A DNA stretch of 64,000 nucleotides from an uncultured Ignavibacteriales bacterium (GCA_964461265.1 CAYWTS010000001.1:161025-225024); one strand, 5' to 3'; shown: positions 1 through 64,000, counted from the stretch's first letter. Numbers and translations: made by a program. The notes: generated from the sequence alone by a model not told the origin.

Positions 1-732
1 CGGATATCAGCAAATCTTTATATCCCAAAATGGTTGAAAAAAAATGGTTCCAATCCTGCAGTTCTCTGGCCCCACGGTGGTCCTGAATGGCAGGAACGTC
101 CTGTTTTCAACAAGTATTTCCAGATATTAACTAACAGGGGTTATATAGTTATTGCCCCAAATTTCAGAGGTTCTACCGGTTATGGCAAAACATTTCAAAG
201 CCAGATTTATAAAGATTGGGGCGGTGCGGAATTTAAGGATATTTTGGGGGCTTATAACTATCTTTTACAAACAGGCTATACAGATAAATCAAAAATTGCT
301 GTGGTCGGAGGCAGCTTCGGCGGTTTTATGACACTTACCTGTATTACAAAAGCACCTGACTTATGGAAATGTGCCGTTGACATTTTCGGACCCTCTAATC
401 TTTGTACATTTTTAAACAGCGTTCCCGAACACTGGAAACCAGCAACATGGGAACTTGTCGGACATCCCGAAAAAGATAAGGAATTATTATACGAAAGATC
501 ACCGTTTAATTTTGTCGAAAATATCAGGTGTCCTTTATTGATTGTACAGGGGAAAAATGATCCTCGTGTAGTTCAGTCTGAATCAGACCAGATTGTTGAA
601 AAACTAAAATCACAAAATAAGACTGTGGAATATCTTATCCTTGAGGATGAGGGACACGGCTTTACTAAAGTTTCTAATCAAATTAAAGTATGGAACTTGA
701 TATGTGAATTCTTAGATAAACATATGAAATAA
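1..732 (+). CDS. S9 family (prolyl oligopeptidase / dipeptidyl aminopeptidase) peptidase, C-terminal part; 5' end lies outside the window
   Basis: The frame is open from base 1 (RISANLYIPKWLKK...). It has HGGP, the GGSFGG nucleophile elbow, QGKNDPRV (Asp) and DEGHGF (His). Confidence 0.93.
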   Translation, partial: RISANLYIPKWLKKNGSNPAVLWPHGGPEWQERPVFNKYFQILTNRGYIVIAPNFRGSTGYGKTFQSQIYKDWGGAEFKDILGAYNYLLQTGYTDKSKIAVVGGSFGGFMTLTCITKAPDLWKCAVDIFGPSNLCTFLNSVPEHWKPATWELVGHPEKDKELLYERSPFNFVENIRCPLLIVQGKNDPRVVQSESDQIVEKLKSQNKTVEYLILEDEGHGFTKVSNQIKVWNLICEFLDKHMK

Positions 733-780
733 TCTAATTTTAAGATAATTATAAATCATAACAAATCAACAGTAATTCAT

Positions 781-1668
781 TTGGATGAAAATAAAATAAT
801 TGACGGCAGCAAAATTGCTTCTGCTATACTTGAAGAAATCAAATCGGAACTGCCGAAATTAAAAATCATACCGGGTCTGGCACTAATACTTGTCGGCAAC
901 AACCCAGCTTCCGAATCATATGTAAAGATGAAATCAAAGAGGTGCAGTGAACTTGGTTACTTTTCAATTATTGATGCACTGCCGGAAACCATTTCAAAAG
1001 ATGAACTAATAACAAAAATAAAACAATATAACACCGATAAATCGATACACGGAATACTTGTCCAGCTTCCTTTGCCAGAACATATAAATGAAATGGAAAT
1101 ATTGGAAAGCATAAACTATAAAAAAGATGTTGATGGCTTTCATCCTGTAAATGCAGGCAGACTATTGATTGGTGAAAAATGCTTTGTACCATGCACACCA
1201 GCTGGCATAATAGAACTGCTGAAAAGATATAATATTACCACATCAGGCAAAAATGCAGTTGTGATAGGCAGAAGCAATATTGTAGGTAAACCGATTGCGA
1301 ATTTATTGATGCAAAAAAATAAAAATGCAAATTCAACTGTTACTATATGCCATAGTGCAACAGAAAATATTAAAGAACATTCTTTAAAAGCAGATATAAT
1401 AATTGCTGCAATTGGAAAACCAAAATATTTAAAAAGTGATATGATTAAAGAAGGATGTGTTATAATAGATGTAGGAATAAACCGTATAGATGATACTTCT
1501 GCAAAGAAAGGCTACAGAATTACCGGTGACGTTGATTTCGATGACTGCCTCTCCAAAGCTTCGTTAATTACTCCTGTACCCGGCGGTGTTGGTCCAATGA
1601 CGGTTGCTATGCTCATGAAAAATACTTTCGATGCTGCTGCAAACATTATTTACCCATCCAATTCATGA
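781..1668 (+). CDS. folD: Methylenetetrahydrofolate dehydrogenase/cyclohydrolase
   Basis: Motifs HGILVQLPLP, KDVDGFH, PCTPAG, GRSNIVGKP and TPVPGGVGPMT. TTG start. Confidence 0.97.
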   Translation: MDENKIIDGSKIASAILEEIKSELPKLKIIPGLALILVGNNPASESYVKMKSKRCSELGYFSIIDALPETISKDELITKIKQYNTDKSIHGILVQLPLPEHINEMEILESINYKKDVDGFHPVNAGRLLIGEKCFVPCTPAGIIELLKRYNITTSGKNAVVIGRSNIVGKPIANLLMQKNKNANSTVTICHSATENIKEHSLKADIIIAAIGKPKYLKSDMIKEGCVIIDVGINRIDDTSAKKGYRITGDVDFDDCLSKASLITPVPGGVGPMTVAMLMKNTFDAAANIIYPSNS

Positions 1669-2513
1669 ATGATACATACCTCGAACTATCGATTGCTTAC
1701 AACAAGCAAAACAGGAATATTATATATAACAGACTTTATAGAGAGAATACAGGCAGCATTATAGAAGAACATAGCCATATCAAAATTTATCTTCCAATAG
1801 TACAAAAAAAACATTTGAAAGATATAACAGATAAGCTCCTGCACCTTGACGGTATTCCTGAAAAACAACTAACTGTAAGCGAATTTTCGAAATATAACTG
1901 GTCAGATGTATGGAAAAAATCAATTCAACCTGTTAATATAAAGAATAAAATCATCGTTTACCCTTCATGGAAGAAAAATGAATTAAAAAATACACGCCAT
2001 AAAATCCTTATTGAGATTGACCCCAAAATGTCATTCGGTACCGGGCACAACGAAACTACTCAACTTATACTTGAAATGATGTGTAAGCATATTACGAATA
2101 AAGATAAAACCATGCTTGATTACGGCTGCGGAACATCGATACTTGCCATTGCGGGGATTAAGCTCGGACTTAAGTCTGCAGTTGCTATAGACACAGATAA
2201 TGATGCAATAATAAATTCCCGAGAAAACATCAGAATAAACAAGGTTCAAAAACAAGTAAAATTACACAGTGGCAAAATAAACAGTTTAAAAATATCCGAT
2301 TTTGACATATTAGCAGCCAATCTCACAAGTGGTATAATAGTAAATAACCTTAAAAATATTTCGAAGAAATTAAAACCGGCAGGCAAGTTATTCGCTTCTG
2401 GAATTCTAAAAGAAGAAAAATACAGGATTACTAAAGCTTTAAGAGAATATTTTATAATTAAGAATTCATACAAAAAATCCGAATGGCTCGGATTTTACTG
2501 CATTAAGAAATGA
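1665..2513 (+). CDS. prmA: Ribosomal protein L11 methyltransferase
   Basis: IDPKMSFGTGHNETT, the SAM motif LDYGCGT and AANL. Overlaps the folD stop by 4 nt. Confidence 0.92.
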   Translation: MNDTYLELSIAYNKQNRNIIYNRLYRENTGSIIEEHSHIKIYLPIVQKKHLKDITDKLLHLDGIPEKQLTVSEFSKYNWSDVWKKSIQPVNIKNKIIVYPSWKKNELKNTRHKILIEIDPKMSFGTGHNETTQLILEMMCKHITNKDKTMLDYGCGTSILAIAGIKLGLKSAVAIDTDNDAIINSRENIRINKVQKQVKLHSGKINSLKISDFDILAANLTSGIIVNNLKNISKKLKPAGKLFASGILKEEKYRITKALREYFIIKNSYKKSEWLGFYCIKK

Positions 2514-3472
2514 GACTGACTTCGATAGATATAGGTACAAATACCATACTTATGCTAATTGCTGATATTGACCCGGTTAATTTAAAAATAACTACGGTTC
2601 TCGATACTCAGAAAATACCTCGTCTTGGAAGAGGTGTCGATTCGAATAAATACATAACAAAAGATTCAATCCGCACTGCAATAAAAATACTAAACGAATT
2701 CAAAAGTATTTCCAATAACTACAATTCGGAAAAAATTATTGCATCTGCTACAAGTTTCCTGCGTGATGCAAAAAATAAGGATGAATTTATTTCTGAAATA
2801 AAAAAGAATTCGGGAATTGATATAGAAGAATTATCAGGCAACGATGAAGCTAAATGGTCGTTTTGGGGGGTAGTTTCGGAACAACTGTCAATTAACAATG
2901 AACAAATAATACTAACAATTGATATAGGCGGCGGCAGTACCGAAATAACCAGTGCATATATTCAAATTAAGAATAACCTTAAAAATACTATTGAAAAAAC
3001 AGAAATTAATACAAACAGCATCGATATTGGCTCGGTAAGAATTAATGAAAAGTTTTTAAAACACCAGCCGCCTTTTTCTGAAGAACTTGAAGAAGCAGAA
3101 AAGTTTATTATAAAAAATATTGAATCTTTAACTTTTAACTTGATAAAGGATAATTGTGTTTTAATCGGACTTGCTGGCACAATTACAACACTGGGTGCTT
3201 TGAAATTGAATCTGAAAACTTTCAATAAGGAAAAAATTGACGGCTTAATTTTGACATCTGAAGATGTGAAGAACTTGTTTCACAATTTTACAATTTCACC
3301 GCTTCAGCATCTGCTTTCTCTCGGTGAATATATGCAAGGCAGAGCTGATATTATATTACCAGGAGCAATGATTTTGAAATATATTATGGAAAGATTAGGC
3401 TTAGATGAGATAAAAATCAGTACGAAAGGTTTGAGATACGGTTTATTGTTAAGAGAACTAATTAAACATTAA
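2510..3472 (+). CDS. ppx: Ppx/GppA family exopolyphosphatase
   Basis: SIDIGTNT, RLGRG, ATSFLRDA, DIGGGSTE, GRADII and GLRYG. Confidence 0.92.
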   Translation: MRLTSIDIGTNTILMLIADIDPVNLKITTVLDTQKIPRLGRGVDSNKYITKDSIRTAIKILNEFKSISNNYNSEKIIASATSFLRDAKNKDEFISEIKKNSGIDIEELSGNDEAKWSFWGVVSEQLSINNEQIILTIDIGGGSTEITSAYIQIKNNLKNTIEKTEINTNSIDIGSVRINEKFLKHQPPFSEELEEAEKFIIKNIESLTFNLIKDNCVLIGLAGTITTLGALKLNLKTFNKEKIDGLILTSEDVKNLFHNFTISPLQHLLSLGEYMQGRADIILPGAMILKYIMERLGLDEIKISTKGLRYGLLLRELIKH

Positions 3473-5139
3473 TTCATTTTACACCACTTCAAATTAATAA
3501 TTCCTAACCCGTCAACGTACATTCCCTCTATATTTTTGTGTTTTAAATAAATGTATTGATTGTAATATACAATCATCCAAGGTGAGTCTTCAAAAATCTG
3601 TTTATCAATTTCCCTATATACTTTCATACGCTCATTGAAATCGGTTAATCTTAAGCCAAGTTCATAAAGAGAATCGACTTTAGAATTTTTGTAATGCGAT
3701 GTATTAGGACCAATCGGAGTTTCATTTTTACTGTAAAACAAAGCATAATAATTTTCAGGGTCGTAATAATCGGCTCCCCAGTTTGCCCGCCAGAAAGTCA
3801 GCTTTCCTTCGTTCTGTGCAGAGCGGTGAGCAGCACCAACCATCTCCTCAATTTCCAGATCTACTCCTATATCTTTGAACTGCGCCTGTATTGCTTCACA
3901 AAGCTCACGCTGTGATTCATCGTTGTGAAAAACCAACTTCAGCGTCAGCCCTTTACCACCGGGGAATCCTGCTTCTTCCAGTAGTTTTATTGCTTTTTCC
4001 CTGTCGTATTTATAGCCGATAACATCTTCCGAATAACCAGGCATTCCTTTAGGTAAAGGTCCGTAATTTCCTGGTATCCCTTTTTCTTTTAGTACATACT
4101 TCACAATTTTCTCACGGTCAATTGCGTAGTTTAGAGCTTTTCTCAGCTTTACATTTTCAGCAAGCGGATTGTTTTTACCACCCTCCATTTTTGTATTAAG
4201 CATTGTGCAGAGATAAACAGTATTCAGATATGGCTGCTTCACCAGTTCAAAATCATATCCGGGTTTAAGATTACCATTATCATCACTGATCTGAGAAAAT
4301 ACATCAACCGAAGGTTTCTGAAAATCAAGCTTTCTTTCCTGAAAATCCAGAAATTCAGTTTCGCTGCTTCTTATAAAACTGACTTTAAAGCCTTCAATGT
4401 AAGGCAGCTTATTGCCGTCTTTATCTTTTGCCCAATAATTCTGGTTTTTTTCCAGAACAAGTTCCTTGTCATAATCCCATTTAACAAATTTATAAGGTCC
4501 AGTTCCAACAATATGAAAGCCAAAGTTCTCTTTGTAATATTCCACCGCTTCTCTTGGATAAATGTACCCATAAGGCATTGTCAAAATGCTGAGAAATGGT
4601 GCAAACGGATTAACAAGTTCTATTATAAAAGTAGAATCATCAACCGCTTTAAAACCTGTTATAGATTTAACATTATCCGGGTTATTTGAGAATTCTTCAG
4701 CACCAACAACCTTATCGCGGTAAACCCACAACCCGCGTGTTTTTGTCTTAGGATTGCATACACGTTCATAACAATACTTAAAATCCTTTGCAATAACTCT
4801 TCTGTTCTTTTTATCGGGGAAACATTCATCCTCATGGAAATAAACATCTGTTCTTAAATGAAAAGTGTAAGTTTTTCCATCCTGCGATATTTCATAACTT
4901 TTTGCAAGAAGCGGCTTAAGTTGTGCATTTTTATCATACTCAACAAGACCCTCACAGGTATTTATCAGCACATGTATAGCAGGATAGTTATTTGCAGTAA
5001 TAGGATCTAAACTTTCAATCCCGTTTGGTTCGTTATATCTGAAAATCTTTTCAGAAGTCTCCTTCCTTGAACAACTGATAAATAATTGATTTGATAAAAA
5101 AATTGCGAGAAATAACAATCCCGCATACGTTTTATTCAT
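3469..5139 (-). CDS. ABC transporter substrate-binding lipoprotein, family 5 (oligopeptide/nickel type); no permease genes adjacent
   Basis: Lipobox-like ISC, EGLVEYD...PLLAKSYEIS.DGKTYTFHLR, VGTGPYK and LRKALNYAIDR. Confidence 0.9.
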   Translation of the reverse strand: MNKTYAGLLFLAIFLSNQLFISCSRKETSEKIFRYNEPNGIESLDPITANNYPAIHVLINTCEGLVEYDKNAQLKPLLAKSYEISQDGKTYTFHLRTDVYFHEDECFPDKKNRRVIAKDFKYCYERVCNPKTKTRGLWVYRDKVVGAEEFSNNPDNVKSITGFKAVDDSTFIIELVNPFAPFLSILTMPYGYIYPREAVEYYKENFGFHIVGTGPYKFVKWDYDKELVLEKNQNYWAKDKDGNKLPYIEGFKVSFIRSSETEFLDFQERKLDFQKPSVDVFSQISDDNGNLKPGYDFELVKQPYLNTVYLCTMLNTKMEGGKNNPLAENVKLRKALNYAIDREKIVKYVLKEKGIPGNYGPLPKGMPGYSEDVIGYKYDREKAIKLLEEAGFPGGKGLTLKLVFHNDESQRELCEAIQAQFKDIGVDLEIEEMVGAAHRSAQNEGKLTFWRANWGADYYDPENYYALFYSKNETPIGPNTSHYKNSKVDSLYELGLRLTDFNERMKVYREIDKQIFEDSPWMIVYYNQYIYLKHKNIEGMYVDGLGIINLKWCKMN

Positions 5140-5297
5140 GATTTAAATTAAAAATTTTTGTCTTAAATATGCATTATTAAGAGTACGGCATTTATTTTCA
5201 TTATACCATAGTATTAAATCTTAAATCCTGTTGAACTTAAATTTCAAATCCCGCAGATCTAAAATCTCAAAATTATGGATTCCATTTCAATATTTCA

Positions 5298-5325
5298 CCT
5301 GCCTGTCATTTGCAGGCACATGACA
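5298..5325. repeat. Short GC-rich palindromic remnant (cctgcctg...caggca) just beyond the tRNA 3' fragment
   Basis: The sequence cctgcctgtcatttgcaggcacatgaca contains gcctg/caggc and tgtcat/atgaca inverted pairs. Confidence 0.55.
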
Positions 5326-5343
5326 AATTCGCTATTTGTTTTG

Positions 5344-5395
5344 TGCCCCAGGAAGAACTCGAACCCCGAGCCAATTGATTAAGAGTCAACTGCTC
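5344..5395 (-). pseudogene. Degenerate 3' two-thirds copy of tRNA-Lys (D-stem 3' side to discriminator)
   Basis: Matches the corresponding part of the intact tRNA (5410-5461) except for 4 substitutions in and next to the T-arm. Confidence 0.9.
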
Positions 5396-5409
5396 CGCCT
5401 GCCTGCCGG

Positions 5410-5554
<145 letters not shown>

Positions 5555-5629
5555 AAAATTGTTAATTTATCGAAAAATTACATACAAATATAAATTTTTG
5601 TAACCTTCTTATCAATTGAAAATCATAAT

Positions 5630-5658
5630 GTAGGGAAAATGCATGCCTTTTTGCTGCA
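5630..5658. repeat. Imperfect REP-like palindrome GTAGGG...GCATGC... upstream of glgB
   Basis: gtagggaaaatgcatgcctttttgctgca, with a central GCATGC dyad. Confidence 0.4.
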
Positions 5659-5730
5659 TAAGAATGTATTCATTTCACAGTTGCTATTTAATTTCTTATT
5701 AAGAAAATTTGTTTAATTATACATTCGATA

Positions 5731-7704
5731 ATGCCTGAAACAAAAACACAGTTCATAACCGATTTCGATCTTTACCTTTTTGCTCACGGAACACATTATA
5801 AACTATTCGAAAAACTCGGTGCTCATATTACCGAAATAGATGGAGTAAAAGGAGTTCACTTTGCAACATGGGCACCTAATGCCGAAAGAATAAGTGTGAT
5901 AGGTGAATTTAACGGATGGAAAGAAGGTGAGAATGAAATGAACAGAATAAATGAAGCAGGAGTATGGACATTATTTATTCCAGGTATAGAAGAAAATTAT
6001 ACTTATAAATACTCAGTTAAATCGAATGTTGATAGTCATTACAGACGAAAAATAGACCCTTATGCATTCCGCTCTGAGTTAAGACCGAAGAACGCTTCTG
6101 TTGTACATGACATTAATAAATACAAATGGAATGATAATGAGTGGATGTATCGGCGTTACAAACAATTCAAGCAAATCGGATGGGTAAAAGCACCGATTAA
6201 CATATATGAGCTACACCTCGGCTCCTGGAAGAAAGATTATAACAACACAGACCATCCTAACGTATGGGGATATAAAAACTACCGACAGCTTGCATACGAA
6301 GCTGTTAAGCATGTCAAAGAAATGGGTTATACTCATATAGAGCTTTTGCCTGTTATGGAACACCCGCTTGATATTTCGTGGGGTTACCAGGTTACAAATT
6401 ATTTTGCTCCTACAAGCCGTTATGGAACGCCTGATGATTTTATGTTCTTCGTCGACCATTGCCACAAACACGATATTGGGGTAATACTTGATTGGGTTCC
6501 GGCGCACTTCCCTTCAGACGATTATGCCTTAGCTTATTTTGACGGTAAACAAATCTATGCATATGAAAATTGGAAAAAAGGATATCATAAAGACTGGGGA
6601 ACCTGCATTTTCGATTTCGGAAGGAATGAAGTGCAGAATTTCCTTATTGCAAGTGCATTATTCTGGATCAATAAATATCATGCTGACGGGCTCCGTGTAG
6701 ATGCCGTTGCATCTATGCTCTATCTTGACTATTCGCGCGAGCATGGCGAATGGGAACCGAACATTCACGGCGGGCGTGAAAACCTCGAAGCTGTAAATTT
6801 TATTAAACATCTCAATTCAATAATTCATCAAAATCATCCAGATGTTTTAATGATTGCCGAAGAATCAACCGCATGGCCGGGTGTATCACATAAAACTGAA
6901 AACGGCGGACTTGGATTTTCTATGAAATGGAATATGGGATGGATGAATGATATTCTTACATATTTTAAAAAAGAACCGGTATACCGAAAATACCACCAAG
7001 GTAAGCTTACATTTTCACTTTGGTATGCTTTTAATGAAAATTTCGTTCTTCCCCTATCACATGATGAAGTGGTGCATGGGAAACTCTCGCTTATAGAAAA
7101 AATGCCCGGTGACAGCTGGCAAAAATTTGCTAATTTAAAATTACTTCTTGGATTTATGTTCGGACATCCCGGCAAGAAACTTAATTTTATGACTACCGAT
7201 ATTGCACAGTATAAAGAATGGAACTCGGAAACACAGATTTCATGGGAAGTTCTTAAGCTTGACTTGAATAATAAGTTTAACCGTTTTATTAAAGATTTAA
7301 ACCACCTTTACTGCTCACATCCCGCTTTTTATGAAGTCGACTTCAATAGCCGCGGCTTTAGATGGCTGGATTTTTCAGATTCACTCCAAAGCATAATATC
7401 ATTTTTACGGTATTCGGAACATGAAACGGAAACACTTATGTTCACATTTAATATGACACCGGTTGTAAGAGAACATTACAGAATTGGCGTTCCTAAAAAC
7501 GGATTTTACCGTGAAATTATGAACAGTGATGCAGCTGAATATGGTGGCAGCGGTATAGGAAATATGGGCGGGGTACTTGCAAGCGAAACTTCTTATCATG
7601 GTTTCCCCTGCTCTGTAGAGTTGACCTTACCGCCTCTTGCATTCAATGTATTTTTACTCGAAGAAACTGAAGCTCCGGAAGATGTATCGGGTTTCGGGGA
7701 TTGA
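5731..7704 (+). CDS. glgB: 1,4-alpha-glucan branching enzyme (GH13)
   Basis: WAPNA, IYELHLGSW, SWGYQ, DWVPAHF, GLRVDAVASMLYLDYSR, IAEESTAWP and LSHDEVVHGK. Confidence 0.97.
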   Translation: MPETKTQFITDFDLYLFAHGTHYKLFEKLGAHITEIDGVKGVHFATWAPNAERISVIGEFNGWKEGENEMNRINEAGVWTLFIPGIEENYTYKYSVKSNVDSHYRRKIDPYAFRSELRPKNASVVHDINKYKWNDNEWMYRRYKQFKQIGWVKAPINIYELHLGSWKKDYNNTDHPNVWGYKNYRQLAYEAVKHVKEMGYTHIELLPVMEHPLDISWGYQVTNYFAPTSRYGTPDDFMFFVDHCHKHDIGVILDWVPAHFPSDDYALAYFDGKQIYAYENWKKGYHKDWGTCIFDFGRNEVQNFLIASALFWINKYHADGLRVDAVASMLYLDYSREHGEWEPNIHGGRENLEAVNFIKHLNSIIHQNHPDVLMIAEESTAWPGVSHKTENGGLGFSMKWNMGWMNDILTYFKKEPVYRKYHQGKLTFSLWYAFNENFVLPLSHDEVVHGKLSLIEKMPGDSWQKFANLKLLLGFMFGHPGKKLNFMTTDIAQYKEWNSETQISWEVLKLDLNNKFNRFIKDLNHLYCSHPAFYEVDFNSRGFRWLDFSDSLQSIISFLRYSEHETETLMFTFNMTPVVREHYRIGVPKNGFYREIMNSDAAEYGGSGIGNMGGVLASETSYHGFPCSVELTLPPLAFNVFLLEETEAPEDVSGFGD

Positions 7705-7745
7705 GCAATAAATATGTTAAAATAAATTACTAAATTTATTTTTTA

Positions 7746-8280
7746 ATGACTTACATCGCATTCTTAAAAGGCATTAACGTTACCGGACATAAAATAATAA
7801 AAATGGATGAGCTTAAATCCATGTTCCGTGATATGGGTTTTAAAGAAGTCCGTTCATATATTTAAAGCGGGAACGTTGTGTTTGAGTCACCTGTTAAGAC
7901 ACTCGCTGTATTACACAAGAAAATAGAAAGTTATTTAAAAGACAAGATTGGATATGAAGTTACGGTTGTTATCCGCTCAGCAGATATTTTATTAAAAAGT
8001 TATTAAAGATTATCCTTTTAAATAAATTAAAGACCACGATAAATATAAAATAAATGTTGCATTTTGGGGTTCTGAACCGGATAAAAACAATATTAAAGAG
8101 TTAACAGTGTAGAATAGCGACAAAGAGATATTTAACGCAAAAAGTGATAACGTCTACCAGCTTTGCAGAACAAGCTTTCACGAATCATTGATGGGTAAAA
8201 ACTTTGTAGAGAAAAAATTAAAAGTAAAAGCAACCGTACGGAACTGGAATACCGTTAATAAAATTTTAGAAATTTCATAA
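7746..8280 (+). pseudogene. DUF1697 family pseudogene
   Basis: Reads MTYIAFLKGINVTGHKIIKMDELK...YI*SGNVVF...KLKVKATVRNWNTVNKI. There is a TAA at 7863 (conserved Q of YIQSGN), a frameshift near 7990-8000 and further stops near 8022 and 8110. Confidence 0.85.
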
Positions 8281-8286
8281 CGCAGC

Positions 8287-8368
8287 ATTCCCGTGAAAAC
8301 GGGAATCCATTCAATGTATTATAAATTATATTTATTTTTTAACAATAGATTCCCACTTTCGTGGGAAT
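8287..8368. repeat. Inverted doublet of ATTCCC-N8-GGGAAT palindromes (REPIN-like, dRS3 consensus)
   Basis: attcccgtgaaaacgggaat at 8287-8306 and attcccactttcgtgggaat at 8349-8368, with a 42-nt AT-rich spacer. Confidence 0.85.
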
Positions 8369-8377
8369 TTGTATTTT

Positions 8378-9886
8378 ATGATTAACCTTTGCATACACGG
8401 ACATTTTTACCAGCCGCCAAGGGAAAATCCATGGACAGGCGAGATTGAGAAACAACCCTCTGCAGCACCTTATCACGACTGGAACGAAAGGATTTATTTT
8501 GAATGTTATAAACCCAACTCAGAGGCTGAAATCATAAGTGAAGGTAATATTACTGCGGATAAAGTTAATAATTACGAATATATAAACTTTAACTTTGGAC
8601 CTACCCTTCTAGACTGGATTAAAGAAAAACACCCGGACACCTATAATAAAATTATTGAAGCTGATAAAACTAGCAGAATAATACATAACGGTCACGGTAA
8701 TGCAATTGCTCAATGTTACAACCACATGATAATGCCGCTTGCCAGTTATAATGATAAAGTAACCCAGGTTAAATGGGGATTAAAATATTTTGAATACCAT
8801 TTCTGCAGGAAATCGGAAGGTATCTGGCTGCCTGAAACAGCGTGCAACGCGGATACAATTGAAGTATTAATTGATGAAGGCGTTAAATATATAATTCTGG
8901 ATACCAATCAGGCAGAAGCATACAGAGAAGAAGGCAATAATGACTGGATTAATGTTTCAAACGGGACTGTTAATCCATTCAGAACTTATAAATGTTACAC
9001 CGAAAAATCTTCCGGCAAATACATAAATATATTTTTCTACGATGGTCCCCTCTCGCGTAATATTTCATTCGATGATGTACTAAAATCATCTTCACACTTA
9101 CTGGAAAGAATAAAGCAAGTTACAAATACAATTGATACGCAGAACCAGCTGTTAAGCATTGCAACCGATGGAGAAACATTCGGTCATCATAAAAAATTTT
9201 CAGAAAGAACGCTTGCATATTTTATAAAATATCTCGCACCACAGAATAATATAAAAATTGTTAATTATGGGGAATTCCTAGAGCAGAACCCTGCTAAATA
9301 CGAAGTTAAAATAAAACGCGGGAAGAACGACGAGGGAACGTCATGGAGTTGTCCGCATGGTGTAGAACGCTGGAAAGATGATTGTGGCTGCAGTTCGGAT
9401 AGCATATTCCACCAAAGATGGAGAAAACCGCTTCGTAATGCTCTCGATTGGCTTCGTGATAAGTTAATTGTTTTATTTGAGAATGAAGGTAATAAATATT
9501 TAAAGAATGTATGGCGGGCGAGAAATGATTATATAGAAATACTATGTGATCCTTCAGAATCCTCTAAGGTTAATTTTTTCAGTATTCATGGAGAAAAATT
9601 ACTTAACTCAGCCGAGCAAAATTACTGTTTGAAACTGCTTGAAATGCAGAAATATGCAATGTTTATGTACACAAGCTGCGGCTGGTTTTTTTCAGAAATA
9701 TCAGGTTTAGAATCTGTAAAAATACTCGAATATGCAGCACGTGCGATAGAACTTGCAGAGGAAGTTTCCGGAGCTAATGTTGAATCGGAATTTATAAAAT
9801 TGCTCTCACTTGCAGAAAGCAACATACCTGAATATATGAACGGTGAAGGTGTGTATCTGAATCTTGTTAAACCAAACCGGATTTGA
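8378..9886 (+). CDS. GH57 family glycoside hydrolase with DUF3536 domain
   Basis: HGHFYQPPRENPW, NFNFGPTLL, GIWLPETA, ATDGETFGHH, SWSCPHGVERW and MYTSCGWFF. The ATG at 8378 is preferred over the TTG at 8369. Confidence 0.92.
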   Translation: MINLCIHGHFYQPPRENPWTGEIEKQPSAAPYHDWNERIYFECYKPNSEAEIISEGNITADKVNNYEYINFNFGPTLLDWIKEKHPDTYNKIIEADKTSRIIHNGHGNAIAQCYNHMIMPLASYNDKVTQVKWGLKYFEYHFCRKSEGIWLPETACNADTIEVLIDEGVKYIILDTNQAEAYREEGNNDWINVSNGTVNPFRTYKCYTEKSSGKYINIFFYDGPLSRNISFDDVLKSSSHLLERIKQVTNTIDTQNQLLSIATDGETFGHHKKFSERTLAYFIKYLAPQNNIKIVNYGEFLEQNPAKYEVKIKRGKNDEGTSWSCPHGVERWKDDCGCSSDSIFHQRWRKPLRNALDWLRDKLIVLFENEGNKYLKNVWRARNDYIEILCDPSESSKVNFFSIHGEKLLNSAEQNYCLKLLEMQKYAMFMYTSCGWFFSEISGLESVKILEYAARAIELAEEVSGANVESEFIKLLSLAESNIPEYMNGEGVYLNLVKPNRI

Positions 9887-9888
9887 TT

Positions 9889-11715
9889 ATGTACGATTAC
9901 AGTTACTTTCTTCATACAAAGTGTGCAGAGAAATGGAAAAATATTGGTTTAAAGCGCCGCTCGGGTATTGTTGCACCGCTTTTTTCAATCTACTCTAAAC
10001 ATTCAGTTGGCATTGGTGAAATAACCGATTTAAAATTACTTATCGACTGGTGTAATAAAACCGGAATCAGTATAATTCAATTACTTCCTATAAACGACAC
10101 AGCACATTCTGCACCTTATTCGGCTCTCAGTACATTCGCAATCGACTCTATGTATATTTCACTAATCCGGTTAAGAGACGTAAATCTTAAGCAATTCAAA
10201 AACAAAATAAATACCCTTCGGAATAAATATAATTTAAAGGGCAAACGAGTTGATTATGCAATTAAAGATGAAAAATTAAAACTGCTTAAAAAAATTTTTA
10301 ACTTAACTGATTGGCGAAATAATAAATGCCTTAATGAATATATCCTGCAAAATTCATATTGGCTCAACGACTATTGTACATTCAGAATCATTTCTGATAA
10401 AATGGGAAGTAACTGGAATTTATGGGAAAAAGAGTATTCACCTCTTCTTTACATAGAAATTATACAAGAATATACTGAAGAATTTAATTTTCATTGCTGG
10501 GTGCAATGGCAGTTATTCGTACAGATGCAGGAAATAAAAAAATATGCCAATGAAAAGCGAGTACTTCTAATGGGTGACCTCCCTTTTCTTGTTTCAAAGG
10601 AGAGTGCTGACGTATGGTCACATCCTGAATACTTTAAACTTCAACTTTCTGCCGGGGCACCCCCCGATATGTATCATTCATCCGGACAAAAATGGGGAAC
10701 GCCGCCATATGACTGGAACAGAATTGCTGCAGATAATTTTGTATACTTAAGGAGAAAATTAAAATATGCCGAGAACTTTTATAATATGTACAGGATTGAC
10801 CACTTTGTGGGTTTATTCCGTTTATGGTCAGTATACGATAGTCCAAATTCACCGGCAAATGCGATAAACGGTTATTTTGACCCAGGGGATGAATGTTTAT
10901 GGGAAAAACATGGTAAAAAAATTCTAGACATAATGCTTGAATCAACCTCAATGCTTCCCTGCGCTGAAGACCTTGGTACCGTACCTGAATGCTCTTATAA
11001 AACACTTTTTGAATACGGTATAACGGGAATCGATTTCCAGCGTTACCAAAAGAGCAATTTCTGCTTTAAAAAAAACACCGAATACAGAATTAACTCGGTT
11101 TCGGTTCTTTCAACACACGATTCAACCCTGTTCTGTAACTGGTGGAATTACGAAGCCGGTGCAGTTGATGAAAAAATGTTCGGTATTTTATGTAAAGAGA
11201 AAAATATTACAGGAAAAAGATTTAATGAAATTAAATCCCAGCTATTTAACCTGAAGAAATCATTAAACGGCAGACTGAGATGGAATAATAAAATAGATTC
11301 TGTTGACAAGCTTAAATTGATATTAGGGCTCCACGAATACGAAGCACAAGAATTCATTCATGTTTATCTTGATACCTTTAATGAAAAAAACAAGTTTGCA
11401 GAGTTTCTAAATGGAAGCAGTAACGCCCCTAAAAGATGCACTCCCGCTTTTTTCAAAGATGTACTTATGAAAATAAATTCATCATCATCAATTTTTTCTA
11501 TTCAGTTAATACAAGAATATCTTTGCCTCGATGAAATATTGTTAAAACATATGAATAAATGGAGTTACCGTATAAATTTACCGGGTTCATCTGGTAAAAA
11601 GAATTGGTCTGTATTATTACCAGTTTCGCTAGATAGTTTATTAAAAAGTTATAGGGGTAAATTTATTACAGGAATGCTACGGGAGATTAATATATTTACC
11701 GACAGGTTCGTTTAA
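9889..11715 (+). CDS. malQ: 4-alpha-glucanotransferase (GH77)
   Basis: RRSGIVAPLFS, IQLLPIND, SPY-like APYSALS, MGDLPF, GAPPD, QKWGTPPYDW, YRIDHFVG, CAEDLG, STHD and RINLPG. Confidence 0.93.
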   Translation: MYDYSYFLHTKCAEKWKNIGLKRRSGIVAPLFSIYSKHSVGIGEITDLKLLIDWCNKTGISIIQLLPINDTAHSAPYSALSTFAIDSMYISLIRLRDVNLKQFKNKINTLRNKYNLKGKRVDYAIKDEKLKLLKKIFNLTDWRNNKCLNEYILQNSYWLNDYCTFRIISDKMGSNWNLWEKEYSPLLYIEIIQEYTEEFNFHCWVQWQLFVQMQEIKKYANEKRVLLMGDLPFLVSKESADVWSHPEYFKLQLSAGAPPDMYHSSGQKWGTPPYDWNRIAADNFVYLRRKLKYAENFYNMYRIDHFVGLFRLWSVYDSPNSPANAINGYFDPGDECLWEKHGKKILDIMLESTSMLPCAEDLGTVPECSYKTLFEYGITGIDFQRYQKSNFCFKKNTEYRINSVSVLSTHDSTLFCNWWNYEAGAVDEKMFGILCKEKNITGKRFNEIKSQLFNLKKSLNGRLRWNNKIDSVDKLKLILGLHEYEAQEFIHVYLDTFNEKNKFAEFLNGSSNAPKRCTPAFFKDVLMKINSSSSIFSIQLIQEYLCLDEILLKHMNKWSYRINLPGSSGKKNWSVLLPVSLDSLLKSYRGKFITGMLREINIFTDRFV

Positions 11716-12626
11716 TCCTCAGCAAGTAATTGTGCTCTGGCTTCCTTGAGCTTTTCTTCATAATCTTTGCTTAGCTTAGGGTATTTTAGGTTAAGGGAAT
11801 CAAGGGTACCCGCTATTATATCGCCAACAACCATTCGCATAAACCATTTTTTATCTGCAGGGATAATAAACCATGGAGCATATTCGGTTGATGTATTGTT
11901 AATTGCATCTTCATAAGCCTTCTGAAAATCATTCCAGAATTTCCGCTGATAAATATCTTCCATAGAAAATTTCCAGTTCTTATCTGCATCATCTATCCGT
12001 TTCAGAAACCTTCTTTTCTGTTCTTCTTTAGATACATGAAAGAAAAATTTTAAAATAATTGTACCGCTATCATTAATTGTTTTTTCGAACTGGTTGATAC
12101 TCTCATATCTTTTGTTCCAGAATTGAGTGGTAATGTCAGTAATTTCTTTTATACCGGGAATGTTCTGTTTTAAAATAAATTCAGGATGTACTTTAACGGC
12201 AGTTACTTCCTCATAATACGAGCGATTAAAAATTACTATCATTCCTTTTTCAGGTAAAGCTGCATAATGACGCCACAGGAAATCGTGTGCAAGCTCACGT
12301 GACGAAGGTTCAATAAAACTATATACTCTACACCCCTGGGGGTTTAAACCTGTCATAACATGTTTTATTGTTCCATCTTTACCGGCGGCATCCATCGCCT
12401 GAAATATTATGAGCAGCGAATAAGTTTTATCGGCATAAAACCTTTCCTGCAAATCCGATAATCTAGCTACATCGCTTTCCAGCAGCCGTTGAGCTTCCTC
12501 TTTAGAATGATAGCCCGCAGTATAACTTGTGTCGTAATCTTTAAGCTTTATTTTCATGCCTGGTTTAACCAGGAATTTTTTATTCAATCTGAAAAGGTTA
12601 TCTGTATTTTGAGAGTAATCTGTCAT
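11712..12626 (-). CDS. ppk2: Polyphosphate kinase 2 (class III-like)
   Basis: FQAMDAAGKDGTIKHV, FNRSYYEEV and WFIIPADKKW. Confidence 0.93.
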   Translation of the reverse strand: MTDYSQNTDNLFRLNKKFLVKPGMKIKLKDYDTSYTAGYHSKEEAQRLLESDVARLSDLQERFYADKTYSLLIIFQAMDAAGKDGTIKHVMTGLNPQGCRVYSFIEPSSRELAHDFLWRHYAALPEKGMIVIFNRSYYEEVTAVKVHPEFILKQNIPGIKEITDITTQFWNKRYESINQFEKTINDSGTIILKFFFHVSKEEQKRRFLKRIDDADKNWKFSMEDIYQRKFWNDFQKAYEDAINNTSTEYAPWFIIPADKKWFMRMVVGDIIAGTLDSLNLKYPKLSKDYEEKLKEARAQLLAED

Positions 12627-12647
12627 AAGTTATATAAAGTAAATATT

Positions 12648-13098
12648 TTATCTGTCAGCTTTACTTACAGGGTACATTTTCTTCAATTTATTATAAGAAT
12701 AGGTGATCAGTTTTTTCAATACTTTTATATATACCCTCTAATTTTTTTATATATAAACACACGGCACCTCTTTAATGTTAACCTAGTTTTTTCAGTAATT
12801 CTTCCTGTTCATTTAAGCCAGCCATTAAATACAGAGTAATAGTGTCTTTACGCTGAGAGAATCCTGTTATGAACCAATCACCATTCTGACCGCTTGGATA
12901 CCTGTAATGATATTTACCAAAACCCAATACACCAGAGTCCCACAGTACAGGTTCTGTTTTTGTTATCTATTTCATAATATTAAGTATAATATAGCGGTCA
13001 TTACGTTTCTTCTCATCGTTTATATTGTCATGAAATTTTGTAACACTTTGTTTTGTTTCTTTTGTCTTTAATTCTGACTTTGTTTTTTGGCTGTTTAT
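12648..13098 (-). pseudogene. DUF1801 (YdhG-like) family pseudogene
   Basis: The minus-strand frame reads KSELKTKETKQSV...MK*ITKTEPVLWDSGVLGFGKYHYRYPSGQNGDWFITGFSQRKDTITLYLM...LLKKLG*H*..., with several in-frame stops and no intact start. Confidence 0.82.
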
Positions 13099-13107
13099 AT
13101 AAAACTA

Positions 13108-13986
13108 TTATTTGTCTTTATAATAATAAAATCCCATACCAGTTTTCTTACCAAGTAAACCTGCTTCTACCATCTTTCTCTGAATTGGATGAGGTTTGTA
13201 TTTGGTATCATAAAAAAAAGCTTCATAAACCGATTTAGTGACTGAATAATTAACATCTAATCCAATCAAATCCATTAGTTCAAAAGGTCCCATAGCAAAC
13301 CCACCCTCTTTTTTTATTGTATTATCTATTGTTTGGTAAGTAATATTCCCTTCACCAAGTATTTTTAAAGACTCTCCGTAAAAAGAACGTGCAATCCTGT
13401 TAACAATAAAAGCGGGTGTATCATTGCACGTAACAGGCGTTTTTCCTAGTTTTTTACAAAAATCAATTAAATAATTTACAGTTTCCACGGAAGTAAATTC
13501 ACACTTTACTACTTCAACAAGTTTCATTAATGCCGGTGGATTAAAGAAGTGCAATCCTGCAAATCGGCTCTTATTTTTAATAACAGATGAAATAGCCGAA
13601 ACCGAGAGTGATGAAGTATTTGTAGAGAAAATAGAATCTTCTTTACATAAATCGTTTAACTGCTTAAATACAGAGCATTTAATATCAAAATTCTCAACTG
13701 CTGCTTCGATAATTAAATTGCATTTGCTTAGGTTAGTTATATCGCTTGTAAAACTAAGGATATTAATTAGCTGTTGGTATTTATTTTTTTCAATTTTCCC
13801 TTTTTTAACTAACTTTTCATATGAAAACCTAACATTTTGTTCCGCTTTAAGAATAATCTCTTTGCTTATATCGTATAAAACCGCCTTAAATCCTCTTAAA
13901 GCACAAACAGAGGCAATCCCGCTTCCCATTGTACCGGCACCGATTATTCCAATTGTACTAATATTATTATTATTAATCCTTTTCAC
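13108..13986 (-). CDS. 3-hydroxyacyl-CoA dehydrogenase (Hbd/PaaH family)
   Basis: GAGTMGSG, IEAAVE, STNTSSL, GLHFFNP, FIVNRI and MGPFELMDLIGLD. Confidence 0.93.
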   Translation of the reverse strand: MKRINNNNISTIGIIGAGTMGSGIASVCALRGFKAVLYDISKEIILKAEQNVRFSYEKLVKKGKIEKNKYQQLINILSFTSDITNLSKCNLIIEAAVENFDIKCSVFKQLNDLCKEDSIFSTNTSSLSVSAISSVIKNKSRFAGLHFFNPPALMKLVEVVKCEFTSVETVNYLIDFCKKLGKTPVTCNDTPAFIVNRIARSFYGESLKILGEGNITYQTIDNTIKKEGGFAMGPFELMDLIGLDVNYSVTKSVYEAFFYDTKYKPHPIQRKMVEAGLLGKKTGMGFYYYKDK

Positions 13987-13989
13987 TTA

Positions 13990-14994
13990 TTACTTAAAAA
14001 TCACTTCTTTCCCTGTTTTAGCAGATTTATACACTGCATCGGTAATTTTCAGACGTTCTAATGCTTCGTTACCGCTTGAAAGAAGATCTTTATTGTTCTG
14101 AATAGAATTAATAAAATGCCTGAGTTCATACTCATAGGAACGTTTATATATGTTTGAAGGATTTTCCATTTTTAAAGGTGTAACATTTACGAGCGAACCA
14201 TGCATCATTTTGTATATCCTTAAAGGATTTATACTGGCACTACCTTCTTTTCCAAAAACATTGCAATAAAATACATCATACTCTCTTAACAGAGACCAGC
14301 TGCATTCAAGGTTAATACAGGAACCGTTGACAAATTTAATAAATACATAAGAACAATCTTCAACTGTTTTAAACTGTATATTCTGATTTACAGCACTTAC
14401 ACTTTTTATTTTAGGATATTTCATCAATTGTAAGGCAATCTCAAGTATCACAACTCCAAGATCCATAAAAACACCACCGCCGGCAAGCTTTAAATCAAGC
14501 GCCCAATCTTCAAGTGTGCTGCGTTTTTTTATAAAGCCTGTTTTAATATAATAAATATCACCAAGCGAACCTGCAGATGCAAAGCTCTGCAGCATCATAA
14601 GGTCAGGTCGGAAAAGGCTGTTCATTCCTACCATTAACTTGCGTTTATATTTCTTTGCAGCTTCATATATTTCCGCACCTTCCTTATAATTTCTCGCAAG
14701 TGGTTTTTCTACAAGAATATTCATATCCTTTTCCAATGCTTTTAATGCATGATCCCTGTGCAGGTAAGTCGGTGATGCAATTATCAAAGCATCCGCTGGA
14801 CTTTCTTCCAGCATCTTATCTATATCATAATAATAACTTTTAACATTGAACTTTTTGGCAACATTTTTAGCTTTCGATTTATCAATATCACAAACCGCAG
14901 TTACTTCAACGTCATCCATGCGAGTTAACAGCGGTAAATGTGTGATTTGTCCAATCCCGCCTAAGCCTATAATATTTATTTTAATTTTATCCAT
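13990..14994 (-). CDS. Gfo/Idh/MocA family oxidoreductase
   Basis: GLGGIG Rossmann motif, ILVEKPLA and GGGVFMDLGV. Confidence 0.92.
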   Translation of the reverse strand: MDKIKINIIGLGGIGQITHLPLLTRMDDVEVTAVCDIDKSKAKNVAKKFNVKSYYYDIDKMLEESPADALIIASPTYLHRDHALKALEKDMNILVEKPLARNYKEGAEIYEAAKKYKRKLMVGMNSLFRPDLMMLQSFASAGSLGDIYYIKTGFIKKRSTLEDWALDLKLAGGGVFMDLGVVILEIALQLMKYPKIKSVSAVNQNIQFKTVEDCSYVFIKFVNGSCINLECSWSLLREYDVFYCNVFGKEGSASINPLRIYKMMHGSLVNVTPLKMENPSNIYKRSYEYELRHFINSIQNNKDLLSSGNEALERLKITDAVYKSAKTGKEVIFK

Positions 14995-15023
14995 ATAATT
15001 TCGTTATTTTTATTTATAAAAAT

Positions 15024-15117
15024 GTCAAGACACCCGGATCACACAGTTAACCTGCTTACCGCTGCTTTCTTTCGAACCTGACGGGGTTGGGCAAGTAAAT
15101 GTTGCCCGGGGCTTGAC
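15024..15117 (-). ncRNA. ffs: Signal recognition particle RNA (small bacterial SRP / 4.5S)
   Basis: Core GTCAGGTTCGAAAGAAAGCAGC (helix 8, GNRA loop) inside a long hairpin closed by gtcaag/cttgac. Confidence 0.92.
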
Positions 15118-15122
15118 AAAAC

Positions 15123-16472
15123 CTATTTCTTAAAAATCAATAATAATTTATTGTAACTAAAATTTAACGATTGTTTAAGAGTTAGATACACTCCCGTAAT
15201 GCCAATAATAATGTTAGCGAACCACATGCTTATAAACGGACTTACAAATTCTCTGTCTGCAAGCTTTTCGCCTCCAATTAAACAAGCCCAGTAAAGAAGA
15301 AAGAATCCAAGACTCATTCCTGCTGCAATACCGAAGCTTCCTTTACGTGTCATTACGCCCAGTGGTGCTCCAATCAGAACAAATACAATGCATGCGAATG
15401 GTATTGAATACTTTTTATAAATCTCAACAAGATACATATCTATTTGTTTCTGATCTGCAAGTTCTCGGCTTTTCATCCCTCTAATTTGCGAACTTATAAC
15501 TCTCAGTCTGTTGTATGCAGATTCGGCATTTTGCTGGTTTGTTTTCCTTAGTACATTATCAGAACGCAGCTTTATAGTATCGTACTCCAACCTTGTAAAA
15601 TCAATTGCTGTTTTGAGTATACTTTCCCTGAGCCTGTCTTTATCGAACTCCAGTAAACTCTTTATGTTTGTAACGATATTCCTCATTGAGTCCGCACTAA
15701 GCTCTCTATCGCCCCGTGACATTGAGCTTCTATCGGATTCTGAAAAACCAAACCCAACTGCATCTATCGTAACAATATGTTTTTCAAAAATCACTTTACG
15801 GTAATCGGAAAAGGTTTCTTTCTTATTCATTCTATGAATTTCACCATTATACAATTCCATTATGACCTTGCTAAAATCACTCGTAAAATTTATCGAACCT
15901 CTTTCGGCAGTAAGTAGGCTTGAAAATATAGGATTAGAATTATCGATTATTAAAATGCCTTCAAGCTCGTTCGAGCCCGGAAACGTTTTTCTCACCATAA
16001 TGTTATAACCGCTTATATCATCAGAAAATCTACCTGGTTCGAGCACAAAAGTAGGTTTAGTTCTCTGAATATCGGTCATCAATACCTTTGTCCTGTGATT
16101 AGCTTCGGGAAGTACTTTGTTATTGAATAAGATTAGCCCGTAACATACAATGCCCGATACTATTAAAACTGGCATCATCATCCTGTGAAGACTGATACCG
16201 TTGGCTTTCATAATCGTTATCTCGTTTGTGGATGTCAAAGAACCAAAAGCCATTAAAACTGCAACCAGGGTTGCCATAGGCACAGCAAGTGTAACCATCC
16301 AAGCCATATTAAGTGATATCAGTTGCGCAATAACCCACCAGCTCAATCCCTTGCCAACAAGATTATCAATAAAACGCATAATAAACTGGAACGTAAATAC
16401 AAAAATAACAATAACGAACGACAGAATAAATGGCGCAATATGTGCTCTTAATATGTAAGAATAAATTTTCAA
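15123..16472 (-). CDS. LptF/LptG family LPS export permease
   Basis: N-terminal TM helices, EITIMKANGISL, a periplasmic beta-jellyroll region and KKYSIPFAC...GAPLG. TTG start. Confidence 0.93.
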   Translation of the reverse strand: MKIYSYILRAHIAPFILSFVIVIFVFTFQFIMRFIDNLVGKGLSWWVIAQLISLNMAWMVTLAVPMATLVAVLMAFGSLTSTNEITIMKANGISLHRMMMPVLIVSGIVCYGLILFNNKVLPEANHRTKVLMTDIQRTKPTFVLEPGRFSDDISGYNIMVRKTFPGSNELEGILIIDNSNPIFSSLLTAERGSINFTSDFSKVIMELYNGEIHRMNKKETFSDYRKVIFEKHIVTIDAVGFGFSESDRSSMSRGDRELSADSMRNIVTNIKSLLEFDKDRLRESILKTAIDFTRLEYDTIKLRSDNVLRKTNQQNAESAYNRLRVISSQIRGMKSRELADQKQIDMYLVEIYKKYSIPFACIVFVLIGAPLGVMTRKGSFGIAAGMSLGFFLLYWACLIGGEKLADREFVSPFISMWFANIIIGITGVYLTLKQSLNFSYNKLLLIFKK

Positions 16473-16806
16473 GATTTAAGAAACAAAACAATATCTTTAC
16501 ATATGCCTTACAATATTATCATTTTGTTTATTAATAAAAAGTGTATTTAGAAACTCTGAATTACTATTTTATGAAACCTAATGCTACTTATAAATTATAC
16601 AGCACAAGGGAATTAAAGACAAAAAATTGTTTTAATTAACTATACTCTGTTAATTTAATATAAAATAATCCAAATTTTAAAAAAACAATCCAGAGCAGTT
16701 GGGAAACTCAGTAAGGGGTTACATATTTGTATTATAAACTTATATTAAATATTTAGCTTCATCGGAGCGTCTCAACTTTATAGCATAATCACAACTTACG
16801 GTACAG

Positions 16807-16898
16807 ATTCCCGCCCACGAGTCATTTGACATGTTGAGTTGTGGACTTCCGATTGTCTTTGTCGAATCCGTCAACTGAGGAAGCACACAGAGGGGAAT
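16807..16898. repeat. Composite nested palindrome: ATTCCC...GGGAAT enclosing two internal hairpins
   Basis: attcccgc ... aggggaat encloses ccac...gtgg and cttcc...ggaag, and contains tccgtcaactgagga. Confidence 0.45.
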
Positions 16899-16911
16899 AG
16901 TTTGTGTAACA

Positions 16912-18108
16912 TCATTTAATAATACAAAGTTCTTTTCCTATTTTTCTGAAAGCTTCTATAGCTTTATCCAAGTGTTCTTTAGTATGTGAAGCTGAAATCT
17001 GGACTCTTATCCTTGCCTGACCTTGCGGTACGACAGGATAATAAAAACCAATTACATAAATTCCTTCATTTAGTAATTTTTCTGCAAAATTCTTGGAAAG
17101 CTTAGCATCATATAGCATAATTGGAACAATCGGGTGAATACCATCTTTAATATCGAAACCAGCTTCTTTCATGTGTATTCTGAAATACTTTGTGTTTTCT
17201 TCCAGCTTATCTCTTAGCTCAGTAGTAGATGAAAGCATATCAAAAACAGCAATGGATGCACCCACAACAGCCGGTGTAAGAGAGTTAGAGAATAAATAAG
17301 GCCGCGAACGCTGTCTGAGCATTTCAATAATTTCCTTTTTGCCTGTAGTATAACCACCCATTGCTCCACCTAAAGCTTTGCCAAGTGTCCCTGTTATAAT
17401 ATCAACTTTACCAAGGAGCCCGTGATATTCAGCTGCACCTCTGCCCGTTTTGCCTATTAAACCTGCTGCATGGCATTCATCAACCATTAAGTTTGCTCTA
17501 TATTCTTTTGCTATCTTATGAATCTCATCGAGTTTTGCAATGTCACCATCCATCGAAAATACTCCGTCAGTGCATATCAGCTTATTCTTTTTACCTTCGG
17601 AAACCGCTTCATCAAGCTTTCGAATTAATCCCGACATGTCTGAATGCCTGTAACGGTAACGTGTAGCCTTGCTTAACCTTATACCGTCTATAATACTTGC
17701 ATGGTTTAATTCATCTGAAATAACAGCATCTGTATCGTGCAGCAGCGGTTCAAAAACTCCTCCGTTTGCATCAAAACATGCAGCATATAGAATTGAGTCT
17801 TCTGTTCTATGAAATTCCGCAATCTTTTTTTCAAGCTCTTTATGAATATCGAGTGTTCCGCAGATAAAACGAACTGATGACATACCAAAACCGTATTTCA
17901 TGAGAGCATTTTTTGCTGCTTCTAAAACTTTAGGATGTGAAGAAAGGCCAAGGTAGTTATTGGCACAGAAATTCATTACTTTTCTCCCGTCTATAAGATG
18001 TATCTCTGGACCTTGGGGTGAAGTAATCACCCTTTCATTTTTATATAATCCGGATAATTTAATCCTGTGAAGTTCTCCTTTCAGTTTTGCAATTAGTTGT
18101 GAAGCCAT
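16912..18108 (-). CDS. kbl: Glycine C-acetyltransferase (2-amino-3-ketobutyrate CoA ligase), canonical type
   Basis: FCANNYLGLSSHP, SVRFICGT, DELNHASIIDG, DECHA, GTLGKALGG and RSRPYLFSN. Confidence 0.95.
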   Translation of the reverse strand: MASQLIAKLKGELHRIKLSGLYKNERVITSPQGPEIHLIDGRKVMNFCANNYLGLSSHPKVLEAAKNALMKYGFGMSSVRFICGTLDIHKELEKKIAEFHRTEDSILYAACFDANGGVFEPLLHDTDAVISDELNHASIIDGIRLSKATRYRYRHSDMSGLIRKLDEAVSEGKKNKLICTDGVFSMDGDIAKLDEIHKIAKEYRANLMVDECHAAGLIGKTGRGAAEYHGLLGKVDIITGTLGKALGGAMGGYTTGKKEIIEMLRQRSRPYLFSNSLTPAVVGASIAVFDMLSSTTELRDKLEENTKYFRIHMKEAGFDIKDGIHPIVPIMLYDAKLSKNFAEKLLNEGIYVIGFYYPVVPQGQARIRVQISASHTKEHLDKAIEAFRKIGKELCIIK

Positions 18109-18185
18109 AACTTACTCCGTATTAAAAATTTGACAAAAATAGCAAAAACAATTGATAATTAGTAATGTGTATTTTAACATAAATC

Positions 18186-18211
18186 AAAAACCCCGATTCG
18201 TTCGGGGTTTT
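18186..18211. terminator. Intrinsic terminator after the fasciclin gene
   Basis: aaaaa ccccga ttcgt tcgggg tttt. Confidence 0.8.
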
Positions 18212-18236
18212 AATAAAAGTAATATTTTAGTATTAA

Positions 18237-18797
18237 TTATTTCGCAGAAGGCAACACTACCTCATCAATTACATGTACAATTCCGTTAGATCCTCTTATG
18301 GAAGCTAATATTTTTGCTTTATCAATGTAGGTTACACCATCTTTTTTTGTGATTTTTGCCGGATTGCCATCGAACATATTAATAGTTTGACCATCAGAAA
18401 GCATATCAATAGTATAAACTGAAACCTGTACGTGATGCTGCAAAATAGAAGTTAATTTACTTTTGTTTTCAGGTTTCAACAAGTCATCAAGTGTTCCTTT
18501 TGGGAGTTTATCGAATGCAGCATTTGTAGGTGCAAAAACTGTAAAAGGTCCCGGATTCGCAAGCGGTTCAACAAGTTCTGCTGCTTTTAAAGCAGTTACA
18601 AGTGTTGTATGGTCTGATGAACCAACAGCAATTTTCACGATATCCTTATCCGATACATCATCCTTTACATTCGATTGACCGCTTTCGGTTTTTTCATTTT
18701 GTTTTGTGGTTTTATCGGATGTCTTATTAACATCATCCTGTTTCCCGCAGCTTGCGAATAGTAAAAAAAGACCGGTTAGAAGAATTAAAGCTTTCAA
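18237..18797 (-). CDS. Fasciclin (FAS1) domain lipoprotein
   Basis: Lipobox FASC, GPFTVFAPTNAAF and SNGIVHVIDEV. TTG start with a GGAGG Shine-Dalgarno. Confidence 0.93.
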   Translation of the reverse strand: MKALILLTGLFLLFASCGKQDDVNKTSDKTTKQNEKTESGQSNVKDDVSDKDIVKIAVGSSDHTTLVTALKAAELVEPLANPGPFTVFAPTNAAFDKLPKGTLDDLLKPENKSKLTSILQHHVQVSVYTIDMLSDGQTINMFDGNPAKITKKDGVTYIDKAKILASIRGSNGIVHVIDEVVLPSAK

Positions 18798-18843
18798 AAT
18801 AGACCTCCTGTTAAAATGTTTGTATGTAAATTATTTTTGAATC

Positions 18844-18893
18844 TATGTTAAATTAACATACAAATTATATTTATCAATTGACTTAAGTCAATT
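18844..18893. promoter_or_regulatory. Two adjacent perfect palindromes upstream of the fasciclin gene; the second is CRP/FNR-box-like
   Basis: tatgttaaattaacata at 18844-18860 and aattgacttaagtcaatt at 18876-18893 (TTGAC-N4-GTCAA). Confidence 0.5.
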
Positions 18894-18900
18894 TTATAAA

Positions 18901-18925
18901 AAAAAGCGGGTGAACAATCACCCGC
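18901..18925 (-). terminator. Intrinsic terminator after the second kbl homologue
   Basis: On the minus strand: gcgggtga ttgt tcacccgc followed by a T-run. Confidence 0.8.
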
Positions 18926-19009
18926 AATTAATTATTTTATTATGCACACCTCTAGAATTATCAAATCTCACAAATTCATAAGATTCGGAAAATTTAGAAG
19001 ATTTAAAAA

Positions 19010-20257
19010 TTATTGTCCGTATCTATCAATAATTTCCTGCTTTGTTTTATGAAGAATATCATATTTCTTACCCACTTTCACAAATGCATCAAGTGCTTTT
19101 TCAAGGTGGTGCATATCGTGTGCAGCCGAGAGCTGTGTCCGTATCCTTGCCTGCCCTTTTGCTACTACAGGGAAAAAGAAGCCGACAGCATAAATACCTT
19201 CAGCGTATAAATCACGTGCGAAATCCTGCGAAAGCTTTGCATTGAAAAGCATGACTGGAACTATGGGTGTTTCGCCTTCTTTAATAATGATACCGGCATC
19301 GGTAAGTGATTTACGCCAGAACTGTGTATTGCATTCAAGCTTATCCCTGCGTTCGGTTGTTTGAAAAATGATATTCAGCACCGCTAATGCACCTGCAACA
19401 ACAACCGGCGGCACAGTATTAGAGAACAAATAAGGCCGTGCTTTCTGCCTGCACATCTCAACAAGCTCACGCCTGCCTGAAACACATCCGCCAGATGCTC
19501 CACCGAGTGCTTTGCCAAGTGTTGTTGTGATTATATCTATTTTACCGAATACTCCGCAATGTTCATGTGTTCCCCTGCCGGTTTTGCCGATAAATCCAGA
19601 TGCGTGAGAATCATCTACAAACACCATAGCATTGTATTTATCTGCAAGTTCAACAATTTTATCAAGTTTAGCCAAATCACCATCCATAGAAAATGCACCA
19701 TCTGTAATCACCATTCTCACACGCTTATCTTTATGAAGGTGAAGCTTTTGCTCAAGATGAGCCATGTCGGAATGTTTATAAGTATCCTGCTGTGCTTTGC
19801 ATAACCTCATACCGTCAACAATAGACGCATGAACAAGCCTATCGGCAATCATTACATCCTTTTCTGATAAAATAGCTTCGAAAACACCGGCATTGGCATC
19901 CATACATGATGGGAAAAGTATAGTATCCTCGGTACCAAGGAATTCTGTAAGCTTTTTTTCAAGTTCCTTATGAATATCCTGTGTTCCGCAGATAAACCTA
20001 ACCGAAGACATCCCGTATCCGCGAGCTTCTAAACCTTCATGTGCTGCTTTTATTACATCAGGGTGAGATGAAAGTCCAAGGTAATTATTAGCGCACATGT
20101 TTATAACCTTTTTCTTATCCGAACCAATAGGGAATTCAACTTCGATATCCGAGCTTTGAGGTGAACAAATAGCTCTTTCTTCTTTAAAAATACCGGCTAA
20201 ACGGAGATTTTCTAACTCCCCGGTATATATTTGCCTTAATTCTGCTGTATATGACAT
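19010..20257 (-). CDS. Second, divergent Kbl-type alpha-oxoamine synthase (PLP), encoded with a carrier protein
   Basis: MCANNYLGLSSHP, SVRFICGTQ, DRLVHASIVDG, DDSHA, TTLGKALGG and KARPYLFSN, plus N-terminal loop and C-terminal extensions relative to kbl. Confidence 0.9.
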   Translation of the reverse strand: MSYTAELRQIYTGELENLRLAGIFKEERAICSPQSSDIEVEFPIGSDKKKVINMCANNYLGLSSHPDVIKAAHEGLEARGYGMSSVRFICGTQDIHKELEKKLTEFLGTEDTILFPSCMDANAGVFEAILSEKDVMIADRLVHASIVDGMRLCKAQQDTYKHSDMAHLEQKLHLHKDKRVRMVITDGAFSMDGDLAKLDKIVELADKYNAMVFVDDSHASGFIGKTGRGTHEHCGVFGKIDIITTTLGKALGGASGGCVSGRRELVEMCRQKARPYLFSNTVPPVVVAGALAVLNIIFQTTERRDKLECNTQFWRKSLTDAGIIIKEGETPIVPVMLFNAKLSQDFARDLYAEGIYAVGFFFPVVAKGQARIRTQLSAAHDMHHLEKALDAFVKVGKKYDILHKTKQEIIDRYGQ

Positions 20258-20403
20258 AATTTATTATCTCCCTTCCCGCAATAGCGGATAAAATCCGGTG
20301 GGGATCTACATTTAAATTAGTAAAAGTATTTAGATTAAACGATAAAGTGAAAAATGTGAAGTGACTCTGCTAATATGAAATTTTAGAAATATTATTTTAG
20401 CAG

Positions 20404-20423
20404 ATTCCTGTTTCCGCAGGAAT
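20404..20423. repeat. dRS3-like palindrome variant ATTCCT-N8-AGGAAT
   Basis: attcctgtttccgcaggaat, 9 nt beyond the ACP stop codon. Confidence 0.7.
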
Positions 20424-20432
20424 TATTCTAAT

Positions 20433-20684
20433 CTAACTCACATTAAACTCTTTTAACAGTTTAACTATGTTATTCACACTGTCAAATGCTTCGGGTGATG
20501 CTTTGGCATCAGGTATCTGGATACCATATTTTGTTTCCAGGAAAACCTTAAGCGAAACCATCGAAAAAGAATCAACAATACCGCCGGAAATTAATGGTGT
20601 ATCGTAGGTAACTTCCCTGTCATCACCTTCTTCGAGGTATTCGTTTCTTACATATTCAAGAACTACATCTTTAATATTTTCCAT
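20433..20684 (-). CDS. Stand-alone acyl/aminoacyl carrier protein
   Basis: 83 aa, acidic, with the phosphopantetheine motif GIVDSFSMV and ending FDSVNNIV. Confidence 0.9.
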   Translation of the reverse strand: MENIKDVVLEYVRNEYLEEGDDREVTYDTPLISGGIVDSFSMVSLKVFLETKYGIQIPDAKASPEAFDSVNNIVKLLKEFNVS

Positions 20685-20772
20685 ATTATAAAAATTTAAT
20701 GATTATAATTGTTTTACACAAGAGGTTTTTTCAAAGAAATCCCTTCTGGACAGAACTTTAATGAGATTTATG

Positions 20773-22491
20773 TTATAAGTCATTTTCCAGAGTGGAAATA
20801 TCTCCTATATCCGTTCCCCATTCCTTAGCGCGGAGCACACGCCTCATTATTTTCCCGCTGCGTGTTTTTGGCAAAGAATCCAGAAACTCAATTTCCTGCG
20901 GCATAGCTAAAGCCGAAAGTTTCTTCCTTACAAAATTCATAATTTCAAGCTCAAGCATTTTCGATTTTGTATAACCGGGTTTTAGTGCAATAAATGCTTT
21001 CACAACCTCCATATTAACCTGATCGGGTTTACCGACTGCTGCTGATTCAGCGACAGCAGGATGCTCAAGCAAAGCTGATTCTATCTCAAATGGTCCCACC
21101 AGGTGACCGGCAGTATTTATCACATCATCATCACGTCCAACAAACCAATAATAACCATCCTCATCTATCGAAGCTCTGTCACCGCATAAGTACCAGCCAT
21201 TTGCAAATTTTTTATCGTAAGTTTCCTTATTATTCCAGTAAGCTCTCATCATCGAAGGCCAGCCGGGTTTGAGTGCTATCATCCCCACAACGCCTCTTTT
21301 TTCTAAAGGGAGGTGAGTTTTTAAATCGACAACATTTGCAGTAATTCCCGGAAAAGCTTTACCCATTGAACCCGGTTTAATTTTCATACCTGGGTAGTTG
21401 CTGATAACAATGCTTCCGGTTTCCGTCTGCCAGTAAGTGTCGTGAAACGGCAGACCGAATACTTCTTCCGACCAAATTACAGCTTCTGCATTCAAAGGTT
21501 CACCTACACTTGCCAAATGACGAAGTGATGATAAGTCATATTTACGCACAATTTCTTTTCCTTCTTTCATCAATGCCCTTATTGCAGTTGGTGCCGAATA
21601 CCAAACCGTAATTTTATGCTTTTCGATGAACCGATACCAGTTCTCTGCTGTAAATCCTGAATCAAGAACACATTGTGTAATTCCGTTTGACCATGGCCCT
21701 ATTATTCCGTAAGAAGTGCCGGTTACCCATCCCGGATCAGCAGTACACCAGTATACGTCATTCTCTCTCAGGTCAAGCACATATTTTGCTGAAATATATT
21801 GTGCTATTAAAGAGTAATGCACATGTTGTGCACCTTTAGGTTTTCCTGTAGTTCCGGAAGTATAGTGCAGAACGGAAGGAGTTTCAGCCTTAGCAGGATA
21901 TATGTTGAAATTCTCAATTTTTTCAAGTTTATCAAGATGAAATACTATTTCTTTATCGCGTAAAGGTTTACTGCCATCGTCATCTATAATAATTATATAT
22001 TTCATAAAAGGCATATCTTTGAGAATATTCCGAACCTTTGGTAAGTGTTTCTTCTGTGTTAATATTGCTGAAGTTTTTGCATCATCAAGTCTTGTAAAGA
22101 GTGATTCTGAACCGAATGCAGAATATAATGGCTGAACTATGCCTCCCATTTTCAATACACCGAGAAATCCAAAATATAATTCAGGAACCTTATCCATAAA
22201 CAAACATATTCTCTCACCCGGTCTTAATCCGAGATCATTAAGATACTTTGCAATTCCATTGGTTAATATTCGGGCATCGTTGAAAGTGTACTTTTTAACA
22301 TTCCCTTGGTGGTCTTCCCATATGAGTGCCGGTTTATCAGCATGTCCAAGTCTGCAAATCCTATCTGTACAGAATACACCGATATTTATTACATCACCAT
22401 CTTTATATCCGAGTTCTTTCTTAGAAATATCCCATGAAAAATCGTTATAAATTTCATCATACGGTTTCATGTTATATGTATAGTTAAACAT
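20773..22491 (-). CDS. Acetate--CoA ligase-like adenylate-forming enzyme (short-chain type)
   Basis: YTSGTTGKPKG, WCTADPGWVTG, SVGEPLN, DTYWQTETG, GRDDDVIN and PKTRSGKIMRR. Confidence 0.92.
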   Translation of the reverse strand: MFNYTYNMKPYDEIYNDFSWDISKKELGYKDGDVINIGVFCTDRICRLGHADKPALIWEDHQGNVKKYTFNDARILTNGIAKYLNDLGLRPGERICLFMDKVPELYFGFLGVLKMGGIVQPLYSAFGSESLFTRLDDAKTSAILTQKKHLPKVRNILKDMPFMKYIIIIDDDGSKPLRDKEIVFHLDKLEKIENFNIYPAKAETPSVLHYTSGTTGKPKGAQHVHYSLIAQYISAKYVLDLRENDVYWCTADPGWVTGTSYGIIGPWSNGITQCVLDSGFTAENWYRFIEKHKITVWYSAPTAIRALMKEGKEIVRKYDLSSLRHLASVGEPLNAEAVIWSEEVFGLPFHDTYWQTETGSIVISNYPGMKIKPGSMGKAFPGITANVVDLKTHLPLEKRGVVGMIALKPGWPSMMRAYWNNKETYDKKFANGWYLCGDRASIDEDGYYWFVGRDDDVINTAGHLVGPFEIESALLEHPAVAESAAVGKPDQVNMEVVKAFIALKPGYTKSKMLELEIMNFVRKKLSALAMPQEIEFLDSLPKTRSGKIMRRVLRAKEWGTDIGDISTLENDL

Positions 22492-22804
22492 TAATTAACT
22501 CCTGTTTGACAAAATATAAGGTTTGTTATTTAGATATGTTAATTGTAAGTACTTATAATTATTCCTGACAAAAAAGTAAAAATCTTTCACCACACAAAAT
22601 TATTAAAAATGATAAAAAATCATTCATATCATAAACAAAAATAAGACGCAGAACAGGTTAAAAACTATGATTTATATCAGGTTTAAAAGATGTATTTATC
22701 AGGAATTTAGAGAAATTATATTGTATAAATGCAGGAATCTATCTTGTAATGTGCAGATACCCTAATAAAAAGACAAAAAAGGGCGTTTTAAAATTGTTTT
22801 ATAA

Positions 22805-22954
22805 CCACAGACTTTATGCCTGTCTAACCACGACTCTTTCGAACCTTTGACTGGAGTTGCAGGCAGGTCTGCGTTGCAATTTTCTTGCATACTCGTCCTG
22901 CTAACAGGAAGGTTAAAGATTTTAAGCAAGAAAATTGCCTTATGAGACAGCCAC
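22805..22954 (-). ncRNA. Candidate structured RNA: SRP-RNA-like long hairpin preceded by a 13-bp stem domain
   Basis: Shares tctttcgaacc (22835-22845) and flanking blocks with ffs (15068-15078). Stems are gcagac/gtctgt and tgcctg/caggca, with a GAAA tetraloop. gcaattttcttgc (22876-22888) pairs perfectly with 22926-22938. Confidence 0.55.
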
Positions 22955-22977
22955 TTTTAAAAATGATACGCTAATTC

Positions 22978-23415
22978 TCAGTTTCCGGCTTCACCAACGT
23001 TTAACTCTGTAACATTTACCTGCTGTTGTGAAGACATTGTGCACCTGCCATTGAAGGTGCAGCCCTCTTCGGTAATTATGTTCACTACATTTATATCACC
23101 GTTAACCGAAGAACCCTTTTTCAGGTCAAGCCTGTGAGCTTCGATGTTACCGCTTATTGTGCCATAAACGACGACCTCGGATGAGCAGACATTTCCTTCG
23201 ACCTTCCCCTTAACGCCGATAATAATTCCGCTTTCACCCGTTAGGTCGCCTTTTATGGTTCCGTCAATTCTCGTAAAGGTGGGAATGTAAAAATTTCCTT
23301 CAACCTTACACCCTTCGCCAATAAGTGTTTGAACATCCCTAGAAGAAGACTTTGATACAATTGGTGTGTGAGAATGTGTTTCTATTTCTCTGCTTTTTTC
23401 TTTTCCACCAAACAT
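22978..23415 (-). CDS. Bactofilin (polymer-forming cytoskeletal protein)
   Basis: TLIGEG.KVEGN...RIDGTIKGD...VVVYGTISGNI...V.GDI....EEGCTFNG. Confidence 0.93.
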   Translation of the reverse strand: MFGGKEKSREIETHSHTPIVSKSSSRDVQTLIGEGCKVEGNFYIPTFTRIDGTIKGDLTGESGIIIGVKGKVEGNVCSSEVVVYGTISGNIEAHRLDLKKGSSVNGDINVVNIITEEGCTFNGRCTMSSQQQVNVTELNVGEAGN

Positions 23416-23468
23416 TTTAAAACCTCCTTTTTACCCCGTTTAATACGGGTAATTATTCTTGAATAAAT

Positions 23469-24281
23469 TTAATCAAAATGTATAAAAGAATTTGGGTCAA
23501 TATCCTCATTATTCCTCCTTATTTCGTAATGTAAATGAGGACCTGTTGACCTTCCTGTTGAACCTATGTAGCCAATTAAATCTCCAGCGTTAACCTGCTG
23601 GTTTTGAATAACATTAACTTTCGATAAATGACCATAGATTACCGTTAACCCTTCATCATGTCTTAACACAACAGCATTTCCATATCCAAAATACCAATCG
23701 CATCTTTCGACAACCCCTTTACCTGTAGCGAATACCGGATCACCCCATTCACCTTTGAAATCTATTCCCGGGTGAAACTCCCCATTGTAACCGCCAAATG
23801 GATTTTTTCTGTAACCATATTCAGAACTAACATTTCCGTGATATGGAAATCCTAACGGAATATTCTCAAACGTATTCATAAAAAGCAGCGACTGTTCCAC
23901 ATATTTATCGACTTTATCAAATACTATCTTTTCTTGTTCGGAGGGAATATTCCTGTAGACCCCTCTTTCGATAAGATAGTTATTAAGCTTCGTAATATTC
24001 GATTCAATATAATTAATTTTTTCAGTAAGTTTAGCACTGTCAAGCAATGCAACTTCTTTCTTAATACGTGTTATCTCGTTGAAAAGCTTTTCATTTTGTA
24101 TTTTTGTAAGATAATAGGTTATTATAAATACCGCTATAGCAAAAACAAACAAAAATGACACCCCTGCGAGGACTTTAAAATATTTCTTGAAATTCCTAAT
24201 AAAAGTTGTTTTAATTTTAAATGTCTTCGGAGCAGTCCCATCATAGCTCATAATAATAACCGTAGTCTTTTTTTTGTCCAT
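23469..24281 (-). CDS. M23 family metallo-endopeptidase with an N-terminal TM anchor and coiled coil
   Basis: HPGID (HxxxD), YGHLS and STGPHLHYE (HxH). TM helix at about aa 35-57. Confidence 0.93.
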   Translation of the reverse strand: MDKKKTTVIIMSYDGTAPKTFKIKTTFIRNFKKYFKVLAGVSFLFVFAIAVFIITYYLTKIQNEKLFNEITRIKKEVALLDSAKLTEKINYIESNITKLNNYLIERGVYRNIPSEQEKIVFDKVDKYVEQSLLFMNTFENIPLGFPYHGNVSSEYGYRKNPFGGYNGEFHPGIDFKGEWGDPVFATGKGVVERCDWYFGYGNAVVLRHDEGLTVIYGHLSKVNVIQNQQVNAGDLIGYIGSTGRSTGPHLHYEIRRNNEDIDPNSFIHFD

Positions 24282-24459
24282 AAGTATAATGCTGGCTCCT
24301 AAAAGCCAAAATATTAAAAATTACTGTTAATTCAGAAAAACCGGATTGGTTGAATGTAGTTTAAATATAAGTAATTAAATAATTAAATAAAAGGAAGTTA
24401 CTCAGCAAAGTTCATTAACATAATTCATTTGTACAAAACCGATAATAACAGAACACTGA

Positions 24460-24550
24460 CCCGCCATCTGGCGGGCTGAAAAAAATGGAGAAATACAGAT
24501 GTACTCCATGATCTCTCCTCCCTTTGTGAGAAGGAGGGGGGCAGGGTGTT
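24460..24550. repeat. Two GC-rich palindromic repeats in the intergenic spacer
   Basis: cccgccatctggcggg at 24460-24475 and ctcctccctttgtgagaaggagggggcagggtg from 24514. Confidence 0.6.
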
Positions 24551-24843
24551 GAATTTTAAGATCTCAAAGTCCCTAATAAATTTTAAATGAACAAATATGT
24601 TTTTCAATATTTAGTTAAGTTACAAATTATTTTAAACAGCACTGAAACAAAATCCAAAATTTCCAATGAAGACTAAAGACAAGATGTTAAAAATACAGTA
24701 ATTTGAGAATAATAAAACAATTTCAACATGCTTCCATACAATTTTGAATATAATAATATTTTGAAAATTAAGATGATATTGACAATTTTATCTAAAAATC
24801 TCAAAATTTGATTTTAATATTTGACTTGATTTGGTATTTGCAT

Positions 24844-24858
24844 GCCTGCAGCAGACGG
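24844..24858. repeat. CCTGC-family palindrome remnant
   Basis: gcctgcagcagacgg, a close match to 30268-30283. Confidence 0.5.
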
Positions 24859-24877
24859 GAAATATGATATTTAAACA

Positions 24878-25345
24878 TTAAAAAATGTATGGTACTAATT
24901 TCCAGCTTATTAACTGGTACTTGGTGTATTCGGGAAACTTTTTGACAAGGAAAATTTCCTCTTTTCTGATTTTATAAATTAAAAACATCACAGCAATTAG
25001 CCATACAACAAAGAGATACAGAATTGTATAGTAAATACTTAACCCTAAAAAAGCAAGTAATAGCGATAAATAGAAGGGATGACGAACTTTGGAATAAATC
25101 CCCTGAGTTACAAGTGAAGAACTATCAAGAGGTATCGGATTAGGTGAAACTGGTTGTTGGAAACTTATTAATGCCCATACTAAAGTGAAAATACTGATAA
25201 TACATAGCAATAAACCGATTGTTTTTAAACTTAGAGGAGCGTATGATGTAAAATTGGTTTCTATTTATAGAACAATAAAAAAAATAACAATAATAATAAA
25301 TTGTATAGCTACCAATGCCCAGCCGAACTTTTTATCCTTGTTCAA
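24878..25345 (-). pseudogene. Isoprenylcysteine carboxyl methyltransferase (ICMT/PEMT) family gene with one premature stop
   Basis: TTG at 25345 gives MNKDKKFGWALVAIQFIIIVIFFIVL*IETNF..., in frame with the ORF 24878-25210 (LVTQGIYSKVRHPFY, EEIFL..KFPEY). The TAA is at 25265-25267. Confidence 0.75.
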
Positions 25346-25417
25346 ACTTATTATTACTTTTTTTATGTATAATTTTTATTGTTAATGAACAATGATAAAT
25401 GTTAATTGATAATTGAA

Positions 25418-28258
25418 TTAAGCGTGTGCTTCAAACCAGTTTTCACCTTTCCCCACTTCAACATCAATAGGTACATTCAGCTTTAATGCACGTTTCATTT
25501 TATTAACAACTATTTTTTCAACTTCCTCAAGTTCATCTTTTTTTACCTCAAATACAAGCTCATCATGTACCTGTAAAATCATCTTCGATCTTATTTTTTC
25601 TTTCTTAAACTCCTTAAATATATTAATCATTGCCACTTTTATCATATCAGCTGCAGTACCCTGAACGGGCATATTAATGGCTATTCTCTCATCACGCTGA
25701 CGCACAACAGAGTTTTTATTGTTAATATTCGGCAAATACCTCCGTCTTCCTGTCAAAGTCTCTGTATAACCATGTTCCCGTGCGAATTTCCTAGTGTTCT
25801 CAAGCCACACCTGAACCTTTGGGTATTCTGTGAAATACGAAGTAATTAACTCCCTTGCCTCATTTTGTTCAACATCAAGCCGGCTGGAGAGTCCATAAGC
25901 CTGAATACCATAGATTATGCCAAAATTTACTTCTTTTGCTTTACGACGCATGTTAGAATCAACTTTTTCGGGTTTAACCTTAAATATTTTTGAAGCTGTA
26001 TCTCTATGTATATCATGTTTTCTCTCGAACGCCTTAATCATATTTTCATCTTCTGCCAGACTTGCCATTATTCGCAATTCTATTTGAGAATAATCAGCAG
26101 AAAGTATAATATCACCTTTTTCAGAAGGTACAAATGCTTTTCTTAATTTCCTTCCAATATCAGTTCTAATCGGTATATTTTGCAGATTTGGATTAGCTGA
26201 CGTGAGTCGCCCCGTAGCAGCAACAGTCTGGTTAAAGGAAGTGTGTACTTTCCCTGTCTTTTTATTAATCATCTCGAGCAATCCTTCAGTATAGGTAGTT
26301 CTTAACTTATTTATCGTACGGTAGTCGAGCAGCTTATTGGCTATTGAGTGTTCATGGCGTAATTCTTCAAGAACCGAAGTATCGGTCGAAAATCCTTTCT
26401 TTAATTTCTTTAAAGGCTTTAATTTTAGCTTGTCAAATAAAACTTCACCCAGCTGCTTTGGCGAATTAATATTAAACTCTGTACCTGCTAATGAATGTAT
26501 TTCTTTTTCCAGTTTCTTTTCTATTTCCATTAACTCGATATTCATATCCTGAATGAAAGCTTTATCTACCTTAACACCGTTATATTCCATATCAGCCAAT
26601 ACTTCAATAAGCGGAAATTCAATATCATTACATAACCCATCCAGATTTATTTTCTTAAGCTCGTACTCTATCCTGTGATATAATCTTAGTGTTACATCGG
26701 CATCTTCAGCTGCATAATCGGTTGTTTTTTTATAAGAAACTTTATCCAAAGTAATCATAGCTGATTTTGTGTCGCCAATTAAATCAGAGATAGGTATGCA
26801 ATGATACTTAAGATATATTTCTGATAAATAGTCCATTTTATATGTTGATTCTGGACGAAGGATATATGCAGCAATCATAGTATCAAATCCTGCGTTCTCA
26901 AGCGTAATTCCGTAATTCTTCATTACAAGCATATCATATTTAATGTTTTGTCCTATCTTTCTTATAGATTTATTTTCAAGCAGAGGTTTTAAATATTCCA
27001 GAACAAAATCTAGAGTAACTTCTGGCAATTTCTCTCCTTTTTCTAATTTCCCTGGTTTATCGAAAAGACCATTTTCAGATTTCTCAAGAAACCGCAGCGG
27101 AACATAAAAGGCTTCACCCTCATTATAAGCAAAAGACATACCTACAAGCTCTGCTGTCATCGGATTTTCGGATGTGGTTTCAGTATCAAATGAAAATTCC
27201 TCTTCGTTACTCAGCTTTTCTGCCAGACGTTTAAATTCTTCATTTGTATAAATTGTGTAATACTTATGTTTGAAAGTATTTATATTTTCAATGTTTATTT
27301 CTACCGGCTTTTCAACAGGTTTTTCTTGCTCAATTGATACAGCTTTAATTGAGATAGGCTGACCAGCACTTGTTAATTTTTTCAAAAGTGAACGGAATTC
27401 AAACTCTGTGTATAAGCGTTCAAGAAGCGTTAAGTTCTTCCCAGATGATTTGAGAGTATGATAATCTATATTAAGCGGAACGTTAGTATCTATCGTAACC
27501 AGCTCTTTTGATTTATATGCATCTTTTTTACAGGCAAAAAGATTTTCTTTTAATTTTGTTTTGGTTATTTTATGCAGGTTCTTGTAAAGATTATCGAGTG
27601 AGCCAAATTCCTGAATTAATGCCGTGGCTGTTTTTTCACCTACTCCTTTAACACCGGGTACATTATCAACCGAATCACCCATAAGTGCAAGAACATCCGT
27701 TACCTGCTCAGGATTAACACCGAATTTTTCCTTAACACCGTCAATACCTATTATTTCAACCTCTGTACCTATGCCACCTGTTCCCGCTCTTGAAGTCCGT
27801 GCCGGCTTATACATCCATATATGCTTATCGATGAGCTGCATATAATCTTTATCGGGTGTAACCATATAGCTCCAGGTATTTTCAAGCTCAGCTTTCTTAA
27901 CCAGTGTTCCTATAATATCATCAGCTTCGTAACCGCTAAGTTCTATCATAGGTATGTTGTAAGCTGAGATTACTTCCTTAATACGGTTTATTTGAGGGAC
28001 AAGGTCATCGGGCATTGCCTCTCTTGTAGCTTTGTATTCTGGATAGATTTTATGCCTGAATGTAGGTTCAGCCGTATCGAAAGCGACTGCAATATAATCG
28101 GGAGTTTCAATTTCAAGCAGTTTGTTAAGGGTATTAATAAAGCCAAAAATTGCCGATGTATTCATGCCTTTTGAATTAACCAGCGGTGTGCGTATCATTG
28201 AAAAATACGCACGGTAAGTTAAAGCCATTCCGTCAAGTAGAAAGAGTTTTTTAGCCAT
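25418..28258 (-). CDS. polA: DNA polymerase I
   Basis: 5'-3' exonuclease (EADD, DKD, GDSVDNVPGVKGVG), intact 3'-5' exonuclease motifs (FDTET, NIKYD, YAAEDAD) and polymerase motifs (DYSQIELR, AKEVNFGIIYG, QVHDEL). Confidence 0.98.
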   Translation of the reverse strand: MAKKLFLLDGMALTYRAYFSMIRTPLVNSKGMNTSAIFGFINTLNKLLEIETPDYIAVAFDTAEPTFRHKIYPEYKATREAMPDDLVPQINRIKEVISAYNIPMIELSGYEADDIIGTLVKKAELENTWSYMVTPDKDYMQLIDKHIWMYKPARTSRAGTGGIGTEVEIIGIDGVKEKFGVNPEQVTDVLALMGDSVDNVPGVKGVGEKTATALIQEFGSLDNLYKNLHKITKTKLKENLFACKKDAYKSKELVTIDTNVPLNIDYHTLKSSGKNLTLLERLYTEFEFRSLLKKLTSAGQPISIKAVSIEQEKPVEKPVEINIENINTFKHKYYTIYTNEEFKRLAEKLSNEEEFSFDTETTSENPMTAELVGMSFAYNEGEAFYVPLRFLEKSENGLFDKPGKLEKGEKLPEVTLDFVLEYLKPLLENKSIRKIGQNIKYDMLVMKNYGITLENAGFDTMIAAYILRPESTYKMDYLSEIYLKYHCIPISDLIGDTKSAMITLDKVSYKKTTDYAAEDADVTLRLYHRIEYELKKINLDGLCNDIEFPLIEVLADMEYNGVKVDKAFIQDMNIELMEIEKKLEKEIHSLAGTEFNINSPKQLGEVLFDKLKLKPLKKLKKGFSTDTSVLEELRHEHSIANKLLDYRTINKLRTTYTEGLLEMINKKTGKVHTSFNQTVAATGRLTSANPNLQNIPIRTDIGRKLRKAFVPSEKGDIILSADYSQIELRIMASLAEDENMIKAFERKHDIHRDTASKIFKVKPEKVDSNMRRKAKEVNFGIIYGIQAYGLSSRLDVEQNEARELITSYFTEYPKVQVWLENTRKFAREHGYTETLTGRRRYLPNINNKNSVVRQRDERIAINMPVQGTAADMIKVAMINIFKEFKKEKIRSKMILQVHDELVFEVKKDELEEVEKIVVNKMKRALKLNVPIDVEVGKGENWFEAHA

Positions 28259-28262
28259 AAAT

Positions 28263-28601
28263 TTATTCTTTTCCGTATTTAATGACCTTTACAGGTTCTT
28301 CCGTAATTAAGGCACTGCCAATCATACCTGTTTCATCAAATACTTTCTTTAATTCCTCGATTTTTTCTTCTGTATCAACAATTTCTATTACAATAGGTAA
28401 ATCAGAGGATAATTCAAGTATATTGGATGTATGAATTCTGCTGGCTTTTCCAAAACCCGTTACCCCTCTTAAAACAGTAATACCTGAAAAATGATTTTTC
28501 CTTAGATACTCTGTTAAATACTGGTAAAGATTTTTACCTTTAAATTTGTCACTTTCACCAATAAATATTCTTAAAAGCCTTGCAGTTGATTCTTTCAGCA
28601 T
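28263..28601 (-). CDS. DUF190 (PII-like) protein, usual crcB partner
   Basis: LRIFIGESDK, GITVLRGVTGFG and LSSDLPIVIEIVD. Confidence 0.9.
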   Translation of the reverse strand: MLKESTARLLRIFIGESDKFKGKNLYQYLTEYLRKNHFSGITVLRGVTGFGKASRIHTSNILELSSDLPIVIEIVDTEEKIEELKKVFDETGMIGSALITEEPVKVIKYGKE

Positions 28602-28602
28602 G

Positions 28603-28980
28603 TTATTTAGTAATTAATATTGAAAATTCTTTTCCAAAATAAACTGCAGCAAACGATAATACTACATTTAATAAAATATTCAGTATTAAAAGTGTGAATT
28701 CTCCCAGCTCAAGCATACGGAACGACTCATAAGCAAAAGTCGACATAGTGGTAAACCCTCCTATGAAACCGATAGCTAAAAAATCTCTGAATTCAGCGGG
28801 TATATTCTTTCCGAAAAGTGTTGAATACAATACAAATCCAAGTAAAAAGCTTCCTAAAACATTTACAAGTAATGTTCCCAGAGGAAATACAGATGTAAAT
28901 CCAGATGTAAATCTTGAAACTAAATACCGCAAGATAGCCCCAATAAACCCCCCTGCGCCTATATATAAAATATGAAGCAT
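28603..28980 (-). CDS. crcB: Fluoride channel Fluc/CrcB
   Basis: GGFIGAILRY, FPLGTLLVN and GFIGGFTTMSTF. Confidence 0.95.
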   Translation of the reverse strand: MLHILYIGAGGFIGAILRYLVSRFTSGFTSVFPLGTLLVNVLGSFLLGFVLYSTLFGKNIPAEFRDFLAIGFIGGFTTMSTFAYESFRMLELGEFTLLILNILLNVVLSFAAVYFGKEFSILITK

Positions 28981-29214
28981 GTTATTAAAATTAATACACT
29001 AACTATATTAGAAAAATAACAATTAAGAGACTTTAAAACAATTTATTATGAGTTCCTAGAGGAAAATATGTGTGTGGAGTTGATGCGTATTATCACTGTG
29101 AGTTGAAATTAAAAATTAATTGTAAAAAATTTGTTTTATGAAGACTTGGATATTAATTTAAAGGATTATTTCCAAATATTATCAAAACAAGTAATTAATA
29201 AATTGCCCAGAAAA

Positions 29215-30117
29215 TTATTTACCGTAAACTTGTTTAGGCTCCAGATATTTGGGAAATCTTTCTAACAAAGCTTTTCTAACATTATAACACAGATGACAAG
29301 CATCAATATACCCTTCTTCGTGTTCAACTTTAAATTTCCTGCATAATTCTGCCGGACCGCCCTTTTTTAATGGTGCACAGATAGGATGTAACTTTGCATT
29401 ATAATTCTGAATTATTTCACTAAGCGGGGTTTTCCACATATTGCCTATGCTTATACCCTGGCAGATGTGTACGTTACCATATGCATCTAAATGGACTCTA
29501 TCCGGTTTTTCTAGTTCTTCATACGGGCATTCATTAAATTCTTTCCAGTTTCTTCGCGGTAAATCGTCTGTAATTAGTTTATCTACAGCCCTGCCTTTAA
29601 ACATCACATCACCGCCTATAACTGGCTGACCCTTTTCATACTTTGAGTCCTTAACATATTCTATCTTCGGTTCTTCAATGCAAATACTTCCAACAGGTAA
29701 TCCAAGTTTTTTTGCCGCTTCGATAGCATACTTAGCAGGTGTTTCTTTTTCATCACCACTATGGAAAGTATCGTCACTTATACTTAAATCCGATATTCCA
29801 AATTCTATTAACGGTTTTAGCCAAACTTCTGCGTCTTCAACAGTGTTTGCATAAAATGCATTTGTAACTATACCGGTTTTAAATCCATTGCTTTTAGCAA
29901 GTTTTAATCCCTCAAGCATAACTGGATAATACAGAAATGGCTCGCCGCCTTCAAAATATATCCACTGGATTGTACCTATTTTAACAGCTTCTTCAAGAAC
30001 TTTTTTTATTTGTTGAAGAGTAAAAGTTCCTTCAGCATCAGGACTGCTGTATACAAAGCAGTGGTCGCATTCGAAAATGCATTTATATGTAAGTAATATG
30101 TGTAAACCGGTTAACAT
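29215..30117 (-). CDS. Radical SAM protein with a Cys-containing C-terminal (SPASM/twitch-like) region
   Basis: CIFECDHC (CxxxCxxC), GGEP and IVTNA, with C-terminal CPY...C...C...CHLC. Confidence 0.9.
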   Translation of the reverse strand: MLTGLHILLTYKCIFECDHCFVYSSPDAEGTFTLQQIKKVLEEAVKIGTIQWIYFEGGEPFLYYPVMLEGLKLAKSNGFKTGIVTNAFYANTVEDAEVWLKPLIEFGISDLSISDDTFHSGDEKETPAKYAIEAAKKLGLPVGSICIEEPKIEYVKDSKYEKGQPVIGGDVMFKGRAVDKLITDDLPRRNWKEFNECPYEELEKPDRVHLDAYGNVHICQGISIGNMWKTPLSEIIQNYNAKLHPICAPLKKGGPAELCRKFKVEHEEGYIDACHLCYNVRKALLERFPKYLEPKQVYGK

Positions 30118-30126
30118 ATATTTAAC

Positions 30127-30146
30127 ATTCCCTTGAAAACGGGAAT
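30127..30146. repeat. dRS3-like palindrome ATTCCC-N8-GGGAAT
   Basis: attcccttgaaaacgggaat, 9 nt upstream of the radical SAM ATG. Confidence 0.8.
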
Positions 30147-30267
30147 TTATATTTTAATTAATTCAAAAGCTTAAAACTCCTTTATTTCTAAATTCAAAAC
30201 TTAAAAGTAAGTAAATACCCCGATTATTATTTGGACTTTGATATTATAACTTATTTTCTCGTTTACA

Positions 30268-30283
30268 GCCTGCAGCAGGCAGG
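30268..30283. repeat. CCTGC-family palindrome
   Basis: gcctgc a gcaggc agg. Confidence 0.65.
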
Positions 30284-30304
30284 AACTTTGCCATTTGAAC
30301 CTCC

Positions 30305-32506
30305 CTACGGGATATCCACACCTATCCCGTAGCATTCATACTTTACATCTTTCGGATTTCGCCATTCGGAATTATTTTTCCATATTGTTGACTGAGTTTC
30401 TATATTATTATTATAATCATAATTAAAGTAATTATCTTCACCGCCCGTATCAATAAACATTCCGAAACTCTTAGCATGAGAGTTAAAAGGTAAAATATAC
30501 TCTTCACGAACATCTGATGAACCCATGCCTATTTCATTTTCAGGCAATTTATAAGTATCGTTACCTCCGATTTCTATGAAAAAAGCATTAGACCTTATTT
30601 CTGATGAACCGATAGCAATTTTTTTGGCTTCGTAAAAATCATTACCTCCGGAATTATACAGCAAAGCAATTACATAATCCCATCCAAAAGCTAAACCCGC
30701 ACCTGCCCAGCCATACCCGGCTACAGTTTTCGGGTCACCCCATAACACATATTTATCATTACCGCCATCGTCTATCATTGTGCCTACAGCATAATGAGCT
30801 CCCGAAGCCTGGGTAAAATAACAGCTGCTGTAAGTATCATTTCCCCTGCCATCGTAAAGGAATCCCATTCCAAGCCAGTAACCAACGCCCATGTTCCAAT
30901 TACCCGCATAATATGAATCATCTCCTGTTAAATCTATCAAAAATCCAATTCCACCTCCATAGCAATGCCCGTCTGTCATATCAGCACGCCTGCCCCATCC
31001 TGCACCCATGGAGCAATTAGCAATTATATCACCACCCGAGTGATAATCACCCGGTAAACCAGATTTGCTTGCATATGGTTCTGAATAATAACTATCATTC
31101 CCCGCAGCGTCAGCAAGAACACCCACCCCGCCAAATGCACCGTATCCCTCACCTTCACTCGATAGACTGTATTTATCGTTGCCGGATGCATCAGCAAGCA
31201 TTCCTATACCGTTATATGAGGCACCAATACCTCTTAAACGGCAGTAATACGAATCATCACCATTCAAATCGAATAATGCAGAAAAACCCATATCACTCCA
31301 TCCCAGACTTTCCTGCTCGGTATCATAAATATCATCACCATTTACATCACAAAGCAAGCTGACACCAAAGGAAGATGAACAAATCTTTTCATCCTTACCG
31401 CTTTTAAAAATATCATTACCTTTAAAATCGATATAAAGACTTACCATCTGTTTATTGTTTGTAACTGCTGCATTATTATATACATCATTTCCACCCCATT
31501 CTAATAAAAATAAGACATTTTCTTTTTGTTTATATGTGTCGTTATTTTTAGAACCCATTATAAAAAGTCCAAATGGTGTGTACAGTTTTAGTGTTTTTTC
31601 TGAAGGTCTTATGCTGTCTTTGTTATTAGTCAGCAGGTTAATAATGTTACCGCTAAGCTCTGATGTTTTCAAAGCAGTATACCATAATGATGCCATATCG
31701 AAGCCACCTGCTTCTGAAAGAATCCTCTCCCTTATCCGCAGGTATTCCTCAGACTCGAACCTGTCAATACTGTTTTTTGGAAAATTAAAGTATCTGTCTA
31801 ATACATTCTTATCAGAAAACTGATATGCCCTTAATGCCTGTTCGTTAGCAAGTGCAAGGTTAAGCAGAATATATGAATAAAATCGCTGTTCAAAACTATT
31901 TAATTTTTTTGCAAATGTTCTCCACTCAGCTTTAGCTTCTTTCCAGCTTTGTTTTGCCTCAGATGAATTAAGCAGATTATATTTTATACTTATTTTTTCT
32001 GTTTTTTCGAGAGCATATTCAACAGGAGATTTCAATATTGAAGTATCTGAATTAGTTTCCCATCCACGTTTTTCTTTGGGAAACCATCTGTCGTCAAGAT
32101 TAGCGCCATAAGACCTGAATCCTGAATAAATCCTATCGATTCCGAGACTATGTGATATCTTATAAATTGCCTGTGGATTGTTTATGATAGTATCAGGAAT
32201 AAGCCATCTTTCAACACGTGATGCTGCCTGCCTTACATAGGTATATATTTTATCAGGTTCTGAAAATAAATCATTAAAAACAGGGAGCGTGTATAATAAT
32301 TGGTTATGATGGGGATAAGTCATCCAGTATGATTTCGGATTATAACCCAGGTCGCTGCGGTTTTTACCAAGTATAGAAAGAACATTATCTATTGGCGCAG
32401 CATCATAAAGCGTATATGAGATATTATTTACTATTTTATCATTATTTTGAGAAAACGTAAAACTATCAAAGTTAAATAAGATTATTATTAATAAAAGATA
32501 CTTCAT
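30305..32506 (-). CDS. Secreted hypothetical protein with about 12 hhDxxG(N/D)DxY repeats
   Basis: Signal peptide ending FTFSQ. Repeats include LCDVNGDDIY, FDLNGDDSY, ADASGNDKY, IDLTGDDSY and IDDGGNDKY. Confidence 0.85.
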   Translation of the reverse strand: MKYLLLIIILFNFDSFTFSQNNDKIVNNISYTLYDAAPIDNVLSILGKNRSDLGYNPKSYWMTYPHHNQLLYTLPVFNDLFSEPDKIYTYVRQAASRVERWLIPDTIINNPQAIYKISHSLGIDRIYSGFRSYGANLDDRWFPKEKRGWETNSDTSILKSPVEYALEKTEKISIKYNLLNSSEAKQSWKEAKAEWRTFAKKLNSFEQRFYSYILLNLALANEQALRAYQFSDKNVLDRYFNFPKNSIDRFESEEYLRIRERILSEAGGFDMASLWYTALKTSELSGNIINLLTNNKDSIRPSEKTLKLYTPFGLFIMGSKNNDTYKQKENVLFLLEWGGNDVYNNAAVTNNKQMVSLYIDFKGNDIFKSGKDEKICSSSFGVSLLCDVNGDDIYDTEQESLGWSDMGFSALFDLNGDDSYYCRLRGIGASYNGIGMLADASGNDKYSLSSEGEGYGAFGGVGVLADAAGNDSYYSEPYASKSGLPGDYHSGGDIIANCSMGAGWGRRADMTDGHCYGGGIGFLIDLTGDDSYYAGNWNMGVGYWLGMGFLYDGRGNDTYSSCYFTQASGAHYAVGTMIDDGGNDKYVLWGDPKTVAGYGWAGAGLAFGWDYVIALLYNSGGNDFYEAKKIAIGSSEIRSNAFFIEIGGNDTYKLPENEIGMGSSDVREEYILPFNSHAKSFGMFIDTGGEDNYFNYDYNNNIETQSTIWKNNSEWRNPKDVKYECYGIGVDIP

Positions 32507-32747
32507 AATTTATTTAAGTTTCCATTATAAGATGTTTTAATTTAAAGCAGTGCTTCTATGCAGTTAAAGCCCAAGATTGAACAAAAGCTGCAGGTTAGTA
32601 TAAATAAAATCCTAATATTTAATTAATAAATTAGATATTATCTAATAAACTTACTAACCATTTATGTATAATAATTGTTTATTGTAAGAATGTTTATTTA
32701 AAATTAAATTTGTCAATTATTTAATAATTAACCAATTAATTTATATA

Positions 32748-33632
32748 ATGAAAAAACTTATAGGAACCGGCACTGCCTTAGTAACTCCATTCAAAACCGA
32801 TAAAAGTATTGATGTGATGGCTTTCAGTAAACTAGTCGATTGGCAAATTGAAAATAAAATTGAATTTCTTGTTCCGTGCGGCTCAACGGGAGAAGGTGCT
32901 ACGATGAGCAGGGACGAAAAACTGAAAGTTATTAAAATTGTCCTCGAACAGACTAACGGCAGAGTTCCCGTAGTAGCAGGAACCGGAACAAATTCAACAA
33001 TCGATTCAGTAAAGCTTACAAATGATGCGTATAAAATTGGTGTAAGATATGTTCTGGTAGTAGGACCATACTATAACAAACCCACACAGCAGGGATTTTA
33101 TGAACATTTTAAAGCAATTGCAGAAAGCTGCCCGGTTAAAATAGTGATATATAATGTACCGGGGCGTACAGGCAGCAACATACTGCCGGAAACGATACTG
33201 AAACTGGCAAGTGATTTCAAAAATATTATAGGTGTTAAAGAAGCATCGAACGTAATGGAGCAGGTAATGCAAATTATTAAACATAAACCAAACGGATTTT
33301 CAGTTCTCTCTGGTGAAGATTCACTTACCCTGCCGATTATTACTTCAGGCGGCGATGGCGTAATTAGTGTCATATCCAATGAAGTGCCAATGGAGTTTGG
33401 TAATATGGTCCGTTACGCATTAAAAGGTAATCTGAAAAAAGCACAAAATATTCATTACAAGCTGTTTGACCTGATGAAGGCAAATTTCCTTGAGTCAAAT
33501 CCTATCCCGGTTAAAACAGCATTAGCAATTATGAAAAAGATTGATGAAAATTTCAGGCTGCCGTTAACCAATATGTCAGCACCCAAGAAAACCAAACTTA
33601 AAGAAATATTAAGAAAACTCAGATTAGTATAA
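32748..33632 (+). CDS. dapA: 4-hydroxy-tetrahydrodipicolinate synthase
   Basis: ALVTPF, CGSTGEG, PYYNKPTQQG, YNVPGRTG, GVKEAS and NPIPVK. Confidence 0.97.
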   Translation: MKKLIGTGTALVTPFKTDKSIDVMAFSKLVDWQIENKIEFLVPCGSTGEGATMSRDEKLKVIKIVLEQTNGRVPVVAGTGTNSTIDSVKLTNDAYKIGVRYVLVVGPYYNKPTQQGFYEHFKAIAESCPVKIVIYNVPGRTGSNILPETILKLASDFKNIIGVKEASNVMEQVMQIIKHKPNGFSVLSGEDSLTLPIITSGGDGVISVISNEVPMEFGNMVRYALKGNLKKAQNIHYKLFDLMKANFLESNPIPVKTALAIMKKIDENFRLPLTNMSAPKKTKLKEILRKLRLV

Positions 33633-33666
33633 AAAAATCCCGTATAAATTGAAACGGGATTTTAAA
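33633..33666. terminator. Bidirectional intrinsic terminator between convergent genes
   Basis: aaaaatcccgt...acgggattttaaa. Confidence 0.8.
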
Positions 33667-33687
33667 ATATTAACATATGTGATTTTG

Positions 33688-34710
33688 TTACTTTCGATGA
33701 CGTATCAAAATTTTATATTTCTTAATTAATCGTTTTACCCTTGGAGAACGTTTAAATTTTTTTGGTTTTTCCTTAATCTTTACCTTACCGGTATTTTTAT
33801 CGATCTCTAATTTTTTAAATTTCGGTTTATACAGTTTTACATCATTTTCACCGACTACTGTTTTACGTTTTTCCTCCAGATATTTTAATTCTCTTTGTTT
33901 TAATATTTTCCCTGTTCTTATTTCAATATCTTTTACGTCAGGCCCGTTATTTATCATCTTGTTGTTTTCAAAACGTATGTCAAGAACTCTTTGTGATTTC
34001 GGGATAAGGCTAGAATTCTTAGTTGCAAGTACTATTTCCGAAGAGTTTATTGGATTTTGAAACTTTGATTTCTCTACAAATACCCAGTCTTCATCTTTAT
34101 TCTTAAATTTGTATACAGCTTCATTGATACCATCCTCTACTTTCCACTTTGCTTTAGGAGAAAGAGCACACCATCCAATGTGGTTTTCGGATATCAGCCA
34201 TTGAACCCATGCAGGAGACCATACTTTACCCGGTAACCAAACCCAGCCATATTTAGATGATTTCCACCATCTTCCGTAATGGAAGACAGCCCATCCCCAC
34301 TTTTCATCAGAAGCCCATAACCATCCATGATCGGTATAAACCCACTGTCCGTTTATGTACGGTTTCCAATCTTCATCTGTGTTCTTAGGCCTCCAGATAA
34401 ATAAAAACTCATTTTCAGGATCCTGCATCGATGAATAACTCTCCCCGCTCCCATCATTCATTTCTTCATCAATTTCCTCTTTTGTAATCTGTATCCACTC
34501 TCCGACTGGAAAAAGAGCATCATAAAATTCAGAGAATGAAACATCGGTGGAAAATAGATTCTCAATTGTGTTTTCATCAAGCGAAGTAAGTGAAAAATCA
34601 ATATTTTTGATTTTTTCAAGAAAAAGGCTGTCTGAATCCTGAGGATACAACTCAGTACACAGGATGGTAAATATCGACAATATATACGAATATTTCACAT
34701 ATTTAGACAA
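33688..34710 (-). CDS. DUF6600 (Trp-rich YxxGxW) domain secreted protein
   Basis: WRP...WKPYINGQWVYTDHGWLW...WGWAVFHYGRW...GWVWLPG.VWSPAWV. TTG start with a GGGGG Shine-Dalgarno-like motif. Confidence 0.85.
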   Translation of the reverse strand: MSKYVKYSYILSIFTILCTELYPQDSDSLFLEKIKNIDFSLTSLDENTIENLFSTDVSFSEFYDALFPVGEWIQITKEEIDEEMNDGSGESYSSMQDPENEFLFIWRPKNTDEDWKPYINGQWVYTDHGWLWASDEKWGWAVFHYGRWWKSSKYGWVWLPGKVWSPAWVQWLISENHIGWCALSPKAKWKVEDGINEAVYKFKNKDEDWVFVEKSKFQNPINSSEIVLATKNSSLIPKSQRVLDIRFENNKMINNGPDVKDIEIRTGKILKQRELKYLEEKRKTVVGENDVKLYKPKFKKLEIDKNTGKVKIKEKPKKFKRSPRVKRLIKKYKILIRHRK

Positions 34711-35015
34711 ATGTATATATCCCCCCTTAAATAAGGAGTATAAAACGACCCTTTTAATAACTTTGACAATATTACCAATAAAAAGTTTAATGAAAATTAC
34801 TATAATCGTTTAATTACCTCAAGTTTAAAAGCTTCGTGTTTAAAAACCGTTGGCGCTATAGCTCCGCAAGTGAATAGGTTACTTATCAGTATTTTCTGCT
34901 AGGTCCCAAGTCTGTTTACGACTCCTTAAAGTCAAGACTCCTGGAGGAGCCGTGGGTTAATAAATATCCGTTATAAAAAGAAAATCAAATAAATCGATTA
35001 ACTTTAGTAATTTTG

Positions 35016-35987
35016 TTATAAAAGTCGTTTCCTTTTATTAAGATATTCAAGCAGTGCTGTATCAAATGATGTTGATGTTGAGAGCAAAACATAATCGATA
35101 TTATTGGTCAGACATGCTTTCTTATACTTAAACAGAAATTCGCTAACTGCTTCTTTATATGCTTGCTGCATAGACACTGGCTGAGTTAAAAGTTCTTTTT
35201 CGGTTTCCATATCCTTAAATATAGTGGGTGAATTAATTGTAAAGCTGAGTTCAAGCGGGTCAAGGATATGGAAAACGATAACTTCATTCTTCTTGTATCT
35301 GAAATGACGCAGAGAATTTATTACAAGTGCAGGGTCGTCAAGCAAATCACTGAAAACAATAACAAGCCCGCGTCTTTTTATTTTCTCAGCAACTGTATTC
35401 AGGCATAATGCTGTATTTGTTTTACCGGATGCTGTCAGCAATGAGAGATTGTTTAAAATCAATTTTAAATTCTGGCTTGTTGACCGTGGTGAAATATATG
35501 TATTAATTTTTTCGTCATAGGTCACCAAACCTGATGCATCTTTCTGGAAAAACATTAAAAGTGAAAGAGAAGCTGCAAGATACGTAGCATACTCAAGTTT
35601 TGAAATATAACGTGTTTTTGATTTACGGAAAGTTTTTGATTTTGCAGCAAATTTATTTGTAAATCCTTCCGAAAATGTCGATTCACCGGAATTAAATAAC
35701 ATTGAACGGCTCGTATCCAGAACAAGATAAGATTTAAGATTAGTTTCCTCCTCGAATTGCTTAATAAAATAGCGGTCTGTTCTTCCAAGCACCTTCCAAT
35801 CGAGATATTTTAAGTCATCACCCGGCATATATTGCCTGTGTTCGGCAAACTCAACACTCAATCCGTGGAAAGGACTTTTATGAAGTCCTGAAATGAAACC
35901 TTCTACAACAAATTTGGCTTTTAACTCCAGGTTCTGAAGCTTTGAAATGAAGACTGGATCGAAAAATTTTCTATAGTTTGGCTGCAA
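35016..35987 (-). CDS. DUF58 family protein
   Basis: GLHKSPFHGLSVEFAEHRQYMPGDDLKYLDWK, KQFEEETN, LVLDTSRSM and VIVFSDLL. Confidence 0.94.
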   Translation of the reverse strand: MQPNYRKFFDPVFISKLQNLELKAKFVVEGFISGLHKSPFHGLSVEFAEHRQYMPGDDLKYLDWKVLGRTDRYFIKQFEEETNLKSYLVLDTSRSMLFNSGESTFSEGFTNKFAAKSKTFRKSKTRYISKLEYATYLAASLSLLMFFQKDASGLVTYDEKINTYISPRSTSQNLKLILNNLSLLTASGKTNTALCLNTVAEKIKRRGLVIVFSDLLDDPALVINSLRHFRYKKNEVIVFHILDPLELSFTINSPTIFKDMETEKELLTQPVSMQQAYKEAVSEFLFKYKKACLTNNIDYVLLSTSTSFDTALLEYLNKRKRLL

Positions 35988-36076
35988 AATTCATTAATAA
36001 AAATATTCCGGTTAAAAAAACTTACTAAACGGCTATATGCAACACCCCGGGAATGCGGAATGTGTAACAGCGGTTA

Positions 36077-36697
36077 TTAATTTGTACTTTTTGATTCAGA
36101 AGTATCGGTCTTTAACTTATTATCTTCTAATAATTTCACAGTAGTATCTTTATTCTGTGTATTTGATTTTATGATGTCTTCTATATTGCGATTCTCACGA
36201 AGCATTTTCAGTATCTCTTTGGCATGAAAGCTCATTTGTTCTCCGGGCTTATCTTCCGGATATTTATCGACGAACTTTTGATAAGATTCTATAGCCATAT
36301 TCTTATCTTTAATCATCTCATCGTAAATATATGCAGTCATAAACATAGCTGTTTTTGTAAATCTGCTATCAGGGTATTTCTCCGAAAGTTCACTGAAATA
36401 TTTAACAGCATTATTGTAATCCATGAGATTGTCCATATAAATTATTGCAATAGAATTATATACATCGGGTACTTTTTGAGACGACGGATAATCGGTTAAA
36501 TATTGCTTTAATAATTCAATTGCCTCGTTGCATAATTTATTTGATTCCGCCTGATTTCCCTGTTCTCTTAGCTTGTTTGCTTCTTCAATTTTGCCTTTAG
36601 CAGTATTCCAGAGAGTTTCTTCCGATTGTTTAGTGCATGATGTTAGTAATAAAGCAGATAAAATAAAAAGTGATAATAATAATTTAGAATATGGCAT
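36077..36697 (-). CDS. Tetratricopeptide-repeat lipoprotein
   Basis: Lipobox LTSC, with helical repeats ending YP(S/D)S and AIESYQKF...YP. Confidence 0.85.
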   Translation of the reverse strand: MPYSKLLLSLFILSALLLTSCTKQSEETLWNTAKGKIEEANKLREQGNQAESNKLCNEAIELLKQYLTDYPSSQKVPDVYNSIAIIYMDNLMDYNNAVKYFSELSEKYPDSRFTKTAMFMTAYIYDEMIKDKNMAIESYQKFVDKYPEDKPGEQMSFHAKEILKMLRENRNIEDIIKSNTQNKDTTVKLLEDNKLKTDTSESKSTN

Positions 36698-36734
36698 ACC
36701 TTTAATGAATTAATTTAAATTTTAAAAACTTTTA

Positions 36735-37994
36735 TTATTTGACCAGGACCAATGCTTTTGTTTCCGTAAATTCAGATGCTGAAAGACGGTAATAATATAC
36801 TCCGCTTGGATAATTTGTTCCGTAAAATTCAACCTCGTAAGCAGCCCCGCCTATCGTCCTCCAAGGAGAGGAAAAAAGCGTCACAACTTCCCTTCCTAAA
36901 ATGTCAAATACTATAAGGGATATATTTTGCATCCCTCTTTCAGGTGAAATGTGAGAGCTTGGAATTTGGAATTTAATCCTTGTAACCGGATTAAACGGAT
37001 TCGGATAATTCTGATAAAGTATAAATTTGTCTGGTACAATATTGCTGATTTTTCTTAACCCAATAGGTTCTCCGCCTGATACGGTTTTTAGTATAGTTCC
37101 GTTACAGCCAACAGTATAACCTGTGTCGGTAGATGCAAAAAATATTGACCAGAGATAATTTGTTGTAGGTGTATTTTGAGTTACCCAGTTAATTCCTCCA
37201 TTTACTGATTTCATAATGTAACCATCACGTCCGCAAATATATCCTGTATCCTGATTTACAAAATACAAATCATACAGCCTTACACCTGTAGCTCCACCAA
37301 GCATTGGAGACCAATTTGTGCCTGTGTTCGTAGTCATGATTATAGTAGCATTAATCCAGCCGCCGACAACAAAACCTGTCATATCATTTATGAATCTGAT
37401 TGAATAGAAATTCTTAGAAACATCCAGCGTCAGGTAAGTCCACGATAAACCACCATCGGTTGTTTTAAAACATATACCTGCAAGCCCTGCCACAAAACCT
37501 GTTAAATTATTTACAAAATAAACCGATTCGAAATCCTTTGCAGAATCTAAAACACTAACATCCCAGTTTGCACCGGCATCGGTTGACTTCAAAAAATATC
37601 CCTTCCATCCGGTAATGAATCCCGTATTCTGGTCAATGAAATAAATACCTTTTAAAAATCCGTGTATTCCTGTATTCACTAAAATACCCCATAGCGTTCC
37701 CGAATTTGTTGTCCTGATAATAATACCGCCCTGCCCAATAGCTATGCCTGTATTCTGATTAACAAAATAAACCCGGTATAGTGTGGCTGTTACGGTAGTA
37801 TTCAGAGGAAACCAATTAATTCCTCCATTTGTGGTTTTTAACATTATTCCGCCTTTGCCGCAAGTATATCCTGTATTATATGATGTGAAGTGAACCCCAT
37901 ACAGGGTATCTGAAGTTCCAGAATTCTGCTGAAACCAACCTGATTGTGCATATGCAGATGATACGGTTAAAAGAACAATAAAGGAACAATACAT
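36735..37994 (-). CDS. YCF48-like beta-propeller protein with a T9SS C-terminal sorting domain
   Basis: Repeated G..G.I.KTT.GG.NW motifs and LYQNYPNPFNP...PSGVYYYRL. Confidence 0.9.
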   Translation of the reverse strand: MYCSFIVLLTVSSAYAQSGWFQQNSGTSDTLYGVHFTSYNTGYTCGKGGIMLKTTNGGINWFPLNTTVTATLYRVYFVNQNTGIAIGQGGIIIRTTNSGTLWGILVNTGIHGFLKGIYFIDQNTGFITGWKGYFLKSTDAGANWDVSVLDSAKDFESVYFVNNLTGFVAGLAGICFKTTDGGLSWTYLTLDVSKNFYSIRFINDMTGFVVGGWINATIIMTTNTGTNWSPMLGGATGVRLYDLYFVNQDTGYICGRDGYIMKSVNGGINWVTQNTPTTNYLWSIFFASTDTGYTVGCNGTILKTVSGGEPIGLRKISNIVPDKFILYQNYPNPFNPVTRIKFQIPSSHISPERGMQNISLIVFDILGREVVTLFSSPWRTIGGAAYEVEFYGTNYPSGVYYYRLSASEFTETKALVLVK

Positions 37995-38107
37995 AAATGA
38001 ATAATAAAATATAAAAAAATTCTTAAACTCATTTGATTGTTTTTATAAATATACTTCTTTTTAGCAGTAGTCAAAATACAAATGTGAGATAATATTTATT
38101 AAATTTA

Positions 38108-38139
38108 AAAAAATCCCGGTATAATAACACCGGGAATTA
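38108..38139 (-). terminator. Probable intrinsic terminator after the M28/P-domain gene
   Basis: On the minus strand: ttcccggtg...accgggat followed by a T-run. Confidence 0.7.
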
Positions 38140-38164
38140 AATGATAAAGTATAACCAAATAACT

Positions 38165-40203
38165 TTATTTCAAAAGTATCAACTTCTTTGTTTCTGTATA
38201 ATTATGAAAAGTTAACCGGTAAAAATAGATACCACTTGGGTAATTTGTGCCATCCCATTCAACTTCATAGGTGCCTGGTTTTAATGATTCATTAACCAGG
38301 GTTTGTATTTCCTGTCCAAGGATGTTGAAAATCTTTATTTGTGCGGGATGTATATATGCATCCCCTATGTATGGCAGAGCAAAACGTATCTTTGTTTTTG
38401 CATTAAACGGATTAGGATAGTTCTGGTGTAATTTAAAAGTATACGGATTTTCAGCAATTTTCTTTATACCTATAGGATTAAAGTATTCTGCCTGAATACA
38501 CCAAGATTCCAGATATGCTGTATCTGTAAGTGAAAGATTAGTAACCCTTAACTGCCATAACCCATTAAGCGGTTTATTATCGAAGTAAGATAACGCTATA
38601 TCGGGTTTAAATGAACCTGTAAACGGTGGTATACCATTTTTTATTGAATCGGCAGCTTCATCATTAAAAGTTGTGTTAATATAATCCGAACCGCTGCCTC
38701 CGTGCTGGCTGCTAAGAGTTAACATTGTCATTCCGGGTTTTAAAAACTGTATAATAAGATCTGTATCGTGAGGATTTAGAATTGTTAGATTTACATTCAG
38801 GTCATAAATTGTAGTACCCTCGTAAAAATAAATATCATTAGCGATAGTCTGCCTTGGTAAAATTATTTGAGGTACTGTGTTTGAACAGGAAATCATCGAA
38901 CCTGTTATATTATAAGTAAAAAGATTATTTGGCGGTATTGTTCCCGGAGGATTAATTCCCCTTGCACCTGCTGGTAAGCTCCTAACATTGTACCGGAAGC
39001 ATCCTGAGCAGCTATATAATAAGAAATATAACTCCCTATTGGATAACCCGGAATTTGGAATTTGAAAGTATCAAGATTGTTTTCGTAAGCGTTTACATAT
39101 TCAAAATTATTGCTGCCTGATTTGTAATATAACCGCGGAGCATTGCTTCCGGTAGCTATGCTATGGTTCGACTTAATCACAGCTATAACATTCCTGCTTG
39201 CAGTATCATCTGTACTTTGTAATGGTGTATGGTTAATATGTATTAAATAATCTTTTCCTGTAATTACTAAAAAAGCTATTGCTTTAACCATTTTAAAAAA
39301 ATAATCCTGGTTGAACTTATCAAACGTTTCATTTTGTGTATGATAATAAGGATTGAAATCATAAGACCATTCACCAAGGTAAACCGCTTTATAACATTTC
39401 TGCCAGAAAGATCTATGATCACCTCCACCACCAACTGTAAAGAGCTGCGTGATAAACTGAGGAGTGTATACACTCAATGAACTGAGTAAAACTCTGCTAT
39501 AAAAAAATGAATTTGTGTCAGTTTCTACTGAATTTCTGTAGTCGTTATTTCCATCCCATGCAATCATATCCAAATTAATAGCACATATTATCGAATCCAC
39601 CAAAGGGTTTAAAACATCCACGTAAGCTTTGCTGCCTAAAAGTCCGTGTTCTTCCTCATCAAAGAGAACAAATTCGATAGTATAATCAAAATCATACTGT
39701 GCAAGAACTCTTGCAGCTTCCAGAACACAAGCTGTTCCTGAGGCATTATCGTCGGCTCCCGGTACTGTATCCAGTTCGGGAACCCCTGTTGCATAGGAAT
39801 CATAATGAGCACAAATAACGATTCTCTGGTTAGGGTATTTGTTCCCGATTTTTTGAGCAATTACATTTGTTCCCGTGCTGCTGTAATTCTGGAAATACGG
39901 TTCATAACCGTAACTTTGAAAAATCGAATATATATATTCGGTTGCTATTCTATTACCTGTATGTTCCCAGTAGCGTGAAAGTATCCTGTATATCTCACCG
40001 GTATTTGTGATAATTGTAGTATCGCCTGACAGTTCCCGAACAATTGTAATAATATTTTGTTGTGATACGTGACTGATAACAGTATCAACAAAAGGGTGAT
40101 AACAGGTTTGGGTACAAACAGTACGAATACATACAAAACTTATTATTAATAACTGTATTTTTTTCATATCAAAAATTTTCTTTTTTTTAAAATGAGTAAC
40201 CAA
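38165..40203 (-). pseudogene. M28 peptidase + proprotein-convertase P-domain + T9SS CTD gene split by a 1-nt frameshift (ORFs 38905-40203 and 38165-38896)
   Basis: M28 motifs CAHYDS, GADDNASG, FDEEE.GLLGS and NLDMI. Shifting frame near 38980 gives LPAGARGINPPGTIPPNNLFTYNITGSMISC, which runs straight into the downstream ORF. The likely start is the ATG at 40167. Confidence 0.8.
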
Positions 40204-40418
40204 ATTTATAAATAATAAAAAAAAGAAATAAATAACTAATAGGTGGGGTACAACGTGAAGTTTGAATTTGTATCATACAGACCTCCTGATTTCTACAGAG
40301 ATAACTCTGTGGTTGGTCTTAATGTATTAGATTAATTAATCAATAATAATACTTTGATTATTGATAAGTCAATAGATTAATATGTGATTTTAACTAACTG
40401 AAATAGTGGTAGTAATTT

Positions 40419-41531
40419 TTATACATTAAACCTGAAATAAATCAAATCACCGTCCTGAACAGCATATTCTTTTCCTTCAAGCCTCATTAAACCTTTTTCT
40501 TTAACTATGTGTTCAGAACCGCAGTTTATTAAATCGTTAAAGTGATAGACTTCAGCTTTGATAAAACCTCTTTCGAAATCGGTATGAATTTCACCGGCAG
40601 CCTGTGGTGCTTTTGTGCCTTTGTGGATTGTCCATGCACGAACTTCCTTTTCGTTCGCAGTAAAAAAAGTAATAAATCCCAGTAAGTGATAAGCAGTATG
40701 TATTAATTTATCAAGTCCGGCTTCCTGCAGTCCGTATTCATGAAGGAACTCCTCACGCTCTTCCTTATCCAGTTGTGCCATTTCAGCTTCCATTTCTACT
40801 GAAAGAACCAGTGATTCCTCACCCTCCTTCTTTGCAATTTCTTCAACTACATCGGAATAATGGTTCCCGTTTAAACTTTTATCGTCAACATTAGCTACAT
40901 ATAATATATGTTTAGAAGTCAGAAGACTAAGACTTGCCAGATGTTTTATATCTTCTATAGAATGATTCTTACTGTATTCTTCTATGAAATATTTGGCAAG
41001 TCTTCCGCTTTCAAGATGATTTTTAAGTCTATTGTAACTATCATATTCTTCTTTAACTTTCTTATCTCCCATTTTAAGGAGCTTTGCAGTTTTTTCCATC
41101 CTATTTTCGAGTGTCTCTAAATCTTTAAGTATTAATTCGGTTTCAATTATTTCTATATCCCGTTTAGGGTCAACGCTTCCGTTAACATGCACAATGTCAT
41201 CATTATCAAAGCAACGGACAATATGAATAATTGCATCTACTTCCCTGATATGTGAAAGAAACTGATTACCCAAACCTTCACCTTTTGATGCACCAGCTAC
41301 AAGACCGGCAATATCTACAAATTCGATGGTTGCTTTAACCAGCTTAGGCGGTTTGTAAATTTTATTTAGCTCATTAAGCCTTTTATCCGGAACGTTTACT
41401 ACACCAATATTTGGTTCGATTGTGCAAAAAGGATAGTTAGATGCTTCAGCTTTCATAGAAGCTGTCAGACAGTTAAATAAGGTAGATTTACCGACATTAG
41501 GAAAACCGACTATACCGCACTTTAAACCCAT
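40419..41531 (-). CDS. ychF: Redox-regulated ATPase YchF
   Basis: GFPNVGKSTLFN, NYPFCTIEPN, DIAGLV.GASKGEGLGNQFL and AAGEIHTDFERGFI. Confidence 0.98.
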   Translation of the reverse strand: MGLKCGIVGFPNVGKSTLFNCLTASMKAEASNYPFCTIEPNIGVVNVPDKRLNELNKIYKPPKLVKATIEFVDIAGLVAGASKGEGLGNQFLSHIREVDAIIHIVRCFDNDDIVHVNGSVDPKRDIEIIETELILKDLETLENRMEKTAKLLKMGDKKVKEEYDSYNRLKNHLESGRLAKYFIEEYSKNHSIEDIKHLASLSLLTSKHILYVANVDDKSLNGNHYSDVVEEIAKKEGEESLVLSVEMEAEMAQLDKEEREEFLHEYGLQEAGLDKLIHTAYHLLGFITFFTANEKEVRAWTIHKGTKAPQAAGEIHTDFERGFIKAEVYHFNDLINCGSEHIVKEKGLMRLEGKEYAVQDGDLIYFRFNV

Positions 41532-41546
41532 AATTACATAATGAAT

Positions 41547-42197
41547 TTACGCAAAGATACCGGGTAAAAAGACTATATAAAGCAGATATAATAAGCCAGA
41601 AGTCACAATGGGAATAGTAAAATTATCGTCAATGGGAAGATTTACTGAATCTGCAACTGTTGTAAGCAAAATTGCAGAGAATCCGATAACATATTCAGCC
41701 GGCTGGTATAAATATTTTGGGGCGATAGAAACTATTATTATACCTACTAAAAAGAATGTAAATGAACCTAAATATGATCTATTGGGCGCAAACTGTTTTC
41801 TGGCAAAATATTTACCTACCAGTGCTGAAATGCTGTCGGAGAGTGAAAGAACAAGCATGCCTGTAATTGCAATCAATTTGGGGAAAAGAATTATACACAA
41901 AACATCCGCAATCAGAAGCCACGAAGCTCCTGTAATTCTTATTATTTTCCTGTCATATTCATGGTTACGTAACAGATTTCCAAAAATCCTGTAATACAAT
42001 TTAAATAAAGTCTTGCTTGAATATTTTAAAAACTCAAACAGAAGCATCAAGCCGAGAATAGGTGTGATTATAGAAAGAACCGTTTGCTTATCGAGATAAT
42101 AGTAACCTATGGGAATAGAAGCCGAACTAAAGTGAATAAATTTACGTAGAAGCTCTCCTTTAACCGAAGTCCGATTCTGATTAACGAAACTATCCAT
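41547..42197 (-). CDS. Dolichol/phytol kinase family (SEC59/DGK1/VTE5) membrane protein
   Basis: ELLRKFIH, LRNHE, SLSDSISALVGK, RSYLGS and IDDNFTIP. Confidence 0.85.
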   Translation of the reverse strand: MDSFVNQNRTSVKGELLRKFIHFSSASIPIGYYYLDKQTVLSIITPILGLMLLFEFLKYSSKTLFKLYYRIFGNLLRNHEYDRKIIRITGASWLLIADVLCIILFPKLIAITGMLVLSLSDSISALVGKYFARKQFAPNRSYLGSFTFFLVGIIIVSIAPKYLYQPAEYVIGFSAILLTTVADSVNLPIDDNFTIPIVTSGLLYLLYIVFLPGIFA

Positions 42198-42300
42198 TAA
42201 ATATACAAAGGTGTGGGAAAAATGTTGGTAATACGTTTAATTATAAAAAACCAATGCAGAAAGATGATTAGTTAATAAAATTATTCTTATATAAAACCTA

Positions 42301-44313
42301 TTAAACTTTAGGTTTAACTTCTTTTACGGCAGCAGCACTTTTATCATCTAATTGATTTTCATTGCCGTTCGTAGAATTCTCTATCTTTGAAAAAGGCGGC
42401 AGCTTTTCACCTTTAATAATTTTATCTATTTCTTCGCTGTCCAGTATTTCTCTTTCCAGCAATGCTTCGGAAAGATTATGAAGTGCATCAATGTTATCAT
42501 TTAAAATCTTTTCAGCCCGTTTCATCTGGCTATCCACTATCTTTTTTACTTCTGCGTCTATCATAATAGCAGTTTGCTCGCTGTAATCCCTGTGCTGGGC
42601 AATTTCCCTGCCTAAAAATATCTCTTCTTCTTTTTTACCGAATGTAACAGGTCCAAGAACATCACTCATACCCCATTCACAAACCATTTTCCTGGCAAGC
42701 TCGGTAGCTCTTTCAATATCGTTGCTGGCACCTGTATTAAATTCGCCGAATATAATTTTTTCTGCTGCACGTCCGCCAAACAATACTGTGATTTTCGCTT
42801 CAATATACGCTTTTGAGTAAGTATGTTTTTCATCTATGGGAAGCTGTGTTGTAACTCCTAAAGCTCTGCCTCTGGGAATTATTGTAACCTTGTGAACAGG
42901 GTCCGATTCTGGTACCATTTTTGCAACTAAAACATGTCCTACCTCATGGTAAGCTGTGGTCTTTTTTTCTCTTTCCGAAATAATCATGCTTTTCCTTTCC
43001 ATCCCCATCATAACTTTATCTTTTGCCTCTTCAAAATCAGCCATAGTAACCTTATCGGTGTTTTTTCTTGCGGCAAGCAGAGCAGCTTCGTTAACCAGGT
43101 TGGCAATATCAGCTCCTGCAAGCCCGGGAGTACCTTTCGCAAGAACTTCTAAGTTAACATTTTTATCAAGAGGAATATTCCTTGTGTGAACTTTAAAGAT
43201 ACCTTCCCTGCCTTTTACATCGGGACGGTCAACAACAACCTGTCTATCGAATCTGCCCGGACGAAGCAGTGCAGGGTCAAGAACATCTGGGCGGTTTGTT
43301 GCTGCAATAATTATTACACCGGTATTTTGTTCAAAGCCATCCATTTCAACAAGAAGCTGATTAAGTGTTTGTTCACGTTCATCGTGTCCGCCGCCTAATC
43401 CGGCACCTCTGTGCCTGCCAACAGCATCTATTTCATCAATAAATATTATACAAGGAGCATTCTTTTTCCCTTTCTCAAACAAATCTCTAACACGCGATGC
43501 ACCGACACCTACAAACATTTCAACAAAGTCAGCACCGCTAATTGAAAAGAATGGCACACCTGCTTCACCTGCAACAGCTCTTGCCAAAAGGGTTTTACCC
43601 GTTCCGGGTGGTCCTAGCAGTAATACTCCTTTAGGTATCTTACCTCCCAAACGCTGGAATTTTGAAGGTTCTCTTAAAAACTCAATAATTTCCTGTAATT
43701 CGTACTTGGCTTCATCTGCTCCGGCAACATCTTTAAAAGTAACTCTCATCTGGCTTTCAGTCAGCATTTTAGCACGTGATTTACCGAACGAAAATATTCC
43801 TTTTGTTCCGCCTGCCTGGCCCTGCATACGACGCATAACAATGATCCAGAAAACAATAATTATAATCCATGGAAGTGCACTTATGAGAGGAGCAATCCAG
43901 TTTGTATCTTCTTTCTCTATCTTGAAAGCAACGTTTTTTTCGTTCCACTTCTTTAAGGTTGCATCATCTATATTAGTATATGGCAGCAGTACATTGAAAC
44001 GGTCGGTTGTAACCTGCCGCTGACCGATATTAACATTTTCAGCTTGCTTCAGTACTCCATGGAACGTAAAAGAATTTTCACCTTTCTTTATTACTGCTTC
44101 TTTAATTTTATCTTCATTTAATAATTTCTGATATTGATCAAAAGAAATTTCAACTTCTCCGCTATCTCCCGAGCGTGACCATATCATAATCAGAAAGAAT
44201 CCGAATAATATTGCACTCCAGCCGAGTACTACTTTGAAAACACGATTCCAGTTGAACTCGTCATTTTTCCTTTTACGGGGATTCTTGCTATATTTTGGCG
44301 GTTCCTCAGGCAT
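42301..44313 (-). CDS. ftsH: ATP-dependent zinc metalloprotease FtsH
   Basis: Two TM helices, [26 protein letters not shown] and HEVGH. Confidence 0.98.
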
Positions 44314-44316
44314 TAA

Positions 44317-44835
44317 CTAATTTTCTAAAATATAAATTGATTTCTTATTCCTGTATTTTTGGGCAAAATCCAGACCATAACCCACAACAAATTCATTCTT
44401 AACTTTAAAACCGATATATTTGATATTAAATTTCAATTTACTCACTTCTTTTTTAAATAATAAGGTAACAAATTCCAGTGTCGCTGGTTTATGGTTTGCA
44501 ATAAGATCACGAATAAAAGTAACTGAAACACCAGAATCTATTATATCCTCGACAACAATTATATCCCGGTCGGCAATTACACAATTTAAATCTTTCAGTA
44601 AACGTACATTCCCGGTAGTTATCTTGCTATCTCCATAACTTGATAGTTTCAAAAAGTCAACTTCTGTATCCAGTCTGACTTTACGTATAAGGTCTGAAAG
44701 GAAAATGAAAGAACCATTTAAAACACCAATAAAGATAGGAGTTTTACCCGAATAATCTTTAGTAATTTCTTCAGCCAGCTCACTTACTCGTTTTTCTATT
44801 TCATTTTTTGTTATGTATAATCGTAATTTACTCAT
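44317..44835 (-). CDS. hpt: Hypoxanthine phosphoribosyltransferase
   Basis: GVLNGS, IIVVEDIIDSG and FVVGYGLD. Confidence 0.96.
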   Translation of the reverse strand: MSKLRLYITKNEIEKRVSELAEEITKDYSGKTPIFIGVLNGSFIFLSDLIRKVRLDTEVDFLKLSSYGDSKITTGNVRLLKDLNCVIADRDIIVVEDIIDSGVSVTFIRDLIANHKPATLEFVTLLFKKEVSKLKFNIKYIGFKVKNEFVVGYGLDFAQKYRNKKSIYILEN

Positions 44836-44961
44836 TCAGTTCATAAATACTTATAAATCCTTAATATAAAAATTACACTTAAAAAATTGTATTATCAAGT
44901 CTATGACTTATCTTACATGCATTATTTTCTGTAAATCTTATATATTTACAATAAATAAAAA

Positions 44962-45024
44962 AACCCATCTTCTCGCTTACCGTTTACATAAAGCCAGCTA
45001 AAAAACAGGAAAATATGATGGGTT
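44962..45024 (-). terminator. Terminator-like hairpin with an unusually large loop, after rpsU
   Basis: On the minus strand: aacccatc [about 47 nt] gatgggtt followed by a T-run. Confidence 0.45.
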
Positions 45025-45047
45025 ATAATACTTTGTATAATTTTAAA

Positions 45048-45245
45048 TTAAGCGTTTTCTTCAGCTAAAGTTCTTTTAACTCTTCTGATAGCTTTTGCTT
45101 TTTTCATTTTCCTTTTAACAGAAGGTTTAACAAAAAATCCTCTTTTTCTGAATTCCTTTAAAATCCCCGCCTTTTCATACTTTTTTTTAAACCTTTTAAG
45201 AAGTTTATCTATCGATTCACCTTCTTGTATTGATACTTTTACCAA
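45048..45245 (-). CDS. rpsU: 30S ribosomal protein S21
   Basis: GESIDKLLKRFKK...GILKEFRKR.FFVKPS. Confidence 0.96.
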   Translation of the reverse strand: MVKVSIQEGESIDKLLKRFKKKYEKAGILKEFRKRGFFVKPSVKRKMKKAKAIRRVKRTLAEENA

Positions 45246-45512
45246 ATAATATTACCCCCTCCAGGTGTATTTATGGATTTAACCAAAAATTTAATTAATA
45301 GTTAATGTGTAATTAAACACTAATATAACTTTAAAATTTTTTAAAATCTAATCATTTAATATTACCCATTTTTCATTGGAATGGATATTATAGTTACCTT
45401 GAAACTCAAGGCATTAATAATTAAAATTGTCATTATTAAAAAATCTACCAAAAAAACAGCACCCTTACAAGGAAAGCCGTAAATCTGTTTTTAACTTAAC
45501 TTTACAAAACAA

Positions 45513-47252
45513 ATGAAATATATTTCGTTATTATTATTAGCAGCTTTTTTATCTGTTACAACCATAAATTGCAGCAGAACAAACAAAACTCTTGCAGAAC
45601 TCGGTGATGAAAAAATCACTTTGGGAGAATTCGAAAAACAATATCTTAAAACAATTAATAATATAGATTCAGCACGTAATAAACCGATTGAAGATAAACG
45701 ACAGTTCCTGAATTTATACATTAATTTCAGGCTAAAAGTAAAAGATGCCCGTGAAAGAGGTCTTTTAAACAATGCTGAACTCCAGAAGGATATTGAAGAA
45801 TACAAAAAGAGCCTGGCTCCGAATTTCCTCATAGATAAAGAGGTAGTGGAAAAACAAATACAAACCCTCTATGAGAGGAAAAAATATGAAGTGCGGGCTT
45901 CACATATACTAATTAACCTTTCCGAAAAACCAACACCTGAAGATTCAATTGCTGCTTACCAGCGTGCTGACAGCATAATTCAAAAACTTAAAAACGGTGA
46001 AGATTTCGGAACGCTGGCTGAACAATATTCGATGGATAGGTCAGCCAAAACCAACAGGGGCGACCTCTATTATTTTACTGGAGGTGCTACAATACAGAAA
46101 TTTGAGGATGCTGTATATGATTTAAGTGTAGATGAATTTACTAAAACACCGGTCAGAACAATATACGGGCTACATATAATTAAATTGACCGATAAAAAAC
46201 CGCGTTCCGAATCTATAAGGGCATCGCATATTCTTATACAGGATAAAAGAGATTCTCTTGGCAGAATAACCGACTCACTTGTGACATACCAGCGCGCGCT
46301 CGAAGTATACAACAAAGCAAAAAATAAAGAAGACTGGAATTCTCTGGTTCAGCTCTATAGCGAGGACCCGGGAACTAAAAATACTGCCGGCGACCTTGGC
46401 TACTTTGACCGAAGAAGAATGGCTCAACCCTTCGATTCAGCTGTTTTCCTGCTTAGTGTTGGTGAAATTTCCGAACCCATCAGAACCCAATACGGGTGGC
46501 ATATTATTTATAAAACCGATGAAAAAAAATATCAAAGCTTCGATAAACAGGAAGAAACCCTTAAGAATGATTATAAAAGAAGTCCGCAGTACAAGGAAGA
46601 TTACAAAAAATATGTGGATGAGTTGAAAGAAAAATATCATTTCAAGCTTGATGACAACGGATATAATTATTTCAGAGCAAAATTCGATTCTGCCAAAACA
46701 ATAGCCGATTATAATATTGACAGCCTATTCCAGCAAACAGAAAGAGACAAACCCTTAGCATCATTCGATGGCGGAATTATTAATATACAGGATATTTTAA
46801 ACCATTTAAATGTTAACAGAGATTTCCAACGCTCCCAGTTAACTGCCCAAACTATAATTTCAATAATTAACTCGGCAGCCGAGAACCCGATACTTATTGC
46901 TGCTGCAGGGCAAAATAAAATTTTTGACGACGATGAATTTCAGAAATTAGTCCGTGAATACGAGAATGGGCTTCTTGTATTCAGGGTGGACCAGGATGAA
47001 CTTTGGTCAAAAGTTAAATTAACCGAGCAGGAAATTATCGCTTATTATGACCAGAACAAAGCAAAGTTTATGACCGTTGACTCGCTAGGGCAGCCGATTC
47101 CGAAACAGCTTGAACAAGTAAAAGCCGAAATATCGAACGAACTCCAGCAGCTGAAGTATAAAGAAACAGAAAAAAACTACCTGGAATCTTTAAAACAAAA
47201 ATACCCGGTTAAGATTTATGAAGACGTTCTGCTTATGGCTTACCAGGAATAA
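45513..47252 (+). CDS. Peptidyl-prolyl isomerase with two parvulin domains, probable lipoprotein
   Basis: Signal ending TINC, two RASHIL...GDL.YF...YG(L/W)HII domains. Confidence 0.92.
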   Translation: MKYISLLLLAAFLSVTTINCSRTNKTLAELGDEKITLGEFEKQYLKTINNIDSARNKPIEDKRQFLNLYINFRLKVKDARERGLLNNAELQKDIEEYKKSLAPNFLIDKEVVEKQIQTLYERKKYEVRASHILINLSEKPTPEDSIAAYQRADSIIQKLKNGEDFGTLAEQYSMDRSAKTNRGDLYYFTGGATIQKFEDAVYDLSVDEFTKTPVRTIYGLHIIKLTDKKPRSESIRASHILIQDKRDSLGRITDSLVTYQRALEVYNKAKNKEDWNSLVQLYSEDPGTKNTAGDLGYFDRRRMAQPFDSAVFLLSVGEISEPIRTQYGWHIIYKTDEKKYQSFDKQEETLKNDYKRSPQYKEDYKKYVDELKEKYHFKLDDNGYNYFRAKFDSAKTIADYNIDSLFQQTERDKPLASFDGGIINIQDILNHLNVNRDFQRSQLTAQTIISIINSAAENPILIAAAGQNKIFDDDEFQKLVREYENGLLVFRVDQDELWSKVKLTEQEIIAYYDQNKAKFMTVDSLGQPIPKQLEQVKAEISNELQQLKYKETEKNYLESLKQKYPVKIYEDVLLMAYQE

Positions 47253-47255
47253 AAT

Positions 47256-49139
47256 TTGCTGAAACAATATTTATTATCCAAATCGTGTGCTGAACCAGGG
47301 TTGAAAAAAAAGAAAGAAAAAATTATTTTTTTTTCTATTTTCAAACTAATTGTATTTTACATCTATTTACTAACAGAATTATTATCTGCTCAAATCCACA
47401 CCGCTTCTAATCCTGCTGATTCACTTAAATTATCATCAGTAAATAATCATAAGGAAGAAATATTAGCAACTATCGGTGATGAAAATATATTACTTGGCGA
47501 GTATGAAAATGAATTCCTAAAAACAATCACAGATACGGATTCATTAATAAAGCTAACACCTGAAAGTAAATTAAATTTTCTAAACCTCTATATTAATTAT
47601 AGAATAAAAGTAAAAGATGCACGTGAACGCGGGATATTAAACGATTCTGTTATAGCCGGTGATATTAAAGAATTTAAGAAAATTATTCTGCCCCAAATAT
47701 TAATTAAAAGGTACCTTGAAGAAACGGTTATTAAACAGATATACGAAAGAAGTAAATACGAAGTAAGGGCATCGCATATTATGTTAAATCTTTCGCCAAA
47801 TCCGACACCACAAGATTCCATAAATGTCTATCTGACCTGCGACACAATTATTCAGAGATTAAATAACGGGGAAGATTTCGGTGAACTTGCATTACAATAT
47901 TCACAGGATAATTTTACACGTATATATAAAGGAGACCTTTATTATTTTACTGCAGGTATGACTATTAAAAGTTTTGAAGACGCTGTTTATAATTTAAATA
48001 CAGGTGAATTTACACTATACCCAGTCAGAACAGAGTTTGGTTTACATTTTGTTAAGTTATATGAAAAGCACCCTCGTCTGAAATCAGTCAGAGTATCGCA
48101 CATTTTAATTGAATACAAACGTGATTCATTGGGTAATATTACTGACTCTCTTAGAACATATGAACATGCAAAAGACATATATAATAAAGCATTCACAGGA
48201 ACAGACTGGGACTCTTTAGTTATTGAATATTCCAATGACTTATTTACAAAATCAAAATGCGGTGACATTGGATATTTTGATAGAAGAACAATGGACAGAG
48301 CATTCGACTCCGCTGCCTTTTCTTTAAAGTTAAATCAAATCTCCGAACCAGTAGCAACTCAGTATGGCTGGCACATAATTAAAAAAACTGGTGAAAAACA
48401 ATACGGAAGTTATAAAGAACAAAAAGAAGAACTTATTACAAATTATAAAAAATCTCAGGCTTATGCTGAAGACTACAGGAAATATATAGAATTTATAAAA
48501 CAAAAATTCAACTTTACGCTTACAAGCGAAGGTTTTGACTATCTCAGATCTATACTTGACTCCTCTAAAATGTTGCAGGAATATGACCTTTATAAACTAA
48601 TTCCGGAAAGCAAAAACCAATTACCTATTGCATATTTTGCTGACAACATAAATGAAGTTGAAACAATTAAGCTTTCCGATCTATTAAAGTATTTAGACAA
48701 TAACAGGGAGTTCGGATACCAAAAATTGAGTAACAATACATTAAACAATATAATTAATTCGGTATCCGAAAATATTCTTTTGATACAAGAGGCAGAAAGT
48801 TCTAATATCAAGGATGATCCTGAGTTTATTGAAAAAATCAAAAGTTATGAAAATGGCATTCTTGTTTATAAAATCGACCAGGATGAAATATGGAGTAATG
48901 TTAAAATTAATGAAACTGATATAAAAACATATTTTGAAAACAACAAAAAAAAATTTACTATACAGGATACAAGCGGGAAACCTTTTACAAAGCCTTTTGA
49001 AAGTGTAAAATCCGAAATCGGAAATATACTTCAGCAGATGAAATTCAGGGATATTGAAAGTAAATACACAGAAGCTCTAAAACAAAAATATCCTGTTGCT
49101 ATTTACGAAGAAGTCTTATTAAAAGCATTTAAAAATTAG
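47256..49139 (+). CDS. Tandem paralogue of the two-parvulin PPIase
   Basis: Collinear with the previous ORF (LNLYIN.R.KVKDARERG, RASHI, VSHIL, QYGWHII, LKQKYPV.IYE.VL). TTG start, signal ending LLSAQ. Confidence 0.9.
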   Translation: MLKQYLLSKSCAEPGLKKKKEKIIFFSIFKLIVFYIYLLTELLSAQIHTASNPADSLKLSSVNNHKEEILATIGDENILLGEYENEFLKTITDTDSLIKLTPESKLNFLNLYINYRIKVKDARERGILNDSVIAGDIKEFKKIILPQILIKRYLEETVIKQIYERSKYEVRASHIMLNLSPNPTPQDSINVYLTCDTIIQRLNNGEDFGELALQYSQDNFTRIYKGDLYYFTAGMTIKSFEDAVYNLNTGEFTLYPVRTEFGLHFVKLYEKHPRLKSVRVSHILIEYKRDSLGNITDSLRTYEHAKDIYNKAFTGTDWDSLVIEYSNDLFTKSKCGDIGYFDRRTMDRAFDSAAFSLKLNQISEPVATQYGWHIIKKTGEKQYGSYKEQKEELITNYKKSQAYAEDYRKYIEFIKQKFNFTLTSEGFDYLRSILDSSKMLQEYDLYKLIPESKNQLPIAYFADNINEVETIKLSDLLKYLDNNREFGYQKLSNNTLNNIINSVSENILLIQEAESSNIKDDPEFIEKIKSYENGILVYKIDQDEIWSNVKINETDIKTYFENNKKKFTIQDTSGKPFTKPFESVKSEIGNILQQMKFRDIESKYTEALKQKYPVAIYEEVLLKAFKN

Positions 49140-49192
49140 TTTAACAGTCCGCTTTATACCTTCTTACTCTCAGGCGGGCGGAGGAAAAATAA

Positions 49193-50482
49193 TTGAAACA
49201 CATATTATTTATTATTTTCATATTTTTTAAAATTGTTGCTTTCCACAACATACCTTTATCAGCACAGCAGGAAGGTGACCGTGTTCTTGCAATTGTAGGC
49301 AATGACATTATACTTGAATCTGATCTTAGCAATAAGCTATATATATATGCAAGCCAGAACAAGCTAAAGGAAATAAACGAACATGTAATACAAACTGTAT
49401 TTCAGAATCTCCTTGCGGAAAAATTAATACTCGCCAAAGCAGAGCAGGACAGCATAGAAGTAACCGAAGATGAGATAAATAAACAATTGGATTACAGGAT
49501 ACAATCACTCATTCAGCAGTACGGTTCCGAAAAGAATCTTGAAGAGATGTACGGGTTGACTATCAACAATATAAAATCCTATTTAAAAGTAGATATAACC
49601 AAACAGATTAAGATAGAACGTTTAAAGAGGCAGAAATTCGGCGAAGGGATAAAATTAAGCAGGAACGATGTAATAAAATTTTATAATGACTATAAAGATT
49701 CAATACCCGATATCCCGGAAACATTTGAACTCTATCAAATAGCAAAGAAAGTTCCTCTTCCCGATGAAGCCAAGCTTTTAGCAAAAGTAAAAGCCCAGAA
49801 TATTTTAGACAGCATCAAGTTTGGTGCCGATTTTTCACTCATGGCAAAAACACATTCCGATGATTCAGCTTCGGCAGCTAATGGCGGTGATCTTGGCAAA
49901 GTGAAAAAGGGTTCTTTTGTAAAAGAATTCGAAGATGCTGCCTATTTACTGGAAGCGGGACAGGTTTCTGAACTTGTAGAAACAAAGTTCGGTTACCACA
50001 TTATCAAGCTTATTGAAAAATCGGGTAACCAGATCAGAGCTGCCCATATTCTGATTCAATTCCCTCATCTGGAATCAGCGGATTTTGAAACAATAAATTT
50101 TCTTAAAGATATAAAATCACAGGCAACAAATAACGAAAAACTATTCAAGGAATTTGCATACAAATATTCGGATGATCAAACCAGCGTAGCGGACAGTGGC
50201 TATATCGGAAAAATTTCTCTCAACAATCTCGACTCAAACGAGATAACTGCTATTAAAGACCTTAAACCCGGTGAAATCTCGAACCCGATAATGATTGGCA
50301 CCAGTGTCGATTATGCATATCATATCTTTATGCTTATCAACCGCTACCCGGAACACAAAGCCGAATTAAAAACCGATTACGAAATTATAGAAAAAATGGC
50401 TCAAAATTACAAAGAATCGAAAGAGCTAAATGCGTGGCTTGAGGAACTGAAAAAAACGATATACGTTGAAATAAAACAGTAA
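49193..50482 (+). CDS. surA: SurA-type periplasmic chaperone/PPIase
   Basis: DRVLAIVGNDIILESD SurA N-domain, parvulin domains (GGDLG, FGYHII) and a C-terminal LKKTIYVE. TTG start with GGAGG. Confidence 0.88.
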   Translation: MKHILFIIFIFFKIVAFHNIPLSAQQEGDRVLAIVGNDIILESDLSNKLYIYASQNKLKEINEHVIQTVFQNLLAEKLILAKAEQDSIEVTEDEINKQLDYRIQSLIQQYGSEKNLEEMYGLTINNIKSYLKVDITKQIKIERLKRQKFGEGIKLSRNDVIKFYNDYKDSIPDIPETFELYQIAKKVPLPDEAKLLAKVKAQNILDSIKFGADFSLMAKTHSDDSASAANGGDLGKVKKGSFVKEFEDAAYLLEAGQVSELVETKFGYHIIKLIEKSGNQIRAAHILIQFPHLESADFETINFLKDIKSQATNNEKLFKEFAYKYSDDQTSVADSGYIGKISLNNLDSNEITAIKDLKPGEISNPIMIGTSVDYAYHIFMLINRYPEHKAELKTDYEIIEKMAQNYKESKELNAWLEELKKTIYVEIKQ

Positions 50483-50544
50483 CCACTCATATTATGATAC
50501 TTTTTTACTAATTCAATTTTAACAATATAATTGGTAATTAATAA

Positions 50545-52701
50545 TTGTTATCATCGCGTTATTCTATACTTTTTCTGTTGTTGTTCGCTTTCATTTCTGC
50601 TTTTGCCGGTTACTTAACATACCGGAAAAGCACTTTACCGAATTTTACTAAAACAATTCTTATTGTAATCAGGTCTTTAATACTATTTATAATTATTTCA
50701 CTGTTCATCGAGCCTGTATTATTTGCAATTATTGATAAGAAAAATGCAAGTTACAATATCGTAATTGCAGATTTCTCACGAAGCAATAACCTGCCCGGGA
50801 TATATGGTCTTAAATCGGATGAAATAGCAAATGTACTGAATGAAAATTTTAAAAGCAGTTCAAAGAATATTACATTTTTTACATTACCCGATACATCTTT
50901 AACCGCAGATTCCAGGACTGAAATTACCCCTTATGCTGTAATACCGGAATCACTTATAACCGACGGTTATAAGACGGATCCAACCGAAGTACTAAAAGCA
51001 ATTACAGATAAAATTCATGCAGATGATATTAATACATTCACATTAATTACAGATGGTAATTTTAATTATGGTTACAAGCCAGTTGGTTTAGCGCGGAAAC
51101 TTAATATACCGTTTATAACTGTTGGTATCGGTGATACAGTTCAGAAAAATGATCTTGTACTTGACAGGGTACTGTATAATCAAAAAGCTTTTACTGGGGT
51201 ACGCAATAAGTTAATTGCTGAACTAAGTGCCTATAATTTTAATGACGGCAATATTAAAGTTCAGCTATTAAGAGAAGGTCAGTATCATTCAGATAAAATA
51301 ATTACTCTTATAAAGGGTCAAACAACTTATAAAGCCGAATTCGAAATCTCAGAACATCAAGCCTCCACCATAAAATACAGACTATCTGTTGAAAACAAGC
51401 CTGGTGAAATAACTTTTAAAAACAACTATGAAGATTTTCTTATCGAATATCTAGATAATAAGGTAAAACTACTTTTTATCAGCGGGTCCCCCAGTTATGA
51501 TAATGCGTTTATCTCAGATGTTTTAAGAAGAGCAAGCAACTATGAAGTAATTTTCAAAACACAAAAAAATAACAATGATTTCTACGAAGGACATATTGAG
51601 GATAACATTTACCTGAACCTATCAGCAGTCTTTTTTCTGAATTTCCCTGCATTGAATACTTCTACCGATTTATTTAACAGTATCTCCGATAAAATAAAAC
51701 ATTATAAAATACCATTGATATTTTTTTCAGGTCAGAACAGTGACTACTCAAAACTCCGCTCACTTCAGGAATTCCTGCCTTTTAATACGATTCAAAATAT
51801 CAACATTATAAACACAAATGATAATATTGTACCTGTAAAGCTATCTGCTATTTCGTTAGACGAAAATATTTTTCTGAATTCTTTAAAAGATATCAGTAAA
51901 GCTCCCCTATTATCAAAAAACACCAGAGGAATATTACAATCATCCCAAAGTTCGGTTCATTTTATTGATAAACTCACCGGTGAACCTATACTTATTACAA
52001 AATATTCCGATGTTTACAATTCATCAGCCTTTTTGGCTTACGGATTATGGAAGTGGCGGTTGAACAGTGAAGAAAGTTACGAAAGTTTAGCGGAAAATCT
52101 AATCATTACAATAACCAACAACACATTAATTAAAACAAAAAATAATAAGATTAAAATCCTATCGAAAGAATTTTTTGATGTTAATGAAAAACCATATATT
52201 GTTATTGAGGTCTATGATGAAAAAGGCAATAGAACAGTTACAGCTGATGTAAAAGGTTCACTAACTGGGATGAAATACCGTATAAATACAAAATTAAAAT
52301 TTACTGCTGAAGAAGGAAGATATAAATGTCAAGTTAACCGGTTACCTGCTGATGATTATGAACTCTTTTTAGAGGCAGAATTAAATGGCATAACATATTC
52401 AACAGTTACTCAAAGAATAATAATAGACACTTTAAATACAGAGTATAAAATAACAAAAAGTAATTTCGATAATCTAAGGGAACTAGCCGGTAACACAAAC
52501 GGTACTTTTATTAAATATGAAAAAGGAAAAAATATTAGTAATTTGATAGACAGCTTAAATAATCTGCCAGAAAGGCTTCAACAAAATAACCATAAAATGA
52601 TTATTAGAGACAATTTCTGGCAAAATAAATATGTATTACTTTTTACTATATTTTTTTTAACGATAGAATGGATTTTTAGAAAAAGAAATAACCTACCATA
52701 A
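50545..52701 (+). CDS. Membrane-anchored vWA-domain protein
   Basis: Two N-terminal TM helices, MIDAS-like DFSRS and LITDG, and a C-terminal TM ending EWIFRK. Confidence 0.8.
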   Translation: MLSSRYSILFLLLFAFISAFAGYLTYRKSTLPNFTKTILIVIRSLILFIIISLFIEPVLFAIIDKKNASYNIVIADFSRSNNLPGIYGLKSDEIANVLNENFKSSSKNITFFTLPDTSLTADSRTEITPYAVIPESLITDGYKTDPTEVLKAITDKIHADDINTFTLITDGNFNYGYKPVGLARKLNIPFITVGIGDTVQKNDLVLDRVLYNQKAFTGVRNKLIAELSAYNFNDGNIKVQLLREGQYHSDKIITLIKGQTTYKAEFEISEHQASTIKYRLSVENKPGEITFKNNYEDFLIEYLDNKVKLLFISGSPSYDNAFISDVLRRASNYEVIFKTQKNNNDFYEGHIEDNIYLNLSAVFFLNFPALNTSTDLFNSISDKIKHYKIPLIFFSGQNSDYSKLRSLQEFLPFNTIQNINIINTNDNIVPVKLSAISLDENIFLNSLKDISKAPLLSKNTRGILQSSQSSVHFIDKLTGEPILITKYSDVYNSSAFLAYGLWKWRLNSEESYESLAENLIITITNNTLIKTKNNKIKILSKEFFDVNEKPYIVIEVYDEKGNRTVTADVKGSLTGMKYRINTKLKFTAEEGRYKCQVNRLPADDYELFLEAELNGITYSTVTQRIIIDTLNTEYKITKSNFDNLRELAGNTNGTFIKYEKGKNISNLIDSLNNLPERLQQNNHKMIIRDNFWQNKYVLLFTIFFLTIEWIFRKRNNLP

Positions 52702-52834
52702 TATTATACATTTACTTTTTATATTATAATAAGATGTTCTTATACTAAACCTGACCAATGTCATATTATAGGCAAATAAATTTTATTTTATATTATAAGT
52801 TTTTATATTTAATAAACAAAAGAAAGGAATATTA

Positions 52835-53191
52835 ATGCCCTGGGTAATAACTAAACTATGTATAGATTGTAAAGACACGGAATGTGCGGAAGTTTGCCCT
52901 GTTGATTGTATTTATGAATTAACAGTTGACGATCCTGAGTTTACAAAAACACAGTTATATATACATCCAACCGAATGTATCGATTGCGCAGCTTGTGAAC
53001 CTGCATGTCCGTGGCAGGCAATTTTCGAAGATTCTCAGGTACCACCAATCTTTCAGGAAGATATTGAACGCAATAAAAAAGTTTTCGATAAACATCCGCC
53101 CGAACATTTTACAACAGATGTAACACCAATTAAAAAGGGACCTAGCCCCGAAGAAATCGAAGAAAACAAACGTAAATGGGGCTACACCTGA
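52835..53191 (+). CDS. 7Fe-type ferredoxin (Azotobacter FdI/FdxA-like)
   Basis: CIDCKDTECAEVCPVDCIY and CIDCAACEPACP. Confidence 0.93.
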   Translation: MPWVITKLCIDCKDTECAEVCPVDCIYELTVDDPEFTKTQLYIHPTECIDCAACEPACPWQAIFEDSQVPPIFQEDIERNKKVFDKHPPEHFTTDVTPIKKGPSPEEIEENKRKWGYT

Positions 53192-53211
53192 TTTCTAGTT
53201 TGAACTTAGAT

Positions 53212-53242
53212 AAAAAGTCCCCGCTGTAATTTGGGGACTTTT
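53212..53242. terminator. Intrinsic terminator after the ferredoxin gene
   Basis: aaaaagtcccc...ggggactttt. Confidence 0.85.
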
Positions 53243-53298
53243 ATATTTATAATTCAATATTTACACCAGCCTAAAACAGGCGGTTTAAAAATCTGATT

Positions 53299-56200
53299 TT
53301 GATTATACAAACAAGAATCATACCACCTCGCATTCCTCAGAATATTATTCATAGGAATGAACTTATAGGTTTATTAAACAAGAATATTGGCATACAACTC
53401 TTACTTATTTCTTCGCCGGCCGGGTATGGTAAAACTACACTGGTTCAGGATTTCCTTAACAACACAAGACACAGATACTGCTGGCTTCACATAACATCTG
53501 ACCTAAATAATATTTTCACATTTACTTCATACCTGATTCATTCTTTAAATAAAGTAAATAGTAAGTTTGGAAAAGATACTCTGGCTCTTCTGCTCTCTCT
53601 GCAGGAAGAATTTGTAAATCAGGATATACATTCAAAGGTAATTCAGTTAATGGGCAGTATAATTAATGAATTACTGAACTCTTTTGAAGATACTCTGTTC
53701 ATCGTACTTGATGACCTTCATATAATCTGTGATTCAGAATGGTTCGAATCAGCTATTTCGGCATTAATATATGATCTTCCGCAAAATATTCATGTCATCG
53801 TCACAAGCAGATATCCTGCGGTGGGAGGTTTACCGGGTTTTTCAAGTTTAAAAGCTAAAGGATACGTATTTGAGCTTAGTGCGAATGAACTCTCATTTAA
53901 ACAAAACGAGATTTATGGACTTTTAGAGAAGGTTTACTCATATAAAAAAATAGATGAAAACCTGATTAACTTCCTTAACAATTTTAAAGGCTGGATTACA
54001 GGGATACATTTATTCCTGCTTCACTGGACTCCACTCTCACAATCGTTTCAAAAACTTCCGGATAACATTGTAGGTATCAGTGAAGCAAAATTATCAAATG
54101 AGCTATATGATTACTTTGCCAACGAGATATTTAAAAATATTAATCCTGACATTCAAAATTTTCTTTTGAATACATCATTACTTAGCAATTTTGACGAAGA
54201 AGTCTGTAATAATATCCTCGGAATAGATAACAGTTCGGAATTATTAAATGAATTGTTAAATAAGAACATATTTATAGAAGCCAAAGAGAATGAGACCGGG
54301 AAATTGATATATAACTTTCAACCACTTTTCAGTGTGTTTCTGAATAAAAAGGCGACTGAATTGCTTGGTAAAAAACATCTCGTTAAAATACTTTTAAAAG
54401 TATCCGAATACTACGAAATTAAGAATGAACCTTTAAATGTAATCGAATATTCCCTTAAAGGTAAAGATTGGGATAAAGTTTTATATAGTATTTATGTCAT
54501 GCTACCGGTATTAATTCAGGATTCCCAGTTCGAGTTAATTCACAGATGGTTAAATGAAATTAATGCTCCCGACTCCGGTCAGAGTACTAACTCCTGGAGC
54601 GGGCAATACCAGGAAGGAATATATCGTTATCTTAAAGCTGTTGTAGAGAGGTATTATACCGGTGATGCACAAACAGCTTTAGAAGAAATTTATAAAGCCG
54701 ATGAAATAATTTCTAAAACAATTGAAACACCCCTAAGACAATCAAAACCTTGGATTAAGCTAAAAGATTTAAAAGCGAAATGTGACTTGCTTGAAATAGA
54801 GCTTTTATTAAAACTAGGCAGAATTGATGCTGCTATTGAAAAAATTAATAATAATTTGCAAGTCTTTACACATAGAACTGCTGTAAGTGAAACATCATAT
54901 AAAAAAGAGCAAACAGATAAAGCACTAACATTAGAAGCAAGATATTTTTACCTTTTAGGCTATGCTTACCATAATAAATCTGAATTCACAAATGCCGAAA
55001 AATACTTAAATTTAGCCGCTGAATTATCAATTAAACAGAACAATACAGATCTATTGTATGATACATATAATATTTTAGGAAACGTATTTTTAAAAAAAGG
55101 TGATTTTATAAAAGCAATTCATTATTATGAGCTTACCTTGTTAAAAAGCAGAAACTTATTTAACAAGTTTACAGTATTATCGAACTTATCTATTCTTTAT
55201 GCAAGGTCTTATAAAGCAAAGGAATCACAAAGGTATTTTTATGAAGCTGAAACACTTTATAACTCCCTCCATACTCCTGTTTCAAAAGGACTTAATACTG
55301 CATTCCTGATGCTGAAATATGCACTTCACTTTGAATTTATGGACTGGGAATCGGCATTGCAAATTGCTAAGGAAATTCATGAATCTGCCACTAAAAACAA
55401 CGATATTATGAATATTTATTTAAGTCTTATTTTTATTGGCGAATGTTACTATTATCTTGACATGATAGAACACGCAAAACAATATTACATGTTAGCAGCT
55501 AAGTATTGTGATATGGAATCATACTCAGACAGGATTTATAACGATTTTCTGCACGGTTTAATTGCAAAAAAAGAAGGTTTGTATAAAAAAATTGAGGATA
55601 ATTTTTTAAACGCATACGCTTTCTATGACAGCGAGGAAAGCCACTACGATAAATCGATTACATCGTTTCATACTGCTGACCTTTACCTTAAAATGAACAA
55701 AAAAGATTCAGCATTACATTATCTCAAAACTACTCTTAATATATGCTCACAAAAAGATAATATATCATTCCTGATTCGTGAATATTTTATGGATAAGAGT
55801 TTATTTGACTTTGCTATTGAAAATAAAATAGATATTTCCTTTGTAGGGCAAATAGCTTCTCTTGCTTTTGGCTCCGCTGAAGCAGAAGACAATGCGGTTC
55901 GTCAGGATGTGTTTTTCGTTTCTGAAGAATCAAGATTGAGGTTACAGGAAAGAATTTTAAATTCATATGATTTAATTATCAGGTTATTCGACGAACCTGA
56001 GATTATAGTCAGGGGTAAAAAAATAACGGATGATAAATGGAACCGTAAAAAACGCAAATTAATTTTTTTATACATCGCCCTTAACCATAATAAGATAATT
56101 ACTAAGGATAAGCTTGTAGATATGTTCTTTACAGACACACCAGCTGAGAGTATCGATAACCAGTTCCATCAAGCAATGTCAAATATCAGGTCTGCCATCA

Positions 56201-56778
56201 AAGCTACAACTGCTGCTGACTTATCAGTGAAACAAGGCAGCAAAGCCAAAAAGTCAAGCGATGGCTTTTTAAAGTCAGTCCCTAGTTTTTTAACATATGA
56301 AGATAAAATTATTAGATTAAATCCGGCATATACCTATTTTATTGACGTATTAGAATTTGAGAAATATTATAATAGGTATTTATCGGCAAGCACAGATGCA
56401 GATACAAAAATATCTTGTGCTGAAAAAGCGATTATGCTTTACAGAGGAGATTTTATGTCAGGCTGTTACGATACATGGTGTGAAGATTTAAGAACAGATT
56501 ATAAAAATAAAATTATTAAATTGTTAAATAGTGCAAGTTTGCTTACGATTGAAAATAATAAGGAAAAAGCATTAATTTTTTTACACAAATTGCTGGCTAT
56601 AGATAAGCTAAACGAAGATGCTTTTCTCAATTTAATTACACTGCTTGTTAAACTAAACCGGCATGAAGAGGCAGTTTCAGCTATTCACAAATTTAAACAG
56701 GATTATAAAAATGATATGGATGAGGATCCGCCGGCAGACTTGGTTAGTAAAATAACCAAACAGCTTAAGAAAGAATAA
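53299..56778 (+). CDS. MalT-like STAND ATPase-TPR regulator with a C-terminal wHTH + BTAD domain (paralogue 1)
   Basis: SPAGYGKTT, IVLDDLH, TSR, GWITGIHL, TPRs, RKKRKLIFLYIAL...HQAMSNIR and LYRGDFM...WCEDLR. Confidence 0.88.
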   Translation: MIIQTRIIPPRIPQNIIHRNELIGLLNKNIGIQLLLISSPAGYGKTTLVQDFLNNTRHRYCWLHITSDLNNIFTFTSYLIHSLNKVNSKFGKDTLALLLSLQEEFVNQDIHSKVIQLMGSIINELLNSFEDTLFIVLDDLHIICDSEWFESAISALIYDLPQNIHVIVTSRYPAVGGLPGFSSLKAKGYVFELSANELSFKQNEIYGLLEKVYSYKKIDENLINFLNNFKGWITGIHLFLLHWTPLSQSFQKLPDNIVGISEAKLSNELYDYFANEIFKNINPDIQNFLLNTSLLSNFDEEVCNNILGIDNSSELLNELLNKNIFIEAKENETGKLIYNFQPLFSVFLNKKATELLGKKHLVKILLKVSEYYEIKNEPLNVIEYSLKGKDWDKVLYSIYVMLPVLIQDSQFELIHRWLNEINAPDSGQSTNSWSGQYQEGIYRYLKAVVERYYTGDAQTALEEIYKADEIISKTIETPLRQSKPWIKLKDLKAKCDLLEIELLLKLGRIDAAIEKINNNLQVFTHRTAVSETSYKKEQTDKALTLEARYFYLLGYAYHNKSEFTNAEKYLNLAAELSIKQNNTDLLYDTYNILGNVFLKKGDFIKAIHYYELTLLKSRNLFNKFTVLSNLSILYARSYKAKESQRYFYEAETLYNSLHTPVSKGLNTAFLMLKYALHFEFMDWESALQIAKEIHESATKNNDIMNIYLSLIFIGECYYYLDMIEHAKQYYMLAAKYCDMESYSDRIYNDFLHGLIAKKEGLYKKIEDNFLNAYAFYDSEESHYDKSITSFHTADLYLKMNKKDSALHYLKTTLNICSQKDNISFLIREYFMDKSLFDFAIENKIDISFVGQIASLAFGSAEAEDNAVRQDVFFVSEESRLRLQERILNSYDLIIRLFDEPEIIVRGKKITDDKWNRKKRKLIFLYIALNHNKIITKDKLVDMFFTDTPAESIDNQFHQAMSNIRSAIKATTAADLSVKQGSKAKKSSDGFLKSVPSFLTYEDKIIRLNPAYTYFIDVLEFEKYYNRYLSASTDADTKISCAEKAIMLYRGDFMSGCYDTWCEDLRTDYKNKIIKLLNSASLLTIENNKEKALIFLHKLLAIDKLNEDAFLNLITLLVKLNRHEEAVSAIHKFKQDYKNDMDEDPPADLVSKITKQLKKE

Positions 56779-56842
56779 CCTGTAATCTTGCTGAACAGTC
56801 AACAGGCTACGTGTTCAGTAAAAAAAATTACAATTGAAAATT

Positions 56843-59800
56843 ATGTCTGAATTAATAATACATTCAAGAATTACTCCCCCTAAACTTCAGGCAAATATAG
56901 TCCAGAGGCTGCGTTTAACTAATTTATTGCACTCTAATATTAATAAGAGTTTAATTTTAATTTCAGCTCCTGCGGGTTATGGCAAAACAACATTAGTTCA
57001 GGAATTTATTGAATACCATTTAAATTATCCTGCAGGTAGCCGAGTCTACGTAACAGGTAACATAAAATATGCCTGGCTTCAGCTTTCACAAGATATAAAA
57101 AGCTTTTATACTTTCATCAATTACCTGATTTATTCTGTTAAACAAACAAAACCCGATTTCGGAGAAAACACACTGCAACTCCTTGACTCGATTAAAGAGC
57201 GTGCCCCTTCCAAAGGCAGAAAAACAAGTACATTAAGCGGGTACGGGCACACACGCCTGCGGAACGGACAGTCACCCAAACGTTCACTTCACAGTGCCGG
57301 ATTAAAAACCAATATTAATGAAATAGATGAAGTAATCGGGACATTAATAAATGAATTATATAAAAGCTTTACTCATAACCGACTGATACTGGTTATTGAT
57401 GATTTTAACACATTGGATGATATTAACTGGATAAATCCTGCTATCGATACTTTATTAGAACTTTTGCCGGTTAATGTGACCTTAATTCTTATTAGCCGGA
57501 CAAAACCCGGCTTTAACCTAACTAAGCTCTATGCCCACAGAAATATTTTCGAACTCGGTTCCAAAGAATTAACCTTCACATATGAAGAGATAAAAAAGTT
57601 AATTGAAAATATTTACAACTTAAAATACAGTGATGAGGTGCTTAAACGGCTTGAGTTGAGACTTGAGGGCTGGATAACAGGTATACACCTTGCTGTACAA
57701 ACTTATGGTAATGAAATTGAAAAAAAATTATCGACACCGCCTGTACGCTCCGGCATTGCAGATAGTTTACCTGATAATATTTTTAATTTCTTCGCAAATG
57801 AAATTTTCGAGAAACTTGATAACCAAACACAGCGTTTTCTGCTCGAAACCTCAGTACTCGAGCATTTTGATGCTGATATTTGCAATAATTTATTGGAAAT
57901 AACAAACAGCAAGAATATTATAAATAATCTGCTGACTAAAAATATTTTCATACAACAGGTTTCGGAAATTAATCCGAATATACAAAGTTTATCAAAAAGA
58001 ATATTCCGAAATTTCATATACCAGCCTTCATTTTCCAATTTCCTTCAAAATAAACTATGTGATACTTATCAGAAGCAAGATATCAAAAACCTTTATGAAC
58101 GTGTTGTAAACTATTATTTATCAAAAAAGGATTATATTTCCGCCATACATTATTCAACAATCTCCGAAGATTATCCCAAAGCAATTTCTTTACTGAAGGA
58201 ACATTTCCAGGATTTATTTGCTGACGGAAAATATGAATTACTATGGAAATGCATTAATAGTATCGACGAAGGTGCAGTGCAGAAAGATGCATATTTGCTT
58301 TATTATAAAGGGTTGCTGTACAGGTATTTCATGTCTGATATCGAAAGTGCTTTAAAGTATATAGAAGACTCAATATCATTATTCGAAAAGCAGAAAAACC
58401 GTACTTTCCTGATAAATAATTATGTAATAAAAGCGGCATTGCTGATACATTCAGGTAAAACCCAGGAAGTAATTGAAGACCTGTTAAGACTTTCTGAGGT
58501 AAAAACTACGCCAGCAAATAAGGCGCTGCTGTTGTATTACCTGGGTTATGCTTATTACATCAACACACAATATGATGAAGCAATAAAATATTTAAATGAG
58601 TCTATTGATATTTGTCAAAAAAATAAATTGCCTAATGTTTTGTTTGATATATTTAATGTTCTTGGTAATATATTCCTGAACCGCGGAGACTTCATTAAGT
58701 CAACTTATTATTTCGAACAGAATTACGAAAAAATAACCAATACAACATCCTACCCGCTAAACGAGCCGGGCCTTCGACCCTTAGCCGGCATAGATAAAAA
58801 ATTCTTAACTATATGCAATCTGATTGATCTTTATGCCCAATCCGGAAAATATGAAAAAGCAAAGCAATTCCTTGATAAAGGTTATGACATAATTAGTAAT
58901 TTTACAGTGCCAATATTCGAGCTTATTTTAACTATCTCAGAAGCAAGGCTGAAATTTGAAATAGGTGATTATGAAGAAACCATCAGAACTTCGGAAAAAT
59001 TAAATTTACTTTCTAAAAAATTCAACAGGCGTTATCATATTTACCTGAGCTACCGGTTGCTGGCTGCCTCTTACAGGTATTTGAACAAACCCGATAAGGC
59101 ACGGGAGTATATGAATCTTGCAGGTATTTATATTAACGAAGCTAATAAATTCCAAACAACAGAATTTGAATTTGCAGAAAAGAACCTAACATTCAGTATT
59201 TCAAATGTGTCAAACGGTTACCTCGAAACGCTAAAATCAGCCTGCAGTTTTTTCGATGAGAATAATTTCTTATATGATAAAGTACAGATTTATTATTACC
59301 TTGCTGAATATTATCTCAGCAGGAGGAATTATATAAATGCACTCGAGTATACCAAGGAATTATTTAAAATTTCTTCCGGGAAGGAATACGTTTCATTTCT
59401 TGAAAGAGAATTCAGGCAATCACGAGAAGTTTTTGATTTTGCTTTGAAGAATAATATTAATGCGGATTTTATTAACAGGATAACAGTTTCGAACCTGGAA
59501 AAAATAAATACCGGCTGGCTTTCAGAAGACTGCAAATCAAGGTTAAGGCGTGAAACTGACAGTATTTATGATATAGAAATGTACTCATTAGGCACGGTTG
59601 ATTTTAAAGTTCGGGGAAACATAATACCTGAGCACAAATGGAAAAGGAAAATGAGGAAATTAATACTTGCCTACCTTTTGCTTAACAGGAAAAAGAAGCT
59701 CACTAAAGAAAAAATAATTGAAATATTCTTTCAGAATTCACCCGCCGATAGTGCAGATAATATCTTTCATCAGTCCGTTTCCAATATACGAATGGCTGTC

Positions 59801-60394
59801 ATTCCTTCTGGGGCCAAAACACATGTTAAGCTGCCGGATAACATAAAATCAGACAAAGAAAATGAATATGCTGTCCCTAGCTATATTTTATATGAAGATA
59901 AAATTCTTAAGCTCAATCCTTTATACATATACTATATTGACGCAGAAGAATTTAATGAGTTATATGAAAGGATAAATTCTTCAAACACCAATACTGAAAT
60001 GCGTATAGTTCTTTCCAAGAAACTTATTGACCTGTATAAGGGAGAATTATTACCGGGTTATTATTATGACTGGTGTGAAGACCTGAGAAATACTTATTTA
60101 AATAAATTCATTAAAACCTCCGAGCAATTACTTGAATTATTAAAGCAAAACAAACTATTCGAAGAAATTATATTATATGCTGAAAAACTGTTAAAGTTCG
60201 ATAAACTCAACGATTCGGCATACATCAATTTAATTGAAGCTTATATTGAACTTGAAAATTTCAGCAGAGCTAATGATACTTATAAGATAATGAAGAAAAA
60301 TTATGATACGGAATTCGAAGGGAAACCACCTAAAGAAGTATTTGCTAAAGCTGAAAAGCTGTTATATTCCGGACTAAAGACCACTGAGATATAA
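56843..60394 (+). CDS. MalT-like STAND ATPase-TPR regulator with a C-terminal wHTH + BTAD domain (paralogue 2)
   Basis: APAGYGKTT, LVIDDFN, ISR, EGWITGIHL, TPRs, RKMRKLILAYLLL...HQSVSNIR and LYKGELL...WCEDLR. The ATG at 56843 is preferred over the TTG at 56834. Confidence 0.88.
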   Translation: MSELIIHSRITPPKLQANIVQRLRLTNLLHSNINKSLILISAPAGYGKTTLVQEFIEYHLNYPAGSRVYVTGNIKYAWLQLSQDIKSFYTFINYLIYSVKQTKPDFGENTLQLLDSIKERAPSKGRKTSTLSGYGHTRLRNGQSPKRSLHSAGLKTNINEIDEVIGTLINELYKSFTHNRLILVIDDFNTLDDINWINPAIDTLLELLPVNVTLILISRTKPGFNLTKLYAHRNIFELGSKELTFTYEEIKKLIENIYNLKYSDEVLKRLELRLEGWITGIHLAVQTYGNEIEKKLSTPPVRSGIADSLPDNIFNFFANEIFEKLDNQTQRFLLETSVLEHFDADICNNLLEITNSKNIINNLLTKNIFIQQVSEINPNIQSLSKRIFRNFIYQPSFSNFLQNKLCDTYQKQDIKNLYERVVNYYLSKKDYISAIHYSTISEDYPKAISLLKEHFQDLFADGKYELLWKCINSIDEGAVQKDAYLLYYKGLLYRYFMSDIESALKYIEDSISLFEKQKNRTFLINNYVIKAALLIHSGKTQEVIEDLLRLSEVKTTPANKALLLYYLGYAYYINTQYDEAIKYLNESIDICQKNKLPNVLFDIFNVLGNIFLNRGDFIKSTYYFEQNYEKITNTTSYPLNEPGLRPLAGIDKKFLTICNLIDLYAQSGKYEKAKQFLDKGYDIISNFTVPIFELILTISEARLKFEIGDYEETIRTSEKLNLLSKKFNRRYHIYLSYRLLAASYRYLNKPDKAREYMNLAGIYINEANKFQTTEFEFAEKNLTFSISNVSNGYLETLKSACSFFDENNFLYDKVQIYYYLAEYYLSRRNYINALEYTKELFKISSGKEYVSFLEREFRQSREVFDFALKNNINADFINRITVSNLEKINTGWLSEDCKSRLRRETDSIYDIEMYSLGTVDFKVRGNIIPEHKWKRKMRKLILAYLLLNRKKKLTKEKIIEIFFQNSPADSADNIFHQSVSNIRMAVIPSGAKTHVKLPDNIKSDKENEYAVPSYILYEDKILKLNPLYIYYIDAEEFNELYERINSSNTNTEMRIVLSKKLIDLYKGELLPGYYYDWCEDLRNTYLNKFIKTSEQLLELLKQNKLFEEIILYAEKLLKFDKLNDSAYINLIEAYIELENFSRANDTYKIMKKNYDTEFEGKPPKEVFAKAEKLLYSGLKTTEI

Positions 60395-61582
60395 CTTAAG
60401 TACTCCTATAAAATAATTTATGTCATTAATGCTGATAACTAAAGGTGGCAGCAATCTTATAACATTATTATTTGTGCAGTTTACCAGTATTCCGTTTTCA
60501 AGCAGATTTTGAACTATGGTTGAGCATTCAAAAGTAAATTCAATCCCTATCATTAATCCCTTTCCTCTTATATCTTTTATTATATCAGGAAATTCCAGTT
60601 GCAGCGATATTAATTTACTAATTAAATAATCACCTTTTTTTCCGGCTTCATCCATAAGCCCCTTCGATAATTCATCCAGAACCACGCAGCCTGCTGCACA
60701 AGATACAGGATTTCCTCCAAATGTTGAGCCATGGTCGCCGTATGAAAATACATTTTCAACACGTTCATTTCCAATTACAGCACCTAACGGTAAACCGCCG
60801 CCAATTCCTTTTGCCAGCAATATAATATCCGGACTCACACCATAATGGGAAAATGAAAAGAATTTACCCGTTCTTCCCGAACCCGCCTGAATTTCATCAG
60901 CTATTATAAGAAATCCGTATTTCTTTCTTAATTCAAATAATGAGTTAATAAACCCGGTATTTGCCTGATTTATTCCGCTTTCGCCCTGAATAAACTCTAA
61001 AAATACTGCTGCGGTATTCTCATTTATCTCCGCATTAAGATTTTCAACGGAATTAAACTTAAGATGTTTTACATTCGGTAGAAAAGGTTCATAACCTGCC
61101 CGGTATGCTGGTCTTTCGGTTAAAGACAAAGCTCCCATTGTCCTGCCATGGAATGAACCAGTAAAAGCCACAATGTCCAATGTATTAGAATTATTTATCT
61201 TCTTTTCTTTTGCTGAAAAATATTTCCGCGTAATTTTTATTGCAGTTTCGGTTGCTTCCGTTCCGGAGTTGCATAAAAATACTTTCTTATAGCCTGATAA
61301 TTTAATTAATTTCAGTGCAAATTCAATTTGGGCAGACTGGTAAAATATATTTGAAACATGAACATATTTTGCAGCTTGATTATGTATTGCTTCTATAACT
61401 CTCGTATGATTATACCCAAGAATATTTACAGCCAAGCCTGCAAACATATCCAGTACTTTACGCCCATTACTGTCATAAAGGTAACACCCTTCCCCCCTTA
61501 CAAAAGATACTCTCAACCTCTTGTAAGTATTGAAGAAAAGTTCTTTATCTTTTTGTATTAAGTTCTCAAGGCTTTCGCTCAT
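60374..61582 (-). CDS. argD: Acetylornithine/succinylornithine aminotransferase (class III PLP)
   Basis: NSGTEATE, SFHGRT, EFIQGESG, ADEIQAG.GRTG, AKGIGGG, HGSTFGGNP and IRLLPPL. Confidence 0.92.
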   Translation of the reverse strand: MSESLENLIQKDKELFFNTYKRLRVSFVRGEGCYLYDSNGRKVLDMFAGLAVNILGYNHTRVIEAIHNQAAKYVHVSNIFYQSAQIEFALKLIKLSGYKKVFLCNSGTEATETAIKITRKYFSAKEKKINNSNTLDIVAFTGSFHGRTMGALSLTERPAYRAGYEPFLPNVKHLKFNSVENLNAEINENTAAVFLEFIQGESGINQANTGFINSLFELRKKYGFLIIADEIQAGSGRTGKFFSFSHYGVSPDIILLAKGIGGGLPLGAVIGNERVENVFSYGDHGSTFGGNPVSCAAGCVVLDELSKGLMDEAGKKGDYLISKLISLQLEFPDIIKDIRGKGLMIGIEFTFECSTIVQNLLENGILVNCTNNNVIRLLPPLVISINDINYFIGVLKLYLSGL

Positions 61583-62190
61583 TTAACAAGGGTACATAAT
61601 AATTTATATATAAAATATGTCTGTTTTTCAAGCTCTTTCAGCGAACCGGCATTTTTTAAAATAAAATCTGCCTTATTTAATTTACGATTTTCCGACATTT
61701 GTAATTTCATGATTTTTTTTATCGCAGAACTGCTTAAACCGCTGCGTTTACGAATTCTTTCAATACGTTTTTTCACCCCGGAATATACAAGGATTACATA
61801 GTCAAGATATTTATCAGAACCACTCTCATAAATTAATGCAGCTTCGGTTACAACAATACCTGATTTAATACGTCTGTATATTTTTAATTTCTCATTAATA
61901 ACAAAAGGGTGAACAATTTCATTCACCCTTTTTTGTTTTTTATTATCCCGAAAAACAATTTCCCTCAACTTAGCAAGGTCAATTTTCCCTTTTTTATCCA
62001 GAATACCAGGACTGAATTCCTTTATGAGCTTATTCTTTAACGGAAAACTGGTTTTGTATAATTTTTTGGCAAGCTTATCCGAATCAATAACAATACAGCC
62101 TAATTCACGCAGAAAATTACATACTGCCGATTTACCGGAGCCAATTCCGCCGGTTACACCAACAAAAAGTTTTTTACTTAGCATAAGCAA
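61579..62190 (-). CDS. coaE: Dephospho-CoA kinase
   Basis: GVTGGIGSGKS, IDSD, VFRD, IVHP, EAALIYE and Q...K...ADFIL.N. Confidence 0.95.
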   Translation of the reverse strand: MLMLSKKLFVGVTGGIGSGKSAVCNFLRELGCIVIDSDKLAKKLYKTSFPLKNKLIKEFSPGILDKKGKIDLAKLREIVFRDNKKQKRVNEIVHPFVINEKLKIYRRIKSGIVVTEAALIYESGSDKYLDYVILVYSGVKKRIERIRKRSGLSSSAIKKIMKLQMSENRKLNKADFILKNAGSLKELEKQTYFIYKLLCTLVK

Positions 62191-63742
62191 CCGAGCGTCG
62201 TTCTCTTATAACGGTAACCTTTATTTGTCCGGGGTATTCCATCTCTTCCTGAATCTTTCCGGCAATATCTGCAGCAAGCTGGTCAGCCATAACATCGCTG
62301 ATTTTTTCGTGTTCAACTATAACACGTACTTCTCTCCCCGCTTGTATTGCATAAGTTTTTCCCACACCTTCGAATGATTTTGCAAGCTCTTCGAGTTTCT
62401 GCAATCTCTTAACGTACGCTTCAACCGATTCACGCCTTGCACCAGGTCTTGCACCGCTAATTGCATCGGCTGACTGGACAAGAACAGCAATTGGATGTTC
62501 CATTTCCATATCTTCATGATGTGCGCCTATGGCATTGCATACAATCTGGTGTTCTTTGTACTTTTTAGCAAGCTCGTAACCAAGTATTGCATGAGGTCCT
62601 TCTACTTCTTTATCCACAACCTTACCAATATCGTGCAATAAACCCGCCCGTTTTGCCAGAATAGGGTCAAGTCCTAGCTCAACAGCCATTATCCCGCAAA
62701 TATGCGAAACTTCGATGCTATGCTGCAAAAGATTCTGTCCATAACTGGATCGGTATTTCATCTTACCAACCATTTTTACAAACTCAGGATGCAATCCGTG
62801 CAAACCCACTTCAATAAGAGTATTTTCACCAATCCGGATAATCTCCTCTTCAAGTTCTTTTTTAACTTTATCCACAACCTCTTCAATCCTTGTAGGGTGA
62901 ATCCTGCCGTCGGCTATTAATCTTTCCATAGCTAACTTAGCAACTTCTCTTCTGAATGGATCGAAAGCAGAAATTGTAATTGCTTCAGGTGTATCATCTA
63001 CAATAATATCAACACCTGTCACCGCTTCAAAAGCTCTGACGTTTCTGCCTTCTTTACCAATTATCCTGCCTTTAAGTTCGTCATTCTCTATATTTAACAC
63101 ACTTACAGTTGTTTCAACCGAATGATCAGCTGCGGTCCGCTGTATTGCCTGTACTATTAAGTTCTTTGCGTAACGTTTGGATTCAAGTCTCATCTCGTCG
63201 CGGATATCTTTCAGTTCCTGAGCACATTGCATTTTTGCTTCGGTTATCAAATTGTTAATCAATATCTGTTTTGCTTCTTCCTGAGTTAAGCCTGCAATCT
63301 TTTCCAGCTTCACATTTTGTTCATGTATTAAGCTATCGAGTTTTTCTTCTTTCGCACTGATATCCTGGTACTTTTGATTTAAAGATTTTTCAAGCTTATC
63401 CTGTTCTCTTTCACGTTTTGCCAGGTTATCAATTTTTTTGTCAAGAAGCTCGTCTTTTTCCTGAAGTTGTTTTTCAAAAGCTCTCAGTTTATTCTTCCTG
63501 TTATGGTAATCCTGGTCAAATTCCTGTTTTTTCTTGTACCATTCATCTTTAACTTCCAGCAGTTTTTCCTTTTTCAGGTTTAATGCAGCTTTCTCTGCAT
63601 CAGCAATAATATTCTTTGCCTGCTCTTCTGCTGACATCAATCGTACTCTGGTAGCTCTTGCATTTACAAACCAACCTAGGTAAAAGATAATACCGCAAAG
63701 CAAAACAACTATCGGGATCAATATATACAGTTCTAGTGTCAT
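62174..63742 (-). CDS. rny: Ribonuclease Y
   Basis: N-terminal TM, coiled coil, KH domain (KGRIIGKEGRNVR), HD domain (LLHDIGK) and ADAISGARPGAR. Confidence 0.98.
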   Translation of the reverse strand: MTLELYILIPIVVLLCGIIFYLGWFVNARATRVRLMSAEEQAKNIIADAEKAALNLKKEKLLEVKDEWYKKKQEFDQDYHNRKNKLRAFEKQLQEKDELLDKKIDNLAKREREQDKLEKSLNQKYQDISAKEEKLDSLIHEQNVKLEKIAGLTQEEAKQILINNLITEAKMQCAQELKDIRDEMRLESKRYAKNLIVQAIQRTAADHSVETTVSVLNIENDELKGRIIGKEGRNVRAFEAVTGVDIIVDDTPEAITISAFDPFRREVAKLAMERLIADGRIHPTRIEEVVDKVKKELEEEIIRIGENTLIEVGLHGLHPEFVKMVGKMKYRSSYGQNLLQHSIEVSHICGIMAVELGLDPILAKRAGLLHDIGKVVDKEVEGPHAILGYELAKKYKEHQIVCNAIGAHHEDMEMEHPIAVLVQSADAISGARPGARRESVEAYVKRLQKLEELAKSFEGVGKTYAIQAGREVRVIVEHEKISDVMADQLAADIAGKIQEEMEYPGQIKVTVIRERRSVAYAK

Positions 63743-63807
63743 TATTTTACTCCTGTGACCTGCCTTTTTAAAAACAGGTAATATATTTTAAAAAAATTCA
63801 ATAAAAA

Positions 63808-64000
63808 AACCGCACACGATTTAGACCGCAGTGAAAGGCATTAGAACCCTTTCTTAGTACGGTGGGAAGTGCCGAAATGTTTTTTGCTTCCACTGTTCAC
63901 CATTTTCCCTTTTATGGAAAACAGATGAATCCCTCTCACGGTCACCCGGATAGGGTGAGGCCTGTAATCAACATGTTACACGAGCTTACCTCCCATTAAG
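63808..64000 (-). ncRNA. ssrS: Probable 6S RNA, 3' part (5' end beyond the window)
   Basis: Lies directly upstream of rny, the usual zapA-6S-rny context. It has the minus-strand 3' motif cccacc...gggttc and atgggag in the central region, and is followed by a T-run. Confidence 0.7.

Follow-up and report, generated by a model that had tools for sequence, protein, structure and literature searches.

A carrier gene between a ligase gene and a second kbl gene

What is the function of a small carrier protein whose gene lies between a gene resembling those of acetyl-CoA synthetases (ACSs) and a gene for a second glycine C-acetyltransferase (Kbl) paralog? The window analyzed here is a stretch of 64,000 nucleotides from an uncultured Ignavibacteriales bacterium (GCA_964461265.1 CAYWTS010000001.1:161025-225024). 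It was found that the three ORFs are co-oriented on the minus strand exactly at the coordinates given in an earlier sequence-only reading of this DNA. The motifs quoted there are also present: DTYWQTE at residues 351-357 of the ligase, GIVDS at residues 35-39 of the carrier, and DRLVH at residues 139-143 of the Kbl paralog (Kbl2). The features are listed below, with positions counted from the first nucleotide of the window.

22513-22571, minus strand: an overlapping pair of sigma-70-like candidate promoters 5' of the ligase start, recognized by consensus match alone
20773-22491, minus strand: ACS-like adenylating ligase, 572 aa, with Pfam AMP-binding and AMP-binding_C domains; proposed acetate:[carrier protein] ligase
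20433-20684, minus strand: stand-alone carrier protein, 83 aa, with a predicted phosphopantetheine site at Ser39 (20568-20570)
20258-20432, minus strand: carrier-Kbl2 spacer, 175 nt, unusually long compared with the median of 11 nt in relatives
19010-20257, minus strand: Kbl2, a glycine C-acetyltransferase paralog, 415 aa, Pfam Aminotran_1_2, with the PLP lysine K249 (19511-19513); putative acetyl-carrier-dependent glycine C-acetyltransferase, as judged from its sequence
18906-18925, minus strand: terminator-like hairpin with T8 just 3' of Kbl2 (GCGGGTGATTGTTCACCCGC then TTTTTTTT)
16912-18108, minus strand: canonical Kbl (Kbl1), 398 aa, TIGR01822 score 666.8 bits; a separate transcription unit here

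The ligase and carrier genes are separated by 88 nt, and the carrier and Kbl2 genes by 175 nt. As had been claimed, there is no clear terminator between the three genes but a terminator-like site after the last; the hairpin at 18925..18906 (an 8-bp stem with 6 GC pairs, followed by T8) is the sole good intergenic site of this kind on the minus strand. The two promoter matches, TTGTCA-18-TACAAT and TTAACA-18-TATATT, agree with the consensus at 10 of 12 positions each. Since the region has just as many sigma-70-like sites as expected by chance, the promoter evidence is weak.

Conservation and neighborhood of the trio

Is this arrangement common in other bacteria? The carrier is encoded in at least 588 stretches of a collection with one genome per species, and 81 loci were analyzed. 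Kbl2 follows the carrier in 79 of the 81 loci; the median gap is 11 nt, and in 63 loci the gap does not exceed 30 nt. The ligase gene precedes the carrier gene in 72 of the 81, with a median gap of 52 nt, while in some loci it lies up to 7 kb from the carrier-Kbl2 pair or no ligase gene turned up within 8 kb. Among the hosts are Ignavibacteria, Aminicenantes/Acidobacteriota, Zixibacteria, Calditrichia, KSB1, Fibrobacteres, and Gemmatimonadetes, and the host GC content ranges from 31 to 71%. The recurrence of the trio in nearly all of these related loci is far above chance, and the suggestion that it is a conserved unit was borne out by this survey in several phyla. In summary, three genes that databases would annotate as plain acetyl-CoA synthetase, acyl carrier protein, and glycine C-acetyltransferase make up an uncharacterized unit, which has stayed intact in hundreds of bacterial species of many phyla.

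In 36 of the 81 loci, a canonical kbl gene lies no more than 8 kb from the carrier gene, downstream of Kbl2 in all but one of them. Thus, Kbl2 is not a replacement for the canonical Kbl. A tdh gene often adjoins the trio as well, and three loci (L082-L084) have a co-oriented tdh-ligase-carrier-kbl2-kbl array. Since no metabolic genes other than canonical kbl and tdh recur beside the trio, the threonine-glycine node is indicated, and the pyrazine or signal product imagined in the sequence-only reading found no support. Nor was an additional phosphopantetheinyl transferase (PPTase) or dehydrogenase gene conserved in the neighborhoods surveyed; phosphopantetheinylation of the carrier is a prediction. 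In L082, an ilvD-ilvBN-ilvC cluster lies immediately downstream.

A proposed reaction on a private carrier

The most likely role of the trio is to join acetate and glycine by way of a private carrier in place of coenzyme A (CoA), a reading to which I assign a probability of about 0.55 from the sequence comparisons described below. The three gene products would form a small thiotemplated unit that works alongside the CoA pool but separately from it. First, the ACS-derived ligase would adenylate acetate and transfer the acetyl group onto the phosphopantetheine thiol of the carrier, not onto CoA. Second, Kbl2 would catalyze the PLP-dependent Claisen condensation usual for Kbl, here of the acetyl-S-carrier with glycine, yielding 2-amino-3-ketobutyrate and free holo-carrier. 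Third, going by the neighboring genes, 2-amino-3-ketobutyrate might enter the Tdh/Kbl node, to be converted to L-threonine by threonine dehydrogenase or decarboxylated to aminoacetone. By analogy with thiolase, the Kbl condensation without decarboxylation should be uphill, and thus the direction of the trio is uncertain. Re-acetylation at the expense of ATP (to AMP and PPi) could keep a private carrier at a very high ratio of acetyl to free thiol, which may push a non-decarboxylative condensation that would be unfavorable with the shared acetyl-CoA/CoA pool. If true, this would be a concrete case in which a carrier protein makes a thioester reaction independent of the acetyl-CoA/CoA ratio of the cell.

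By analogy, the closest precedent is the AasR/AcpR/serine palmitoyltransferase (SPT) system of Caulobacter and other Rhodobacteria. There, the ANL ligase AasR, annotated as an acyl-CoA synthetase, acylates AcpR only, SPT prefers acyl-AcpR to acyl-CoA, and the three genes co-occur (PMC9386255). Thus, the logic of a ligase, a dedicated ACP, and an alpha-oxoamine synthase, which the sequence-only reading had invoked, is experimentally established (PMC9386255), and the trio has the same three kinds of genes. The proteins are not orthologous, however, and the trio belongs to FCB-group and Acidobacteriota hosts. While the known system joins a long-chain fatty acid to serine with decarboxylation to give a sphingolipid precursor, the trio has an ACS-derived ligase with a closed acetate pocket including Trp, and its synthase, as a duplicate of Kbl, would use glycine and not decarboxylate. 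If the proposed reading is true, the use of a private ACP to feed an alpha-oxoamine synthase, so far demonstrated in sphingolipid synthesis, would extend to the C2 chemistry of central amino-acid metabolism.

A broader version of the proposal is doubtful. In this version, a family of acetate:[carrier protein] ligases has split from acetyl-CoA synthetase, and the acetyl-S-carrier is a second acetyl currency spent by both Kbl2 and MBOAT proteins. An ATP-powered reversal of the Kbl/Tdh route would then lead from acetate and glycine via 2-amino-3-ketobutyrate to threonine, 2-oxobutyrate, and isoleucine, while the MBOAT partners would receive acetyl groups for polysaccharide O-acetylation. The ilv cluster downstream of the trio in L082 is of note for the isoleucine branch. 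If true, an unrecognized route of amino-acid synthesis or acetate assimilation would be hidden under routine annotations and be widespread in uncultured anaerobic lineages of the FCB group and Acidobacteriota.

Coenzyme A or the carrier?

Are the ligase and Kbl2 ordinary enzymes? The ligase could be a plain acetyl-CoA synthetase, Kbl2 a second acetyl-CoA-dependent Kbl, and the carrier a passenger or a component of another pathway. Both enzymes score above NCBIfam equivalog cut-offs (ligase, NF003313 for acetate--CoA ligase, 764.7 bits versus 729; Kbl2, TIGR01822 for Kbl, 579 versus 493) and hence may have plain CoA-dependent activities, although the ligase is below the cut-off of TIGR02188 (499 versus 725). 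An ACS and Kbl pair is metabolically sensible, and all catalytic and pocket residues are conserved. The top PDB match of the ligase (547 bits) is 9g79, a 572-aa acetyl-CoA synthetase, and the short-type AMP-forming ACS represented by Bacillus subtilis AcsA (9g79) shares with it the length, 46% identity, the acetate pocket, and the catalytic Lys (Lys609 in Acs; SGK/SGKIMRR in the ligase). Moreover, the equivalent of Acs Arg584, which contacts the 3'-phosphate of CoA, is retained (FVRKKLS).

In contrast to AcsA, the ligase is linked to a carrier gene and has three substitutions. Leu464 (21100-21102) occupies the position of the ACS-conserved A8 Arg (Arg526 in Se, Arg528 in Mt), and the residue is Leu in 57 of 57 carrier-linked homologs. 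This Arg is present in all three ACS structures aligned, while it is also missing in many true acyl-CoA ligases outside the ACS family; its loss, as read from the alignment, is a mark of divergence from ACS and not proof of carrier use. In addition, N493-M494 stands for [KR]-G, and D stands for V in GRVDD. All these changes are invariant and lie in the C-terminal domain, which forms the thioester site. In Acs, Arg526/528 is highly conserved and stabilizes the state in which the thioester with CoA is formed; when it was replaced, kcat fell 130-326-fold or saturation by CoA was lost (PMC10455477). If the proposed reading is right, Leu for the A8 Arg together with N-M for [KR]-G would be a testable marker of an acceptor switch from CoA to a carrier in the ACS family.

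Kbl2 has likewise diverged. It matches Escherichia coli Kbl (1fc4) with 460 bits, has identical catalytic residues, and is 55% identical to Kbl1. Nevertheless, it belongs to a separate clade of 62 members, whose mean identity is 81% within the clade and 53% to E. coli Kbl. Clade-specific residues are R140, V/I142, T245, T330, and N339, where Kbl has A/S/Q, N, S/G, H, and D. Asn135, His325, and Asp334 (E. coli numbering) are found in 33 of 33 canonical Kbls, and V/I142, T330, and N339 stand for them in Kbl2. A carrier gene always precedes Kbl2, and E. coli kbl has none before it.

Ordinary enzymes are thus hard to reconcile with a carrier gene that typically lies 7-12 nt upstream of Kbl2 in most of the 79 loci across phyla, with pairwise identities of ligase, carrier, and Kbl2 that co-vary (r = 0.58-0.75), and with a carrier family that is confined to the trio and one sister context. 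They also leave the invariant clade-specific substitutions of both enzymes at otherwise conserved positions, and the presence of a canonical Kbl, to be explained. I regard this alternative as unlikely. If the trio does work on its carrier, the names acetate--CoA ligase and glycine C-acetyltransferase, as given by annotation pipelines, would be wrong for these proteins in hundreds of species, and metabolic reconstructions of Ignavibacteria, Aminicenantes, Zixibacteria, and their relatives would miscount them as ACS and Kbl.

A sister arrangement and the direction of the trio

The sister context is a ligase-carrier-MBOAT arrangement in a polysaccharide cluster, where the same ligase subfamily and the same carrier family are encoded beside an MBOAT protein bearing a C-terminal FxYxxF shuttle motif. 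The sister ligase is 59% identical to the window ligase versus 45% to B. subtilis AcsA, and both its pocket and its Leu signature are those of the window ligase. The MBOAT protein DltB is known to take its acyl group from a carrier protein (PMC12148441). The gene order copies DltA-DltC-DltB, in which a stand-alone adenylating enzyme also charges a small carrier, structurally of the same kind; DltA, however, activates D-alanine and is not ACS-like, and the window has no MBOAT gene, the acceptor enzyme being a cytoplasmic PLP enzyme. Thus, the sister system suggests that ligases of this subfamily charge the carrier and run in the activating direction, and this comparison of sequences and gene orders supports carrier loading by the window ligase. 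If the reading is right, some bacterial O-acetylation systems may draw on an acetyl-carrier and not on acetyl-CoA.

Does the trio run in the catabolic direction instead? Tdh would convert threonine to 2-amino-3-ketobutyrate, Kbl2 and the holo-carrier would cleave it to glycine and acetyl-S-carrier, and the reversed ligase would convert acetyl-carrier, AMP, and PPi to acetate and ATP, saving the thioester energy, while the canonical Kbl would provide biosynthetic acetyl-CoA. The tdh and canonical kbl neighbors and the arrays of L082-L084 fit this scheme, as do the favorable direction expected of thiolytic cleavage and the hosts, mostly anaerobic fermenters going by their labels. In Syntrophus aciditrophicus, an AMP-forming ACS reportedly runs in reverse. 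The catabolic scheme is nonetheless improbable: the sister system, with the same ligase signature, can work only in the activating direction, a stoichiometric protein cofactor is unusual in a high-flux catabolic route, and nothing points to a supply of PPi.

Acetate and glycine as substrates

Which substrates would be joined? The sequence-only reading had pointed to a short-chain pocket in the ligase. The acetate-activating residues are indeed kept: the equivalents of Val310, Thr311, Val386, and Trp414 of Salmonella enterica Acs are found in GWVTG, SVGEPLN, and DTYWQTE, the last of which aligns to the Trp414 region. In Kbl2, K249, H143, D215, H218, S190, T246, R373, N57/58, and the FSN motif are invariant in all 62 members. 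The segment SSVRFICGT, which I take from the alignment to ALAS to hold the glycine- and acyl-pocket positions, is also the same as in Kbl in all 62.

Another product is conceivable. A longer, BioF-like acyl-carrier, propionate or glycolate, or alanine or serine in place of glycine would lead to a different aminoketone, which could be a precursor of a cofactor, a lipid head group, or a signal. E. coli BioF (8-amino-7-oxononanoate synthase) is an alpha-oxoamine synthase that accepts an acyl-ACP, pimeloyl-ACP, and shares the ADRLxH motif with Kbl2, although its acyl chain is C7, its amino acid alanine, and its carrier the housekeeping AcpP. The clade-specific changes of Kbl2 adjoin the PLP-stacking His and also fall in the 325-334 segment, and the carrier resembles those of secondary metabolism. 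Against these points stand the ligase pocket, which including the Trp is the same as in acetate-specific Acs, and the unchanged SSVRFICGT segment. Besides, Kbl2 is below the cut-off of the bioF model (TIGR00858; 360 bits versus 426) and far below those of the SPT models (225-316 versus 500-670), and the neighbors are kbl and tdh, with no bio or lipid genes nearby. Substrates other than acetate and glycine are distinctly improbable. The sequence-only reading had suggested that the Arg of DRLVH (R140) could help the acidic carrier to dock. All members of the Kbl2 clade have this Arg, and canonical Kbls vary at the position. Kbl2 is not the more basic of the two paralogs (pI 6.7 versus 8.9 for Kbl1).

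The carrier protein

The carrier is acidic (pI 4.3) and falls below the gathering threshold of Pfam PP-binding (PF00550; 16.5 bits versus 20.8, E = 0.01). Its best NCBIfam matches, all under the cut-offs, are the OlsHI ACP, AmcB, and DltC; the PDB sequence matches are the Bmp1 carrier, PltL, and DltC. In an AF2 model (pLDDT 83), helix II spans residues 39-53, starting at Ser39, and Foldseek aligned the model with PigG, PltL, the Bmp1 carrier, DltC, and AcpP at a TM score of 0.8. G35, D38, and S39 are invariant across the family. The modeled fold is that of a true carrier, and of the kind that stand-alone adenylating enzymes load. These matches agree with the earlier assignment to the stand-alone peptidyl or D-alanyl type and not to the AcpP type of fatty acid synthases. 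Comparable to the ACP bound to cysteine desulfurase complexes, the carrier could instead serve Kbl2 as a regulatory or structural subunit, reporting acyl or acetyl status without carrying the substrate. This would fit the tight spacing, which resembles translational coupling, and the very high conservation (67-88% identity across phyla), but is very improbable since it explains neither the co-conserved ligase with an altered thioester-forming domain nor the sister system with MBOAT.

The spacer between the carrier and Kbl2 genes

The 175-nt spacer of the window folds no better than shuffled sequences (z = -1.46), and an Rfam search of it gave no match. It has two hairpins, neither with a T-run; the hairpin ATTCCTG-CGGAAA-CAGGAAT lies at 20404-20423. 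In other genomes, a PDDEXK_3 gene is inserted at the same place, at the carrier-Kbl2 junction.

The ligase-carrier-Kbl2 unit

The sequence-only reading had placed three co-oriented genes at 19010-22491 of the window, with a terminator after the last gene and no clear one between them. ORFs were found at exactly these positions on the minus strand, and the only convincing non-coding terminator-like structure on this strand lies directly 3′ of the third gene. The intergenic gaps are 88 nt (ligase-carrier) and 175 nt (carrier-Kbl2).

Features of the trio and the canonical Kbl in the window
20773-22491, minus: ligase ORF, 572 aa
20433-20684, minus: carrier ORF, 83 aa
19010-20257, minus: PLP enzyme (Kbl2) ORF, 415 aa
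18925..18906, minus: terminator-like structure
16912-18108, minus: Kbl1, canonical Kbl, beyond a fasciclin-domain lipoprotein gene; 55% identical to Kbl2

Is this trio conserved in other genomes? The carrier core peptide was scanned against one genome per species (GTDB), and carrier relatives were found to be encoded in at least 588 stretches. The host labels of the best 80 of these (at least 588) include Ignavibacteria, Kapaibacterium, Aminicenantes and other Acidobacteriota including Thermoanaerobaculaceae, as well as Zixibacteria, Calditrichia, KSB1, Fibrobacteraceae, and Gemmatimonadales; a few bins are probably mislabelled. ORFs were called in 81 loci, including one obtained before the scan, and compared with the window proteins. 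The kbl2 gene lies directly 3′ of the carrier gene in 79 of the 81 loci, with a median gap of 11 nt (at most 30 nt in 63 loci), and the ligase gene lies upstream of the carrier gene in 72/81 loci, with a median gap of 52 nt. Where this order is not seen, the contig ends, an N-run intervenes, or a long-read assembly has frameshifts. In some loci of Aminicenantes and Ignavibacteria, the ligase gene is several kilobases away or absent within 8 kb. Thus, the carrier-Kbl2 pair is the tightest link. Compared with the window proteins, the ligases are 61-83% identical, the carriers 67-88%, and the Kbl2 proteins 73-87%, and across the loci, the three proteins correlate in their pairwise identities (r = 0.58-0.75). 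The GC content of the host loci ranges from 31 to 71%, that of the window being about 35%. Judged by its relatives, the window stems from an Ignavibacteria-like bacterium. Even the genes of remoter carrier relatives (53-66% identity) are again flanked by ligase and kbl2 genes. The neighbourhood survey proposed in the sequence-only reading has thus revealed a widespread and strongly conserved unit.

The carrier matches include no fusion of the carrier with the ligase or with Kbl2. Three long matches (P0128, P0155, and P0161) turned out to be frameshifted translations of GC-rich DNA. The carrier-hydrolase fusions P0150 and P0225 belong to a more distant family and were not accepted as Rosetta-stone evidence. 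Local rearrangements include a second ligase copy in tandem (L026:4430-6154; 63% identical to the window ligase), an extra carrier gene upstream of the ligase gene (L080:3616-3861), and several copies of ligase C-terminal fragments lying between the carrier gene and a ligase gene that has been displaced (L048:2906-3083 and 6925-7096).

Spacers and signals

Most carrier-Kbl2 junctions measure 7-12 nt, versus 175 nt in the window. A PDDEXK_3 gene is inserted at this junction in one locus (L001:10445-10864) and, according to ORF clustering, likewise in five others. Insertions seem to recur at this junction, and the spacer of the window (20258-20432) may be an insertion remnant. Two small hairpins that lack a T-run, one of them at 20404-20423, are present in this spacer, which folds no better than shuffled sequence. 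A riboswitch or leader RNA at the trio was rejected on the basis of Rfam searches, which gave only tRNA and SRP RNA at the gathering score in the whole window and no relevant match at E <= 1 in 16400-23100. The putative promoter is overlapped by a palindrome (22540-22561), which was dropped because it is not kept upstream of the ligase genes of the relatives. Upstream of the ligase gene, a gap of 486 nt contains a 16-nt inverted repeat (22876-22938; 94% complementary, 31-nt loop) just after a bactofilin gene. Beside it, the element GGTTCGAAAG resembles a tRNA T-arm, and neither a tRNA nor an Rfam family was called there. A look-up for expression and co-transcription found the window sequence in two freshwater DNA metagenome runs only and in no RNA run.

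The ligase

The ligase has both domains of the ANL superfamily and scores above the curated cut-off of the acetate-CoA ligase model NF003313 of NCBIfam (764.7 versus 729). Its top solved relative is a 572-aa acetyl-CoA synthetase (ACS; 9g79, 547 bits). Alignment with 9g79, 8rpk, and Salmonella enterica Acs revealed a complete acetate pocket composed of Val310 and Thr311 (GWVTG), Val386 (SVGEPLN), and Trp414 (DTYWQTE). Thus, the short-chain pocket Trp noticed at first is kept together with all the other pocket residues. The catalytic lysine (SGKIMRR) and the equivalent of Arg584 are also retained.

The A8-loop Arg (SG[HE]R[LV]G; Arg526 in S. enterica and Arg528 in Methanothermobacter thermautotrophicus) is replaced by Leu464, and this Leu is present in 57/57 carrier-linked ligase homologues. 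The Arg was called highly conserved in a mutational study, in which its Lys and Gln variants had a 130- to 326-fold lower kcat and its Ala variant lost CoA saturation (PMC10455477). Two further replacements, Asn493-Met494 for the [KR]-Gly of ACS and Asp454 for the Val of GRVDD, are as invariant as Leu464 in the carrier-linked homologues, and all three lie within the C-terminal domain. The C-terminal domain of such ligases rotates to build the thioester-forming site.

The carrier protein

Public annotation of the carrier is just "acyl carrier protein" or "hypothetical protein". It falls below the Pfam PP-binding threshold (E = 0.01) and matches a series of NCBIfam carrier models, none above its cut-off. 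The top model is the OlsHI ornithine-lipid ACP (64.6 bits versus a cut-off of 130), followed by AmcB and DltC. The OlsH/OlsI identity was rejected on this score and because no GH3-like or OlsI gene is nearby. Among solved structures, its nearest relatives are the carrier domain of Bmp1, a peptidyl carrier, PltL, and DltC. In the AlphaFold2 model (pLDDT 83), the long second helix begins at Ser39, and superposition on PigG, PltL, the Bmp1 carrier, CcbZ, and DltC gave a TM of about 0.8. The 83-aa protein is a genuine carrier protein despite the missed Pfam threshold; the solved relatives and the superposition also bear out the initial impression that it is nearer to D-alanyl and peptidyl carriers than to AcpP.

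Kbl2

Kbl2 scores 579 with the glycine C-acetyltransferase model, whose cut-off is 493, and aligns over its full length with Escherichia coli Kbl (460 bits). Its identification as serine palmitoyltransferase (SPT), cysteate acyltransferase, ALAS, or BioF was rejected because of the profile scores. Across the loci, Kbl-like proteins split into a Kbl2 clade (62 members; mean within-clade identity 81%; 53% identity to E. coli Kbl) and canonical Kbl groups (59% identity to E. coli Kbl). The PLP lysine, the stacking His, the Asp/His, Ser, and Thr residues, the carboxylate-binding Arg, the NN and FSN motifs, and the SSVRFICGT segment are invariant in both. The differences are as follows.

Residues distinguishing canonical Kbl (E. 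coli numbering where given) from Kbl2
Asn135: Val/Ile142 in Kbl2
His325: Thr330 in Kbl2
Asp334: Asn339 in Kbl2
Ser/Gly240: Thr245 in Kbl2
Ala, Ser, or Gln (variable): Arg140 in Kbl2 (invariant)

BioF accepts acyl-ACP. The ADRLxH motif of Kbl2 is also present in E. coli BioF (1bs0 residues 128-133). By their sequence signatures, the ligase and Kbl2 are distinct subfamilies.

A sister system with an MBOAT

At 41-53% identity, the remotest carriers of the family have the same kind of ligase gene before them and a different gene after them. In the related loci L088 and L089, a 579-aa ligase is followed by an 83-aa carrier and a 491-aa MBOAT (PF03062), and then by ATP-grasp, glycosyltransferase (GT2 and GT1), PGA_cap, and polysaccharide-deacetylase genes. 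The triplet lies at the head of polysaccharide clusters as listed here.

Ligase-carrier-MBOAT loci
L089:562-4086
L088:714-2463
L085:3-1083
L087:3-1253

The sister ligase of L088/L089 is 59% identical to the window ligase and 45% to Bacillus subtilis AcsA, and has the same acetate pocket and GHLV and NME signatures as the window ligase. The C-terminus of the sister MBOAT, DFIYFQF, fits FxYxxF, the acyl-shuttle motif of bacterial MBOATs (PMC12148441). Since the acyl donor of DltB is the carrier DltC (PMC12148441), the triplet looks like a Dlt-type system with an acetate-type ligase and would deliver acetyl and not D-alanyl. PatA, a known acetyl-MBOAT, uses acetyl-CoA (PMC12148441). The sister system offers independent comparative evidence that this ligase subfamily may acylate this carrier family, in the activating direction.

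Metabolic neighbours

Clustering of all ORFs of the 81 loci revealed canonical Kbl and threonine-3-dehydrogenase (Tdh) as the only recurrent metabolic neighbours. A canonical kbl gene is near the trio in 36/81 loci, mostly directly downstream of kbl2; Kbl2 is not a replacement for Kbl. A Tdh-like Zn-dehydrogenase was found in eight loci at 45% identity or more, and a looser cluster has 13 members. Beyond Tdh, no conserved PPTase, dehydrogenase, thioesterase, or reductase partner was found in these loci. The extra dehydrogenase or PPTase that the sequence-only reading had thought of is thus not a conserved part of these loci. The recurrent kbl and tdh neighbours therefore place the unit at the threonine/glycine/2-amino-3-ketobutyrate node. 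In L082-L084, co-oriented tdh, ligase, carrier, kbl2, and kbl genes, in this order, are followed by ilvD, ilvB, ilvN, and ilvC (L082:4955-16264), an array that hints at a tie to threonine/isoleucine metabolism. In a single case, a glyoxalase-family gene lies directly 3′ of kbl2 (L090:1839-2231). Aminoacetone from 2-amino-3-ketobutyrate can yield methylglyoxal.

Proposed reaction and its alternatives

In the most likely mechanism, as far as sequence and gene context can tell, the ligase would make acetyl-AMP and pass the acetyl group to the holo-carrier. Kbl2 would then condense acetyl-S-carrier with glycine into 2-amino-3-ketobutyrate by the normal Kbl reaction, giving a product that Tdh could reduce to threonine or that could decarboxylate to aminoacetone. 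With a private carrier, the acetylation state could be pushed far from the cellular acetyl-CoA/CoA ratio by the conversion of ATP to AMP and PPi, and condensation without decarboxylation would require this push. Carrier use is proposed because of the linkage, the subfamily signatures, and the sister system; acetate and glycine are the proposed substrates because the pocket residues are unchanged; and the product fate because of the neighbours only.

Four main rivals were considered. The same unit may run in the catabolic direction, recovering ATP; the kbl and tdh neighbours would suit this direction too, and the sister system speaks for activation. The trio may consist of an ordinary ACS and an ordinary Kbl with the carrier as a bystander. 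The retained Arg584 equivalent and the scores of both enzymes above the equivalog thresholds keep such a reading in play, and the evidence for carrier use stands against it. The unit may act on other substrates, for which the unchanged pockets give little reason. A purely regulatory carrier would leave the carrier-linked signatures of the ligase unexplained.

The closest characterised system to the proposed acetyl-carrier route is AasR/AcpR/SPT, in which an enzyme annotated as acyl-CoA synthetase acylates a dedicated ACP only and SPT, an alpha-oxoamine synthase, prefers the acyl-AcpR made by AasR (PMC9386255). The trio has the same logic, but the proteins, chain length, amino acid, decarboxylation, and taxa all differ. 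Full-text searches, with most subscription journals outside their coverage so that absence is no proof, gave no published description of the ligase-carrier-Kbl2 combination. The routine names of the trio enzymes are confident yet probably wrong, masking the unit.

Other features of the region

Downstream of the trio, the gene order canonical Kbl, LptF/LptG permease, and GFO/IDH/MocA oxidoreductase is kept within Ignavibacteria (window 13990-18108, L001, L003, L005, L014, L017, L026, and L060). The canonical Kbl at this position is of two types, 398 aa (window, L021, and L026) and about 420 aa (most others), which are ~58% identical. The window also encodes a 733-aa predicted secreted protein, repetitive and Gly/Asp-rich, with no Pfam match at E <= 1e-5 (30305-32506). 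A Ppx/GppA phosphatase (2510-3472) and a polyphosphate kinase 2 (11712-12626) are polyphosphate-linked nucleotide-recycling enzymes without a link to the trio; they could be relevant to a ligase that releases AMP and PPi. A bacterial small SRP RNA (15020-15118; 68.5 bits) lies between the GFO/IDH/MocA oxidoreductase and LptF/LptG genes, and the window also has a tRNA (5410-5482).
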